Source: Marine Group III euryarchaeote CG-Bathy1 (GTDB taxonomy: Archaea > Thermoplasmatota > Poseidoniia > MGIII > CG-Epi1). From it: a stretch of DNA of 64,000 nt. Shown here one piece after another: positions 1 to 64,000 of the stretch. The notes beneath the pieces are model-generated. The model was not told the origin of the DNA. It did no database searches and saw only the letters and a list, made by a program, of their open reading frames with translations. A program made the position numbers and the translations under genes. Within the stretch, counting starts at the first letter, position 1. Every line of letters begins with the position of its first letter. The stretch covers positions 763 through 64,762 of the forward strand of contig MIYU01000019.1 in assembly GCA_001875425.1 (NCBI GenBank), written 5' to 3'.

Positions 1-557
1 AAACTTATGGACCGTTGAATCCTATATCTGAATATGGAAAAAGTAAGCTGGAAGCTGAAAGATTAATTGAAGAATATTGCGCAAAATTTGGATTTCGTGC
101 TGTATCTTTGAGATTTGCTAACTGTGTGGGTGCTAGAAGTAATCACGGTGTAACGTTCGATTTTGTTAACAAACTAAGAGATAATGATAAGGAATTGACA
201 ATTCTAGGAGATGGTTCGCAGAGTAAATCCTACTTTCATGTAGAGGATTGTGTTTCGAGTATGCTTGCAGTATTACCTACTGATATCTGTTCGGAAGGGG
301 AGTTTTGTGCGTTCAATGTTGGATCTGAAGATGCGATAGATGTTGTTGCTGTTGCAGATACTGTTTGTAATGCTATGAAGCTTGAAGGTGTTGGATATGA
401 ATTCACTGGCGGGGTTGATGGAGGAAGAGGTTGGAAGGGTGATGTGAAAACGATGCTTCTCTCTGTAGAGCTTCTAAAATCTAAAGGATGGAAACCTAAA
501 TTTGACAGTCAAGAAGCGGTGCATAGTACGGCAATGTGGTTGGCAGAAAGATATTAA
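1..557 (+). CDS. NAD-dependent epimerase/dehydratase (UDP-glucose 4-epimerase-like), 5'-truncated by window edge
   Basis: YGKSK (YxxxK) motif, LRFANCVG, GDGSQSKSYFHVED; frame is open back to the window start. Confidence 0.9.
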   Translation, partial: TYGPLNPISEYGKSKLEAERLIEEYCAKFGFRAVSLRFANCVGARSNHGVTFDFVNKLRDNDKELTILGDGSQSKSYFHVEDCVSSMLAVLPTDICSEGEFCAFNVGSEDAIDVVAVADTVCNAMKLEGVGYEFTGGVDGGRGWKGDVKTMLLSVELLKSKGWKPKFDSQEAVHSTAMWLAERY

Positions 558-579
558 TTTTATCGTTTGTGGACAAGTA

Positions 580-657
580 GCTCCTGTAGTGTAGTCCGGC
601 CCATCATTCTGGCTTCTCGAGCCAGGGACTCGGGTTCGAATCCCGACGGGAGCACCA
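580..657 (+). tRNA. tRNA-Glu(CTC)
   Basis: GCTCCTG...CGGGAGC acceptor stem, anticodon arm CTGGC-TTCTCGA-GCCAG, GTTCGAATC T-loop, encoded CCA. Confidence 0.97.
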
Positions 658-711
658 TTGTTCATTACTTAGAGTAAAGAATAATAGACAGCCCTTATTT
701 GGAAATTAAGA

Positions 712-3700
712 ATGTCTAGGAAAATATTCGTCTTTGGCCTTTGCACATCTCTGCTTATGGGTATGCTGTTCGTAGCGCCGGTATACGAAGCAGAGGGAGA
801 AGACGAGCATACTATTATCCAAATAGGCCCTGAAGAGCGAACTGCAGAGCTTAGAATTCCTGGTGGTTATAATCCAGAAGAGGGGTTGTTACCTCTTGTT
901 GTAGCGCTGCATGGGTATAGTAAATATCCAGGATATATTACAGGATATTTTCAAACACAAGATAGTGTTCATGAGAATGGTCATCTGCTTTTGACGCCTA
1001 AAGGAACTGAAAATCCAGATGGCTACTGGTTTTGGAATGGAACCGATGCCTGTTGTGACTTCTATGACCAGAAACCAGATGATGTCGGTTGGTTAACGGG
1101 ACTTATCGATGAAGCGATTGATGATCATGGAGCTGATCCTGAGAGAGTGATGCTGATTGGACATTCGAATGGGGGTTTCATGTCTCACCGAATGGCCTGT
1201 GATGCTGGCGACTATCTGCACACGATTGTTAATTTTGCTGGATCGACGTACAGTGACTTTGATGAATGTGCAGAGACAGGATATCCCAATATTATCAATG
1301 TTCATGGTACTGATGATGATGTCATCTACTACAATGGAGGATTCATTGGCAGCAATAGTTATCCTTCAGCTCCACAAAGTACTTCTTTCTGGGCAGAACG
1401 CTCCGGTTGTGAAGAGGGATCGACGTTTATTCGTGAAATGAATCTTGCAAACAATGATGAGGAACCTGAGACTGAGGATTTAGAGCATCTAAGTTGTGAC
1501 AAAGACAATCGCGTTGCGTTATGGAAAGTGAATGGTGAAGCCCACATGCCTGATTTCTATGATGCTTCGCTAATTAATGCATCTTTTGAATGGGCATTTG
1601 TAGAATCGACAGATGGTGAAACGATTGTTAAAAATGACGCGCCTGAGGCGGAAAATTACAGTCTGATTTATGAATTAGAGATACCGAATGGAGCGAATTT
1701 CAATAGCAATGGTATCAACTATACAGAAGATTACAGTGATACAGTCAATTACACTTTTAGTCGTGTTGCATACCATTTAGAATTAGAACGGGAAGATGAA
1801 GAGCGGGTTTTTGTCTTCGTATCGATGCCTAGTCTGACTCTTTCAGTGGAAGAGATAGGAGTTCCTCATATTGGAGCGGGTTTTACGTATCAACAACTCG
1901 TTGAAGATTTGCATATAGAATCGAACCATCCAGAGCTTAGAAATTTAGGAATTATCGATACAGGCTCTATTGAATTCTGGCCCGGTAACTACGGTACTTG
2001 GAATACGATGGCAGTTCCGGGGGCGAGTAATGATCTGTATGATGCAGGAGATACTGCGGTAGAAGGGAGTGGTTATGGTAGTATGCAGATTCATGATTAT
2101 GAATCTGGTCAAACTCTCTTTGCTTACAACTCTTGGGGTAATGGGGGTGAAGATGATCTCGGTATTGGTAATAATTTGAACACTGATGGGCATCCAGATT
2201 GGACGTTTGAATCGAATACCCCTAATTACATTCTGAAAACTTTGCGTGTGCTTATTCAACCTGGACCAACACCAGATGGACTTTCGGTGAATCTTAGTTC
2301 GCCTGAATCGCATCAAATAGTGCAAAGACAGGAAAATAATATGGGTACTATTCCAATTTCTGGAACTATGAATATTGCTTGTGATTTCATTGAAGCGCGT
2401 GTCGTACCGATTGAAATGTTTTCAGATAATAGTATTGAATCGAATTGGATAACTATTGTTGAATCGGAAAAATCTACTGGTTCAACTTTTTTTGGACTTA
2501 TAGAGGTTGAAGCTGGATGGTATGATTTAGAAATTCGTATTTCTAATAATGAAACTTTAATTGATAATTTTACTGTTTCACCGATAGGTGTTGGTGAAGT
2601 GTTCATTACGGCTGGGCAGTCAAATTCGGCTAATCACGGCGATCCGATTCTTTCGCCTTCCGACCCACGAGTAAGTGCTTGGGGTGACGAAAGTGGATGG
2701 CAATTTGCAACTGACCCTCAACCAATTGCAACTGGTGGCGGAGGTACGCCTTGGCCTGTTCTTGGCGATATGTTGGTTGAGCGATACAATGTGCCAGTTG
2801 GATTCATCTCTGTTGGTTGGGGTGGAACTGCAGTTTCTCAATGGACTCCTGAAGGTGGGCTTTTCGATCGTATAATTCTCGCTCTTGATGAGGTTGGATT
2901 CATGGGGGTGCGTGCTGTGCTCTGGCATCAAGGAGAGAGTGACATGGTCGGTGGTACCAGTACAGAAGATTATATCGATACATTGAATGAAGTAATTACT
3001 GCTAGTCGGATTGAGGCTGGTTGGCAACTTCCATGGATTGTAGCGCGTGCCTCTTACATCCCAGGTTATGATGATGAAAATCTTGAGCGGATTGTCTCTG
3101 CTCAACAGGCAGTTATTGATTCTGATCCGCATACATATGAAGGACCGTACACTGATAATCTAACGGGTGATGAATGGCGGTGGGATACTGTTCATTTTAG
3201 TGAAGCTGGACTTATTGAACATGCTACACGGTGGGATATTTCTATCGCTAATGCAATGTTGGAGCTTTTTGTTTGGGATGAAGATGGTAATGAAACCATC
3301 ACTGTGAATCATGTGATTCTGGTTGACATACCTCCACATCCAGAGTGGGAATGGGATTATAGTTACCAGATTGAGGTAAATGATCTTCATATGAATGTAG
3401 ATTACATTGCTGTGATTCTAATTAAGAAAGTTGGTGATGACGAGTGGGAGGGGCTAGATTGGTGGTGGGATGATATCGAAAGAGATGATGACCAATACAA
3501 TTTCACAATTTCATTACAGAGAGGATGCTATCACATTAATGCTAATCTCTATGAAAGTGGTGCTCTCAATTCAGACGAAGAAAATGCTACAGTCTTGGCA
3601 TTTGATTACTTGAACTTTACGGTTGGAAATGGCACATGTACCAATGGTGTTTACTCTGAAGATATAATAGAAATCGACGATTCTGACAATGATGGTGTTG

Positions 3701-3882
3701 AAGATGTTGATGATCGATGCCCTGATACAGCTGAAGGGGCAGAGGTTGATGGAGATGGATGTGCTGCTTCATGTTGTATCCTAGATGAAGGTGACGAGAG
3801 GAGATGGATACCCGGTTTTGGCATATTTACTACGATAATAGCGGTTGCTCTTGCAATAGGAAAGTTCAAACGAAGATATTGA
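712..3882 (+). CDS. Exported multidomain esterase: PHB-depolymerase/LpqC-like alpha/beta hydrolase + SASA (sialate O-acetylesterase-like SGNH) domain + Ca-binding repeat + PGF-CTERM anchor
   Basis: Signal peptide; VVALHG and GHSNGG nucleophile elbow; AGQSN, WHQGESD, DTVH; DSDNDGVEDVDDRCPDT; C-terminal IPGF + TM + KFKRRY. Confidence 0.82.
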   Translation: MSRKIFVFGLCTSLLMGMLFVAPVYEAEGEDEHTIIQIGPEERTAELRIPGGYNPEEGLLPLVVALHGYSKYPGYITGYFQTQDSVHENGHLLLTPKGTENPDGYWFWNGTDACCDFYDQKPDDVGWLTGLIDEAIDDHGADPERVMLIGHSNGGFMSHRMACDAGDYLHTIVNFAGSTYSDFDECAETGYPNIINVHGTDDDVIYYNGGFIGSNSYPSAPQSTSFWAERSGCEEGSTFIREMNLANNDEEPETEDLEHLSCDKDNRVALWKVNGEAHMPDFYDASLINASFEWAFVESTDGETIVKNDAPEAENYSLIYELEIPNGANFNSNGINYTEDYSDTVNYTFSRVAYHLELEREDEERVFVFVSMPSLTLSVEEIGVPHIGAGFTYQQLVEDLHIESNHPELRNLGIIDTGSIEFWPGNYGTWNTMAVPGASNDLYDAGDTAVEGSGYGSMQIHDYESGQTLFAYNSWGNGGEDDLGIGNNLNTDGHPDWTFESNTPNYILKTLRVLIQPGPTPDGLSVNLSSPESHQIVQRQENNMGTIPISGTMNIACDFIEARVVPIEMFSDNSIESNWITIVESEKSTGSTFFGLIEVEAGWYDLEIRISNNETLIDNFTVSPIGVGEVFITAGQSNSANHGDPILSPSDPRVSAWGDESGWQFATDPQPIATGGGGTPWPVLGDMLVERYNVPVGFISVGWGGTAVSQWTPEGGLFDRIILALDEVGFMGVRAVLWHQGESDMVGGTSTEDYIDTLNEVITASRIEAGWQLPWIVARASYIPGYDDENLERIVSAQQAVIDSDPHTYEGPYTDNLTGDEWRWDTVHFSEAGLIEHATRWDISIANAMLELFVWDEDGNETITVNHVILVDIPPHPEWEWDYSYQIEVNDLHMNVDYIAVILIKKVGDDEWEGLDWWWDDIERDDDQYNFTISLQRGCYHINANLYESGALNSDEENATVLAFDYLNFTVGNGTCTNGVYSEDIIEIDDSDNDGVEDVDDRCPDTAEGAEVDGDGCAASCCILDEGDERRWIPGFGIFTTIIAVALAIGKFKRRY

Positions 3883-5394
3883 TTATCTTCTTTTCTTAGA
3901 GTGTTTTTTATTGAATCGGTGTTTTTTATTGGAGTTTTGGCTTTGATTCTTTTTACCGAATTTATTTTTATTTTTCTTAAAGGAAGAAGCTTTTTCGACC
4001 TGTTGCTTGACGTTGTTTTGAACGTTTGACCCCTCGGAATTCTTTGGTTTTCCTCTAAATCTTCCTCCGGAGTTCTTTGGTTTTCCTCTAAATCTCCCCC
4101 CGGTATTTTTTGGTTTTTCTCTATATCTTCCCTCAGTATTCTTTGGTTTTCCTCTAAATCTTCCCCCGGAGTTCTTTGGTTTTCCTCTAAATCTTGAACG
4201 GCCTCGTCTTCTTTTATTCGTTAAAGGACTACTAGCCATTCTTCTTGGTCGTTTAGGAGGAGTATACTTTACTTTCTCTGGTAATTTATCGAATTCAGGA
4301 GGAGTGAAATTGATTTTGATTCCTACCTGTCTTTGGATTTTATTAATATCGTTTTTCTGTGGATTCTGAACAAAAGAAATAACAGAGCCGTGGGCTCCGG
4401 CCCTTGCTGTTCTGCCACTACGGTGTTTGTATGCTTTACCGTTTTCAGGGGGATCGTAATGAATTACACATTGAACCCCTTCAACATCAATTCCTCGTGC
4501 AGCAACATCCGTAGCGACTAGAGCTGTGCAATCACCATAGATGAATTGATTCATCGCTCTGTCACGTTGATTCTGACTAAGCCCTCCATGGATTACGGCC
4601 ACGTTTAGATCTTCAGCTCTCAATTCTTTTCCAACACGATCGACTCCTCTACGTGTACGGCAGAAAATCATACTGCGGCCACCTTTCTTTACGGCGTCAC
4701 GAGCTATTTTTGATTTTTTAGTATTAGAAGTTAACCAGAAGAAATGTTGCATGCTTTCCATTGAGACTTCTTTTGGTCCAACGTTGATTTTAACCGGCTT
4801 CTTTTGATATTTTTTAACTAGAGTAGAAACGTCGTCATCTAAAGTTGCACTAAACAAAATAGTTTGGCGGCCCTTAGAACAATTATCCAAAATATGACAT
4901 ACTGGATCGATAAACCCCATATCTGCCATACGGTCTGCTTCATCTAAAACGACAGCGTTAACATCATTCAAATGAATCATTTTGTTTTCCATTAAATCAA
5001 TTAATCTGCCGGGTGTTGCCACGACAATATCGACGCCTTTTTTGAGTCTTTGACGTTGTTTGCCATAAGAAGTTCCTCCATAGATTGCCAATACATTCAA
5101 TTTGATTTGTTTTGCTAAAGGCTCTAAAACATTACTGATTTGTTCTGCTAATTCCCTAGTTGGTGTAACGATTAAAGTTGTAGGATAATGAGGGTGGGCT
5201 GGTTTACAATTAGTGAGGAGTGGTAAACCGAACGCAAGAGTTTTTCCAGAACCTGTAGGACTTCTACAACAGACGTCGTTCCCATCGAGTATACTAGGTA
5301 TAGATTTGGCTTGAACCTCAAATGGTTCTGTAATGCCTTGTTCTTTCAGGACATTAACAATAGATGGCACTATGCCGAGTTTCGAAAAACTCAA
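3883..5394 (-). CDS. DEAD-box ATP-dependent RNA helicase with basic repetitive C-terminal tail
   Basis: Q motif, SPTGSGKT, PTRELA, TPGR, DEAD, SAT, ARGID, HRSGRTAR. Confidence 0.96.
   Translation of the reverse strand: MSFSKLGIVPSIVNVLKEQGITEPFEVQAKSIPSILDGNDVCCRSPTGSGKTLAFGLPLLTNCKPAHPHYPTTLIVTPTRELAEQISNVLEPLAKQIKLNVLAIYGGTSYGKQRQRLKKGVDIVVATPGRLIDLMENKMIHLNDVNAVVLDEADRMADMGFIDPVCHILDNCSKGRQTILFSATLDDDVSTLVKKYQKKPVKINVGPKEVSMESMQHFFWLTSNTKKSKIARDAVKKGGRSMIFCRTRRGVDRVGKELRAEDLNVAVIHGGLSQNQRDRAMNQFIYGDCTALVATDVAARGIDVEGVQCVIHYDPPENGKAYKHRSGRTARAGAHGSVISFVQNPQKNDINKIQRQVGIKINFTPPEFDKLPEKVKYTPPKRPRRMASSPLTNKRRRGRSRFRGKPKNSGGRFRGKPKNTEGRYREKPKNTGGRFRGKPKNSGGRFRGKPKNSEGSNVQNNVKQQVEKASSFKKNKNKFGKKNQSQNSNKKHRFNKKHSKKRR
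4033..4197. repeat. About five in-frame 33-bp tandem repeats encoding RFRGKPKNSGG-like units
   Basis: Repeated ttctttggttttcctctaaatc core at 33-bp period inside the helicase tail. Confidence 0.9.
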
Positions 5395-5519
5395 AATAAG
5401 TGACGTCCTGAAGAAATTCTCATATTTTGCGACGAAGGGGGCTCTATATTATATGAGTACTAGAAGTAATTAGAGAGAAAGAAGTTAAATACGAGTTAAC
5501 AACGTCCAATTTAGATACT

Positions 5520-5918
5520 ATGGCCAAGATTCGTCATGTAGCTGTAGCTGTGGATTCTATTGAAGCGAGTTTGCCTATTTGGAAAGTTTTTGGAATAGAT
5601 TTGGCTCATGAAGAAGACGTTGAATCGGAGAAAGTACGAACGGCCCATCTAAAATTAGAAGGTGGAAACATTGAATTGTTAGAGCCTTTAGAAAATGATT
5701 CTTTAGTAAGTAATTTTCTCGAACGTCGTGGTGGTGGATTACATCATATCGCCATAGAGGTAGAAGATATTGATGAAATCATTGAGAAGGGGCTTAAAAT
5801 CGGTTTGAAGCCGATAGGTGAAGCACCTAGAGCTGGTGCTGAGAATTGTTTGGTAGCATTTTATCATCCTAAAGATACTGGTGGTGTATTGATTGAAATT
5901 GTACAACCTACCACATAG
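5520..5918 (+). CDS. mce: Methylmalonyl-CoA epimerase (VOC family)
   Basis: HVAVAV, IELLEP, GGGLHHIAIEV, FYHPKDTGGVLIE. Confidence 0.9.
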   Translation: MAKIRHVAVAVDSIEASLPIWKVFGIDLAHEEDVESEKVRTAHLKLEGGNIELLEPLENDSLVSNFLERRGGGLHHIAIEVEDIDEIIEKGLKIGLKPIGEAPRAGAENCLVAFYHPKDTGGVLIEIVQPTT

Positions 5919-6015
5919 ATGTTTAATGTCCGTATAACTAAGCAAACAGAGAGAGTGGTTTAATCTGTCTAAAGTTCGTACCTCAGTTTATCGTCAAACG
6001 CCGACACCCGGTGGT

Positions 6016-8088
6016 TTGAAAGCGATTGAAGATGGTACATTAGAATATTTTGATACTGAAATGTATTCTAATTTTAACACTGAAGTTTTAGAAGAATATT
6101 TAGAAGAAAAAACAAGAAAAAGTGGTTTTGGTTCTACTACATGGAAATGGAATCAGGTTCAACTCGGTTTGATTATAGGAATTATATTTGCTATAATCAA
6201 TCAATATGTTGGTCTGAAAGTTGGTATGATTGTGTCCGGTTCATGGTATGTGGCATATCTAGCTGCGATGGCTCTTAAATGGACGCCGGGAGAGGTGAAT
6301 ATTTCTGCATCTACCTCCACAGGTGCGGCGATGGTTTGTACCGGTTTTGTTTTCACATATCCTGCAATTTATCTTCTAGCATATTCACCAAAATATCAAA
6401 TGAGCGATGGATCATATTTGATTGATTCTGCGTTACTTTTACCGAATTCGTGGGCTCTTGCAGGTATTGCATTGGTGGCATCGATATTAGGGGGGTTTTT
6501 GGGAGTTCTTTATTTCATCATATTCAGAAGGGTGTGGTTAGTTGAAGACCCTCTCCCTCTCCCCGGTTTCGAAGCTAGTGTAAAATTAATGGATATCGCT
6601 CAAGAAACTTCAACCGGTTCTGTAGAGTCTGCAAAACAGTCCATATTTCTTGTTGGTATCTCTTCACTAATTGTAGGCGCTTTTACTTTCTTTAGGGATT
6701 TTCCTCTCTTCAAAACTGGTGTAGTTGATGTAGCAGGTGATGCTGTAAAAATTTCAGCAATGGATAAGATTGCCAATACAATTGGTATTGAAAGATTTTA
6801 CAATGCGGGAGATATCATGGTTCCGTTTGACAATGCTTTAACAAAATACACTTGGTTAGGTTTCAACTTAACGCCGATGATGATTGCTATTGGTTGGTTT
6901 ATGAAATTCAGAGTTGCTTTGTTAGTTAGTTTGGGAACGTTTTTTACTTGGTTTGTTGTAACTCCTCTCGCTGCAATATTTGGTTATCCATTTTACTACC
7001 CAATAGATGGTGCTTATCATTCAGTGACTGATTATGGGACTTTGGCATCTCTCTATTCCTATAGTTATGTAGCGCGTCCTATGGCTATTGGAGCGATTTT
7101 AGGTGGAGGAATAACCGGGCTTCTCAAAATGGCACCAGTTTTCAAAACGACTGCAGCAGATGTGATAGAGATTGTGAGACCGTCTGGAGATGGAGAAGGA
7201 TCTAGAAAAGATTACATTGAAGGGAGGGGTTGGTATGAATGGCCAATTACTCATATCTTGATGATTTTGATTGTGACTTTGGTTGGAGTTACTTTGGTAT
7301 TTACTCCTCAATTTGGTCTCATTCCATCATTTTTCTTTGCACTTATTCTCTGTCTAACGACTTTTGCATTGGGTGCTATTGCTGTTAAAGTGATGGGAGA
7401 AACCAGTATTGAGCCGGTCTCTGGAACTAGCTTTATCGTGCTCCTAATGCTTGTTTTATTGTTCGATAAAATTCTTGGCCTAAGTGTAAGTGAAACTGCT
7501 TTGCTTGCTTTAGTTGGAACGACTGTGTTTGGTGGGGCGATATCTATGTCTGGAACGGTTATTGGTGATTACAAAGCGGCACTCTATGTTGGAAATCGTC
7601 CTATGCATATTATGAAAACTGAATTGGTTGGTATAATTCCCGGTACGATAGTGTCTGCTCTTTTTGCTGGTTTACTTTCCCTTGCTCTAGCGAAGGAAGA
7701 ATTGATACTGTATGCACCTCAAGCCAATGCATTTGCTGCTTTTGCACAAATAATGCTTGGTGGTGAAACTCCGTGGATGTTGTTGACTATCGGTTTCTTC
7801 ATCGGTATTTTTATGGAATTGTTAACCGGTATGGGTACTGCGTTTGGTCTTGGAATGTATCTTCCTATGGTTGTAACACTACCGATGGTTGTTGGTGGAG
7901 CATTGAGAGACTGGTGGGAAACTACAATTTTAGATCGGGATGTAGAGAGATTGGGTTTAACGGAAAAAGAGCGAACTTTGCGATTATTGAACACATATAT
8001 GATTGCAACGGGATTGATTGTGGGGGAGGCTGTAATGGGCACTCTCCTAGCAATATACTATGTATGGCCTCTTTTAGGTGGAGTTTAA
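6016..8088 (+). CDS. OPT/YSL family oligopeptide transporter (start may lie upstream, near 5965)
   Basis: NQYVGLKVG, FTYPA, LPLPGFEA, EPVSG, APQA, FGLGMYLP; many TM helices. Confidence 0.9.
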   Translation: MKAIEDGTLEYFDTEMYSNFNTEVLEEYLEEKTRKSGFGSTTWKWNQVQLGLIIGIIFAIINQYVGLKVGMIVSGSWYVAYLAAMALKWTPGEVNISASTSTGAAMVCTGFVFTYPAIYLLAYSPKYQMSDGSYLIDSALLLPNSWALAGIALVASILGGFLGVLYFIIFRRVWLVEDPLPLPGFEASVKLMDIAQETSTGSVESAKQSIFLVGISSLIVGAFTFFRDFPLFKTGVVDVAGDAVKISAMDKIANTIGIERFYNAGDIMVPFDNALTKYTWLGFNLTPMMIAIGWFMKFRVALLVSLGTFFTWFVVTPLAAIFGYPFYYPIDGAYHSVTDYGTLASLYSYSYVARPMAIGAILGGGITGLLKMAPVFKTTAADVIEIVRPSGDGEGSRKDYIEGRGWYEWPITHILMILIVTLVGVTLVFTPQFGLIPSFFFALILCLTTFALGAIAVKVMGETSIEPVSGTSFIVLLMLVLLFDKILGLSVSETALLALVGTTVFGGAISMSGTVIGDYKAALYVGNRPMHIMKTELVGIIPGTIVSALFAGLLSLALAKEELILYAPQANAFAAFAQIMLGGETPWMLLTIGFFIGIFMELLTGMGTAFGLGMYLPMVVTLPMVVGGALRDWWETTILDRDVERLGLTEKERTLRLLNTYMIATGLIVGEAVMGTLLAIYYVWPLLGGV

Positions 8089-8145
8089 AACGAAGAAAAT
8101 CCTCTTATAATGGCAAGAGTGGTTTGGTGAGGAGTTTAACTAACA

Positions 8146-8574
8146 ATGGCAAGAGAAGAATACGAAACACCGTTGATTGATGCTTACAATAGAGTTCATC
8201 AAGATGCTTTAAGCGGGGATGGAAGTTGGTTTCATAGATTTCTTCCGCCTGGGGTTTTTATCGAGAAATTAGATGAAGAATTAGAAGAGAAATTGATTGC
8301 CGTATACAATCAATGTGAATTAAAGGCCGAAGGTTTTTTTGAAGAACTTGTAAAAAAAGAGATGGATGGAGTTTTTCAAGAAGTTACTCCGGTTGATTTG
8401 CGAACAGTTTTGCCAAAAAAACCCGTTCCCGTACAATGGGCCACATTAGGAATAGATGAACAAAAAGAGATTCAAAGAATATATGATGAAGCGAAAGAAG
8501 ATGGTGTTAGTGATCCGACTCTGAAAAAGAGAGTTAGAAAATATCTTCTGGATGCATACATACTTGAGGATTGA
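8146..8574 (+). CDS. Hypothetical acidic protein, first gene of KaiC-like cluster
   Basis: 142-aa ORF with GAGGAG Shine-Dalgarno; stop overlaps next start. Confidence 0.75.
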   Translation: MAREEYETPLIDAYNRVHQDALSGDGSWFHRFLPPGVFIEKLDEELEEKLIAVYNQCELKAEGFFEELVKKEMDGVFQEVTPVDLRTVLPKKPVPVQWATLGIDEQKEIQRIYDEAKEDGVSDPTLKKRVRKYLLDAYILED

Positions 8575-9383
8575 AAATGGCTAAAAGTAAAAAAAGTCCT
8601 GGTTTAGAGATTGACCCACGTGGAGGAACTCCACGAGAAAAATGTGAAACTAAAATAACTGGACTAGACACCATCCTTAACGGTGGTTTACCACTTGGAA
8701 ATACGGTGCTGCTTGCTGGAACTGTTGGTTCTGGTAAAACAACAATGGCTATGGAGTTTCTAATTAATGGAGCGAAACGAGGTGAAACTACTTGTTTTAT
8801 TTCTGTAACAGAGCCGGCTTCTAAACTTTTGGAGAATTTGAGAACGTATGGTTTCTTTGATGATGAAATCATTAAAGAAGGAAAATTAAATATTTTTGAT
8901 TATCAAATAATTCGTGATCGTTTAGGTGTAGAAACGAATGAATATACTGCTCGTGACATGGAAGCCTTGTTGAGTGCTTTTGAAGATATTGTTGATGAAC
9001 TAGGAGCAACTAGATTGGTAATTGATTCTATTACCGCTATTTGTTATCAGATGCCAAGTCCTGGAGTTATACGAAATTTTGTTTTTAGATTAGGACAATT
9101 CTTAAGCTCTTTTGGTTGTACAACTTTATTAATTTCAGAAACAGTTGTAGAGGGGATGATTCAGAAATATTCTGTTTTTGGTGTGGAGGAAGCGGTAGCT
9201 GATGGGATTATTCTATTGGGTAATATTAATCGAAAAGGGGATTTGCTCAGAAGTTTACAAGTTGTTAAAATGAGAGGTACAAAACATTCTCGTTCTCGAC
9301 ATGTGGTTGAATTAACACCTATGGGATTATCTATCGTTCCACTCCTAAAATGGGGTAGTGAAGATAATCAGAGGTTTGGATGA
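8571..9383 (+). CDS. Single-domain KaiC-like (RecA superfamily) ATPase
   Basis: GTVGSGKT Walker A, LVIDS Walker B, VADGII, KMRG; ATG at 8577 is an alternative start. Confidence 0.92.
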   Translation: MKMAKSKKSPGLEIDPRGGTPREKCETKITGLDTILNGGLPLGNTVLLAGTVGSGKTTMAMEFLINGAKRGETTCFISVTEPASKLLENLRTYGFFDDEIIKEGKLNIFDYQIIRDRLGVETNEYTARDMEALLSAFEDIVDELGATRLVIDSITAICYQMPSPGVIRNFVFRLGQFLSSFGCTTLLISETVVEGMIQKYSVFGVEEAVADGIILLGNINRKGDLLRSLQVVKMRGTKHSRSRHVVELTPMGLSIVPLLKWGSEDNQRFG

Positions 9384-9931
9384 GCAAGGTAACTGATAAA
9401 ATTGCGGCCAGTGTCAAAGCTGGTAATTTGATAACTGTTTGTTCTATAGGCATTAATGAATATGAAGATGTTACAAATGAAATTGCAAATAAATTATTGA
9501 AAGAAGAAATGGGTGGTGCATACATTACTGCTTCTCGCCCCGCTTCCATATTATCTAAAAATATTGATGTTGGGCATTCTGAGTTTTACTTCGTTGATAT
9601 GATATCTCAAAACATAGGCGGTTCTATGACCGATCCAAGAACTTCATATATCGAATCTCCAACAATGTTGGAATCTGTTATTTTGAATCTAGATTTAGTT
9701 ATGCGTAGATTAAGAACTAAAAATAATTTCATGATCTTAGATTCTATTAACAATCTAGCGATTCACTCCGATCATAGAATATTAGAGGAATTTGTACATG
9801 TTGTAGTTAATAAAATGAAGTTGAAAGAGGTTGCTAGTATATTATTTAGTGTTAAAGAACAGACGCCTGATGAGTTGACAAACATTCTAAAATTGCTGTC
9901 CGATACGTTTGTAGAAGGAGAAGAAGAATAA
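9380..9931 (+). CDS. Degenerate KaiC/DUF835-like protein
   Basis: ILDSINNL Walker B-like motif and LSDTFVE end; no Walker A. Confidence 0.65.
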   Translation: MSKVTDKIAASVKAGNLITVCSIGINEYEDVTNEIANKLLKEEMGGAYITASRPASILSKNIDVGHSEFYFVDMISQNIGGSMTDPRTSYIESPTMLESVILNLDLVMRRLRTKNNFMILDSINNLAIHSDHRILEEFVHVVVNKMKLKEVASILFSVKEQTPDELTNILKLLSDTFVEGEEE

Positions 9932-10692
9932 TGGCTGAAATAATCTCTACAGGAATTCAACGTCTCGATCATGTTTTGATTGATGGAAAAGGTATTGCTG
10001 CAGGAAGTACGGTGTTAATCGAAGGTACATCTGGTGCAGGAAAGGAGCTCTTTGCTAAGCAGTTTGCTGCATGTGGTGTTGGGCCAGAAAGTGTAGTTTA
10101 TTTTTCAACGGATGAATCTTCAGAAGAATTGGTTGAAACATATGAGCATTATAATTGGCCTACTGATTTACGTATTGTAAATATAGGGACGCAATTTTTT
10201 GAAAAGGTACTTTCGAGAGATTTACAAGCTTCTCAATACAAACAAGAGGGTTTGGCTGTTTCAGAGTTAAGAAATGTTGCTGCATATGGAGAGGGGGTTG
10301 TTCAATCGAATTTCTTATCAGATATGGTCTATGAGATTTGTAAATTGACTGCGCCTTTCCGTGTTACAATTGATTCGTTAGATTTCTTTCTTCATTTCTA
10401 TCCAGTTAATGAAGTTCTATCGGCTATGCGAACGATAAAATCATATGTATCGAGCAATAAGGGAACTGCTCTCTTTACTATTTCAAAAGGAGCTCACGAT
10501 GTGAAGATTGTTAGTGGTTTGAGTGCTATTGCTGATGTTATTATTGAAATGGAGGCCGCCCGTATAGCTTCTGAATTTGAGAATCGCTTAATAATAAAAA
10601 AGATTAGAAATCATCCTGAGAAAGCTGTTGTGCTTATCTACGCAATAACCGAGCAAGGAATAACTCCAGAGATGATTACTAGGGTTGTTTAG
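9931..10692 (+). CDS. Second KaiC-like ATPase (variant Walker A)
   Basis: STGIQRLD, GTSGAGKE, TIDS, IADVIIE, KKIRN. Confidence 0.88.
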   Translation: MAEIISTGIQRLDHVLIDGKGIAAGSTVLIEGTSGAGKELFAKQFAACGVGPESVVYFSTDESSEELVETYEHYNWPTDLRIVNIGTQFFEKVLSRDLQASQYKQEGLAVSELRNVAAYGEGVVQSNFLSDMVYEICKLTAPFRVTIDSLDFFLHFYPVNEVLSAMRTIKSYVSSNKGTALFTISKGAHDVKIVSGLSAIADVIIEMEAARIASEFENRLIIKKIRNHPEKAVVLIYAITEQGITPEMITRVV

Positions 10693-11429
10693 AAAAATTC
10701 ACAGATTGCTAAAAGAGACATATATCCTGAGAAAAACAAGAAGGGTGTGTCCCAGGTGTGTGGTGACTTTGCCTCCGTTATTGTCATTATAGGTGGTATG
10801 AGCAATAAAGACACTATGAATTCTGTAGAATTAAAATGGATTTTGTATAGCCATATGGCTAGCAGTCCAACAATCCACACACATGCACTTCCTTCGAGTG
10901 TTCGTTGATATTCTCGATCTACAAACAAACCTTTAGTGGTGTAGGGATGTTTACCAAATTTTACACCTACCGGTTCAGCCAATCCATCCCCTACTGCATT
11001 GATTAAAATGGGAATCATGACTAGTTCTTCTAAGCCAATCTGTCCGAAGTACCAAGCAAATGGTATGATTACAAGATAGCCGACTGCGAATTGTGTTATA
11101 ATCCAAACAAGAGTGTAAGGTCTGTCTTCAGGTCTATCGAATCCTTCAAATGTTAATTGAGCGAGGGGGATGGCGTTACGTATAGGTTCCCAGAATACCA
11201 TCAAGGCAGTAGTTGCCAAAAAACCACTAACTACTAAATTATCTATATCTGTAAAAGTGGCTGTATTTAGTTGATAATCTACAAAAATAGGGACGAAAAA
11301 AAGCGCAAAATGGTTGAGTTTTCGTGTGTAGTTGACTTTTATTTTGAAATCGCGGGCGAGAAACCCTGAAAGAATTAGAATAGAGCCAATACCTATGGAT
11401 TTGAATAAGAGAGATTCGGCTTCTATCAT
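10689..11429 (-). CDS. Dolichol/phytol kinase-like membrane protein (CTP-dependent polyprenol kinase family)
   Basis: TRKLNH, GDGLAEPVGVKFGKH, RTLEGS; start reset to ATG 11429 because the longer ORF overlaps tRNA-Ala. Confidence 0.78.
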   Translation of the reverse strand: MIEAESLLFKSIGIGSILILSGFLARDFKIKVNYTRKLNHFALFFVPIFVDYQLNTATFTDIDNLVVSGFLATTALMVFWEPIRNAIPLAQLTFEGFDRPEDRPYTLVWIITQFAVGYLVIIPFAWYFGQIGLEELVMIPILINAVGDGLAEPVGVKFGKHPYTTKGLFVDREYQRTLEGSACVWIVGLLAIWLYKIHFNSTEFIVSLLLIPPIMTITEAKSPHTWDTPFLFFSGYMSLLAICEFF

Positions 11430-11440
11430 ACTTAGAGAGA

Positions 11441-11517
11441 TGGTGGACCGGGCGAGATTTGAACTCGCGCCCTCCTCCATGCCAAGGAGGCGATCTTCCA
11501 GGCTGATCTACCGGCCC
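11441..11517 (-). tRNA. tRNA-Ala(GGC)
   Basis: GGGCCGG...CCGGTCC-A-CCA; anticodon arm CCTCC-TTGGCAT-GGAGG; GTTCAAATC. Confidence 0.96.
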
Positions 11518-11553
11518 ACTATCTAGTTAGTTAGTTAGGGCGTAATATAATTG

Positions 11554-12249
11554 CTAGTGGCATGACATACCGTATTTTTTGAGTCGCCAGTAATTGTAAG
11601 GCCATGGAGTAAGGAAGCCAGCAATTAGCATTGGAATGATAACCCACCACGTGAGTTTTGCACCCCCCGTCAAAACGATATCTACAACATTCATTGCCGC
11701 CTCCATCGATATCATAGAAATTAATGACATACCAATTGCCACTCTGAAAGCCTCCTTGAATGGCATTTGTTTCAAGAGGATAAATGTCTCAAGTGCTATT
11801 GATGTCATTATTCCATTAAACATCGCAAGAAGCATGATACTCATGACGGACCATGCCCATGGATTCTCTGTAATCTGAAAGAGGAAAATAGTTCCAAAAT
11901 CACCAATTGAGCATCCTATCAAACACCATTTTGTATTATGTGCGGATTGAAGCCAAACACCCCTATCTGCCCAATTAAAATCTACTTTTTTTGGTGTGCT
12001 TGAGAGTTGAAGGAAATCTGTTCCAGGTTCATGAATGGAATAGCCAGCATTTGTTACTACGGCCTCTAATTCTTTCTTATTTGGTCCAGTTTCATCAACA
12101 TTTATTGTGGCCTGAGCAGATTCTAAATCCACAATTACATTAGAAACCCCTGACACCTGATTTAATGCATTTTTGACGTTGTTAACACATGCATTACACG
12201 TCATACCCCCAACACCTAGGATTACTTCTGTTGACATATTTGAAGACAT
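11554..12249 (-). CDS. HMA (CopZ-like) domain fused to DUF4396-like membrane domain
   Basis: GMTCNAC metal motif; CLIGCSIGD, SMISMEAAMN, AGFLTPWPYNYW. Confidence 0.85.
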   Translation of the reverse strand: MSSNMSTEVILGVGGMTCNACVNNVKNALNQVSGVSNVIVDLESAQATINVDETGPNKKELEAVVTNAGYSIHEPGTDFLQLSSTPKKVDFNWADRGVWLQSAHNTKWCLIGCSIGDFGTIFLFQITENPWAWSVMSIMLLAMFNGIMTSIALETFILLKQMPFKEAFRVAIGMSLISMISMEAAMNVVDIVLTGGAKLTWWVIIPMLIAGFLTPWPYNYWRLKKYGMSCH

Positions 12250-12292
12250 GTAAGTCGTAGAGTGTTTTAAGGATTGGTGTTCCTAGGGGAGT

Positions 12293-14002
12293 GTGTTTGA
12301 AGTAAAGTATAGAGATGGTATGGGGAGATTGGGTGAACTACAGACGCCTCATGGGGTGATCGAAACGCCCACACTCTTACCTGTTGTTAATCCGAAAAAA
12401 TTAACACTATCTGTAAATGAGTTGGAAGAATGTGGTGCCACATCTCTTATCACAAATAGTTACCTCATTTGGAAAGAAGAAGAGTTTCGAGAACGTGCTA
12501 CAAAGGAAGGAGTTCATGGATTATTAGATTGGGATAAACCGATAATGACAGATAGTGGCACATTTCAAGCATATATGTATGGTGAAGTGGAAGTCTTGCC
12601 TGAGGAAATTATCGAATTTCAAAAAAAAATAGGAACCGACATTGGAACAATGCTTGATGTTTTTACAATTCCTAAAACTAATTTTTCAGATGCTGAGAAA
12701 GAATTAGAAGAAACTGATAAAAGAATGAAAGTGGCAGCTGAAATGAAAGGAGAGATGGCTCTCAATGGAACAATTCAGGGTGGTTTGCATATGGATCTTC
12801 GAAGTCGTGCAGCCAAGATGGCTTCTGAACTCGATGTAGATGTCCACCCTATTGGTGGTGTAGTTCCTCTTATGGAGAAATATGAATTTTCTTCGTTGGT
12901 AGATATAGTAATGAATGTGAAAATGAATTTAATTGCAGCGAGACCGGTTCATCTTTTCGGTTGTGGGCACCCTATGTTATTTCCTTTGGCAGCACTCATG
13001 GGTTGTGATTTATTCGATAGTGCTAGTTATGCTAAATTTGCAGCAGATGATCGTTTGATGTTTCCATGGGGCACTAGAAAATTAGCTGATTTGTATGAAA
13101 TGCCTTCTTGTAGTTTAGCAAGTACTGGTTTGACTATTAATGAAATTAAGAAGATGGAAGATAAAGAACGAGTGCATATTTTAGCTAAACATAATCTTCT
13201 TACTTCATTTAGCGAAATACGGCGTGTGAAACAGGCTATCCGGGAAGGAAGTTTATGGGAATTAGTTGAATTACGATCTCATTGCCATCCAAATTTAATG
13301 AAAGCTATGGAAAAATTACGCGAGTATAGAGAATATTTATCTAAATACGAGCCCATGTTTAGAAAGCGAGGTTTTTCAGTTGTGAGTGAGAAATCGCCTG
13401 ATAGGCCAATTGTACATCTTATCTCTAAACGTATTCCAAAAAGTGATGAGTGTTTTGTTCATCCATTATTCGGTTCAACCCCCCGTTCCTTATCTCAAAC
13501 ACAACCGGTTGCTCAATTGCCTAATTTTGAAGGCGGCCGTACAATGGAATGGAATGAAGAACGCATTGTAGAAGTGATTGACTTTCAATTTGGAAAGGGA
13601 TTGGGGAAGAAAATCTTGGGTAGAAATATAGAATGCATATTTAGTGAGAAAACTGGAAGGTTGAGAAATATTAATCGTAATGGAAGACATATACTATCCT
13701 TAAGACCTAGAGAAGGGAGATTTACTCTTAAAAAAGAAGGAGCGATTGAATTACATAAACAAACTAAATATCCTTCAAACCGTGTTGTTGTAGAGGAAGA
13801 AACTGCAGAATTTAATAAAGAAGGGAAAAGTGTGTTTTGTCAATTTGTACTAGATGTTGATAAAGATTTGAGACCGATGGATGAGTGTTTAATTGTTACA
13901 GAAAAAGATGAATTGGTTGCTTTCGGACAGTTGCGTGTATCTCCTTGTGAAATAGAACAGAAACAGAGAGGATACGCTGTAAGAGTAAGTGAAGGTATGT
14001 GA
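12293..14002 (+). CDS. tgtA: Archaeosine tRNA-guanine(15) transglycosylase with C-terminal PUA domain
   Basis: IMTDSGTFQ, HLFGCGHP, GCDLFDSASY, GKSVFCQFV. Confidence 0.95.
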   Translation: MFEVKYRDGMGRLGELQTPHGVIETPTLLPVVNPKKLTLSVNELEECGATSLITNSYLIWKEEEFRERATKEGVHGLLDWDKPIMTDSGTFQAYMYGEVEVLPEEIIEFQKKIGTDIGTMLDVFTIPKTNFSDAEKELEETDKRMKVAAEMKGEMALNGTIQGGLHMDLRSRAAKMASELDVDVHPIGGVVPLMEKYEFSSLVDIVMNVKMNLIAARPVHLFGCGHPMLFPLAALMGCDLFDSASYAKFAADDRLMFPWGTRKLADLYEMPSCSLASTGLTINEIKKMEDKERVHILAKHNLLTSFSEIRRVKQAIREGSLWELVELRSHCHPNLMKAMEKLREYREYLSKYEPMFRKRGFSVVSEKSPDRPIVHLISKRIPKSDECFVHPLFGSTPRSLSQTQPVAQLPNFEGGRTMEWNEERIVEVIDFQFGKGLGKKILGRNIECIFSEKTGRLRNINRNGRHILSLRPREGRFTLKKEGAIELHKQTKYPSNRVVVEEETAEFNKEGKSVFCQFVLDVDKDLRPMDECLIVTEKDELVAFGQLRVSPCEIEQKQRGYAVRVSEGM

Positions 14003-14646
14003 TGTCCTGGTTAGCGCATTTTACTGAGCAAGTCATTTTCAAAAAGCATATGCCAAAATTGGATCTGCGTTGGTTACTGCTTGGAGGGATGGCTCCAGAT
14101 GCATTAGGCTTGTTGAAAATTTTAATCTATACTCGTGTTTTAGAATACGAACAACACCGAGGCATGGAATTTGGTGTAATGCATACGTTATTTTTTGGTT
14201 TTTTTATTGCTGGGATTGTGTACTTCTATTATTTACGGAAAAATAATTGGATAAGAAATGATGTGGCGATTATATGTTCTGTTTCAGTCCTAATAGGAGA
14301 AGTTAGTCACATAATTAGTGATTCGTTTGATAGTAAAGGGTGTATGTTACTTTGGCCATATTTGACAGAACAGTATGGTATTGGATTTTGGGAGTATAGA
14401 GCGCATTATGGTTTGAGTAATGATTTTATGTATTTTCATTGGGGTAACGCTTGGGCACCGATGATAGAATGTTTCTTTGCTACTTGGGCCGCTTACATCT
14501 TATACAAAAATCCAAATATTGAATGGGGAAATAAAATAATAAAGATTAAGAAAGTGTGGGCACGTAATTTTGGAATGGGATATGCTGCATTTCTATGGAT
14601 TCCTTATTTTATTTTAAATTATATTATAGAATATAATTTTGGCTAA
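13999..14646 (+). CDS. Membrane-bound metal-dependent hydrolase (YdjM-like)
   Basis: N-terminal His, APD, HR..HT, SHIISD, LLWP motifs. Confidence 0.75.
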   Translation: MMSWLAHFTEQVIFKKHMPKLDLRWLLLGGMAPDALGLLKILIYTRVLEYEQHRGMEFGVMHTLFFGFFIAGIVYFYYLRKNNWIRNDVAIICSVSVLIGEVSHIISDSFDSKGCMLLWPYLTEQYGIGFWEYRAHYGLSNDFMYFHWGNAWAPMIECFFATWAAYILYKNPNIEWGNKIIKIKKVWARNFGMGYAAFLWIPYFILNYIIEYNFG

Positions 14647-15272
14647 GGAGCTAATCTTTCAACACTCCAAATGGTCTTGTTTAAGGTATAATGAAACCTA
14701 TCATGAAGCCTTCCTCGGCGACCCTGCCAGAATTCATAAGAATCTGGAAAAAGAGAATACCCTCCCCAATAATCCGGAAGAGGGACTTCTTGGTTTTCAT
14801 ATTTTGTTGTGATAGTTGCTAGTTCGTCTTCTAATTGTTTACGATTTGTAATTTTTTGACTTTGTTTAGAGATCCAGACAGCTAGTTGACTTAATCTTGG
14901 CCTTGTATGAAAATATTTTTCTGACGTTGTTTTGGATATTCTGGAAACTGTGCCTCTAACTCTAATTTGCCTCTCTTCATTCGGCCAATAAAATAAAAGT
15001 GCGGCGTGTGGATTTTTCTCTAAGTGCTCAGCTTTTGGACTGTTGTAATTGGTGTAAAAAATAAAACCACCCTCATTAAAATCCTTCAAAAGTACTGTAC
15101 GAGAGGTGGGGTTTGAATTTGCATCAACTGTAGAAAGAACCATAGAGGTCGATTCTAAATTGTTTATTTCTTCAACTTCATTCAACCATTTACTAAATAG
15201 AGAAAGAGGGTTGTCTGGTAAATCGGAGCTGGAGAGAGTATTTTTTTCATATTCTCTTCGCTTATTTTTCAA
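14643..15272 (-). CDS. pdxH: Pyridoxamine 5'-phosphate oxidase
   Basis: RTVLLK, FYTNYNSPK, RQIRV, EFWQGRRGRLHDR. Confidence 0.96.
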   Translation of the reverse strand: MKNKRREYEKNTLSSSDLPDNPLSLFSKWLNEVEEINNLESTSMVLSTVDANSNPTSRTVLLKDFNEGGFIFYTNYNSPKAEHLEKNPHAALLFYWPNEERQIRVRGTVSRISKTTSEKYFHTRPRLSQLAVWISKQSQKITNRKQLEDELATITTKYENQEVPLPDYWGGYSLFPDSYEFWQGRRGRLHDRFHYTLNKTIWSVERLAP

Positions 15273-15279
15273 AATTGCA

Positions 15280-16377
15280 CTAAGTTCCTAAGGCTATCCG
15301 GAGCATGTCTCTTACACCTGGAGCAAGTCCGAGAGTGATTAGGAACATCATAAGCAAGGTTATCGCTTGTGGATCGTCATCGTCTTCTTTGATACTAAAT
15401 AGCATCCAAAGGGCGGCGGTAACGACTATGATTTTCAAAGGAATCATAACGAAAGCTGTGCCGAATTCCTCTATTAGGAATGTTGGTAAAACGTGTTTTT
15501 CAGCATATCCATATTCCTGTATCCCTAGCCAAGTAGCCTTTGCATCCAATAAATGGGCAAAATAGAGTATCAATGGTGTTCTTTGGCCGTATTCTTTGTA
15601 ATTATTCGGAGATGTGTATGTAATGAAGAAGATTGCCACAGTGAGGCCGATTGCTGAGAGTATTATGTCTGGAATTACACTAGGATTTTTAACTTCATAC
15701 ACATAGAAAAGCTGCAAGAGTGCCATCATTAGTAATGTTATATTTGCAACTTTGAAGAAGAGTACTGGATCTCGTAGTGGTTTATCTCCCCATTTGAAAT
15801 TAAATAAATAAAATAATACTCCAATCATGAGTGCGAAGGAAGCTAAACTTGCTAGTTCCTGATCGGACGCTTCTGTGCGTAAGAAATAGCCTACAATGAG
15901 AAGGAGGTATGTACTGTAAACCAATCTCTTATGATCTTTTGATTTTACTTTCTTAATTAATTTGCCAACCCACAGTGCCCCTATAGAATAAAGAGCGAGT
16001 GTTAGATATATCAAAGGTGAAATGAAAAAGTATTGTAATGGTTCTTCAAAATGGCCTGCATCTTCTAGAACACGAATTGCTCCGCCTGCGACAATTAGAG
16101 GGAATGTTGCGAACATGAAATCATCATCTATTTTGACCTTCCATTTCTTAAGTAAATCGCGGATAATCACAAACCCTAAATAGAATAAAAATGCATACAA
16201 AATAGTATTGTAAGTATTGTATGTAGCGGTTATTCCATCGACGGGAACACCTCTAGCATCGGCAAGAAGTGGCGCGAAGAAATTCTGATACCAAAAATCC
16301 CTTAATGGCTCCCAGAAATATGAAATTATGATTAAGGCACCAATGGCAGATGTGGTTGTTTTTGATTGAGAATCCAT
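15280..16377 (-). CDS. DUF63 family archaeal membrane protein
   Basis: YNTYNT, RVLED, ISPLIY, AHLLD, YAEKHV, LGLAPGVRD; start placed at MDSQ. Confidence 0.85.
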   Translation of the reverse strand: MDSQSKTTTSAIGALIIISYFWEPLRDFWYQNFFAPLLADARGVPVDGITATYNTYNTILYAFLFYLGFVIIRDLLKKWKVKIDDDFMFATFPLIVAGGAIRVLEDAGHFEEPLQYFFISPLIYLTLALYSIGALWVGKLIKKVKSKDHKRLVYSTYLLLIVGYFLRTEASDQELASLASFALMIGVLFYLFNFKWGDKPLRDPVLFFKVANITLLMMALLQLFYVYEVKNPSVIPDIILSAIGLTVAIFFITYTSPNNYKEYGQRTPLILYFAHLLDAKATWLGIQEYGYAEKHVLPTFLIEEFGTAFVMIPLKIIVVTAALWMLFSIKEDDDDPQAITLLMMFLITLGLAPGVRDMLRIALGT

Positions 16378-16437
16378 AATTATTCCTTTAGCTAGGCTAA
16401 TGTAAGTTGTATATAGCATCTAAATATCTTTTCCACC

Positions 16438-16725
16438 ATGCCTAAACTACCAGAAAATGAAATTATGGCCTCGTTAGCGGGGTTGAAAGAGTGGAAATAT
16501 GACACTGAAAGAGATATGCTTGTTATGGAATGTGAGTTTGAGAATTTTGTAAAGGCAATGGAATTTGTTAATCTTGTTGCTGATGTTGCTGAGCGTTTAG
16601 ATCACCATCCAGACATTACAGTTCATGGGTGGAATAAAGTCAAAATTGCAACAATGAGTCATGATTTGAACGCAATCTCTGAAAGAGATATCAATCTTGT
16701 AAACGAAATTCAGAATTTGTTTTAA
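16438..16725 (+). CDS. phhB: Pterin-4-alpha-carbinolamine dehydratase
   Basis: AERLDHHPDI, SHD..ISERD. Confidence 0.92.
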   Translation: MPKLPENEIMASLAGLKEWKYDTERDMLVMECEFENFVKAMEFVNLVADVAERLDHHPDITVHGWNKVKIATMSHDLNAISERDINLVNEIQNLF

Positions 16726-16726
16726 T

Positions 16727-17806
16727 TTATAATTTAAACTCTGCTAGTTTTTCAGGTAAGTATGTGTCTGTAACGAAATCTAAACCATATTTGGCTAATG
16801 CTTGTTGTTCTGATTTTTTACCTAACTCTAATTGTAAATCTATTTCGCTTGTCCAGAATTCATTTTGAAATCGTGGGTCTGATTTTATAGCATTCAAACT
16901 GGCGATATCTCGATCTGTTAAACTATCAGAAGGGAGATCATAATTTACAATGTCTGAAGGAGTTACGCCCAAATAATGTGTTTTTGGATTAGCGAGGAGA
17001 TGTGAAATGTGGGCCGTTTTTATTGCCCCATAAGCCATGCTACCATAGATTCTATACGACCAAGGATCTGCGTCTGTGAAAGCCAGTACGGGTAATTTTG
17101 ATGCTTTTTGCATTCTTCTTAGAAATCGTCGCGTTGAGCGGGCGGGTTGGCCCTTTGTATGTAGGATGATTGCTTTGTGGGTTTCATCAAACCCATTTTC
17201 AACAAGTCTGTCAAACATACCTCCTGTTTCTATTGCTAAAATGAACCTACTATCTTCAAAGGAGTTGAAGGTTAGTTTTTCTTCTTCAACATTGTAAGGG
17301 ATGTTGTAGCCAGTATCACCGACGTCCTCTCTGCAATTTATTCTCATTGGTTTTCCTTTTCTATTTATTTCCGTTAAAACTAAATTTCCTAGGATTTTTG
17401 CTCCATCTTCTTCTGGTCTTATTTTGAAATCTTCTCTTTGTAATTTGGTAATTATTTCTAAATCTTCAATTAAATTATTAGATTCATTTTGTGTGCCGAA
17501 TTTACCAAGTTCCCATGCTTCTGAAATGTAATACAGCTCTCTTAGTGTCGATGATTTTTTTTGGAGGGCCATCTCTTTGATAAAATCTAAGAGATATGTG
17601 GTTCTAAGAAGCATGTATGCGCCGTCTAGTTTTTTTGCGCTTCTGGTGGTTTTGGAATCGCCATAAACGTATACTTTTTTCTTCTCGTCGAAAACGATAT
17701 TGGTTTTTGTTCGAGCTGCCAGTTGCATTTCTGGTACCTCTCCTTTGGTTAGTTGTTTGTGGATTTTTCCCGCAATTCGTTCGAGCTCTACCACAGATTC
17801 GTCCAT
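16727..17806 (-). CDS. top6A: DNA topoisomerase VI subunit A
   Basis: TLRELYY catalytic Tyr, IETGG, KGQP, DADP TOPRIM, KSEQQA; start placed at MDES. Confidence 0.95.
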
Positions 17807-17851
17807 AGGTGCTAGTGGATAACGGTAAAAGAATGACATCCATGGTGGATT

Positions 17852-18559
17852 ATGAGTAATATACCCCCAGACCACCCAAGATATCATTCATTGATGGCTC
17901 GTAAACGTCTTGTGGAGTTAGGAGATCTCGTAGCTAAAGAAGGATTAATTGCTCATGGAAGAGGTGAGGCTTTTGATTATCTTTTAGGAGAAGCGACCTG
18001 TCCTCCTGCGTTGGAGGCTATCAAAGCTGCTGCTCAAACAATCAGAGAAGCAAAGGCCCCTGTAATTTCTGTAAATGGGAATGTTGTAGCGTTAGCTGCG
18101 GAAGAAATAGCTGATCTTTCTAAGATGAGTGATGCTAAAGTTGAGATTAATTTATTTCATAGAACCTCTGAAAGGGTTTCTGGTTTATTTGAAATAATGA
18201 AAGGGGTTGGAATCGAAGCTTTAGGAGAGGAGGTAGACGATACGATCCCTGGTTTATCTTCTGAAAGAGCTAAGTGTTGTTCTGAGGGGATTGGTTCAGC
18301 TGACGTTGTGATTGTGCCTTTAGAAGATGGCGATCGTTGTCAAGCATTGGTGGACATGGGAAAAACTGTAATTACAATTGATTTGAATCCATTATCCAGA
18401 ACTTCTCAAACTGCTCATATCACGATTGTAGATGAATTGACTCGGTGTTTGCCTTTGTTGATTGATGCTGTTCGTGGAGGGGTGGATGTTGATGGTTTCA
18501 ATAATAAAGAAAATCTGAAAGAGGTTCTCGGTTTTATTTCGGATAGGATTAAAAATTGA
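17852..18559 (+). CDS. Phosphopantothenate synthetase (4-phosphopantoate-beta-alanine ligase)
   Basis: HPRYHSL, AHGRGEAFDYLLGE, VPLEDGDR, IDLNPLSRT. Confidence 0.94.
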   Translation: MSNIPPDHPRYHSLMARKRLVELGDLVAKEGLIAHGRGEAFDYLLGEATCPPALEAIKAAAQTIREAKAPVISVNGNVVALAAEEIADLSKMSDAKVEINLFHRTSERVSGLFEIMKGVGIEALGEEVDDTIPGLSSERAKCCSEGIGSADVVIVPLEDGDRCQALVDMGKTVITIDLNPLSRTSQTAHITIVDELTRCLPLLIDAVRGGVDVDGFNNKENLKEVLGFISDRIKN

Positions 18560-19536
18560 GTGTTTTGAATATTTTATTTGTGGGTAGTGAGGAGGTTGCC
18601 TCTTCCATTGCCAAAAAATCAGATTCGCGAGATGTTGATAATTATATTTACAAAGATTTGAAAAGTGATGGTTCGTTTTCTACTATTTCTATTCTAAGAC
18701 CTAATAATTATCCGGAGAAGCCGAAGTCGTTCTTTACTTCCCTAACAATTTCAGATTTTGGAATAATTGAAGTCAATAAAGTTGATAGTGTTTTTGGAGA
18801 AGTGGTTGTTTCGATGGCTAGTGCAGGGATTGAAAATGGTTTTATTCTAATCAATCCTATTGAAGGAGACTGGGTAGATGAAGTTCAGGTGAAGGGGTTA
18901 GTAGAACAGGCAGGACTTGTCAAATGGAAATTCATTGAAAATGATGGCGTAGTCATTAGAGAGGGATTAGTAGAAATTTTGAATAAGATTGAAAATAAAG
19001 AAGAGGAGGGTTTTGTCGTCGCAGTAGATCAAGCATTTACTGTGAAAGGGGTTGGTTTAGTTGCGATTGGTAATGTTCAACGAGGTAAGATTAGTAAACA
19101 TGATAAGGTAGTTTTTGCCGGTTCTGAAGGAAATGCAATTACTCGTTCTTTACAAGTTATGGATTTAGATGTGGAGATAGCGAACGTAGGAGACCGAGTT
19201 GGTTTAGCATTGAGAAGTAGTGGGGGATTTAGAGAAGATATATTGGGTAAGGGTTCTATTTTAGCCGATTCAGAAGAACGATTCATTATAGAGTCAGAAT
19301 CTGAGTTTGAACTAAAACGTGCAGCTTTTCAAAAGAGTGTTCTTTCAGAAGGGGATGTGATTCATTTTTGTGGTGATTTACAATTTGGAGTGGGGCGAGT
19401 TTCTAAAATTACTGAAAGAATCTTTGTTAAATGGGAAAATCCTATTGTATTAAATAAAATATCTAAAAAAGATCCATTAATAATTCAATTAGAAGCGAGT
19501 CCTAGAATAATAGGTTCTGCTAATTTTAATAAATAA
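18556..19536 (+). CDS. Archaeal EF-Tu/SelB-like protein with degenerate G domain
   Basis: VDQAFTVKGVGLVAIG, RSLQ, GDRVGLAL (EF-Tu domain II); no P-loop. Confidence 0.8.
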   Translation: MSVLNILFVGSEEVASSIAKKSDSRDVDNYIYKDLKSDGSFSTISILRPNNYPEKPKSFFTSLTISDFGIIEVNKVDSVFGEVVVSMASAGIENGFILINPIEGDWVDEVQVKGLVEQAGLVKWKFIENDGVVIREGLVEILNKIENKEEEGFVVAVDQAFTVKGVGLVAIGNVQRGKISKHDKVVFAGSEGNAITRSLQVMDLDVEIANVGDRVGLALRSSGGFREDILGKGSILADSEERFIIESESEFELKRAAFQKSVLSEGDVIHFCGDLQFGVGRVSKITERIFVKWENPIVLNKISKKDPLIIQLEASPRIIGSANFNK

Positions 19537-19559
19537 AGATAAGAGATTAGATAGAGAGA

Positions 19560-19578
19560 CCTTCATTTCCACTGGAAC
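19560..19578 (-). promoter_or_regulatory. ORB-like origin recognition box
   Basis: Minus strand reads GTTCCAGTGGAAATGAAGG, matching the euryarchaeal ORB core TTCCAGTGGAAA. Confidence 0.7.
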
Positions 19579-19642
19579 TCTTTCTATACGTTAAGCGGGA
19601 CATTTCCAATTATTTCTAAATAATCAAATTCTCAAATTATTT

Positions 19643-19665
19643 TTCCACAGGAAATAGACCTCTCT
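19643..19665 (+). promoter_or_regulatory. ORB-like box, inverted relative to the first
   Basis: TTCCACAGGAAATAGACCTCTCT; shares the CTCTCT tail with the left box. Confidence 0.6.
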
Positions 19666-19667
19666 CA

Positions 19668-21263
19668 CTAAAAGAGATCTTTCAAAGACGAGATAGACAT
19701 TCTCTTCTGTTCTGTACTATCTCTCTCTCTAACAGTAACGGTATCATCTTCTAAACTTTCATAATCTATTGTTATGGAATGAAAAATCCCAATCTCATCC
19801 GCTCGAGCATATCTTCGCCCAATTGAACCAGATTCATCATAAAACACATCGATACCATTTTCTAAAAGCATATTACAAACATCCTTAGCCTTTTCAGCCA
19901 AACCATCCTTTGTCATGAGTGGGGCGATAAGGACATCGTAGGGTGAAACAACCCTAGGTAGGGAAAGCCATTGTCGTTCCCCATCCTCTTTCCAGGTTGT
20001 TTCAAGAATGGAATAAAATAAACGATCTAAACCGAACGACGGCTCTACAACACAAGGATACACCATTTCCGATTCTTGGTTGGTTTCCTTCTTGAAAAAT
20101 TCTTCACCTAATGAAATCTCTTCACCATCTAATAACACCTTCATTCCCGGAGCTAATTCCATCTCTGAAACACTTTTTTGAATTTCACCAGCCTTGGATT
20201 GAAATGCTTTACCCAGCGCTCCAACATTCAATCCCCATCTCTCTACAGTTTTACTAGTGCCCGGTATCGGAACACGGAATTCATTTCCAGAACTAGTTCC
20301 ATGCGATCGTAAATCATAATCTCCTCTATGTGCAACCCCTACAACCTCTATCCATCCTATTGATGTTTTAATTTCCCCATCCCAACAATCTTGAGAGTAG
20401 TGAGCCATCTCGTCTTTACGATGCTGCCTCCATCGCAATGATTCTTTAGGAATCCCTACGGACTGTAAAAACGCTTGAGCAGCTGCCAGGTGTGTACCTA
20501 CTAATGCCGAACCAATAACGCCCTTCTTCACTGCACTTTCAATATCAATTTCTAAAACCTCTCCTTCATTTGGTACGAGAACTAAAGATATCTTTCCTAG
20601 GTGTGTAGGAACTGAAGGCTCATCTTTAGGTAGGAAAAAATGCTCAACCTCCATTTGAGTGAATTCTCTCATCCGCAGTAATCCTTGTCTAGGTGATATT
20701 TCATTCCGATAAGATCTACCTATCTGACTCACAGCCAAAGGCATCTTGTTTCGATTAAGTCGATACAACCAAGGAAAACATTGAAAAATACTTTGAGCAG
20801 TTTCTGGTCGTAGATATCCCTTAGTGCCTCTTCCTGCACCAACTTGTGTAGCGAACATCAAATTGAAAGCACTCAATTCAGAAAGCTCACCTTCACAAGA
20901 GGGGCAAAGCGTCGATTTCAGAACCTCAGCTAACTCTTCACGAGCCATTCCACTCCCCCCTTCTACCAATTGATCTGCCCGATAATTTTTACTACATTCT
21001 TTACATTCAACTAAAGGATCATCAAACTCAGAAAGATGTCCTGACGCTTTGAATAAATCTTCAGGTCCAACCAACGCCCCATCTAATTCTAAACAACCCA
21101 ATCCCAATACATAGTGGCGTTTCCACACACGTAAGATCCTCTCTCTAAATTTCACACCTACTGGTCCATAATCGAAAAAACCAGCTAATCCACCATACGG
21201 CTCACTCGCTGGTTGAAAAAAGCCCCTTCTTTTCGCCAAACTACTTACTTTTTGATAATCCAT
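19668..21263 (-). CDS. glyS: Glycine-tRNA ligase (alpha2 type)
   Basis: YLRPETAQ, RNEISPRQGLLRMREF, EPSFGLDR, SIGRRYARADEIG. Confidence 0.97.
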   Translation of the reverse strand: MDYQKVSSLAKRRGFFQPASEPYGGLAGFFDYGPVGVKFRERILRVWKRHYVLGLGCLELDGALVGPEDLFKASGHLSEFDDPLVECKECSKNYRADQLVEGGSGMAREELAEVLKSTLCPSCEGELSELSAFNLMFATQVGAGRGTKGYLRPETAQSIFQCFPWLYRLNRNKMPLAVSQIGRSYRNEISPRQGLLRMREFTQMEVEHFFLPKDEPSVPTHLGKISLVLVPNEGEVLEIDIESAVKKGVIGSALVGTHLAAAQAFLQSVGIPKESLRWRQHRKDEMAHYSQDCWDGEIKTSIGWIEVVGVAHRGDYDLRSHGTSSGNEFRVPIPGTSKTVERWGLNVGALGKAFQSKAGEIQKSVSEMELAPGMKVLLDGEEISLGEEFFKKETNQESEMVYPCVVEPSFGLDRLFYSILETTWKEDGERQWLSLPRVVSPYDVLIAPLMTKDGLAEKAKDVCNMLLENGIDVFYDESGSIGRRYARADEIGIFHSITIDYESLEDDTVTVRERDSTEQKRMSISSLKDLF

Positions 21264-22244
21264 TTACCAAATCACCTCTAGGATTTCACTTTTGGAATCT
21301 AACACCGCCATTTCAGGGTTTTCCCCCCTTTCTTCCATTATTACATATCCTTTATTTTCTATCTTTATCTTTGAAAACTTATCAATTGTTTTATCCAGTC
21401 CAAAACATGCCAATTTAATCAAGTCAAGAGGAGCTATTGATGAAAATTCTTGAGCAATAAATCGCAATTCATCAATTATATTCAAAGAACAGAACATTCC
21501 ATTATCTGTACCTATTCCAACATCTATCTCTAATTCTAGCATACGCTCTAAAGGGGCACGCAACCCAAATCGAGAATTGGATCTAGGACATACAACAACC
21601 CCAACACCTTCACTTTTTATTTTTATCAAATCATCATCATCAGCTTCACATAAATGCACTAAAAAATCAGGGTCCAATTTTAACACAGGAGAAAGCTCCT
21701 CCCTCTTTTTCTCAGAATGATGTAGTGCCACAATTCCATTTTCATTCTTCGCTTTCGAAGCCACAGCTTCTACAATCCCCTCTCCAACATCAACATAACT
21801 ACTCAAACCGATATTTTCACTAGGTGCATTTTCTCCTTCATGCCCCGGTCTTCCAAGTCCTACGATTTGAATTGGAGTGTCTATTTCATTCAATAAAGAG
21901 AGCCCCTCAATACCACCTTCACGAAAATCAATAATCAACCCTGTTCCAAATTTCTCAGCTTCTCTTATTCCACTTTCCAAGGATAGACTTCCTTTTTGAT
22001 TGGATAGCCATTTTTGCTTCCAACCATCAACACCCACCAATTCTTCCAATGATAAATCATCAGGAACTTCATCTCTCGCATCTGTATCTCCTAAATGCGT
22101 ATGACAATTACGAAAGGCCGGGAATATCACTCCACGTTTGGCCGGTTCAGTGGGCCGACCAAGACCTATTTCCTTTGTTAATGGATTCAACCAACCTTCT
22201 ACAAAACCTTCTCGGGTAAAAACCCAACCACCCCACACCTTCAC
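21264..22244 (-). CDS. Amidohydrolase family protein (deaminase-like)
   Basis: NCHTHLGD, HHSE, VH, CPRSN, GTDN. Confidence 0.87.
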   Translation of the reverse strand: MKVWGGWVFTREGFVEGWLNPLTKEIGLGRPTEPAKRGVIFPAFRNCHTHLGDTDARDEVPDDLSLEELVGVDGWKQKWLSNQKGSLSLESGIREAEKFGTGLIIDFREGGIEGLSLLNEIDTPIQIVGLGRPGHEGENAPSENIGLSSYVDVGEGIVEAVASKAKNENGIVALHHSEKKREELSPVLKLDPDFLVHLCEADDDDLIKIKSEGVGVVVCPRSNSRFGLRAPLERMLELEIDVGIGTDNGMFCSLNIIDELRFIAQEFSSIAPLDLIKLACFGLDKTIDKFSKIKIENKGYVIMEERGENPEMAVLDSKSEILEVIW

Positions 22245-23086
22245 TTCAATGCCTCTGCTATAACAGAAGAAACCGAGTATCGGGTATGTACACTTTCTAT
22301 ACTATCTGAGCACATCAATTCATCACATATCCGTAGACGATTAGCAGCATCTTCTATGAATAGGCCGTGTGTACAAACAGCAGAAACCGACGCAGCCCCT
22401 CCTTCTTTTAACATTTTAGCAGAAGTAGCAATAGTTCCACCAGTAGAGATTATGTCATCCAAAATCACCACATTCATTCCCTTTGGATTTAGATCTCCCA
22501 TAGTAATCTCAACATTTCTATCATCAATTCTATTTTTAGACATAACATGACAATCAACATTCAATATTTCGGCAGCCTCCTCACATCGCTTCCGAGCTCC
22601 TTCATCTGGTGCAACAATAAGATCAACTCCGTTTTTCTGTAAATATTCTGCCGCAGCACGCGTGCCAGAAATATCCTGACTGGGAACTCCAAAGAAATCC
22701 AAGACCTTCGGTGCATGGATGCTAATCGTGTATACTGAATCACACATCGAACCGATAGCAGCACCAATTGCTCGGGATGAAATCGCCTCACCATCTCTAA
22801 ATGTTCTTTCTTGTCTAGAGTATCCCATATACGGTATCACAGCTCGTATCTCTTTCGCCCCTGCTTCACGCGCAGCATCTAAAAGAAGAAGCATCTCAAC
22901 AACATTATCATCTGGAAATGTATTCTGAACAACAATAACTCGAGAACCCTTTACATTCTCTAAAAGCCTAACATAACGTTCACCATCTGCAAAACGCCGA
23001 TTAATCACGCCACATACTTCAGCACCGAGCTCTTTGGCCAAAGACCGCCCCAATTTTCCATGTCCCGAACCAGCTACAACGAACAT
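22241..23086 (-). CDS. prs: Ribose-phosphate pyrophosphokinase
   Basis: FADGE, PYMGYSRQ, APDEG, DDIISTGGT. Confidence 0.96.
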   Translation of the reverse strand: MFVVAGSGHGKLGRSLAKELGAEVCGVINRRFADGERYVRLLENVKGSRVIVVQNTFPDDNVVEMLLLLDAAREAGAKEIRAVIPYMGYSRQERTFRDGEAISSRAIGAAIGSMCDSVYTISIHAPKVLDFFGVPSQDISGTRAAAEYLQKNGVDLIVAPDEGARKRCEEAAEILNVDCHVMSKNRIDDRNVEITMGDLNPKGMNVVILDDIISTGGTIATSAKMLKEGGAASVSAVCTHGLFIEDAANRLRICDELMCSDSIESVHTRYSVSSVIAEALK

Positions 23087-23161
23087 TACGTGTAAATCGC
23101 CCCCCCATAAAACAACTTTCTCTAGGCGAAGGCCGTTTATATCTCAAATTAATACCACATT

Positions 23162-23542
23162 ATGAAAGAAATCATCACTTCATCTAATGCACCACCACCA
23201 GTAGGCCCATATTCACAAGGAGTCGCACTGGGTGGTTTTATTTTTTTAAGCGGACAAGTCGGTCGAAAAACAGATACTACTGAATTAGAGATAGGCGTAA
23301 CCGCTCAAACCCGTCAGGCGATTCTCAATATGCAAGCAGTATTGGCTGAAAAAAATCTAACTTTAGCTAATGTAGTGAAAACATCAGTCTTCTTAGCGGA
23401 CATGAATGATTTTGCAGAAATGAACGCAGTCTATGCAGAATTCTTCGATGAGGACACCGCTCCAGCTAGATCAACAATCGAAGTCGCTAGATTGCCACTG
23501 GATGCATCGATGGAAATCGATGCAATAGCATCTCTCGATTAG
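23162..23542 (+). CDS. ridA: RidA/YjgF imine deaminase
   Basis: GPYSQ, SGQ, PARS, LP..EID. Confidence 0.93.
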   Translation: MKEIITSSNAPPPVGPYSQGVALGGFIFLSGQVGRKTDTTELEIGVTAQTRQAILNMQAVLAEKNLTLANVVKTSVFLADMNDFAEMNAVYAEFFDEDTAPARSTIEVARLPLDASMEIDAIASLD

Positions 23543-24213
23543 GAAGATTCCTTCTCTATACTACTCTTCATTAGACCGACAAATAAACAGTAGAGCATAC
23601 CTCCATTGAGGGTATGCCATACAAAATGAGTCCCTAGTGAAAAAGAATCACAAATATTTTCATCAATCGAACGGAAGAAGATGGAGATTGCAAAAAGCGG
23701 CGCCGCAGCCAAAACAAAATACGCACGTTCACCTTCACGATAGTATGCATATCCCCCTAACAATGCAATGAAGAACATACTTGAAAAATAACCAGAAGAA
23801 CCATTAGCATAATCTGCAGGAAATGGAATCGCTAATATGATTGTTACAACAACGAACGCTGCCCAACTTACAGGCACAATCCACCACCGAGGCATAATCA
23901 TATGCCAACAAAACACCCCCATGTATACGAATTGAAAAATAGTAATCGGCCCACTATCTGTCAGTAGTGCCCATCTAGTTGCAAAAGTATGGAAGAGAAA
24001 ACTACCAACACCTATTGTACATATCAATCCCAACAATAAAACAAATTCCCAATGTTTCCTTCCACCCTTTTCTCGATAATTCTGATAATAGTACCACCCA
24101 GCTACGAATGCTATGATGAAGGCTAGATTAGTAACGGCATTCAATGGCTCAGATAAGAACGTAGCATCGGTACGTTCACAATAATTGTCAAGGGGTTCGG
24201 ACCAATCTGCCAT
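23539..24213 (-). CDS. Ceramidase-like (CREST superfamily) membrane hydrolase
   Basis: YCER, EPLNAVTN, GSFLFHT, GTHFVWH. Confidence 0.82.
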   Translation of the reverse strand: MADWSEPLDNYCERTDATFLSEPLNAVTNLAFIIAFVAGWYYYQNYREKGGRKHWEFVLLLGLICTIGVGSFLFHTFATRWALLTDSGPITIFQFVYMGVFCWHMIMPRWWIVPVSWAAFVVVTIILAIPFPADYANGSSGYFSSMFFIALLGGYAYYREGERAYFVLAAAPLFAISIFFRSIDENICDSFSLGTHFVWHTLNGGMLYCLFVGLMKSSIEKESS

Positions 24214-24224
24214 ATTATTCCTAA

Positions 24225-24312
24225 TGGCGCGGGGAGGGGGATTTGAACCCCCGTGGGATTACTCCCATTGGATTAGCAATCCAACGCAATGGCCAGACTA
24301 TGCGACCCCCGC
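24225..24312 (-). tRNA. tRNA-Ser(GCT)
   Basis: Anticodon arm TTGGA-TTGCTAA-TCCAA, long variable arm GGGAGTAATCCC, GTTCAAATC, encoded CCA. Confidence 0.96.
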
Positions 24313-24362
24313 ACATCTGCCTTGAGAATGCCTTTGTATAAGGCGCTTTTGTTAACCCTATT

Positions 24363-24923
24363 ATGAAGATACACCTAATCACTTCCAATAAGGGGAAGGT
24401 TGAGGAACTGTCTGCAATGTTAACACCATTAGGTCACGAGACGGAACAAACAGATCTTCAATGCCCAGAACTTCAAGCCAATAATTTAGAGGAAGTCATC
24501 GTTCACGGCTTAGAATGGTTGAAAGATGTTGTAAATGGTGAAAACGTATTGATAGATGATGCAGGCGTTTTCATAGAGGCGTTGGGAGGATTTCCAGGTG
24601 TATATTCTAGATACGCTTACGACACAATTGGTTTGAGTGGTATTCTAAAACTCATGGAAGGTATAGAAAATAGACGCGCATCATTCAAATGTGTTTTAGG
24701 ATTCTTACAGAGCAACGGAACACAGTATGTGTTGGCAGGTGAAACCCACGGAACTCTAACTCACAAGGAAAAGGGAGAAGAAGGATTCGGCTATGATCCA
24801 ATATTTATTCCCGATGGCGAAGAGAAAACATTCGCTGAGTTGGATATGAATAGAAAAAATCAACTAAGTCATAGAGGTAAAGCACTAAACAAACTACTAG
24901 ATATTTTATCGTCAATAGAATGA
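24363..24923 (+). CDS. rdgB: Non-canonical purine NTP pyrophosphatase (RdgB/HAM1)
   Basis: TSNKGK, FPGVYS, GFGYDPIF, KNQLSHR. Confidence 0.95.
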   Translation: MKIHLITSNKGKVEELSAMLTPLGHETEQTDLQCPELQANNLEEVIVHGLEWLKDVVNGENVLIDDAGVFIEALGGFPGVYSRYAYDTIGLSGILKLMEGIENRRASFKCVLGFLQSNGTQYVLAGETHGTLTHKEKGEEGFGYDPIFIPDGEEKTFAELDMNRKNQLSHRGKALNKLLDILSSIE

Positions 24924-24925
24924 AA

Positions 24926-26842
24926 TTAAGATAACTCTTTCTTCACTCTTTCTATAATATCTTCCGAACTAAGTCCTTGATATCCAATCTGTTCTTTTTG
25001 TCCCCCTATTCCTGGTTTAGATGTTCCCATATGACTGTATTTTGGCATCAATCCTCTTTCAAGAAGCCAAGTTCCATATCTAATTCCCAACCCTGTTTTT
25101 GAATTCAAACTTTCAACAACCATTACAAAATTACTATTACCAACTTTACTAATCATCTCTTCATCAATCACATTCAAAGTAGGTTTGTTAATCAAACCAA
25201 TTGATATCCCTTCTTTTTTCAATGTTTCAACAGCATGAAGGCTTCTGTACAACATATCTCCAAATGTTACAATCCAACCATCTTCCCCTTCTCTGATAAT
25301 TTCATCCTTACCAACTTCAAATTGATATCCCTTACCAAACATCTCCTCCCCCTTCTCATTTAATATCTTAGGTACTTTAGATCTCGTAGAAAAAATAAAT
25401 CTCAAACCAGGATCATTAAACACACTTTTCACAATAGCATCCATTTGAGTTATGTCTCCAGGAAAGTAAAGACGAGTGTGCTCATCTTCCTCAACAAAAT
25501 TATCTGCAAAGAAATTATTAAGACCAAAATGACAAGTATTATCTGACATGTCGTCTACACCTGCATGTGAGAAATGAGAAAGAACATTCGCTCGGTTTAA
25601 TCGAGACATTGTAATTTCTGAGATGACCATTTCCATAAACGCTGAAAAGGTTGCAAAAATACCCTGTTTCCCTTCTTCTGAACCAAAACCAGCAGCAGCC
25701 AAGAAATTATTTCTTTCTTGAACTCCACCAGATGTAAAACAATCGGGATGCTTCTCACGAACAAAATTCAATCCAACAGAACCTTCAAGGTCAGAATCGA
25801 ATGCATGTACGTTTTTTCGTTGCTTAGGTTTTAGAGAATCTAATATGGATACAACACTCTTTCCAAATTGAACTCTACATGCTCCAAATTCATCGCTACT
25901 ACCTAAGAATCCATTCTTCTTTTCATTCGTAGTTTTAGCAACCAATTCATCTAATAATTCTATAGCTTTTGTATGCCCTCTTAAATTAAGATACTCTTTT
26001 GCAGTATCTATAGGTATAACATCATGAAGTTTTGTTGTACCTTCTAATTGAGGTATATCTCTCCCCATCACTCTTTTACATATCACAGCTACAGGGCCAT
26101 CAATCTCCACAGCTTCAACAAGTGTTTTGTAAAGTTTTACAGTATTTTCCCCTCTACAAACAAGTACTTTGAATCCTTGCCCTTCTAATGTCTTTGATAA
26201 TTCAAAGCCTTCCATATATGATTCAGGATGTCCGGAAATTGTAACATTGTTATCATCAATAATCCATTTTACATTTAGATTATGTGCAACAGCAAAGCGC
26301 GCTGCTTCTGCATCATTCCCTTCCATTTGAGATCCATCAGAACCAAACATAACTACAGCTTTTTTCGGATTGGCCATAGCAACACCATTCACATGTCCTG
26401 CTGCATGTCCTAACCTTCCAGTGGAAAAATCTACACAATCAAGTAAATCACATTCAGGATGCCCTGCAAGACCGGATGCATGTTCTCGATATTGAAGTAA
26501 TTTCTCAATAGATAATTTTCCATTCAAAGCCGCTCTCGCATATTGAAGGGCGGATCGATGTCCTGCTTCATCAAAGAATCCATCATGTATTGAAGCACCA
26601 CCATCTCTAAGAGCATCGATAATCAAAACTTCTGGCACGATATCATAAGGCCCTCCTGTGTGTCCACCCAACCCCTTCGCACGAGCTACTGCAGTAAGGG
26701 TGATGACCACATCTCTCATTATCTGTATATTTTCCTGTAAAACAGCAAGAGATTCATAGGGTATTTCAGATTCTAAACCCAACTCTAGAGGTCGAAAATT
26801 ACCGACATCGATAGGGAATCCCATGTATGATTCCATACACAC
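24926..26842 (-). CDS. tkt: Single-chain transketolase-family enzyme
   Basis: GGHTGG, GHPE, STGRLGH, SDGSQMEG...DDN ThDP motif, DSDLEGS, GGVQE. Confidence 0.85.
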   Translation of the reverse strand: MCMESYMGFPIDVGNFRPLELGLESEIPYESLAVLQENIQIMRDVVITLTAVARAKGLGGHTGGPYDIVPEVLIIDALRDGGASIHDGFFDEAGHRSALQYARAALNGKLSIEKLLQYREHASGLAGHPECDLLDCVDFSTGRLGHAAGHVNGVAMANPKKAVVMFGSDGSQMEGNDAEAARFAVAHNLNVKWIIDDNNVTISGHPESYMEGFELSKTLEGQGFKVLVCRGENTVKLYKTLVEAVEIDGPVAVICKRVMGRDIPQLEGTTKLHDVIPIDTAKEYLNLRGHTKAIELLDELVAKTTNEKKNGFLGSSDEFGACRVQFGKSVVSILDSLKPKQRKNVHAFDSDLEGSVGLNFVREKHPDCFTSGGVQERNNFLAAAGFGSEEGKQGIFATFSAFMEMVISEITMSRLNRANVLSHFSHAGVDDMSDNTCHFGLNNFFADNFVEEDEHTRLYFPGDITQMDAIVKSVFNDPGLRFIFSTRSKVPKILNEKGEEMFGKGYQFEVGKDEIIREGEDGWIVTFGDMLYRSLHAVETLKKEGISIGLINKPTLNVIDEEMISKVGNSNFVMVVESLNSKTGLGIRYGTWLLERGLMPKYSHMGTSKPGIGGQKEQIGYQGLSSEDIIERVKKELS

Positions 26843-26869
26843 ACCCCTCTTAAAAGGTACTGATAAAAA

Positions 26870-27157
26870 CTATTTTTTTAGAGACATTATATCAGATGCA
26901 CCTGCATCTAATATAGCAACACTCGAAACACTAAAAGGTTTACCACATGCTGAACCTAACGTAGAGTTATTCCCATCATATTGATGAAGTGGGGTTTTCT
27001 TTTCTTCAGATAACTCATCAACAAATTCTTTAGGACAATTGTTAGCATATATCATTAATTTCACATCGCCTTTTTTCAAAGCTCTACGGCAACTTCGCTC
27101 ACCAATAGCAACTACACCAGTAGCAATTACACTTTTCAACGATCGACCAACATCCAT
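26870..27157 (-). CDS. rpl30e: 50S ribosomal protein L30e
   Basis: ANNCP, LGSACGKPF, DAGASDI. Confidence 0.95.
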   Translation of the reverse strand: MDVGRSLKSVIATGVVAIGERSCRRALKKGDVKLMIYANNCPKEFVDELSEEKKTPLHQYDGNNSTLGSACGKPFSVSSVAILDAGASDIMSLKK

Positions 27158-29454
27158 TATTTCTTTCCACCGCCCTTTGATGTATTATATGTAACACTAA
27201 TCGCACCAGTTCCAAGAGATATAGGCTGTCCTACTATAATATTCTCAGCTACACCGCCTAATTCATCACATTCACCAGTTAGACCTGCACCGAGTAAATG
27301 AGCAGATGTAATTTCGAAAGCAGCCCTAGCTAAAACAGAAGTCTTTCTTCCAGAAATACCATGTCTTCCTATTGCCCTCACCATACCTTCCATTGTCATT
27401 ACTTCAGATACTAACATTAAATGTCTTACATCAACTTGAAGTCCTTGTCCATCTAAGGTCTCAAACAATTCATGAATTATCGAATTTCTAGCAGCCTCTA
27501 TACCCAGTACCTCTGCTATTTCATGAATAGAATTGGTGGTAGTTCTAGCACCATCAACCTCTTCAAATTCCAGAATTCTTTTTAGATTCGAACCTTCTGT
27601 GAATAATCTAAATTCTTTTCCTTCTTTCTTTACAATTGCACGAGTTATTTCAGGTATACCCACTACTTTCAAATTTCGTACTTTATCTTCTAATATGTAT
27701 AATTTTTTGAAAGATACCTCTTCTTCTTGAAGAATAATACTATCTTTTTCATATTCCATTTTACATTTCAATCTACCATTCTTTTTCATTCTGGCAGCTA
27801 TTACATCGATACCAAGATCAAACTCCCTCATTAACTTCTTTTTCGGTTTAACAATTATTCTAAGATTGGTTATGTCTGTATGTATGTCTGCAATTTGCGC
27901 TACAGATTTAGATTCAATTTTTCCAGCTAATTTAAAAGCAACATCTTTTTTCGTCGCATATTTTGGAGATAAGAACACTTCCATAATCGGTGTTTTTGGT
28001 AATCTTCGTGCATCTACAATCTCAATTAATCTAGGCAATCCTAATGTAACGTTCATTTCAGCAACACCAGCATAGTGGAAGGTACGCATCGTCATCTGAG
28101 TTCCAGGTTCTCCTATTGATTGGGCAGCTAGCACACCAACAGCTTCTGTTGGATCAATACTGGTCAATTCAGATTGTCTAATACATCCCATTACAATTTC
28201 ACTCAATGCCTTTCCTTTGACCTTTCTTTCAATCGCCATTTCAGATATACGCCGAATCGTACTTTGATTCATTTCCATTCCAATCTCATTCAAACATTGT
28301 TGAACCTCCTCTTCTTTCTTTACTAATTCTTTATAACTTGAAACCATACCAAGAATTTCTTTTTTCACAAGTCGTTGCTTTTCACTATTTCTTACAATTT
28401 CATCAATATAATGTTCAGGTAAACCTTTCGACTCTCTTCGAGCACTCTTTTTGTAAGAACTTGTTTTCTTTTCACCATGAACTTCAGCAGCTATAGATAC
28501 ATCTATCACCGGCTCCTTCTTTTTATCCTTCTTTCCACTAGAATATTTCACCGCATTATTTCTAAATTTCTCTAATCTTGAGGCAGGAACTCCACATTCA
28601 CGTAATAATGCATCTGAAACATCAGCAACATGAGAAGGAAGAAACACTCCTCGTTTGTAAAGATTAATAGCAGCTTTTTCAGACACTCCCAATGAAATAA
28701 ACATCTTCGTCGCAGCTTCTCTTTCTTCTGCAAATCTAATTCTTTCCCTTTCTAAATCTAAATGATCTTCAATTTGAGTGTAATTTCTAGCAGAACGGAC
28801 ACTTGTACCATCCATCTTGTGATATTCTTCTAGATGCATCATTCTAGGCAATTCAATTACTTCTGAAATTCGAAGGAAAGATACGTAAGGTTCCTCCTCT
28901 CTATCTGGCATAACTAAATTAACTTCATCAGGTATCTCAGGCCTATCAAAACTCAAAACCTCTGATATTACTGATTGATAGCAAATCCCTCTATTTTTCA
29001 AATAAATATATCCATTGAAAGGATAACGAAACTGTTTTGCATTAATTGGAAAAGCAACACCAACTAACATCTCACCCTTACTAGCAACACGTTCAACCAT
29101 CCCTTCAATAGTATAACCTTCAGGAAGGGACCAAATAATCCCTAATTTTCTTTCAACTCTTCTTAAAACAACATCCGCAGAGATAGGACCAGTCTGTGTT
29201 TTTTCTTCTTCACGAGCTCCTTCTAAAACAACTTCTCTCTCAATCCTTTTATTTCCAATTTTATCTAAAATATATAGAATATCTCTATTACTAAATCTAC
29301 TCAATAATTGTCTCAGGGTCATTTTCTTTAAATCATCAATTCTTAGACCTCTTTTCGTTTCTCCTCTACCTACTGTAGCATCTGCTATTTTTTCAGCTAA
29401 TTCTCTAGGAATGCCACGTCTTTGAAGAGCTCTTACTGTGTCAAATTTTGCCAT
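27157..29454 (-). CDS. rpoA2: RNA polymerase subunit A'' (Rpo1C) with large N-terminal extension
   Basis: [44 protein letters not shown] in the C-terminal half. Confidence 0.96.
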
Positions 29455-32135
29455 TATTTCTTTCCTCCTATACCAACAACTCTATCAAACACTTCATCAA
29501 TATTCACACTCTGACCAGCTTTACTTTTAGTCGGATCTGTACCATCTTCTCCATATTTAGTTTGAAGAACAATACCACCACTATTCCTTACACTTCCATC
29601 ATATTTTACACGTACATCTTCAAGAGCATTAATCAATCTTCTTTGCATATATCCTGATCTAGCAGTTCTAACCGCTGTATCCACTAACCCCTCTCTTCCT
29701 CCCATAGAGTGAAAGAAATATTCCGTAGCACTTAGACCAAGCTTGTACGAAGAACGCACAAATCCTCTAGCATCTGCACCCAAATCTCCGGCTTTAAAAT
29801 GAGGTAGAGTTCTTTCTTTATATCCTCTAGCAATTCTTCCTCCTCTTACCGCTTGCTGACCAATCGACGCCGTCATTTGAGATAAATTTAACATACTTCC
29901 TCGAGCCCCTGAACGAGCCATTATGACTGCGAAATTATCATCTCTATCATTTACAAGATGCCATCCTGCTGCCGAACCCGCCTTGTCTCGTGCCTTTCCT
30001 AAAATACTCATAACCTCAATCTCTAAAGTCTCTTCTAAACTCCTACCAGCGGCTGCTTCTAATTCTCCCTTATCATAAGAAGCAACTAATTTTCCTACAG
30101 TCCTCTTAGCTTTGGTTAGTGTTTTCTCAATCTCATCTATCGCTTCTTGAGGTACATCTTCGTCATCTATGGCAGTTGTAATACCCTTTTCACTGAAAGC
30201 TGCAATAGATAATCTAGTAACTTTATCTATAAAATCACGAGCAGCATCTGCGCCTTTTAATCTTGATATTTCATCTAAAATTTGACCTTTGAAAGCAGAT
30301 ACTGAATTACCATCTACAATACCTCTTATCAATTCACCATCTACAACTTCAACAATAGTGTCTAATGCTTCATTTTCTTTTACACTTCGATCCGGCCAAT
30401 AAACAGATGATCTATATTTCAAATTCATATCATCTGGTAATAATTGTGAAAAAATCTGTTTTCCAGTCCATCTTGGTCCACCCTTATTTTCAGGTATGGC
30501 AGGTTTTGGAAGCTCTCCATAAAAATCCAACCTTGAAAGCATACGTACAGTTTGTTCCTTATCAAAACTGGTGTCTTTGAATGTTAAAAGATACAGCCCA
30601 GATATGTGGTCGTGTATGGCTCCAATAACAGCTCCACCAAATCTAGGAGATCTGATGTGTTCTTGAACTCTCATCAATATACGCGCTTCAGCACGCGCCT
30701 CTTCACTTTGTACAACATGAAGATTCATCTCATCTCCATCAAAATCAGCATTATATGGTGGACAAACACATAAATTCAATCTAAACGTCTTTCCACCCAT
30801 TATACGAATTTCATGAGCCATCATAGACATTCTATGCAAGCTAGGTTGTCGATTAAACAATACAATATCTTTATCCATTAAATGACGTTCAACTATGAAA
30901 CCAGGTTCAATTCTGTCATGATTAAATTCCCAATTTTCATCAGTTAATTTAACTCTTCTACCATCAGGTCTTATGATATAATTTATTCCAGGAACGTACC
31001 TTTCAGGATCAGTAGGTTCAAAATTTTCCTTAATCAATTCTTTCATAAATTTTAAATTATGAATATTAACTCTTATCGGTACAGTTAATTCTCTCGCTAC
31101 TAATTCAGGTACGCCAACTTCATTTATACTGATATAAGGGTCTGGAGTTATGACGGTACGTGCAGAAAAATTAACACGTTTACCGGAAAGATTGGATCTA
31201 AAACGCCCTTCTTTTCCTTTTAATCTTTGAACTATTGTTTTTAGAGGTCTACCAGATCGATGTCTCGCGGTTGGTATTCCTGCAGTTTGATTATCAAAAT
31301 AAGTTGTACAATGGTATTGTAACAGTTCCCACAAATCATCTATTATTAATTGAGGTGCTCCTGCATCTCTATTCTCTCTCAATCTTTGATTTATTCTTAA
31401 TACATCCACCAATTTATGTGTTAAATCATCTTCAGATCTTTCTCCACTATCTAAAGTTATAGAAGGTCTAACAGAGACTGGCGGTACTGGAAGAACAGTC
31501 ATAATCATATATTCTGGCCGTGTAACTCCAGGCTCAAAACCTAGAGCTCGCAAATCACTCTCAGGTATTTTCTCTAATCTAGCTCTAACTTCTTTTGGAG
31601 TAAGTTTTCTTCCCTCTTCACGGAAAGTACTAGGCTTGTCTAAAACTGTTTTAATTTGCACATCATTACAATGCGGACAAGTTTTTGATTTAGCCGCTTC
31701 TCTAACAATCTTCTTAGATAATTGTTGATGTCCTATTGTGCTTCCCGCATCTCTTTTTACTATTTGAACAATTTCATCAGAATAATCTGAGATTCTTTCT
31801 TCAGGTAGCATAAGTCTACTACATGCACCACAAGTTCCATTCAAACAATCTTTAAGCATTTTTGTATAACCAACATGAATAATTGGCATTGCAAAATCAA
31901 TATGACCAAAATGCCCAGGGCATTCGTCTAATTTTCTTCCACAAGTTTTACATCTTAATCCAGGTTCTATAACTCCTAAATGCATGTCCATTAGTCCCAT
32001 AGGTATAGGGAAACCATCATCATCATAGGTGTCTGCTGTGATTACTTTAGTTGTAGAAAGTTTACGGATTTCTTTAGGACCCATTAATGCAAACTCTATA
32101 TGTGAAATCTTTTTTGGAATGGTTGATGTGTTCAT
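29454..32135 (-). CDS. rpoA1: RNA polymerase subunit A' (Rpo1N)
   Basis: NADFDGD catalytic motif, [17 protein letters not shown]. Confidence 0.99.
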
Positions 32136-35100
32136 GACATATCCTCCAATCTAAGCCTAGCAACAATTCCCAATGATTTCAACTCTTCAATCAATAGTTT
32201 AAACGCATAACTCATACTAACTTCATAAATCGCTAAATTCTTCTCCATAGGAGATACCAATACTCCTCTACGATCTAAATAACCAAAATGTCCAGATTCA
32301 GTATCAACACGCTGAGTTGTTTTATCAGACTCATCTAATAGTCTATCTTTAATGACCATAGATGCGCCATGTCCAATTAAACAATCCCTTTCCATTTCTC
32401 CAAATCTTAGACCACCCATACGGGCTCTTCCTTCAGTTGGCTGTCTAGTTAAGAGCTGCACAGGTCCTCTGGATCTAGCATGCATTTTACCAGAAACCAT
32501 ATGATGTAATTTTTGATAGTAAATTACACCTATGAATATATCAATGTCCAACTTTCTTCCAGTTTGACCGTCATACAATATTTCTCTTCCATTATGTCTG
32601 AATCCGGCATTCACAAGCCCCGTTCTAATATTGGTTTCGCGTTCACCTGAAAATGCACTACCATCTACAGTTCGCCCTTCCATACTACCAACCTTACCTC
32701 CTATCATTTCTAAAACATGAGCAACCGTCATACGTGAGGGTATAGCATGAGGATTAATCATCAAATCTGGCGTTATTCCACTAGCTGTGAAAGGCATACC
32801 TTCTGGAGGAACTATATGTCCAAGAACTCCCTTTTGACCATGCCTACTTGCAAATTTATCCCCTCTCTCAGGTATTCTCTGATCGCGTATTCTAATTCTA
32901 GCAATCCTAGAACCATTTTCCGTTTCAGATAGCATTACTGAGTCTACAATTCCTTTCTCATTAGGTCTTACAGTTAGTGACGATTCCCTAGATTTTTGAG
33001 GAGATAGAAAATCAGTTGGCTCCGTTAAGAACCTTGGTGGACTAGTTTTTCCAATTAAAACTTCACGACCACCTAATTCTATTTCTGGATGTATTAATCC
33101 ATCTTCTTCTAAATGAGCATATGCTTCTTCAGCACGCGCTCCTCTAACTTCAGGTCCAGGTATACTAAATCTATCTTCTTGACCACCAGGGTATCTTCGT
33201 TCTTCAGCATCATATGTTCTAAGGAATGAAGACCTACCTAATCCCCTGTCTATTGCTCCTCTACTTATGACAATCGCATCTTCCATATTGTATCCTTGGT
33301 ACGACATAACTGCAACAACCATATTCTGACCAGCAGGTCTGGTTGTTAGTGAATTATATTTCATTGCCTCTGTTTGAACTAGAGGAACTTGAGGGTAATG
33401 TAGCATATGTCCTCTGGTGTCCGGTCTAAGTCTGTAATTAGATTGCCCCAATCCCAACGACTGTTTTGACATACCTGCACCCATCGTAGCTCGAGGTGAC
33501 GAATTGTGTTCTGGAAACGGAACGTTAGAAGTTGCAACACCCAATATCACCATCGGATCAATTTCTAGATGTGTATAATCATGGGTTTTCTTATTACCCT
33601 TTAACTGTTCTTCATTAATCGCTATTAAACAATCTTCTTCTTCTTCAGCATCAATATATTCTACGAGTCCTTCATCCAGTAAATCATTCCATTCGATTTC
33701 ACGACTTTCAAGTCGCTTGATTACTTTCTCTGTAATCAGGAGTTTGTTTCGTCTATCAACAACAAGTAAAGGCCTTCGTATTCTTCCAGGATCACTATTA
33801 ATCATAACATCATTCATATTTTTTTCATGTCTTACATTTACCACATTGTTCAATACACCACGTCTTCTTGATTCTCTAATACTCGAAACCAACTCTTTTG
33901 GATCGCTATGAACACCAATTAAATCTCCATTCACGTACACTTTACCCATTTTCTCATTTAATTCTTCAATGTCTTTCAGACCTAATCTATTCAACGTTTC
34001 TAAAATCTCTATTTGCATAAAGTTCTCAGAAACATCAACAACTAAAGCAAGATTTTTGACCAAACCACAATTCTGACCTTCAGGAGTTTCATTAGGACAC
34101 AATCTACCAAACTGAGTCGAATGCAAATCACGCGCTTCGAAATGAGGCTGAGATCTCGTAAGAGGCGAAATCACTCTACGTAAATGACTCAAGGTAGACA
34201 TATTACAAGTACGATCTAACAATTGTGAAATACCAGCTCTTCCCCCAGTCCAATTTCCAGTTGCCATTGCATGCATTATTCTATTCGTTAATACATCACG
34301 ACGAATAGAGCTGTGTACTTTTCCTTCTCTTCGTTTTAGATAGGATCTCTCTAATTGATATTTCAAATCATTTAGAAGGGCTTGTAACCCTGAACGGAAT
34401 AATTCTTCCATCAAATTTCCAGCAAGTTTCAATCTCTTATTCGCATAATGATCTTTGTCATCAGGTACTCTTTCTCCTAAGTGTAATTCTAAAACTTCTC
34501 TAGCCATACGTCCCAAGAAAACAGCTTTCTTCTTACGAGCTTCAGGATTAGTACTCAAATGAGGTAATAATATATTATCTAATATGTAATTTACACGATT
34601 CTCTCTATATTCTTTTGATTGACCAGCAGCAAATCTACGTTCTAATAGTTCACGTGCTTCTTCAGTTGTAAAAATTCCTTCAGCATTATGGGCTTCTTCA
34701 ATATTCGCTAAAATTAAATTGCGCATTATTTCCTTACCGGTTATATTTTGCATTATTTCATCAGCCGAATCAATTCCTAAAGCCATCATTAATACAACTA
34801 GAGGCACTTGTCCAGAAGCAACTGGTATTGACACATTCAAAATACCATCCTTTTTTCGTTCAACTACTGTTAATGCTCTGAAACCTTCTCTTTGAGAGAA
34901 AACTTTAGCCAGCTCGGTCCGTCTTTGATATCTTTCTTCATATTCTACCATTACACGATTAGGTGCTAAATCCTCTAAACAGACTAATACTCTTTCAGTA
35001 CCATTAATAATGAAATATCCTCCAGGATCTTGTGGGTCTTCTTTATTTTCGCACAATGCATTTGCATATTCTTCATCGCCGGTCCCTTCTCCAGTAAGAT

Positions 35101-35557
35101 TATGTCTGTGTAAGTTGCATGCAATGGATTTAACCATTACAGGTAAGGTTCCTATTTCACAAGCTTCCTTTTCATCTATAAGTATTCCATCTTCATAAGT
35201 TTCAAATTCTAAATATATCGGCGCAGCATATGTTAATCTACGCAATCTCGCCATCATAGGTGTAGAATCAGACGCTGAACCATTAGCTTCATGCACTCTT
35301 GGAGTTCCAAGAGAAATTTTACCAAGTTTAATAATAATTTCTTGGTCTCCTAATTCCAATCTTATCTGACCAGCTTGTTGTTCTACTGCTCCAACAGTTA
35401 TCCCATCAACAACTCGTTGCATCCAAGACATGTCATTTTTATCATGAGGTATAAAATCGTTGAAAGAACCGAGTTGATGATTAACTAATGCTGCAGTTTT
35501 TCCAGAAATACTTCTACTCTTAAAGAATGACTCAATTAATTTTCTATTTTTATTCAT
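32132..35557 (-). CDS. rpoB: RNA polymerase subunit B (unsplit Rpo2)
   Basis: GGYFIINGTERV, GDKFASRHGQKG, GGLRFGEMERD. Confidence 0.99.
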   Translation of the reverse strand: MNKNRKLIESFFKSRSISGKTAALVNHQLGSFNDFIPHDKNDMSWMQRVVDGITVGAVEQQAGQIRLELGDQEIIIKLGKISLGTPRVHEANGSASDSTPMMARLRRLTYAAPIYLEFETYEDGILIDEKEACEIGTLPVMVKSIACNLHRHNLTGEGTGDEEYANALCENKEDPQDPGGYFIINGTERVLVCLEDLAPNRVMVEYEERYQRRTELAKVFSQREGFRALTVVERKKDGILNVSIPVASGQVPLVVLMMALGIDSADEIMQNITGKEIMRNLILANIEEAHNAEGIFTTEEARELLERRFAAGQSKEYRENRVNYILDNILLPHLSTNPEARKKKAVFLGRMAREVLELHLGERVPDDKDHYANKRLKLAGNLMEELFRSGLQALLNDLKYQLERSYLKRREGKVHSSIRRDVLTNRIMHAMATGNWTGGRAGISQLLDRTCNMSTLSHLRRVISPLTRSQPHFEARDLHSTQFGRLCPNETPEGQNCGLVKNLALVVDVSENFMQIEILETLNRLGLKDIEELNEKMGKVYVNGDLIGVHSDPKELVSSIRESRRRGVLNNVVNVRHEKNMNDVMINSDPGRIRRPLLVVDRRNKLLITEKVIKRLESREIEWNDLLDEGLVEYIDAEEEEDCLIAINEEQLKGNKKTHDYTHLEIDPMVILGVATSNVPFPEHNSSPRATMGAGMSKQSLGLGQSNYRLRPDTRGHMLHYPQVPLVQTEAMKYNSLTTRPAGQNMVVAVMSYQGYNMEDAIVISRGAIDRGLGRSSFLRTYDAEERRYPGGQEDRFSIPGPEVRGARAEEAYAHLEEDGLIHPEIELGGREVLIGKTSPPRFLTEPTDFLSPQKSRESSLTVRPNEKGIVDSVMLSETENGSRIARIRIRDQRIPERGDKFASRHGQKGVLGHIVPPEGMPFTASGITPDLMINPHAIPSRMTVAHVLEMIGGKVGSMEGRTVDGSAFSGERETNIRTGLVNAGFRHNGREILYDGQTGRKLDIDIFIGVIYYQKLHHMVSGKMHARSRGPVQLLTRQPTEGRARMGGLRFGEMERDCLIGHGASMVIKDRLLDESDKTTQRVDTESGHFGYLDRRGVLVSPMEKNLAIYEVSMSYAFKLLIEELKSLGIVARLRLEDMS

Positions 35558-35799
35558 TAACCTACCACCTGTCTGTAACTTACGTACACACCGGCGGTGT
35601 GACTTTTCCTCGTAATTTCGATAACATCTCCGGCTTTAATATCTTCTGAAAGAGCCTTGATGGCAGGATCTGTCAATAGTATTTTCATCAATTCATTACG
35701 TGTTATTTTCATAGATTCGAGTTTGGCTACAATCTCCTCTTCAGGTACGTACCGATGTTTCGGAACGAGATGGTGTTGCCAAATCTCTTCATCATTCAT
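35557..35799 (-). CDS. rpoH: RNA polymerase subunit H (Rpo5)
   Basis: HHLVPKH, DP, GDVIEITRKS.TAG. Confidence 0.96.
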   Translation of the reverse strand: MNDEEIWQHHLVPKHRYVPEEEIVAKLESMKITRNELMKILLTDPAIKALSEDIKAGDVIEITRKSHTAGVYVSYRQVVG

Positions 35800-35870
35800 A
35801 TATTAAAATCCTCAATTGTGGTGGTTTTTGGGGGGTGGTTGGTGAGTAACTACATACGGCGATTGGGCGG

Positions 35871-35947
35871 TGGCGGGCCTGCAGGGATTCGAACCCTGGG
35901 CCGTCCGGTTAAAAGCCGGACGCTCTACCTAGCTGAGCTACAGGCCC
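35871..35947 (-). tRNA. tRNA-Lys(TTT)
   Basis: GGGCCTG...CAGGCCC-G-CCA; anticodon arm TCCGG-CTTTTAA-CCGGA; GTTCGAATC. Confidence 0.97.
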
Positions 35948-36128
35948 CTAACCGACATAACGCACTCTACCCTGCCGTACGCTGTCCGGAAAGCCGTTTA
36001 CGTCGCGGTAGGTATATAATGACTTCGTTAGAAGCAACGCATCATAACATCCCAACCTCTAGTTAAAAAGAAAACCCATCAATTATCGGCCGTAGTTCTC
36101 TTAATATCTGGCTTACTACTATGTCTAG

Positions 36129-37109
36129 ATGCCTAGTTTAAACACCCTTAAACCTTATTTTTTAAAAGCCACTGAAGAGGCGGCAATAGCAAGTGCATTG
36201 TGGAGGGGCAAGGGAGATAGAAAAGCTGCTGATGCAGCAGCCGTAAAAGCAATGCGTCAAGTTTTTGACGACGTCCCCTTCGATGGAAAAGTAGCTATCG
36301 GTGAAGGTGAACGGGACGAAGCACCAATGCTGTACATAGGTGAACAACTGGGAAAAAACGTCAATAATCCTAACGTTCCTCAAGTGGATATAGCAGTAGA
36401 TCCTTTGGAATGTACAAACCATTGCGCATTAGACAAACCAAATGCAATCGCCGTATTGGCAGCAGCTCCACGAGGAACTTTACTCAATGCTCCTGATTGT
36501 TACATGGATAAAATAGCAGGTCCTCCTGAATTAGTTGGTGAAATTAGTTTAGAAGCCTCGGTAGAGGCGAACGTTGAATCTGCCGCAAAAGCACTTGATA
36601 AAAAAATAGAAGATTTAACAGTAACTTTTATGGATCGTTCTAGGCATGACGATTTAAGAAAACGTCTAAAATCAATGAATGTCAACATTGCACCGATAGG
36701 TGATGGAGACGTTTCCGCTTCAATTTTTGCTGCCAATCCTAAACATTCTGTCGATATGTTAATGGGCATCGGCGCAGCTCCAGAAGGAGTAATCTCAGCC
36801 GTTGCAATTTTAGGTATGGGGGGTGTTTTTGAAGGACAATTAAAATTCCAAGTATCTTCAGATGTGGGTATGGATCTACAAAATGAACAATATGAAAGAG
36901 CACGTAAGATGGTGTCTGGCGATTTAGATAAAATTAGATCAGCTGATGAATTATGCACCAGTAGAGATTCATTGTTCGTAGCCACCGGCGTCTGCTCAGG
37001 ATATCTTCCAGGCGTTGTTTTTAACAAAAATTCCGTTATTACTGAATCACATATCATCGATGTTCATTCCGGTCAACAAGAATATCCAAAAACCACCAGA
37101 GAGTTTTAA
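36129..37109 (+). CDS. glpX: Fructose-1,6-bisphosphatase class II
   Basis: ADAAAV, IGEGERDEAPMLYIGE, DIAVDPLE, DGDV, GAAPEGV. Confidence 0.95.
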   Translation: MPSLNTLKPYFLKATEEAAIASALWRGKGDRKAADAAAVKAMRQVFDDVPFDGKVAIGEGERDEAPMLYIGEQLGKNVNNPNVPQVDIAVDPLECTNHCALDKPNAIAVLAAAPRGTLLNAPDCYMDKIAGPPELVGEISLEASVEANVESAAKALDKKIEDLTVTFMDRSRHDDLRKRLKSMNVNIAPIGDGDVSASIFAANPKHSVDMLMGIGAAPEGVISAVAILGMGGVFEGQLKFQVSSDVGMDLQNEQYERARKMVSGDLDKIRSADELCTSRDSLFVATGVCSGYLPGVVFNKNSVITESHIIDVHSGQQEYPKTTREF

Positions 37110-37151
37110 TTGAAAGCATAATCTTATTTTTCAAAGCTAAATAGGAGTTTC

Positions 37152-38162
37152 ATGGACACACAACTTTTGGAAGGGACGGTGAATGCTATAGTGGCTCCAG
37201 GTAAAGGAATCTTAGCAGCAGATGAGAGTACACCAACTATGGGCAGTCGCTTATCTCAGGTAGGCGCAGAAAACACCGAAAACAATAGACGGGATTTTCG
37301 AGAACTCTTATTCACTACTGAAGGTATGGAAGAAAATGTTTCCGGAGTTATTTTATTTGATGAAACATTACGTCAACAAAGTGCAGACGCAGGCACTCTA
37401 ACTGATAATTTAATCAAAAAAGGAGTTATACCTGGTATCAAAGTAGACAAAGGCGCTAAGAATTTAGCCAATAGCTCTAATGAAAAAATAACAGAAGGTC
37501 TAGATGGGCTCCGTGACAGATTAAATGAATATTTTGATTTGGGTGCACGCTTCGATAAATGGCGCGCAGTCATAACTATCGGAGAAAGAATCCCTACTGA
37601 CTATTGTATAGATGCAAATGCACATGCATTGGCTAGGTATTCAGCTCTTTCACAGGAAGCAGGCCTTGTACCTATCGTGGAACCAGAAGTTCTTATGACA
37701 GGTAATCATTCTATCGAAACTTGCTACGAAGTAACAAAGAAAACATTGAATTCAACATTCACTGAATTACAAGCCCAGGGCGTTCATTTACCAGGCATAT
37801 TACTTAAGCCAAATATGGTTATTTCAGGTTTGGATTGCCCTACACAAGCAGGCCCTGACGAAGTAGCAGAGCAAACAATTAAGTGTTTTACAGAATGCGT
37901 CCCCTCTGACGTCAACGGTATTGTTTTTCTATCTGGCGGTCAAACGAGTATAGAGGCAACAGACCATCTCAGCCGTATGAATTCTATGGGACCGCATCCA
38001 TGGGAACTTAGTTTTTCTTATGGTAGGGCATTACAACATGATCCATTAATGACTTGGAACGGTAGTAATGAGAATAAAGGAATCGCCCAAGAAACGTTTC
38101 TAAAACGCGCTAAATTGAACGGCTTAGCAAGATACGGTAATTATAATACAGATATGGAATAA
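37152..38162 (+). CDS. Fructose-bisphosphate aldolase class I (eukaryote/bacterial type)
   Basis: GKGILAADES, GIKVDKG, KWRAV, VPIVEPEV, LLKPNMV, FLSGGQ, FSYGRALQ. Confidence 0.96.
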   Translation: MDTQLLEGTVNAIVAPGKGILAADESTPTMGSRLSQVGAENTENNRRDFRELLFTTEGMEENVSGVILFDETLRQQSADAGTLTDNLIKKGVIPGIKVDKGAKNLANSSNEKITEGLDGLRDRLNEYFDLGARFDKWRAVITIGERIPTDYCIDANAHALARYSALSQEAGLVPIVEPEVLMTGNHSIETCYEVTKKTLNSTFTELQAQGVHLPGILLKPNMVISGLDCPTQAGPDEVAEQTIKCFTECVPSDVNGIVFLSGGQTSIEATDHLSRMNSMGPHPWELSFSYGRALQHDPLMTWNGSNENKGIAQETFLKRAKLNGLARYGNYNTDME

Positions 38163-38163
38163 A

Positions 38164-38943
38164 CTATTCCATTTCTAACAATACTTTACTGGAATCTTTA
38201 ATCAAACCAACAGACCATTTCGCTATAACAATACCACCTATCATTCCTACTATGGGGTCTAACATTTCTAAACCAAACATCATACCCATCAGAAGCGCAA
38301 AAATCACAAAGATAGATATTAACGCATCAGAAAGAACGTGCAGATATGCACCTCTTAGATTTAAATCGTCTATATTTTTAGAATCAGTCAACCACCCTCC
38401 AAAAGTATTCAAAACTTGATTAAAATCTTCTAAATATTCTCCAACAATTCCTTCTTTTTCGGAATTAAATTCATGAGTGTGATGTTCATGATGTGTATGC
38501 CCATGATGGTGCCCGTCACCTAATATGTGGGCGCAATATAGATTCACAACAAGCCCTACGATCGCCACTAGTATTGCTTCTTCATATCCAATCGGTTCTG
38601 GGCTACTCAAACGCATCAAAGCCTCCCATCCAATATACAGTGCAACAATAAACAGTACAATCGCACTTGCAAAACCACCAAGCGCATTCACCTGCTCAGT
38701 TTTTTCTGGATTATCTTTAATATCTGAATTCGTCCTAGCGAAATAATAAGCATACAGAGTAATTCCCAATGCTGCTGCATGGGTGCCCATATGCAGTCCA
38801 TCGGCAAGCAATGCAATTGAATTGTATACAACTCCGGTCCCGATTTCTATAACCATCATAACAAGAGTTATGATTACAACAATTTTGGTTCTCTTTTCTC
38901 CATCATTTTCATGCGTATGGTTGGATTGAAGTGGTTGATGCAT
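38164..38943 (-). CDS. CDF family cation efflux protein (DmeF-like), His-rich loop, no C-terminal domain
   Basis: ALLADGLHMGTH, HHHGHTHHEHHTH, NLRGAYLHVLSD. Confidence 0.88.
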   Translation of the reverse strand: MHQPLQSNHTHENDGEKRTKIVVIITLVMMVIEIGTGVVYNSIALLADGLHMGTHAAALGITLYAYYFARTNSDIKDNPEKTEQVNALGGFASAIVLFIVALYIGWEALMRLSSPEPIGYEEAILVAIVGLVVNLYCAHILGDGHHHGHTHHEHHTHEFNSEKEGIVGEYLEDFNQVLNTFGGWLTDSKNIDDLNLRGAYLHVLSDALISIFVIFALLMGMMFGLEMLDPIVGMIGGIVIAKWSVGLIKDSSKVLLEME

Positions 38944-39099
38944 TAATCTTCCATCTCCCTACTTTCCTTATTAAAATTATCCTGCTAAATCTATAGCTTT
39001 GTCAAATTTCAGCGTGTACGCTACGAAGAAAAAACTCATTTGTATGCACACTGTCAGTAACAGTGAAATCAAAATCAAATGTTCGTCGTTTTCTACTAC

Positions 39100-39354
39100 T
39101 TAATCTTCTCGAGGTTTTGCCTCGTTAACTTTCAACTCTCTGCCATCAGCATCGTGGCCATTTAATGCCTCGATAGCTGCGCCAGCTTCGTCTGCAGTTG
39201 CCATTTCGACAAACCCAAATCCACGGCTTCTGCCGCTCATACGGTCTACAATAACTTTTGCAGACGTCACTTCACCGTGCTCTCCGAAGAGTTCACTCAA
39301 CTTACCATCGTCCATGGACCACGGCAAATTTCCTACATAGATGTTCTTACTCAT
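39100..39354 (-). CDS. Single-RRM RNA-binding protein
   Basis: RNP2 IYVGNL, RNP1 RGFGFVEM, LKVNEAKPR; start placed at MSKN. Confidence 0.94.
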   Translation of the reverse strand: MSKNIYVGNLPWSMDDGKLSELFGEHGEVTSAKVIVDRMSGRSRGFGFVEMATADEAGAAIEALNGHDADGRELKVNEAKPRED

Positions 39355-39440
39355 TTCTATCAAACCTTCCTTGTTACCAAGGTGACCGTTCAGAAGCCCC
39401 CCTTCTTAAAGATTATCGTTAAGTTTAAGTTCCGTTATTA

Positions 39441-40271
39441 TTATAATTCTACACCCAAAACAAATGCTAATATCGCTACACCCATCCCCTGCTTAATCAT
39501 TTTTTGACCTTTGAAATATTCACCATTTTTAGCACTATATATTCCATATAACATCATAATATTAGCTAGAGTTACAACGGCCAAATATCTTATCTGTCCA
39601 TCCCCAGTAAATTTACTATATACTCCATATGATAGAATAATTGCGATGAGCAAAAACCCTCCTCCAAAATTCAAAGCACGTTCCACACCAACCTTACTCG
39701 GCAAAGTATCACGATCAGTATCTCCTTCTAAATCTTGTACATCTTTTACAATTTCTCTACTTATAGTTGCTAAAACTGCAAGTCCAAATATCCACATTGT
39801 TTTTTCTGAATGACCTACAACAACACCTGCATAGAGAAAAACGGAACCGGATAAAATCCCAATAACAACATTCCCCGGCAATCCTGCAGCTTTCATTGAA
39901 TTTTCATACATAATTAACAAACAAACCCCTCCTAAAGCAATAGCAAACGGTACTGCATCATCTAATTTAGATACTAAAATCAACAATCCAATTAACAACA
40001 AACTTTTAGCATAGAGTATTGCACTTTCTTCACTTACTCTTCCTGAAGGAAGTGGACGATTCGGATGATTTTTCCTATCAGTTTTTCTATCATTATAATC
40101 GTTTAATGCATTTCCGCCACCAACCAACATCATACTGCAAAGTATCGCTATTTCTAACTCATCTCGATACTCAGCAATGTCGCGTCCAACGGCTACAAAG
40201 GCACCGACAAAAACAGCGCATGCAACTAAAATCACATTCCCCGGGCGTAGCAATTGTAGATAAGCTAACAC
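39441..40271 (-). CDS. UbiA family prenyltransferase, probable digeranylgeranylglyceryl phosphate synthase
   Basis: LLRPGN, NDYNDRKTD..NHPNRPLPSG, REIVKDVQDLEGD. Confidence 0.9.
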   Translation of the reverse strand: MLAYLQLLRPGNVILVACAVFVGAFVAVGRDIAEYRDELEIAILCSMMLVGGGNALNDYNDRKTDRKNHPNRPLPSGRVSEESAILYAKSLLLIGLLILVSKLDDAVPFAIALGGVCLLIMYENSMKAAGLPGNVVIGILSGSVFLYAGVVVGHSEKTMWIFGLAVLATISREIVKDVQDLEGDTDRDTLPSKVGVERALNFGGGFLLIAIILSYGVYSKFTGDGQIRYLAVVTLANIMMLYGIYSAKNGEYFKGQKMIKQGMGVAILAFVLGVEL

Positions 40272-40309
40272 AAGCCTGAAGCTTCACCCATTGTTAAAAG
40301 AAAACCCCT

Positions 40310-42118
40310 TCATTCTAAATATGTATTGAGAACCGGTTTTTCATCAAGATGGAAGAACATGTAGAATGCCCACCACGTTATTATATCCAACGAGTCCATC
40401 AAATTTTCAATACCACTGGCATTCTTTCCATAACCCTTACTTTCCGTTTCCATCCAATCTTCCATTTCCTCTAATGTATCACATACTTGATGATAGCACC
40501 AATATCCATCTACCAATCCCCCATAACCCAAGGTAATAGTCCCTAAATTCGTTTGAAATGAATCATGATCACTTCTAGCAGTTGTATCTTCATAGATGAT
40601 TATTTCAGGCCTTCCCTGTTCAATCCATGAATGATATTTCCATTCATCTTCACACGTTTCTTCTATCGGTTCGCACGAAGAATTTCCTACTAATATGTCT
40701 TGATGCATAGCAACATTAATCGCATCCGCTCCTACCCATTCTGTAAGGCGCACCATCTCTGGTTGATTAATCATATCATAATCGTTTGAAGGCCCAATGT
40801 ATAATCTCAACGGCCAAGTTTCATTATCTTTTGGATATCCATCATAGTCTGGTTGAGGATCAGGATCACAATCACCTACTCCACCACCATGTTCACCACC
40901 ACACGGCGCTCCGCCACCACCAGGCCAATTTACACCAGCCATGTCTAAATTCACATAATTAGTAACGGTAACGTCAGGATTGTTTTCCTTTACATAATGA
41001 TCTGTCCAATAATCACTTCCTCGCTTTCCCCCCTCTTCACCAGACCAGAAACAGAATACCATTGTTCTTCTAGTTTGAAAGTTAGAAGCAGCTTCAGCTA
41101 CAGCTAAGACCATTGATGAACCAGCTGTATTATCATAAGCTCCTACACGCGTCCCATAGCTTCGTTCACCAGTTTCATGAGGATCTGAAATTATTGGTAT
41201 AAATGCCGCATTTGCAGGAGGCGCTATATCGAAATGCGCTCCAAAAACTAACCATTCATTAGGATACACCGTACCATATTTGTATCCACAGATGTTGTAT
41301 GATTCACTATTTTGATTCTCAAATATATCAGTAAATTCATATCTATGAGTTATCACCTCATCAAGATTATAGTTGCCAAGCTCTCCTACTAACCATAATC
41401 CAGCTTCTTCATATCCAAAATTACCCTGTCCAGCCCATCTATTCAATTGTCCGCAAGCTAAATCAACAGATATACAAGGACTTTCATCTGTAATATCGAC
41501 TAAATGATCATATACTATTCTACCATTCACCACTCCGGTTGAATACAACCCTCCTTGGTCCTTTCCATAAGTTTCATGCATTTTTCTCTCTATAGGAATC
41601 ATCACAGCTACTACTTCTCCACCATTGTTCAGACTCCCATTCAACATGGATAATCCATTAGCAGATTCTATCTTTTCCACTCCATTAGCTGAGGAATCTT
41701 TCACACCCCCTCTAGCAACCCACTGGTTCCACGATTCACTCGAATCTCTTATGGGCCAATTGGTTCTCTCCCATTCTCCTATGAAGAAATATGCCTTGTT
41801 AATTCTGGGCGGAGCTAATATATTCAAATTTTGGGTTTCTCCTTTCTTTAAATCCAATACAGTACCATTCTGAACCAAACCGGCATTGTCAACTATTAGG
41901 TGTGGTACGAATACTGCAAGATCCCGCTCTACAGAGAATTTCACATTCTGAATCTCTCCTCCAATCAATACAGCAGGACTAACTATCAAATCTCCTGATT
42001 CCATTTCTCCAGAAAAAACCCCAAGACAACCTGAAAAAGTTGGAAAGATGAGCAACAAAACTAAAAGTAATGATTCAGACCTCATTAACATGCGATAAAA
42101 CCGACATACAAAAAACAC
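40310..42118 (-). CDS. M28 family metallopeptidase, probable lipoprotein
   Basis: Lipobox-like FSGC; GAHFD, GAYDN, GEEGG, NLDM, SDH, YH; start probably at a downstream Met. Confidence 0.87.
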   Translation of the reverse strand: MFFVCRFYRMLMRSESLLLVLLLIFPTFSGCLGVFSGEMESGDLIVSPAVLIGGEIQNVKFSVERDLAVFVPHLIVDNAGLVQNGTVLDLKKGETQNLNILAPPRINKAYFFIGEWERTNWPIRDSSESWNQWVARGGVKDSSANGVEKIESANGLSMLNGSLNNGGEVVAVMIPIERKMHETYGKDQGGLYSTGVVNGRIVYDHLVDITDESPCISVDLACGQLNRWAGQGNFGYEEAGLWLVGELGNYNLDEVITHRYEFTDIFENQNSESYNICGYKYGTVYPNEWLVFGAHFDIAPPANAAFIPIISDPHETGERSYGTRVGAYDNTAGSSMVLAVAEAASNFQTRRTMVFCFWSGEEGGKRGSDYWTDHYVKENNPDVTVTNYVNLDMAGVNWPGGGGAPCGGEHGGGVGDCDPDPQPDYDGYPKDNETWPLRLYIGPSNDYDMINQPEMVRLTEWVGADAINVAMHQDILVGNSSCEPIEETCEDEWKYHSWIEQGRPEIIIYEDTTARSDHDSFQTNLGTITLGYGGLVDGYWCYHQVCDTLEEMEDWMETESKGYGKNASGIENLMDSLDIITWWAFYMFFHLDEKPVLNTYLE

Positions 42119-42162
42119 TCGCTCACCGTTAAGTTGAAAATACCACTCTTTTTACAATCGCA

Positions 42163-42651
42163 GTGCAACTATTCACAACACCATTTAGAAAGCATTTTTT
42201 CGTAGGACTAATCGTAGGAATATTCCTCTCTATAGATTTAGCTATAGTTAGCGCGCTAAGCGAAGTTTTTGGTGTAGATTATATCTCTTCTTGGTATCCC
42301 CGACTCTTTGGATTCGTTACAGTAACCACAGTTTTCGGTTCAGTGGGATTATGGCTACTGAGGTCTTTCGGTGATTCGTATTCTAAAAATCCAGAATTAA
42401 TTTTATGTTTAATCGTTTTACTTTTAGCCACAATGATGACATTAAACGTACTAAATGAAAGCATTCAATTAGATGATGAGATTTATTCAGAAGAAGATAT
42501 AGAGATAGTTAAATCTAAAAATTTTAAAATCATGACTACTTTGTATCATTATACTGTCGCAATAGGGTGGATATATTTCATTCCAAGATTGACTGAACCG
42601 GAACAGGATCCCATCGAAGGTCTCCGCACAAAATTCTTATTAAATCGGTAA
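42163..42651 (+). CDS. Hypothetical membrane protein (about 4 TM)
   Basis: 162-aa hydrophobic ORF filling the gap. Confidence 0.6.
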   Translation: MQLFTTPFRKHFFVGLIVGIFLSIDLAIVSALSEVFGVDYISSWYPRLFGFVTVTTVFGSVGLWLLRSFGDSYSKNPELILCLIVLLLATMMTLNVLNESIQLDDEIYSEEDIEIVKSKNFKIMTTLYHYTVAIGWIYFIPRLTEPEQDPIEGLRTKFLLNR

Positions 42652-42690
42652 AAATGCCCTATTATCTATTAAGACTTTATAGAATCACAT

Positions 42691-45600
42691 ATGTTTGATT
42701 TAACCAACACTATAGAAAAAAGAAATAGGGCAATATTGCTATTCTTAATCTTTTTCATAGCTCTATTTTCAGGGTTTCATTCAGATGTAGGAAGAGAAAC
42801 AAACTCGAGAGAACCCTGGTCTTATCCAGACAGCCCCTTTTGGCAAGCATCTTATAGGTCAGATCAAATTTTACCGGCAGAATATCATCAGGTCTATGTC
42901 CTCGTTATGGGGGAAAGTGAAGAAACTGTAGGACACAACACATTGGATATGGGTGTCTTTAGAGACGTTACTAGCAGACACGATCAAGTACTATCAGACG
43001 AAGAAGCCTCACAATATTTTGATCACGATTTCAATTCCATGGTTTTACGTAATACAACCACAGGTCCATGGGGTATAGCAGAAACTGTAAGAGATATCAT
43101 GGACAAAAAAAGCCCGTTATATCTTCCTGAAGAATATGGTGGAATAAATTACACAGGTCCAGATTTTTTAAACGCTACTGATTTGGACTTATCTTATGTT
43201 CTAAATCATTTGATGAATGCCCGTACAACTGATGGCACTTATTGGGCCAGAGGTTTAACGTCTCCAGATTTATGTATTTTATCTTCAGATAGTAACTGTA
43301 CAAAACCACAAAATTCCAACAACGAACAAATACAAATGACTGCACAAAATGGGGAAATTTGGACTGCTAGAGGGTTTTGGGTCGTTGCTCAAGCTAATTC
43401 CACTCGTCTTTTTTCCGATTATTCATTGACTGCAGATGGTGATAAGCCGTATTATGAACTATATGAAAAATTAGTGGATGATTATTATTATGATTTAGAA
43501 TCAGATCAGGCAGTTTCTTACTATGGCTATGGTGCAATAAGCCTAGAAATGGAAAGGGAGGTAAATTCCACCATGCCGTTAGTGGGTGTCTCTTTCATTG
43601 CTATGGTTATTCTTTTAGGAATATATTTTAGAGATTGGCGAGACACATTCTTCAGCGCATTTGGTTTACTAGTTTTAATGGGTAGTATGTTCGCTAATTT
43701 ACAATGGCTTGGATATCCCCAAACCCAAATTTCTGCAATGTTACCCATCTTAATGCTCGCATTAGGTGTTGATTTTACAGTTCATAGTTTAACTAGATGG
43801 AAACGATTAACTTTCACACATTCTTTATACAATAAGAAACCAAAACAAGCAAGTGCTGAAGGGGCATTCAACTCTATAGGGTCTCTTTTTCCAGCTTTAG
43901 GAATCGCTACAATCACCACCATGGTCGCTTTCGGCACCGCTTCCATGAGTAAAATTCCAGATTTGTATGAATGGGGAATTTTAGCTTCCATTGGAATTTT
44001 AGAAGCTTATTTTATTATGGGGGTTTTCACACCACTCGCCCGTAGTGTCTGGCCACCAAAAATCAAGGAAAAAACCATCACAAAAGTAAATCCTGTAGAA
44101 CAACCTCAAGTATCTAGAAATCCACTATTTCGTTTAATGTGGATTATTGCAGGAACATTTTGCATTGTTTTAGGAACTATTGGAATATGGATTCCTGGTC
44201 TTCCAACAACTAGTTTTTACGTTCTTGCAGCAGCATTTTATGCAAGAGGCTCGCAAAGATTGTATGATTGGTTATTAAATCATAAATTCTTTGGTAAACC
44301 TATACGAGATTACAGAGAAGGCAGAGGAATGCCCTTCCGTTCAAAACTTTATACTCTTTCTATGATGTGGATTGCAATTCTTGTTTCAGTTCATTATCTA
44401 ACTATAGCAGGGGATCCAGGTTATGGGCAATTAACAATCATATTTGTCGGCTTAATTGGCACATGGTTTCTTTGCTTTAAAGTTCCAACACAATTCGAAA
44501 AAAATAGTGACGACCCCCTCAATAATTTCTTCCAAAAATCTTTCGATATGACTTCGATAAGTAATTATTTACGAAACAACTCTAAAGGAATAATCATAGT
44601 TTTTGTAGTTCTTACTCTTTTACTTTCTCCTCTTCATCTAGGCCATCCCGAATCGACTTTCGAAATACGGGATTATGCTGACAATGATTCTCGATTAGTT
44701 CAAACAATCACCATTGGTAAGGTGACTTTTACAGAGGAAGGAGAACCAGGATTTTATTTAGTCGAAGGAGAAAGTCTAGAAGATTTCGAAACATTATTAT
44801 TATTGGAAGATCTGTATTCAAATCTAGAAGATATGGGCTTAGTTGCTTATTGGGTCCCATCTGTTACAAATTTATTACGTATACAATCAACTCTTGCAAT
44901 ATCAACAGGACAGGGACACATACCAACTAGCATAGATCCAATTTCAGGCCTCCCTACCGATTCAGAAGATGCCTACAAAATTTTGGCCGATATTTATAGA
45001 AATGGTACAAGATCTCTCGATTCAACATTTCAATTAACTCCAGGAGATGCTAAGGCGACATACCATATAGATGATAACAATCTAACTCATTTGAAAATAT
45101 GGTTTATGGTTGGAAAAGCAGATGATTTAGAATTTATGAGAGACCTTCTTGTGGTGTTAGAAAGTTTAGAAGAACCATTAGAATCTACGGACAACGTAAC
45201 ACTCCAAGTCACAGGTCCAAGCTACAAGAGATATGTTTATTTGACTGAAATTACAGAAAGTTTCGAGAAAAGTTTGTTGACAGCAATAGTACTTTCTTTC
45301 TTTATTTTACTAGTAGCACTAGGAGACTTCCGACTCACTATCATAACTATTCTTCCCGTTGCTGCAATAACTATATGGTTACGAGGGGGCATGGTTCTAA
45401 CAGATACTAGTATCAACTTAGTTACAGTACAAATTTCTAGTTTAGCAGTCGGGTTAGGTGTGGATTATTCAATTCATATGGTTCAGAGAATCAGAGAAGC
45501 ACGAAGAGAAAATCCAAAAGCCACTCAAATCGAATGGATGACGGAAAGTATGGATGAAACAGGAAAAGCAGTAGCAACTTCTGCTATTACGGATTTAATA

Positions 45601-45756
45601 GGGTTCTTAATTTTGACATTATCTATTATGCCTCTCTTTGTTATGTTCGGTACAATCATGGGTATAATGATTTCATTATCATTCATAGCGGCACTTGTTA
45701 TGTTGCCTGTTTTATTATATCAATTCGGCGAGTTAGAGAAAAAGATTATACCTTAA
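42691..45756 (+). CDS. MMPL/RND family transporter with internal YbaN (DUF454)-like domain
   Basis: ALGVDFTVH and GLGVDYSIH MMPL motifs; central LPTTSF..LAA, WLLNHKFFGKPIRDY. Confidence 0.87.
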   Translation: MFDLTNTIEKRNRAILLFLIFFIALFSGFHSDVGRETNSREPWSYPDSPFWQASYRSDQILPAEYHQVYVLVMGESEETVGHNTLDMGVFRDVTSRHDQVLSDEEASQYFDHDFNSMVLRNTTTGPWGIAETVRDIMDKKSPLYLPEEYGGINYTGPDFLNATDLDLSYVLNHLMNARTTDGTYWARGLTSPDLCILSSDSNCTKPQNSNNEQIQMTAQNGEIWTARGFWVVAQANSTRLFSDYSLTADGDKPYYELYEKLVDDYYYDLESDQAVSYYGYGAISLEMEREVNSTMPLVGVSFIAMVILLGIYFRDWRDTFFSAFGLLVLMGSMFANLQWLGYPQTQISAMLPILMLALGVDFTVHSLTRWKRLTFTHSLYNKKPKQASAEGAFNSIGSLFPALGIATITTMVAFGTASMSKIPDLYEWGILASIGILEAYFIMGVFTPLARSVWPPKIKEKTITKVNPVEQPQVSRNPLFRLMWIIAGTFCIVLGTIGIWIPGLPTTSFYVLAAAFYARGSQRLYDWLLNHKFFGKPIRDYREGRGMPFRSKLYTLSMMWIAILVSVHYLTIAGDPGYGQLTIIFVGLIGTWFLCFKVPTQFEKNSDDPLNNFFQKSFDMTSISNYLRNNSKGIIIVFVVLTLLLSPLHLGHPESTFEIRDYADNDSRLVQTITIGKVTFTEEGEPGFYLVEGESLEDFETLLLLEDLYSNLEDMGLVAYWVPSVTNLLRIQSTLAISTGQGHIPTSIDPISGLPTDSEDAYKILADIYRNGTRSLDSTFQLTPGDAKATYHIDDNNLTHLKIWFMVGKADDLEFMRDLLVVLESLEEPLESTDNVTLQVTGPSYKRYVYLTEITESFEKSLLTAIVLSFFILLVALGDFRLTIITILPVAAITIWLRGGMVLTDTSINLVTVQISSLAVGLGVDYSIHMVQRIREARRENPKATQIEWMTESMDETGKAVATSAITDLIGFLILTLSIMPLFVMFGTIMGIMISLSFIAALVMLPVLLYQFGELEKKIIP

Positions 45757-45812
45757 ACATTTAATTCTATCCATTAGTAGGTTTTATAATCCACCACCAC
45801 AGGAGGGCCAAC

Positions 45813-46715
45813 GTGAAACACATCGTAACTATTGAAGATTTAAACAATAAGGACATAATTGACATTCTTGACAGAGCGAAAAAACTCGTCCCTATTGCAG
45901 AAGGAAAAAAAACATCTAACTCTCTTTCTGGAAAAATCGTAGCTACCTGTTTTTTCGAACCATCTACCAGAACAAGACTTTCCTTCGAAACAGCAATTTC
46001 ACGCCTCGGAGGAAACTATATCGGTTTCGCTGATCCTTCTGCAACATCTCATATCAAAGGAGAAACTCTTTCAGATTCAATTAGAATGGTTTCAGGCTAT
46101 GCTGACGCAGTCGTTCTTCGACACCCGCAAGAAGGTTCTGCAAGACTCGCAGCAGACATTTCTCCAGTCCCTATCATAAATGGTGGCGATGGAGCTGGGC
46201 AACATCCAACACAAACATTACTGGATTTATTTACAATTAGAGAAGAAGTCGGTAAATTAGAAGGCCTTAACGTTGGCTTATTGGGTGATTTAAGATATGG
46301 ACGAACCGTTCATTCATTATCAGAAGCTTTATCTAGATTTAACAACAAACTTCATTTCATATCTCCAGAAAATCTAGCTATACCTGATAGAGTCAAAGAT
46401 GTTCTAGGTCCAGACTGCTGGTCTGAGAGTAATGAACTCGAAAAAATTCTTCCAGATTTGGACGTTCTTTATGTAACTAGAATACAAAAAGAACGATTCC
46501 CCGACATCGAAGACTATCTTAAAGTTGCAGATATTTATCGTATTACTGCCGAACTATTGAGAGATGCTAAACCAGAACTCAAAGTAATGCACCCACTACC
46601 ACGTGTATCTGAAATATCAACAGATGTAGATGAAACACCACACGCCGCTTATTTCAAACAGGCATTCAACGGCGTACCTGTTAGAATGGCACTATTGGAA
46701 ACCCTAATGGAGTAA
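45813..46715 (+). CDS. pyrB: Aspartate carbamoyltransferase catalytic subunit
   Basis: FFEPSTRT, HPTQTLLD, HPLPR. Confidence 0.98.
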   Translation: MKHIVTIEDLNNKDIIDILDRAKKLVPIAEGKKTSNSLSGKIVATCFFEPSTRTRLSFETAISRLGGNYIGFADPSATSHIKGETLSDSIRMVSGYADAVVLRHPQEGSARLAADISPVPIINGGDGAGQHPTQTLLDLFTIREEVGKLEGLNVGLLGDLRYGRTVHSLSEALSRFNNKLHFISPENLAIPDRVKDVLGPDCWSESNELEKILPDLDVLYVTRIQKERFPDIEDYLKVADIYRITAELLRDAKPELKVMHPLPRVSEISTDVDETPHAAYFKQAFNGVPVRMALLETLME

Positions 46716-46719
46716 TAAC

Positions 46720-47178
46720 ATGGAAGGCAATCTACTGAAAGTACAACCGATAAGAAATGGAACAGTTATCGATCATATCAATGCCAATATGGCCCTTAAA
46801 ATTATTCAAATTTTACGTTTAAGTGATTCTGGTTCTACAGTAAGTGTTCTAATCAATGTGCCTAGTAAAAAACTAAATAAAAAAGACATGATAAAAATAG
46901 AAGATCGGGAATTATCTAAAGAAGATTCAGCAAAACTCGCGTTATTGTCTCCAGGTGCACATGTCAATATTATTCGAAATTACACAGTCGCAGAAAAATT
47001 ACCAGTAAAAATTCCTAATACAATCAGTAATGTCGCATCGTGCCCAAGTACAAATTGCATCTCTAATAATGAAAGAGGTAGTACTAGCCGTCTTGAACTC
47101 AAAAGCGAAGTGCCGTTGATACTCTCTTGCTATTATTGTAATAGACGTGTTGATGAGAATAATTTAGTTTTGAATTAA
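46720..47178 (+). CDS. pyrI: Aspartate carbamoyltransferase regulatory subunit
   Basis: NGTVIDHI, KDMIKIE, CPSTNC...CYYC. Confidence 0.96.
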   Translation: MEGNLLKVQPIRNGTVIDHINANMALKIIQILRLSDSGSTVSVLINVPSKKLNKKDMIKIEDRELSKEDSAKLALLSPGAHVNIIRNYTVAEKLPVKIPNTISNVASCPSTNCISNNERGSTSRLELKSEVPLILSCYYCNRRVDENNLVLN

Positions 47179-48095
47179 TTAGTAATAATCGTACCAGCTT
47201 CTCCTTGTAAAGCCAATGATATTTTTTCTGTTGAGGTTATTATTGCCATTTCACCACCTCTCTCTAAAAATTGAATTCCAGCTTCTACTTTAGGCCCCAT
47301 CGATCCTTCTGGAAATTCTCCTTTTTCATAATACAGTTTAATTTCATCCTTGGTAATTTTCTCAAGAGGAGTTTTCTCTTTTCCAACCCACACATTATCT
47401 ACATCAGTAGCAATTATCAAATGGGTAGCATTCAATTCACATGCCAGCAGACTTGCTACAGAATCTTTGTCTATAACTCCTTCTACACCTTCATATCCCC
47501 TTTCTGTCGTCACTACAGGCGTTCCACCACCCCCTGCAGTTATTACTAATACTCGATTTTCAAAAAGAGATCTTATTATTTCCAACTCCACAACTCTTTT
47601 TGGTTTAGGGGAAGGTACCAATCTTCTTAATCCTCTATCTGTTTTTTTTACAAACCATCCTTTCCGCTCTAATTCTGCTTTATTTTCAATAGAATAATAA
47701 GGCCCTATTGGTTTAATTGCATTACGAAAAGAATCTTTATCAGAATCAATCTCTACTTGCGCCAACATTGCCAATACTTCTCTTGAACCATTATTTTTTA
47801 AAATTAAATTCCGAACAGTTCTCTCTAGTAAATATCCCAAACCTCCTTGAGTATCTGAAACTAAATGATCCAATGGTCTCGGAGGGGTTTTAGGAATAGA
47901 AGCTTCAACTCTTAACAATGCATTTCCAACTTGAGGTCCATTTCCATGCGTTATCAAAATTTTCTCTCTTCCAGACAAAAGAGTTTCGATAGGTTGTAAA
48001 GATTGCTTCGCTCTTTTCAATTCAGATTCAACAGTTCCATCATCATTAGGACGTAACAGGGCATTACCACCTAGGGCAAGCACAATCCTCATCAA
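47175..48095 (-). CDS. arcC: Carbamate kinase
   Basis: ALGGNAL, THGNGPQVG, KPIGP, GGGGTP, VIDKD, GSMGPK. Confidence 0.95.
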   Translation of the reverse strand: MMRIVLALGGNALLRPNDDGTVESELKRAKQSLQPIETLLSGREKILITHGNGPQVGNALLRVEASIPKTPPRPLDHLVSDTQGGLGYLLERTVRNLILKNNGSREVLAMLAQVEIDSDKDSFRNAIKPIGPYYSIENKAELERKGWFVKKTDRGLRRLVPSPKPKRVVELEIIRSLFENRVLVITAGGGGTPVVTTERGYEGVEGVIDKDSVASLLACELNATHLIIATDVDNVWVGKEKTPLEKITKDEIKLYYEKGEFPEGSMGPKVEAGIQFLERGGEMAIITSTEKISLALQGEAGTIITN

Positions 48096-48562
48096 AATTT
48101 GTCGCTGTATTCTCCAGCTTTCATTGCAGCTTGCACATCTTTAGGATCTTTCCCTTCAGCAGATAAGCCCATTGATTTTGCAACTCCTAAGACTTCTGAA
48201 GCCTGCGCTCTTAAATCTGCACCACTGAGTCCAGATGTTTTCTGTTTAGCTACTGTTATGGCTTGTTCAATTGTTATATCTGCAGCAACAACAGTACCTG
48301 CTTCTCCAGATCCCTTTTCAATACCTAATACCATTTTTATTAGAGAAGATGTAGGTGGTGTTCCTATTTCTAATTTAAATGTTTTATCATCTTCAACAAA
48401 GACCTTTACAGGAACTTGCATTCCTTCCATACTTGCAGTTACTTTGTTAATCTCTTCAATTACTTCTTTTACATTCACTCCGCTTGGCCCTAGAGCCGGT
48501 CCTAGCGGCGGTCCTGCATTTGCTTTACCTGCTTGAACTACTGCATCAACTACATTGCCCAT
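48092..48562 (-). CDS. rpl11: 50S ribosomal protein L11
   Basis: GKANAGPPLGPALG, PPTSSLI. Confidence 0.96.
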   Translation of the reverse strand: MGNVVDAVVQAGKANAGPPLGPALGPSGVNVKEVIEEINKVTASMEGMQVPVKVFVEDDKTFKLEIGTPPTSSLIKMVLGIEKGSGEAGTVVAADITIEQAITVAKQKTSGLSGADLRAQASEVLGVAKSMGLSAEGKDPKDVQAAMKAGEYSDKF

Positions 48563-48564
48563 AT

Positions 48565-49092
48565 CTATTTTTCTCCTCTTTCAAGAACACTAACATGATC
48601 TCCTCGAACCGTTATAGGAATAGGAACCATAGCCTCAAACAATTCCACAGTAACTTCTTCTTTAGATTCATCAATTCTTTGAACTCGCGCTTTCTCTCCT
48701 TTGAAAGGACCAGCTATCACTTCCACAATATTTCCTTCTTCAATACCAGAAACTGCAGGTGGCGGTGTTAGGTGGGGTCTAAGCTCGTCTAAAGTAATAG
48801 TTCCAAATGTTGGTTGCCCAGCTCTTCCATATTTACCAGCTTTACCAGCCTTCATAACAAGTCCTCTTGCGTAAGTTAAACCTTTCAATTGATCTCTTAA
48901 TACTTCAGGATGTTCTGCTTCTACAAACAAATATCCTCTAAGTTTGGATGGAGCTAATATCGAATATACAGGCGCTCCACTTCTCCTTATCCTATCTCCT
49001 AATTTTTCCCCAACCGTTCTTTCATGACCTAGTTGAGTTTTCATTGTGTATATCTGAGTTTCAGGCTTCTCTTCTTCATTGATTTCATCCAT
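48565..49092 (-). CDS. spt5: Transcription elongation factor Spt5/NusG
   Basis: GYLFVEA (NGN), GPFKGEKARV (KOW); start reset to ATG 49092. Confidence 0.95.
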   Translation of the reverse strand: MDEINEEEKPETQIYTMKTQLGHERTVGEKLGDRIRRSGAPVYSILAPSKLRGYLFVEAEHPEVLRDQLKGLTYARGLVMKAGKAGKYGRAGQPTFGTITLDELRPHLTPPPAVSGIEEGNIVEVIAGPFKGEKARVQRIDESKEEVTVELFEAMVPIPITVRGDHVSVLERGEK

Positions 49093-49097
49093 GTATT

Positions 49098-49337
49098 TTA
49101 CACTCCAAATAAATCTCTTAGAAATGGCGGTACATTTTGCCAAAAGTAGTATATGCCAAAACCAATACCACCAGTAATAGCTATACCGATAGCAACCGTC
49201 CACGACGTTCTAGTAAACTCATCATAACTAGGTTTCTTAGCCAATCTCATAACTCTGCCAAGCTGACCTCTAGAAATTTTTCTAGCGCGCTCTTCTAGAG
49301 CATCTTGCTTTTTCCAAACCCAATCGACAAAGCTCAT
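49098..49337 (-). CDS. secE: Protein translocase subunit SecE/Sec61-gamma
   Basis: RVMRLAKKPSYDEF followed by TM with GGIGF; ftsZ-secE-spt5-rpl11 order. Confidence 0.93.
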   Translation of the reverse strand: MSFVDWVWKKQDALEERARKISRGQLGRVMRLAKKPSYDEFTRTSWTVAIGIAITGGIGFGIYYFWQNVPPFLRDLFGV

Positions 49338-50428
49338 TGTACAAAGTCTATTCCATACCTCGTTTCTAAATCCTCTTCTATGCTACTAGGTGGTCCCAAG
49401 ATTTGTTCCGACTTAACCCCCGTTACAACCAACATAACTCTGATAGAATTATCCAATTCTGGATCCACCGAAGCTCCCCAAATGATTCTAGCCTCTTTAT
49501 TAATCTTACTATAAATTTCTTCTAGAACTGTTTCTGCTTCTTTCAATGACATATCACTCCCGCCTGTAACGTTCACTAATGCACCACTGGCGCCTTCAAT
49601 GTCCACTTCAATAAGAGGGGATGAAAGCGCAGCTTTGACAGCTTCCGAAGCCCTATCTGCACCACTACCTTCTCCTGTTCCAATCATTGCAACACCCGAT
49701 TCTGTAGTCATAATTGATCTTAAATCTGCAAAATCAATGTTAACTAAACCAGTCGCAGTAGTTATTTCAGACATACATTTTATTGCACCAGCTAAAATAT
49801 CATCAGCCTCTCTAAACGCTTGATTTAATGGTAATTGAGAGATATCATCATTTAACAATCTATCGTTAGGAATAACAATTACAGTATCAACAACTTTTCG
49901 TAATCTTTCTAATCCCTGCCTAGCATTTTCCATTCTTTTAGCGCCTTCATTTGTAAAAGGCATTGTAACAACTGCAATAGTCAATGCTTTTTGTTGCTTA
50001 GCCAACTTTGCAAATACAGGCAAAGAACCAGTCCCAGTACCTCCTCCTAGTCCTGCAGTCAAGAAAACAATATCAGCATCTGTACACGCTTCTAGTATTT
50101 CACTCCTACTTTCGTCTGCAGCCGCTTGTCCTATTACTGGGTCGGAACCGGCACCCATTCCTCTGGCGCACTCTCTACCAATCAACATCTTATTTTCTGC
50201 AATCGTACTTAACAAATGTTGCGCATCAGTATTAGCAGCTAACATTTCAACACCTTCAACACCTTCTTCAGATAATCTAGTTAGGGTATTATTTCCACCC
50301 CCACCACATCCAACAATCAGGATATTAGTTTTCAAATCGGATATGAGCTCTTGCAGAATCTCCTCTTCGCTTTTCTCTTCTTGCGATTCGGTCGTTGGTT
50401 CTGAAGATTCCTCATTCAAATCTGTCAT
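49334..50428 (-). CDS. ftsZ: Cell division protein FtsZ
   Basis: GCGGGGNN, NTDAQ, GLGGGTGTG, NIDFAD. Confidence 0.98.
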   Translation of the reverse strand: MTDLNEESSEPTTESQEEKSEEEILQELISDLKTNILIVGCGGGGNNTLTRLSEEGVEGVEMLAANTDAQHLLSTIAENKMLIGRECARGMGAGSDPVIGQAAADESRSEILEACTDADIVFLTAGLGGGTGTGSLPVFAKLAKQQKALTIAVVTMPFTNEGAKRMENARQGLERLRKVVDTVIVIPNDRLLNDDISQLPLNQAFREADDILAGAIKCMSEITTATGLVNIDFADLRSIMTTESGVAMIGTGEGSGADRASEAVKAALSSPLIEVDIEGASGALVNVTGGSDMSLKEAETVLEEIYSKINKEARIIWGASVDPELDNSIRVMLVVTGVKSEQILGPPSSIEEDLETRYGIDFVQ

Positions 50429-50530
50429 ATGTGCTCGACTTTCCTTCTGTATTTAAAAACCACCTATACAAAAAAACCATAGAAAGACACATAATATTCA
50501 CTCAAAAGGGTTTAAATCCTATCACCAAAC

Positions 50531-53500
50531 GTGGGATTACGAGAAAAACTGATGAATATTCACATCTCACCCCCAAAATATTTCCGCCAATTATTGGTTT
50601 TCTTAACAGTTTTACTTTTACTATCTCAAACAAATTTCGTCGCTATTACTTCCTCCACAACACAAAAGGCCGACAGTCAAGGATATGGCATTACAGAAGT
50701 ACTCGATTTAAATTTTAAAGAAATAAACGAGAAGGATAATCTGGATGATATCGTAGACCCTCTTTTGGATATAGCTAGGGATTCGTACAAGCAATCCACT
50801 CTAAATATAACAGAACTTGATGAAAATCACGACAGAGTCTCCTCATTAAATGCAAGTGAAGATATAGATGCCTCATTCGAGGAAAACATAATTGAAACCA
50901 ATATCGATTTATCTACAAGAGGGTTCTCTCCAACTGTAGTCAACGACCCAGAACCGGTCAGAGCCGGTATAATGGATTATATTTTAGGAAATCCCGATTT
51001 GTGGCCAGGTGATTTACTAGAGTTAGATACAATTTTCGATTTTTTCACTGATACTTATCTAATATATTATGAATATGATTATAATCAGAATGGAATTATT
51101 TGGAATCATTGTAGTGACGGTACGGAACCAACAACTCCTTGGAATGCTACTACCGGTCCTTGCAATGGTAATTGGATTTCAGAAACCCAACTAATCAGGG
51201 CCGATTTACTTCAATTTTTAGCTGGAGCCTCTATTCAAATTATTACAGACGCAATCATAGATACAATTGGTGAAGGACTCATTGCCGATCTTCTAATAGG
51301 TTTCTTGGATGGTCTTGATCAATCTGATTTGGCTTGGGAAACAATAGACATAGATGGGGATGGTGTGAATGACATGAAAGCACGCATGGTCCCTATTCTG
51401 TCTAATATAGATTTTGGAGCTTCATTAAATTTCTCTTTTCCGCCAGTCGATGACATCTCATTTGGAACTTCTGCCGGTTTAAGATTCGATTTAGAACCAT
51501 TAGATGGAACTGAAATTGAACATCCAATTGAAGTTTCTGTTATTAGAGGATTGACCTATACTACAACAGAGGACGACACCGTAACATACGTCTGGACAGT
51601 CAATTCTAGATTATCACATATGCCAGAAGAATATCATTGGGAGGCCTTGATTGAGAATTTTGGAGTAATTTGGGATCTTACTGGTGGCGGCATCAATCCT
51701 GGCGATGATCTCTCTGCACTTTCTCCACCATATATCATCAGTTACGGCCTTACTGGTGGTCCAGCCTTACCACAAAATAATGGTCTCGATCCTGAATTAA
51801 TTTTAACTCCAGGATATGTTAGATATGATTGGAATTCTGTTGGAGATGGGGCTCCTGCAGAAGATGCGATGGAAGATATGACTTTCTTAGAGATAGGTAT
51901 CAACAATCGAGGAGAACCAGTTCCTGCAGATTTCAGTTTGAAAATCTATGATCAAGGCAACGAAGCCGAAGAGGGAGATGAAATAGACGGTATCGAAGTA
52001 TTCGCTTCCAACAATGCCGCGAACGGCATTTTCGATTTCGATTTCACTTATTTCGAACACAACCGTGATCCAGAAGAAATTCACCCATTCTTTAATCATA
52101 TCACAGCAAGAATGGAAGGCGTACCGACTGGCGATATTCCAGAGGACGGCAGGCTGGCTTCTGTATGGTTAGAAGCAAGAAATGAAACAGGTTCTAAAGG
52201 ATCTAACTGGACTGCAGTAGAGCTCTATTCAAATGGCGTCATTGAATCTTTCACTTATGGTGATTATGAATACATGTCTGAAACAGATGAAGAAGCAACT
52301 TGGGATAATCATGATTATCGTCTATTCACAGGAATTGTTTTGAAAGATATACCGCAGTATCTCTTTCTAGAAGGGTCATTTCTAATCTTTTCAGATTCCG
52401 ATCCAGTAACTCCTGATGTAGATTTTGGAGGAGTAACCGAAGTTGCAAATTTCCTTAATTATGCAATGGTCACTATAGCGGCTAAACTATACAGCATAGG
52501 ATTGGTTCTGAGAGCTATTCCTGGGGCTGCATTAGGTATAAGTCTCGGAGGTGAAGGAGAGGATGGTGCAGTAGACCTCTATATGAGAACGGAGAGGGAT
52601 TTAGACCCTCAGAAGAAAGCATACATTGGTGAATTTTCCGTATACTTAACAAGTCACGCTTATTTGGATTTGAATGACAATAGTGAAGATAATTATTTAA
52701 CAATATATAATCAAACAGCCTTTCTTGAACAGAATTCTCCAAATCCAGATAGGGCTGCCTTATCTCAATTAAATCAAAATTTCACATTCAGTGGCCGATT
52801 ACGAGGTATCGGTGATATCCATTACGCTTCTCAAAATCAAACACGCACGGTCACAATTGATACAGATCCAATATCCGATTTACCTTTCCGAGTTTATTTT
52901 GAAAGTGCTGATGAAAATTTAACCGCAGATACTTGGGCCAATATTTCATTAAGTGATATTCCAAACAGACTAGAATTTGCATTCGATTCTGAAGCGTTTA
53001 GTTATAGTGGTGGTGAAGTGGTAGATGGTATAATTCTATCCAGCTTCGCGGACGGAACATATTCTAAATTCACTTTGGAACATATACCAGAAAACATTAA
53101 CGTTGGAACGGGCGATGGCGATTTCTTTTTGAATACTGATAGTTGGTTCAATTTCTCTTTTATAATAACAAATATAACTGATAACAATTCTGCCACCGCT
53201 ACTATTTGGGATGATTCTCTTTATGATGATAGTTACGTTCTTCTAACACAAAACAACGTTGAAGAAGTGGATTGGTCTGCAAGCCTTAGCGGTCGTTTGA
53301 ATTGGCTAGATGCATTAGAATTAGATAATTTAGGCAACGAATCTGAATTTAGATTATTCTTCCATCAACCCGCCGTTTTCAAAGTTGGCATTTTAGACAA
53401 TACAGATTATGGCGAAAATAGTGCTAAAGGTGTTAACGGTTATCTTTCCGTAGAGCCGTTACCAACTGAATTAGTTTTCACCATCTCTTCTAACGACGAA

Positions 53501-56077
53501 GCGGAAGGTCCAGGAGGAGAGCTAGGTAATATCACAGGGCTATCTGACATATCTAGAATACTTTCAGAATTGGCGAATTTAGGACGCTCTCTTGCAGACA
53601 TCATTTCTGAGGTTTCTATCAATCTCGTTTCAGATGTCGATTCTGTAGAGTCGAGTCTCAAATTCGATTATAGTATAGAAGAAGAGGTCAACATTGTTGC
53701 TTGGTTGAATAAAGGAGACATCACTCTTTTGGAAGAAGAAGAAAGATGGGTGCAAGGTGTTTGGTCATCACAAATTGAAACGGACGATGGAATCATTCTT
53801 GCTGCTAGACTATATCTTGTGGGACTTCCTAGGGTACTTGGTTTAGATTATGTTTCAAATAGAGATGATATAGATGTAAATTTGACGGTAGAAGGCTACA
53901 ATAAAGAAGGTATTGCAGAATATCTTCTATTCGATACAAATGGACTACTCGGTCCAAATTTAACAGCATATATTGGCCCATCAATATCCGATGAAGATCG
54001 CGGCGTTCCACAATCTTTAGATTTAAGCATTATAGGGGATTTAGTTGTAAATTCTAGCGCTGACAATTTCACAATAGATGGTTATCTAAACATTTCACAT
54101 TCAAGTGTAAATAACGACCCCTTGGGCCCTATTTATTTGGAAGTCAATGAAGGTGGAACAAGACCTTATTCTATTCGTGTTTTAATTCCAGAAATTCCAA
54201 ATACCATTTCGATTCATCTAATGGTTTCAGAGGATAATGTGGGTATTTCTTATAACGCAAGCGACGTACTAGGGACTTTCATTGTAGAAGTCGAAATAGG
54301 TAATACGGATGATTTGAACACAGATTGGTACAATGGAGTATCTTTCGATATTTCTGAAGATAATGACGTATCACTCAAAGCATTCCTTGTAGGCCTTCCT
54401 TCTGATTTATTGTTGAATTTCTACGACCCTTCAGAAGGTGGTGCTTGGCTAGATTTGAATATGCAAAATTTCAATGCTGCGCCAGCAGGTTATATGAATG
54501 ATTTAACATTAGATCTAAAAAATCTAAGCGACATGGATATCTTAGTTCACATAGGCGACTTACCTAGGAATTTTGATTTAACAGGAGATTTATTCGTCAG
54601 TTCAGGAGGTCCGAGTGCTACCAGCTCTCTAGGAATAAGTAGCATAGATTTAGATTTAGGTCTCAATTCAAGTGCACAATTAAATGAAATTTTTGTAAGT
54701 ATCCAAGACGTCGATACAGATTTACTTCTTGAATTATACACCCCCACACTCCCTCAAGTCCTAACTTTAAACGCCTCCATAACTGGCGACGTTGCTTTTG
54801 ATTTATCGCTCTCTTCACCTATACAAGAGGTAATTCTTTTCGTAGATTTAGGTGATACTACTTTACTAAATCCTTATTGGACACACGGCGTAGTTTTCCT
54901 TCAAAATAACGATTCAACAGCCTTTAGATTATATGAAAAAGGAGAGATTACTGCAGCTCATCTTAATTTCTTAAACGACGAACCAAAAGACATATACATC
55001 ATGTTAGAAAATTGGAGCCCAGATTTACTCTCTGGAGATGCTCCCGAATGGGCAATAGTAGATGTCGATACGGGTGTAGACGGCAGCTCAACATTCTTGT
55101 ATATTGACGATATTCAGGAAAATAACATTATAGAAGGACATTTCATTATCGCCACAGATGAGGAAAAAGGAATCGATACAGACGCTTCCTTTGATGTTAC
55201 CACTAGTTCAGGTATAGGCTCAGCTTACATTCAGGCAATAAATCGTACTCGGCCAACCAATACCGAACTATATCTCGATGATTTACCAGATGATTTATCC
55301 GCAACAGTACTTTCAGGCAGGTCAATAGAGATTAACTATACGGCTAGCGATCCGACAGATTATGTTTGGGTTTACTCTTCTAAGAAAGTATTGGATAATT
55401 GGGTAAGTGCATATGCACTCGTTCATGACGTTTCTACGTATATGAATTTAGCAGTTCTTCCATATTATGGCTATGATATGGATCGGCCATTTATTTTACA
55501 AGGTCTTCCAACAGTAACAGTTGGCACTTCTAACAATTCTCTAGATGTTATCTTGATAGTAGATCCAGGTTATTCTGGCGGGTTTACAGGCACAGCACTC
55601 GATGCAGAGAACGTAGGGGATGGCACCTTCATCGGGCTGAACGAGCTAGGAAATTATGTCATAAGTGCACCAAACGGCGTCGACAAAGCATACTATCGTC
55701 TTTCGAATGCACCAACAACTCCTCAATTCTCTCTTAATAAATTCGAAATTTACGCTGATAATATCTCTTATGTAGAACTTACGACAACCCAACTCTTTGG
55801 AGTTTATCCAATTTTTGCATTACACAAAGCAAACGGAGGAAATCTAACCTTCATTATAGGCGCAAGTATTCGACCCGTCGAAGGTATGGAATTCAAAGCC
55901 AATTCTGTCATGCTAGATTTAAGAACTAAAGAATTTGGCGGTCTACCTATTTTACCGACGTGGTTAGGAATCTCAAATAATGGAATAAACGGTGAATTCG
56001 GCAAAGACGAAAGTCACTATATCATGCCGGAGCCCGTTCTAAGTTTAGTTTATACTGTATTAGGAGAAATATTATGA
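50531..56077 (+). CDS. Very large acidic, beta-rich exported protein of unknown function
   Basis: 1848-aa ORF, N-terminal hydrophobic segment, DIDGDGVND Ca-binding-like loop, internal repeats. Confidence 0.8.
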   Translation: MGLREKLMNIHISPPKYFRQLLVFLTVLLLLSQTNFVAITSSTTQKADSQGYGITEVLDLNFKEINEKDNLDDIVDPLLDIARDSYKQSTLNITELDENHDRVSSLNASEDIDASFEENIIETNIDLSTRGFSPTVVNDPEPVRAGIMDYILGNPDLWPGDLLELDTIFDFFTDTYLIYYEYDYNQNGIIWNHCSDGTEPTTPWNATTGPCNGNWISETQLIRADLLQFLAGASIQIITDAIIDTIGEGLIADLLIGFLDGLDQSDLAWETIDIDGDGVNDMKARMVPILSNIDFGASLNFSFPPVDDISFGTSAGLRFDLEPLDGTEIEHPIEVSVIRGLTYTTTEDDTVTYVWTVNSRLSHMPEEYHWEALIENFGVIWDLTGGGINPGDDLSALSPPYIISYGLTGGPALPQNNGLDPELILTPGYVRYDWNSVGDGAPAEDAMEDMTFLEIGINNRGEPVPADFSLKIYDQGNEAEEGDEIDGIEVFASNNAANGIFDFDFTYFEHNRDPEEIHPFFNHITARMEGVPTGDIPEDGRLASVWLEARNETGSKGSNWTAVELYSNGVIESFTYGDYEYMSETDEEATWDNHDYRLFTGIVLKDIPQYLFLEGSFLIFSDSDPVTPDVDFGGVTEVANFLNYAMVTIAAKLYSIGLVLRAIPGAALGISLGGEGEDGAVDLYMRTERDLDPQKKAYIGEFSVYLTSHAYLDLNDNSEDNYLTIYNQTAFLEQNSPNPDRAALSQLNQNFTFSGRLRGIGDIHYASQNQTRTVTIDTDPISDLPFRVYFESADENLTADTWANISLSDIPNRLEFAFDSEAFSYSGGEVVDGIILSSFADGTYSKFTLEHIPENINVGTGDGDFFLNTDSWFNFSFIITNITDNNSATATIWDDSLYDDSYVLLTQNNVEEVDWSASLSGRLNWLDALELDNLGNESEFRLFFHQPAVFKVGILDNTDYGENSAKGVNGYLSVEPLPTELVFTISSNDEAEGPGGELGNITGLSDISRILSELANLGRSLADIISEVSINLVSDVDSVESSLKFDYSIEEEVNIVAWLNKGDITLLEEEERWVQGVWSSQIETDDGIILAARLYLVGLPRVLGLDYVSNRDDIDVNLTVEGYNKEGIAEYLLFDTNGLLGPNLTAYIGPSISDEDRGVPQSLDLSIIGDLVVNSSADNFTIDGYLNISHSSVNNDPLGPIYLEVNEGGTRPYSIRVLIPEIPNTISIHLMVSEDNVGISYNASDVLGTFIVEVEIGNTDDLNTDWYNGVSFDISEDNDVSLKAFLVGLPSDLLLNFYDPSEGGAWLDLNMQNFNAAPAGYMNDLTLDLKNLSDMDILVHIGDLPRNFDLTGDLFVSSGGPSATSSLGISSIDLDLGLNSSAQLNEIFVSIQDVDTDLLLELYTPTLPQVLTLNASITGDVAFDLSLSSPIQEVILFVDLGDTTLLNPYWTHGVVFLQNNDSTAFRLYEKGEITAAHLNFLNDEPKDIYIMLENWSPDLLSGDAPEWAIVDVDTGVDGSSTFLYIDDIQENNIIEGHFIIATDEEKGIDTDASFDVTTSSGIGSAYIQAINRTRPTNTELYLDDLPDDLSATVLSGRSIEINYTASDPTDYVWVYSSKKVLDNWVSAYALVHDVSTYMNLAVLPYYGYDMDRPFILQGLPTVTVGTSNNSLDVILIVDPGYSGGFTGTALDAENVGDGTFIGLNELGNYVISAPNGVDKAYYRLSNAPTTPQFSLNKFEIYADNISYVELTTTQLFGVYPIFALHKANGGNLTFIIGASIRPVEGMEFKANSVMLDLRTKEFGGLPILPTWLGISNNGINGEFGKDESHYIMPEPVLSLVYTVLGEIL

Positions 56078-56526
56078 ATCTAAATCAAAGAAACAAACAA
56101 CTCACAACAATACTGTTGTACGGTTTTCTAATATTTATTCTATTGAGCACTTCGTATCTCTATATTTTTCCCAGAACTGAAGTAGAAGTAAAAACAGCAT
56201 ATCACCATTCCTTTTCAGGCGCCTTTTTACAAGTACGAATAACTAATGCAGGTACACATGATGTCACCGATGTCTCATTAGAAATAACAGTATGGAAAGA
56301 TGAAGATCTTATTAATTCCACAATACATGAAATGGATATATTGGCAAATAGAGAATCGATAAAACTCCCTGAACTTATGTTTTATTCTGAAGCTCAACTT
56401 ACACACACTGCAGTGATCACTCTCACATTCACTGAAGGCGATACAGTTCAACGATCCGTCTGGTCTTACGAAATCAAAGATTATGCCAATTTATTTTGGG
56501 AGGACCAGTACTTAAAATGGGGTTAG
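56074..56526 (+). CDS. Small N-terminally anchored protein with Ig-like (CARDB-like) domain
   Basis: One TM, then VRITNAGT..V.DV.LEI beta-sandwich pattern; ATGA overlap with upstream gene. Confidence 0.65.
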   Translation: MNLNQRNKQLTTILLYGFLIFILLSTSYLYIFPRTEVEVKTAYHHSFSGAFLQVRITNAGTHDVTDVSLEITVWKDEDLINSTIHEMDILANRESIKLPELMFYSEAQLTHTAVITLTFTEGDTVQRSVWSYEIKDYANLFWEDQYLKWG

Positions 56527-57341
56527 AAGGACATCCAATTTCAGCTTCAGATTTAGAGAGATATGGTTATTGCCCACTCTCTTGGAAACTTCATAAAGAT
56601 GGAGTTGACGCAGAGGGAAAAGAAATTATAGCTGGAACTAAAAAAAAACGCGAAGTCCGCAACATTCTTCAAAATCTATTCAATCAAGAACACTACAGCG
56701 ATTCCTCTTACCAAAATTTTAATTCTGTTATAAAAGTAGCAATATTCACCAACCTCATAGGTATTCTTTTTCTCTTATTTGTTAATTCATTAGTAGGCTA
56801 TTTTCTAATATCTTTAAGCTTTATTTGGCTCATAATCGCTTCTCTTTATCTTTATTTCTTTCTTTATTCTCATGAAACTGCTGATGAAATAAAGGCCAAA
56901 TTAGACGTCGAAGATAAGAAATCGAATAATAGCGAACACAGAATTAACACTCCAAAATTATTCTCCAACAGCATCGGTCTATGCGGTAAACCTACTTATG
57001 TTTTGGAAAACAATGATGAAATAATACCAGTAGACGTTAAGTCAGGCAGAAAACCGGAAAAACCATTTTTCAACCACGTTCTTCAAAATGCAGCATATTG
57101 TTTCTTAGTAGAAGAACAATTAGAAACCAAAGTACCACATGGAATCATTAGATATGGCATGAAAGAAAAATCACATACTGTAACATGGGATGAAGATCTT
57201 AAAAATCTTCTAATAGAAAAAGTATCTGAAATGGAAAAAATCTTGAATGGAGATTCTGAAGCACACCGAAATCATAATCGGCCAGGAAAATGTAAAAATT
57301 GCTCCAGAAAGGAAGCATGTCCCGAAAGATTAGACAATTAA
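56517..57341 (+). CDS. Solo Cas4-like PD-(D/E)XK protein with Fe-S cysteines and two inserted TM helices
   Basis: SASDL..YGYCP, GKPT, VDVKSG, QNAAY, CKNCSRKEAC; start placed at ATG 56517. Confidence 0.82.
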   Translation: MGLEGHPISASDLERYGYCPLSWKLHKDGVDAEGKEIIAGTKKKREVRNILQNLFNQEHYSDSSYQNFNSVIKVAIFTNLIGILFLLFVNSLVGYFLISLSFIWLIIASLYLYFFLYSHETADEIKAKLDVEDKKSNNSEHRINTPKLFSNSIGLCGKPTYVLENNDEIIPVDVKSGRKPEKPFFNHVLQNAAYCFLVEEQLETKVPHGIIRYGMKEKSHTVTWDEDLKNLLIEKVSEMEKILNGDSEAHRNHNRPGKCKNCSRKEACPERLDN

Positions 57342-57389
57342 AATCGACCATTACAGGTTTAAATCAAGTTTTGACTAGGGTAACTCACG

Positions 57390-58028
57390 ATGGTCCCTGT
57401 CAAAGTAGCTATTTCTGGCCATCCGGGTTCAGGTAAGACTTCAACACTACTCCGGATTGCTCAGATGCTTAGTGATGAATACTCTATAGGTGGTTTTACA
57501 ACACACCCTATCAAAGAAGAGGGGTATATCGTCGGTTACGGGTTGAAAAATTATACAACAGAGTTGTGCGATGAATGTGCACCAAAAACTCAAAACGATA
57601 AAACTCCGACTTCGCATTGTGAAGCATGCGGAGCTTATGAACAAGGTATAGTAGCTTCAAAAAATTGGGATGTAAAACCTCGAATTACTGTTCTTCATGA
57701 TGAAGAACCTGTCAATTTAGGAATACAACTATCTGTTGTTAATAAAATTGCAACAAAGTCGGTCAAGGATGCTATTGAAAATAAAGATTTAATAATTGTT
57801 GATGAAGTGGGCAAACTAGTTTCAGAATCTCCAGAATTTAGTGAAGTTCTTACAGAAGCTCTTGATTCAGGCAAACCAATGATTCTAACAATACACAAGA
57901 GATCTAGAAATCCATTGTTACAAAACATAAGAAAGAGAGATGATTTGCGCACACTCGAAGTCACTCCGATAAATTCAGCCATGCTACCTTCTAAGGTTGT
58001 TAGTATTTTGAAACACGGTATGGTTTGA
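57390..58028 (+). CDS. Nucleoside-triphosphatase THEP1 family
   Basis: GHPGSGKT, GGFTT, IIVDEVGK, TIH. Confidence 0.88.
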   Translation: MVPVKVAISGHPGSGKTSTLLRIAQMLSDEYSIGGFTTHPIKEEGYIVGYGLKNYTTELCDECAPKTQNDKTPTSHCEACGAYEQGIVASKNWDVKPRITVLHDEEPVNLGIQLSVVNKIATKSVKDAIENKDLIIVDEVGKLVSESPEFSEVLTEALDSGKPMILTIHKRSRNPLLQNIRKRDDLRTLEVTPINSAMLPSKVVSILKHGMV

Positions 58029-59065
58029 TTTTAGAGGAAGGAAAAATAGCCTTTGAGGGCCAAATATCTGGCAAAGGAAAAGGCCCGGGCAAAATAGATG
58101 GGGTGTTTTACAATCCTGCTATGAAATTATGCAGAGATTTACATGTAGCACTTTTCAATAAAATAAATTTTAAAGGTTGCATGTTGGATGCAATGTCTGC
58201 TACAGGCATCAGAGGTCTTAGAATAGCTAAAGAATGTAATGTAACAGTAGATTTTTGCGATAAAAATCCAGAAGCTGTAGAATTAATCACTGAAAATTTA
58301 AAACTCAATAAATTAAAAGCGGATGTTTATCGAAAAAATGCATCCATTCTTCTCCATGAAAAACTTTACGATGCAGTTGACATAGATCCCTTCGGTAGCC
58401 CTGCTCCTTACATTTTAACAGCCCTTAATGGTCTTAGAAATGGAGGAATTTTAGCAATCACTGCTACCGACACCGGGGCTCTTTGCGGCACATATCAAAA
58501 AGCTTGTTTTAGAAGGTACAAAGCAATTAATCGCAAGTCAATTTCTTCTAAGGAATTTGCACTTAGAATACTTACAGGCTTCACCGCTAGACAAGCAGCT
58601 CTTTTAGATATGGGTATCGAAGTTATTTTGGGATATTATGAGGGTCACCATTTTCGAGTTTATTTGAAAATACACAGAGGTGCAAACAGAGCCGATAAAT
58701 CGTTAGCAATGGTAAAACACGTATCTTCTGATTTTCAGATAATCAATCATTCAACCCCAGATAGTTACGGTCCAATGTGGACAGGAAATATAGCGGATGA
58801 AAAATATCTCCCAGAAATCAATCCAGATAACAAGAAATTATACAAGCTAATAAATATCTTAAAATCTGAATGTAAAGGTCCCTTAGGATTACAAGATTTA
58901 GTTAAACTATCTCAAGAAACCAAAATTAATATGCCAAAAAGAGATTCAATAATTGAACTTCTTAAATCGAAAGGCTTTTTCGCCAGTCAAAGTATTTTCT
59001 CCCCTCTAGGGATTAGAACGGATGCATCAAAATCCGTTTGTTTGGAGATCATTTCAAATGCCTAA
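58025..59065 (+). CDS. trm1: tRNA (guanine26-N2)-dimethyltransferase
   Basis: VFYNP, DAMSATGIRGLR, DIDPFGSP, TATD, GPMWTG. Confidence 0.95.
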   Translation: MILEEGKIAFEGQISGKGKGPGKIDGVFYNPAMKLCRDLHVALFNKINFKGCMLDAMSATGIRGLRIAKECNVTVDFCDKNPEAVELITENLKLNKLKADVYRKNASILLHEKLYDAVDIDPFGSPAPYILTALNGLRNGGILAITATDTGALCGTYQKACFRRYKAINRKSISSKEFALRILTGFTARQAALLDMGIEVILGYYEGHHFRVYLKIHRGANRADKSLAMVKHVSSDFQIINHSTPDSYGPMWTGNIADEKYLPEINPDNKKLYKLINILKSECKGPLGLQDLVKLSQETKINMPKRDSIIELLKSKGFFASQSIFSPLGIRTDASKSVCLEIISNA

Positions 59066-59122
59066 TCTTTATAAGAACCCCTTCAGTGACAAATCCTCTT
59101 CAGATAGGTAGGTAGTTGTAAA

Positions 59123-59389
59123 ATGGAAGTTTCACTGTTAAAAAATACGAAAACAGAATTGGAAATTGAAATTCGAGGCGCTAGCGAAACGCTTCTAATT
59201 CCACTATTAAACAAAACACTTGCCGATTCAAAAGTGGATTATGCTTCATATTATACGGGACACATAATTTTAGATGATCCTCGTTTTTATTTGAGAACTA
59301 AAAAGAGCTCTCCACACAAAGTACTTCTGTCTGCTACAGATTCCGTACTCAAAGATATTGCTACGGTTCAAAAGACAATATCTAAGTAA
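59123..59389 (+). CDS. rpoL: RNA polymerase subunit L (Rpo11)
   Basis: LEIEIRG..ETL, V.YASY..GH...DDP.F.LRT. Confidence 0.85.
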   Translation: MEVSLLKNTKTELEIEIRGASETLLIPLLNKTLADSKVDYASYYTGHIILDDPRFYLRTKKSSPHKVLLSATDSVLKDIATVQKTISK

Positions 59390-60654
59390 TGCCAAATTCC
59401 TATCTTTCCGAGGTAGGTAATGAAAAATATTCTACAGAATTATCTGGTATTGGTGGAAAACTCCGCGACACTCCTGATGACTTCGAAGTTCGAGAAATCA
59501 GCATAATCCCTTCTCTATCTCTTACTGGTAAACATACTGTAGCAAAAGTAACATCAAGAAATTGGGAAACTAATACATTACTTAGAATTCTAGCTAAATA
59601 TTTAGGAATCTATTCCGAAAGAATAGGGTTTGCTGGAACTAAGGACAAAAGAGCAGTAACTACACAATTACTTTCATTTCCTGTAGGTGAAAACCAAGTA
59701 TCTAACTTAGATATCAAAGATGTAACAATCGATATTTTAGGCAAAACTAACAGAAAAATAAAGCTAGGTGAATTGGTAGGAAATGATTTCACAATTAAAA
59801 TAACAAATACTAAAAATGCAAAAGAGCACCTCCCTCCTTTAATTTCAATATTGAAAAAAGGATTTCCAAACTATTTTGGCGTTCAGCGCTTCGGTTCTAT
59901 TAGGCCTATAACTCATTTAGTCGGAAGAGAAATCGTTAACAATAATTTTGAAGAAGCTGTTAAAATATATCTATATGCTGAATCTAATGTAAAAGAGGAA
60001 GATAGAAGTTTCTTACGTAGTTTAGATAGTTGGGAAAGTACTTTAGAAAACTTACCAGGACGTTGGCTTTATGAGCGAGATTTAGTAAAGCATTTAATTT
60101 CTAAAGATGGAGATTTTAAAGGAGCTATACGTAAATTACCTCTAAATCTCTCCAGATTATTCGTTCATGCTTATCAAGGGGCGATTTTCAATAAAATAAT
60201 AGAATCCAGATTAGATTCAGGAATTCCACTTAACGCCCCCCAAATAGGTGATTTAATTTTACCAGAAGATAGTAATGGTTGCCCCAATTCAAACAGAGCA
60301 ATCGAAGTTACATCCTTTAATTTAGAAAAAATAGAGAAAAGATGTCTAGAGGGTAGGGCCTGGGTTTCTGGTTTAATTCCCGGCGTCGATTGTAGCACTG
60401 CAGGAGGAATACAAGGAGAAATAGAAAACAAAACTCTCTCTCTTTTTGACGTAGATAAAGAAAACTTTACAATACCACATTTACCCGTACTATCATCCTT
60501 CGGAAAAAGACGAGCTTTACATGAAATCCCAAAAAACCTGTCAACTGAAATAACAGATGATGCCGTCACAGTAAATTTTGCCTTAAACAAAGGAAGCTAC
60601 GCAACTTCTTTTTTACGTGAAATAATAAAATCTAAGAATCTTTCGGACTATTGA
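59389..60654 (+). CDS. truD: tRNA pseudouridine(13) synthase TruD/Pus7
   Basis: DF.VRE, AGTKDKRAVTTQ, GNDF, PNYFGVQRFG, GSYAT..LREI. Confidence 0.96.
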   Translation: MPNSYLSEVGNEKYSTELSGIGGKLRDTPDDFEVREISIIPSLSLTGKHTVAKVTSRNWETNTLLRILAKYLGIYSERIGFAGTKDKRAVTTQLLSFPVGENQVSNLDIKDVTIDILGKTNRKIKLGELVGNDFTIKITNTKNAKEHLPPLISILKKGFPNYFGVQRFGSIRPITHLVGREIVNNNFEEAVKIYLYAESNVKEEDRSFLRSLDSWESTLENLPGRWLYERDLVKHLISKDGDFKGAIRKLPLNLSRLFVHAYQGAIFNKIIESRLDSGIPLNAPQIGDLILPEDSNGCPNSNRAIEVTSFNLEKIEKRCLEGRAWVSGLIPGVDCSTAGGIQGEIENKTLSLFDVDKENFTIPHLPVLSSFGKRRALHEIPKNLSTEITDDAVTVNFALNKGSYATSFLREIIKSKNLSDY

Positions 60655-61241
60655 TTATATTAAACACCATTAAATGGAAGTACATGACTTCTTCAAGCAC
60701 AGAAGAAATAAAAAATCAAGATACTTATTTGATACAAGTATCTGGTATCATCTATGGTCCAATTAGTGCTGACAGAGTAGTGGCTGATTTTTTGGAAGGA
60801 AAACTCTCTTCTTCTTGTTTCATATCTCCATATACATCGGAAGAACAGAAAGATTCTTGGTCACCTCTAGAAGAATCCATTCTAATTAAAAACATAATAA
60901 AAGAACGAAAACATCCTAAATTTAACAATAGATGGAGATCTCTTAATAATCCAAACCAACACCTCTTTATCTTTGGAGATTATTTAGTTTTAGAGAGTGA
61001 AGAGTTGTCATTTTGGGATAATATCAAATCTTTTTTTATGGAACCAAATACAGGAGCCATTCCATTTCCAGCAATCTTAAACATCAGTTTTTCAAATCAG
61101 AAAGAAGGAGTAGAAATAGAAGCGTGCACCTTCAAAGAAATATATGAAATACATTCATTAAAATGTACACTTTCAAATTCAGATGCAAGAGAGCTACGTA
61201 AAGAACTTCAAAAAGAACGTATACGTATTATTGATGCTTAG
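60651..61241 (+). CDS. Hypothetical protein with N-terminal GYF_2-like motif
   Basis: YGPIS...GKL....W pattern; start may be ATG near 60683. Confidence 0.55.
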   Translation: MIILNTIKWKYMTSSSTEEIKNQDTYLIQVSGIIYGPISADRVVADFLEGKLSSSCFISPYTSEEQKDSWSPLEESILIKNIIKERKHPKFNNRWRSLNNPNQHLFIFGDYLVLESEELSFWDNIKSFFMEPNTGAIPFPAILNISFSNQKEGVEIEACTFKEIYEIHSLKCTLSNSDARELRKELQKERIRIIDA

Positions 61242-61259
61242 AAAAATATTTTTACAATA

Positions 61260-61583
61260 TTAGAAATGAGATTCTATCCTACTCATGATTTGCGCTTTCG
61301 ATTGTGCACCAACCATTTGATCAACTAATTCTCCATCTTTGAATATCAACATCGTAGGTATTGACATTATTCCATGTGCCGCAGCTGTTTGTTGATTTTC
61401 ATCAGTATTCATTTTAGTTATTAGAACCTTATCTGTCTCTGTTGAAATTTCCTCTAATACAGGAGCAACTGCACGGCAAGGTCCGCACCAAGGGGCCCAA
61501 AAATCAACTAACACCAAAGGATTTTCAGATATCGTTTTTTGAAAATCATTATCACTTATTCCAATTACTGTTCCTTCACCCAT
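61260..61583 (-). CDS. trxA: Thioredoxin
   Basis: DFWAPWCGPC, SIPT. Confidence 0.97.
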   Translation of the reverse strand: MGEGTVIGISDNDFQKTISENPLVLVDFWAPWCGPCRAVAPVLEEISTETDKVLITKMNTDENQQTAAAHGIMSIPTMLIFKDGELVDQMVGAQSKAQIMSRIESHF

Positions 61584-61636
61584 ATAATCACTTCCAAGAC
61601 GAGTTTATCTTAATTTGAGATAGGATATAAAAACCT

Positions 61637-61996
61637 TTAGAATGTCATAATTTCCCAATCATTTTCTAATGCTTTAGCAAACCATTCAGTAGAAGGGACT
61701 CCATTGATCCCCAATTCACTCAAATGCATTTCTAAACCTCTTTGCTGTATTGATGAAAAACAGGCACCCACAACAACTCCCAATCCAGATAAAACTTCTA
61801 AATATTCTATAATCATTTTCTCCACATCATCTTTCTGTTCTCTAATCCATTCCACACCCTCTCCTTTCAAAACAATTCTTATTTTTTCTTTACCCTTTAC
61901 AGCAACTGACTCTAAAATGTGTAATCCTTCTGACACCTTAATACTCCCCTTTTTTTCATCGGGCCCAGTCATTATCAATACCAATATACCGTTCAT
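61637..61996 (-). CDS. DsrE-like protein
   Basis: TGP, GEGV, AC..S...RG, C-terminal IMTF; start reset to ATG overlapping upstream stop. Confidence 0.65.
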   Translation of the reverse strand: MNGILVLIMTGPDEKKGSIKVSEGLHILESVAVKGKEKIRIVLKGEGVEWIREQKDDVEKMIIEYLEVLSGLGVVVGACFSSIQQRGLEMHLSELGINGVPSTEWFAKALENDWEIMTF

Positions 61997-62997
61997 TATT
62001 CCATCCCCTCTATCCATTCTAAAGTGTCTTTGATACTCTTTTCTAAGTTCATCGGTTTCCATCCTAATTCTTCACGAGCTTTTTCCGAATTATATTCTGT
62101 TTTTTTCCCCATATATTCACGCACTATTGATGGTGTAAACATCGGTTTATGACCAAACCAACTTTTTCCAACTTCGATATAGGCGGCGATTTTCATTAAC
62201 CACAACGGCGCTTCTCTTTTAGGCATCGAGATATCAGGTTTTATTGTTTTAATAATATTTATTAATTCCTTAGCAGAAAGACATCCAGTAGACAAGATAT
62301 GTCTTCCATTTGCATTTTCGTTTTCATAAGCTAACAGATGACCCATTGCAACATCTCTTACATCTACATAACCAAATACAACCGGAGGTATCAACGGAAA
62401 TTTTCCACCCATTACATTACGAAACATCATAGTCGTAGGTGTATGGCGATAGAATTTAGGTCCTATTACTGCCGTTGGATTTATGACGACTAATTTCATT
62501 TGATTTTCTTCTGCATATTTCCAGGCTCTTTTTTCAGCTTCAGTTTTTGCATATGCATACGGTTGGTCACTCCCATCATTCCAATCCTCTTCAGTAAGGG
62601 CGCCTCCGTCTAATGCTTCTTTGCCAACAGCGGCTGTACTCGATGTAAATATTACCTTTTCAACGCCCATCTTTTTCGCAGCTTTAAGTGCATTAATCCC
62701 TCCTACAATACTCGGCTCTATAATCTCTTTTTCAGGATTTTCTGCCCATGTTTTGTAAACAGCTGCTACCTGAAACAATCCATCCACATTCTTCATCGCA
62801 CTTTCTAAAGTGTCTATTTTCATCAAATCTGCTTGAACAATTTCAACATCTAATTTTTTTAAATGGCGCGTAAGACTTTCGTCATCTTTATTTCGCACCG
62901 ACGCTCTAACATTGTATCCCCTCTCTATCAATAGTTCAACTAAACTATATCCAACATGTCCATTGGCTCCTGTAACTAGTACATTTTTTCCATTCAT
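61996..62997 (-). CDS. NAD(P)-dependent dihydroflavonol-reductase-like SDR
   Basis: VTGANGHVG, TSS, YAYAK, NPTAVIGP, VDVRDVA. Confidence 0.9.
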   Translation of the reverse strand: MNGKNVLVTGANGHVGYSLVELLIERGYNVRASVRNKDDESLTRHLKKLDVEIVQADLMKIDTLESAMKNVDGLFQVAAVYKTWAENPEKEIIEPSIVGGINALKAAKKMGVEKVIFTSSTAAVGKEALDGGALTEEDWNDGSDQPYAYAKTEAEKRAWKYAEENQMKLVVINPTAVIGPKFYRHTPTTMMFRNVMGGKFPLIPPVVFGYVDVRDVAMGHLLAYENENANGRHILSTGCLSAKELINIIKTIKPDISMPKREAPLWLMKIAAYIEVGKSWFGHKPMFTPSIVREYMGKKTEYNSEKAREELGWKPMNLEKSIKDTLEWIEGME

Positions 62998-63536
62998 AAA
63001 TTAAACACATTGTCCCTGTAGAATTTTAATTCTTCTATAGATTCTAAGATATCATCCATTGCTCTATGTTGCTTTCCCTTTCTTGGGGCCTTTCGAAGAA
63101 TCTTGGGAGACCACCGATACACTAATTCTTTAATCGATGTAACATCGACGCAGCGATAGTGCATTCTGTTCTCTAACAAAGGCATATACTCTGCTAAAAA
63201 TCTACGATCAATCCCTATCGAATTTCCGCACAAAGGAGGCCTGTAATTAGCAGGTAAATGGGAATCTAAAAATTGAATAGTTCTCTCTTCCGCCTCTCTC
63301 ATCGTTACATTACTATTTTCAATATCATTCAAAAGATTCGATTCAGTATGCATGTTTCTAACATATTCTCCCATTTCCGTTAGTTCTAATTCTGAAGCCC
63401 CAATAACAATATCTTCACCTTTTGCTAGAATCTCTAAATCAGCACTCGTTATCACAGTCGCAATCTCAACTATTACATGTTTTTTCGGTTCTAGGCCGGT
63501 CATCTCTAAATCAATCCATACCAATTCATTTACCAT
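62994..63536 (-). CDS. orn: Oligoribonuclease
   Basis: WIDLEMTGL, LCGNSI..DR.FL, HYR.VDV, HRAMDDI.ES. Confidence 0.95.
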   Translation of the reverse strand: MVNELVWIDLEMTGLEPKKHVIVEIATVITSADLEILAKGEDIVIGASELELTEMGEYVRNMHTESNLLNDIENSNVTMREAEERTIQFLDSHLPANYRPPLCGNSIGIDRRFLAEYMPLLENRMHYRCVDVTSIKELVYRWSPKILRKAPRKGKQHRAMDDILESIEELKFYRDNVFNL

Positions 63537-63601
63537 ATTTACACAACTCCGGATACCTAAAACATAAATTAGGACCTTAAACCCCTATCTAATCCCTAGT
63601 T

Positions 63602-64000
63602 ATGTCTCTTTTCAGTCCCGAAAAATTCATGGAGAGTGCCCTTAAAAATCTTCCAAAGGAGATTGACGGTCCTGCCATAATCGCAGTTTCGGGAGGGGTA
63701 GATTCAACAGTCGCAGCCGCAGCCGTCGCAAAAGCAATCGGAGAAGATCTATTGGCAGTCTATGTGGATACTGGCTATATGCGTCTCAATGAGACTGAAG
63801 CAATAGAAGAAATCCTACGCAATTTAGGTTTAAAATACAAAATAGTAGATGCCTCCACTAGATTTTACGAAGCTCTTTCGGGCGTTATTGATCCCGAAGT
63901 AAAAAGAAAAACAATAGGTGAACTATTCATTCAGGTCTTTGAAGAGATTGCAGATGAATATGGTGGTGATTATCTCATACAAGGCACAATCGCACCAGAT
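63602..64000 (+). CDS. guaAB: GMP synthase ATP-pyrophosphatase subunit, 3'-truncated (not in the ORF track)
   Basis: Translated by hand from ATG 63602: AVSGGVDS, VDTGYMR, DPEVKRKTIG, LIQGTIAPD. Confidence 0.93.
   Translation, partial: MSLFSPEKFMESALKNLPKEIDGPAIIAVSGGVDSTVAAAAVAKAIGEDLLAVYVDTGYMRLNETEAIEEILRNLGLKYKIVDASTRFYEALSGVIDPEVKRKTIGELFIQVFEEIADEYGGDYLIQGTIAPD

Follow-up and report, generated by a model that had tools for sequence, protein, structure and literature searches.

Archaeal origins that depend on Orc1/Cdc6 usually, though not obligatorily, lie beside the gene for their initiator. The core of Sulfolobus oriC1 spans 130 bp, within which inverted ORB2 and ORB3 flank an unwinding element, each being required (PMC12141716), and the minimal oriC1 of H. 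hispanica consists of an A+T-rich region between two inverted ORBs, deletion of either of which abolishes function (PMC3936714). In Pyrococcus, oriC is made up of ORB1 and ORB2 together with mini-ORBs and lies beside cdc6. Purified P. furiosus Cdc6/Orc1 binds ORB1, ORB2 and ORB3 at about 150, 110 and 240 nM, respectively, and in ORB3 this binding is retained with a CT-rich tail in place of the G-run (PMC1904270). In T. litoralis and T. sibiricus, oriC has been predicted at 453 kb and 349 kb from the single cdc6 (Cossu et al. 2015, PMC4640148). The strand asymmetry that accompanies replication also differs among archaea: in four haloarchaea the GC skew is inverted relative to bacteria and thermophilic archaea, with an excess of C on the leading strand, and P. 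abyssi is grouped with the organisms of bacterial-type polarity (Norais et al. 2007, PMC1868953). The bacterial skew rule is therefore not general in archaea, and the same source describes the determinants of the size and sign of archaeal replication skew as not understood (PMC1868953). For Marine Group II and III, we found no relevant analyses of skew or origins in the literature searched.

Here we describe a locus in a Marine Group III (Poseidoniia) MAG, G000, that bears on each of these points. The window, by which we mean the whole stretch of 64,000 nucleotides that was analyzed, is G000:C19:763-64762, and all positions given without a contig refer to it. A gap at 19537-19667 separates two convergent genes and holds, where a previous sequence-only reading had placed it, an inverted and outward-facing pair of ORBs. 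The two boxes, including their CT-repeat tails, form a 24-nt inverted repeat and together with their spacer make up a unit of about 113-114 bp (Table 1). The AT-rich tract that the boxes were said to flank is likewise present, and the A+T level of its core is matched by just 0.75% of the 37-nt windows on the native contigs of the genome. Taken as an element, the A+T-rich core of the spacer is modest.

Inverted boxes around an A+T-rich element are the hallmark of an ORB-DUE-ORB origin, and this is the arrangement found at the gap. It resembles the core of Sulfolobus oriC1, in which two inverted boxes also flank an A+T-rich element (130 bp versus about 113 bp here; PMC12141716), and the oriC of Pyrococcus, where inverted long boxes surround A+T-rich DNA. 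Unlike the Pyrococcus origin, the gap contains two boxes only, and a mini-ORB cluster is absent. Sulfolobales and Desulfurococcales are further characterized by a third ORB, the ucm motif and UBP. The accounts of known origins available to us yielded no statement as to which end of an ORB, the dyad or the G-string, faces the unwinding element. A half box previously noted at 19601 (19601-19609) does exist, but it is not conserved in the sister species G001 and is unlikely to be a functional element.

Table 1. Features of the window around the candidate origin (positions in the window).
Feature	Position	Strand	Description
Left chromosome arm	1..19536		+ strand G/T-rich whatever the gene orientation; adjusted skew +0.34 within 3 kb of the gap
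Left flanking gene	18556..19536	+	326-aa protein with an EF-Tu domain 2-like region; family matches all weak, under curated cut-offs
Left ORB	19554..19577	-	dyad core plus CT-repeat tail; reads outward (leftward)
Spacer, putative unwinding region	19578..19642		65 bp, 74% A+T; core 19606-19642, 84% A+T
Small G+C island in spacer, beside left box	19593..19601		invariant G at 19598 (10-sequence alignment)
Right ORB	19643..19666	+	dyad core plus CT-repeat tail; reads outward (rightward)
Right flanking gene, glycine--tRNA ligase	19668..21263	-	TIGR00389, 566 bits; stop codon 1 nt from right box
L30e-rpoA''-rpoA'-rpoB operon	26870..35557	-	transcribed towards the gap
Right chromosome arm	19668..64000		+ strand C-rich whatever the gene orientation; adjusted skew -0.39 within 3 kb of the gap

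The boxes are close matches to characterized ORBs. By inspection, the P. furiosus ORB1 oligonucleotide shares an uninterrupted run of 17 bases (17/17) with positions 19562-19578 (PMC1904270), and the TTCC and GAA core motifs, which are perfectly conserved in ORBs, are found in both boxes of the gap. The sequence-only reading had singled out the CT tail in place of a G-string as an oddity; P. furiosus ORB3, which binds Cdc6 with such a tail, provides a precedent (PMC1904270). Matches to TTCCANNGGAAA lie at 19566-19577 (-), at 19643-19654 (+) and, thirdly, at 26416, giving three in the window against 0.33 expected, a number reached in 0 of 100 shuffles. The whole 1.04-Mb assembly contains six such matches, two of which are the gap pair, 66 bp apart. 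The third TTCCAGTGGAAA, at 26416, was rejected as an extra box because its position is within a transketolase-like gene and G001 does not conserve it.

The pair is also unique in its genome. We searched 41 genomes with a degenerate 23-nt pattern derived from both boxes, allowing at most two mismatches, and in G000 the pattern matches the two gap boxes alone; on this genome-wide scan the ORB pair occurs once. Matches were obtained in 10 of the 41 genomes, comprising both members of genus g1 (2/2), 7 of 14 in genus g2, none of 9 in g3 and 1 of the remaining 16, and a control in which the pattern was reversed (read backwards) gave no match across the 41. The sole match outside the family, in G034, is a lone palindrome without a partner box. 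A very loose 12-nt version of the box occurs 601 times in the G000 genome; outward-facing pairs of it at 40-120 bp number four, and among these the gap pair has the most A+T-rich spacer.

Comparison with relatives indicates that the unit is conserved as a block. G001, a sister species in genus g1 that was assembled independently, has a chromosome 87-92% identical to that of G000. Both boxes are identical at 24 of 24 positions in this species and the spacer at 55 of 65, while just outside the boxes homology falls to 2/17 and 5/17 (2/17 beyond the right box). Since homology ends at the outer box edges, the conserved block is bounded by the boxes themselves. In an alignment of 10 sequences the boxes are conserved (the left one in all 10) and the spacer is not, apart from the small G+C island beside one box, at whose equivalent most g2 sequences carry a CGGCGG-like motif that is inverted in two of them. 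The same layout recurs in all 7 of the g2 genomes matched by the pattern, with an outward-facing pair around a spacer of 60-62 bp, compared with 65 bp in genus g1. We mapped the flanking genes on four g2-type contigs (L008, G014, G022 and G023); they differ from those of G000 and are divergently transcribed, the neighbors in G022 being a metallo-beta-lactamase-fold gene and a 702-aa gene without a known family. Because these neighbors differ, the unit has kept its structure through a change of neighborhood. In L020, a distant G+C-rich Poseidoniia MAG, a G-string-type pair surrounds an A+T-rich tract between glyS and top6A, two genes that also lie on either side of the gap in G000.

The G000 MAG consists of 22 contigs (about 1.04 Mb, 37% G+C) and is 79% complete with 5% contamination; G001 is 91% complete. 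Contigs C1, C5-C8, C12, C15-C19, C21 and C22, about 830 kb in all, are 86-98% identical to G001 and were taken as native. By contrast, C2 is foreign: it is 90% identical to a g2 genome and only 64-68% to G001, compared with 87% to G001 for a control piece of C12. C3, C9, C10, C11, C13, C14 and C20 reach only 65-71% identity to G001, and C4 has no match there. Genes expected in single copy are duplicated in the bin, uracil-DNA glycosylase on C2 and C21 and PolB on C9 and C16. The low-skew contigs of G000 were considered as a diffuse terminus and set aside, these contigs being foreign to the bin or unplaced.

Strand bias was measured as GC skew at third codon positions on the plus strand, with genes called as long non-overlapping ORFs. 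For G001, estimates from the 331 genes on the G-rich strand and the 349 genes on the opposite, C-rich one separate the skew into a part that does not depend on gene orientation, R = 0.273, and a part linked to transcription, T = 0.115. The bias around the gap is of the first kind. To its left, the minus-strand genes top6A and pdxH have third-position skews of +0.27 and +0.07, and to its right the plus-strand genes ridA and pyrB have skews of -0.15 and -0.53. The switch that had been noticed from spot counts is thus independent of gene orientation and, although pdxH itself reaches only +0.07, stronger than those counts suggested; as for the C/A richness reported for the right arm, the excess of C is clear and that of A is weak. 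There is one exception on the left arm (11554-12249(-), skew -0.20) and two on the right (35755-36066(+), +0.04; 57390-58028(+), +0.09). The strand whose 5'-to-3' direction leads towards the gap is enriched in G and T together. Once the transcription-linked part is removed, cumulative skew along C19 reaches its maximum at the gene ending at 19536, and R within 3 kb of the gap (Table 1) equals its strength further out. So sharp a step is better explained by a fixed point than by forks fusing at random.

All native G000 contigs of at least 30 kb other than C19 have one skew sign throughout, and in G001 (47 contigs, 996 kb) a strong opposite-sign step is found only on the contig that carries the ORB pair; the short contigs C8, C18, C19 and C46 of that assembly have single 5-kb bins that are near zero or weakly reversed. 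Genome-wide, then, each of the two independent assemblies has its one clear sign flip on the ORB-pair contig, and neither the G000 assembly nor that of its sister species, which was scanned in whole, captures an opposite switch. The 16.4-kb contig C46 of G001 has an |R| of 0.03, the lowest among 126 windows of 16 kb (median 0.295). Among its genes are the core genes for carbamoyl-phosphate synthase, eRF1 and a class II Asp/Asn/Lys-type tRNA ligase, and its identity to g2, 66-72%, is normal for the distance between the genera. We regard this single 16-kb contig as a candidate diffuse fork-fusion zone, and any opposition of a diffuse terminus to a sharp origin would depend on this one contig. 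Five relatives outside genus g1, four of them g2 or g2-like and one a distant Poseidoniia MAG, have a skew step at the ORB pair whose sign is the same as in G000 in all five; R in these relatives is 0.04-0.12, with a bootstrap interval that leaves out 0 in three of the five, and several have few genes on one side.

The only full-length orc1/cdc6 in G000 lies on another contig (C12:24966-26063; TIGR02928, 405 bits; Cdc6_C, 83 bits), and profile searches gave no match on C19, in agreement with the earlier reading of an origin with no cdc6/orc1. The gene is divergent from that for the PolD small subunit across a short intergenic region; in Pyrococcus, too, orc1 adjoins the PolD small-subunit gene. 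No ORB was found in this intergenic region, and a dp1 ORB cluster is also absent. C12 has one skew sign over its 133 kb. When C12 is placed as close to the gap as it can be with each arm keeping one skew sign, orc1 would lie at least 127 kb from the ORB pair (of which 107 kb extend to the end of C12 and 20 kb lie on C19). The genome therefore has an initiator gene that does not adjoin the gap, in which respect the locus differs from the origins of Pyrococcus and of Sulfolobus, the latter adjoining orc1-1. Such a separation is not new; it is shared with the origins predicted far from a single cdc6 in T. litoralis and T. sibiricus (PMC4640148), whose genomes lack usable skew, the distance in G000 being a lower bound from contig placement.

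The polarity of the skew, too, has a precedent. It is opposite to that of Pyrococcus oriC and like that of haloarchaeal oriC1, for which inverted GC skew and a C-rich leading strand are on record in four haloarchaea (PMC1868953). Haloarchaeal oriC1 is unlike the gap in having extended G-string boxes beside cdc6, in G+C-rich genomes with multiple origins and multiple cdc6 genes. G000, in comparison, has one predicted origin, one orc1, a G+C content of 37% and a much larger skew.

Altogether, the exact coincidence of the skew step with the unit, the match of its boxes to ORBs, its uniqueness in the genome and its conservation across two genera favor an origin. We consider it likely that the gap is the chromosomal origin of replication, an Orc1-dependent oriC with a C-rich leading strand, and the earlier proposal of an initiator-unlinked oriC gains support on the same grounds. 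Each of its unusual traits has a published precedent, and we predict that this genus of Marine Group III has its single origin at the gap. The direction of the forks, and with it a leading strand that is C-rich at third codon positions and weakly A-rich, is what we infer from this assignment. By analogy with Sulfolobus oriC1 and the minimal oriC1 of haloarchaea, for which such a mechanism has been worked out, one monomer of the single Orc1/Cdc6 would bind each inverted 24-nt box with a defined polarity, and the two monomers would bracket the 65-bp A+T-rich spacer. ATP-bound Orc1/Cdc6 would then load MCM at the spacer, from which two forks would depart in opposite directions. Both the binding of Orc1 to the boxes and the unwinding of the spacer are predicted on this analogy.

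The sign of the skew suggests the contrary. The strands directed towards the gap are the G+T-rich ones, and under the rule that applies to bacteria and thermophilic archaea such a point is a terminus, against its assignment as an origin. An explanation of skew by cytosine deamination would likewise mark the gap as a terminus. Deamination of cytosine or adenine on the more exposed strand would give the observed coupling of G with T; if the gap is an origin, it is the leading-strand template that would be the more exposed. One can therefore envision the gap as a site-specific terminus at which forks with a G/T-rich leading strand converge, the boxes acting as a barrier or as a landmark of another kind to which Orc1 binds. 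Skew sign and G+T coupling fit the bacterial and thermophile rule (PMC1868953), the genes near the gap converge on it, and forks would travel in the direction in which the RNA polymerase operon and uL2 are transcribed.

We nonetheless judge a terminus very unlikely. ORB-DUE-ORB anatomy is a signature of origins (PMC12141716, PMC3936714), skew polarity in archaea is lineage-dependent (PMC1868953), and a contig of near-zero skew, C46, exists elsewhere in G001. Under the bacterial rule, a skew switch of this sign is what the Xer/dif landmark of bacteria and Thermococcales would present, but the gap does not share the other attributes of that landmark. A search for a Thermococcales-type dif site, with two 11-bp inverted arms and a 6-bp spacer, gave no match at the gap and a sole loose match in the genome, at C1:167140, in a region of uniform skew. 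No gene of the Phage_integrase/Xer family was found in either of two genomes, G000 (79% complete) and G001 (91% complete). A lineage-specific dif with a different sequence may be present at the gap. A dif site at the gap and an ORB cluster beside cdc6 were among the findings named at the outset as speaking against an origin; no dif of the Thermococcales type was found at the gap, and no ORB cluster beside orc1.

Genome-wide, the orientation of genes, tRNAs and rRNAs does not favor a terminus, although these indicators are weak. In G000, the G-rich strand carries 47% of coding bases and the C-rich strand 53%, with 375 and 369 genes, respectively (for gene numbers in G001, see above). Of the tRNAs, 12 lie on the G-rich and 18 on the C-rich strand in G000, and 16 and 20 in G001. 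The 23S and 16S rRNA genes are both on the C-rich strand, and the RNA polymerase operon and the uL2 gene are both on the G-rich strand. The signals are thus mixed, and the excess of tRNAs and gene counts on the C-rich strand is small and not significant. Transcription of the RNA polymerase operon towards the gap, which the sequence-only reading had pointed out, was verified; if the gap is an origin, this operon and the uL2 ribosomal-protein gene of G001 are head-on to the forks. In a more elaborate version of the terminus, the ORB pair would be a programmed terminus or fork trap, again with a G/T-rich leading strand, and the true origin would lie in a part of the genome that was not assembled. 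We know of no archaeal fork-trap system and find this version distinctly unlikely.

Orc1 could also bind the boxes without their being an active origin. The unit would then be a dormant or relic origin, a regulatory site or a titration site, and the skew step an old inversion breakpoint, a combination that we hold to be very unlikely. ORB clusters outside origins are known from the dp1 gene of Pyrococcus (PMC1904270), and an ORB-rich non-origin region lies downstream of oriC2 in H. hispanica (PMC3936714); the difference in gene order around the unit between g1 and g2 would also suit an inactive site. However, an inversion creates two breakpoints, and about 830 kb of native G000 sequence and the 996 kb of G001 show a single sign flip. 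On either side of the gap the skew has its full strength, and it is common to two species that are 87-92% identical, which argues that it is in equilibrium with present replication. Moreover, no other ORB pair was found in G000 that could serve as the real origin.

Lastly, the boxes might be a chance inverted repeat, a terminator of the two convergent genes or part of a small RNA gene, none of which strikes us as anything but highly improbable. The position of the gap between convergent genes would suit a terminator, and a terminator-like hairpin does overlap the right box (19680-19656 (-); one found versus 0.2 expected). However, G001 does not conserve the half of this hairpin that lies beyond the box and has another gene next to the box, and in the g2 contigs L008, G014, G022 and G023 the boxes lie between divergent genes. 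Against an RNA gene, there was no Rfam match at an E-value of up to 1, and the RNA fold has a z-score of -1.14, with 27 of 200 shuffles folding equally well; the probability that a pair of this kind would fall by chance on a skew step is negligible. That the skew flip is an assembly chimera of two unrelated contigs has next to no probability, for although foreign contigs do exist in the assembly, the independently assembled G001 shows the same junction and the same flip, and C19 is 88-89% identical to G001 on either side, so the misassembly raised in the sequence-only reading is improbable as well.

The box-spacer-box unit provides a concrete predicted origin for an uncultured group and a fixed zero point for estimates of growth rate from metagenomic read depth. 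Across 20 kb of a genome of about 1.3 Mb, the depth gradient expected between origin and terminus is near 1%, too small for a profile of this kind to resolve. If the gap is an origin, forks meet transcription of the RNA polymerase operon and of a cluster of ribosomal-protein genes head-on, an arrangement that would bear on how strong selection for co-orientation is in slow-growing archaea. The orientation-independent third-position skew of genus g1 is unusually large: with an R of about 0.27, it exceeds the transcription-linked part more than twofold and is several times the step in the five relatives outside the genus (0.04-0.12). Two close genera with such different skew offer a natural comparison for the determinants of its size and sign in archaea. 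Loss of uracil-DNA glycosylase or of PolB was considered as a cause of the strong skew and rejected, since G001 has both genes and G000 has them on native contigs.

In both genomes of genus g1, the source bin G000 and its sister species G001, the orientation-independent part of third-codon-position GC skew (R) is about 0.27. At the ORB pair, which marks the candidate origin, it reaches only 0.04-0.12 in five relatives from outside g1 (three genomes of the second genus, g2, the g2-like L008 and the distant Poseidoniia MAG L020). The magnitude of this bias changed recently. Both genera have UDG and PolB. Skew of this kind comes near zero in a single stretch of G001, the contig C46, where |R| is 0.03, the lowest among 126 windows of that genome. 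This contig, which carries the core genes carAB, a class II tRNA ligase and eRF1, may be a fork-fusion zone; the stretch is missing from G000, and in the g2 assemblies its homologues are scattered across many small contigs.

The initiator gene lies elsewhere, on G000 contig C12, in a linkage with the gene for the small subunit of PolD (DP1) that G000 has in common with Pyrococcus. No ORB cluster was found in the 81-bp gap between orc1/cdc6 and DP1 or in the DP1 gene, and the skew shows no switch along the 133 kb of C12.

The genes that abut the ORB pair vary among relatives. Downstream of glyS, G001 has a small gene that G000 lacks, and a similar gene of 132-134 aa follows glyS in the seven relatives with called ORFs, L020 excepted. 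In G000 the deletion reaches to 1 nt short of the right ORB, which leaves the glyS stop codon against the box. In the g2 genome G022 the gene next to the pair encodes a protein of 702 aa that matches no Pfam family; the same position is taken by a gene of comparable length in G014, also of g2 (727 aa), and in L008 (a cut 261-aa ORF). A third perfect TTCCAGTGGAAA in the window, inside a transketolase-like gene, is probably a chance match, because it is not conserved in G001.

Location of the features discussed
Feature	Location	Strand	Detail
Low-skew contig	G001:C46 (L111, 1-16413)
orc1/cdc6 and DP1	G000:C12:23466-26063 (L001)		divergent
134-aa gene after glyS	L006 3870-4271 (G001)		absent from G000 at window 19667-19670
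702-aa protein	G022:C4:47470-49578 (L042 130-2238)		immediately adjoins ORB pair
Third TTCCAGTGGAAA	window 26416-26427	+	transketolase-like gene, 24926-26842
rpoA''-like protein, 765 aa	window 27157-29454	-	Rpb1 domain 5 match at residues 397-707 only
Overlapping tRNAs (ARAGORN)	window 35855-35947	Arg +, Lys -	opposite strands

Elsewhere in the window, the N-terminal ~400 residues of the rpoA''-like protein have no family match, and of the two overlapping tRNA calls only that for Lys has Rfam support.

By sequence comparison, about one fifth of the G000 bin looks foreign, all of it outside the window (C2, C3, C4, C9, C10, C11, C13, C14 and C20). C2 shares 90% identity with a genome of g2, as against just 64-68% with the sister species; identity to the sister species is only 65-71% for C3, C9, C10, C11, C13, C14 and C20, and C4 has no match there at all. 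Two single-copy genes are each present twice in G000, UDG on C2 and C21 and PolB on C9 and C16.
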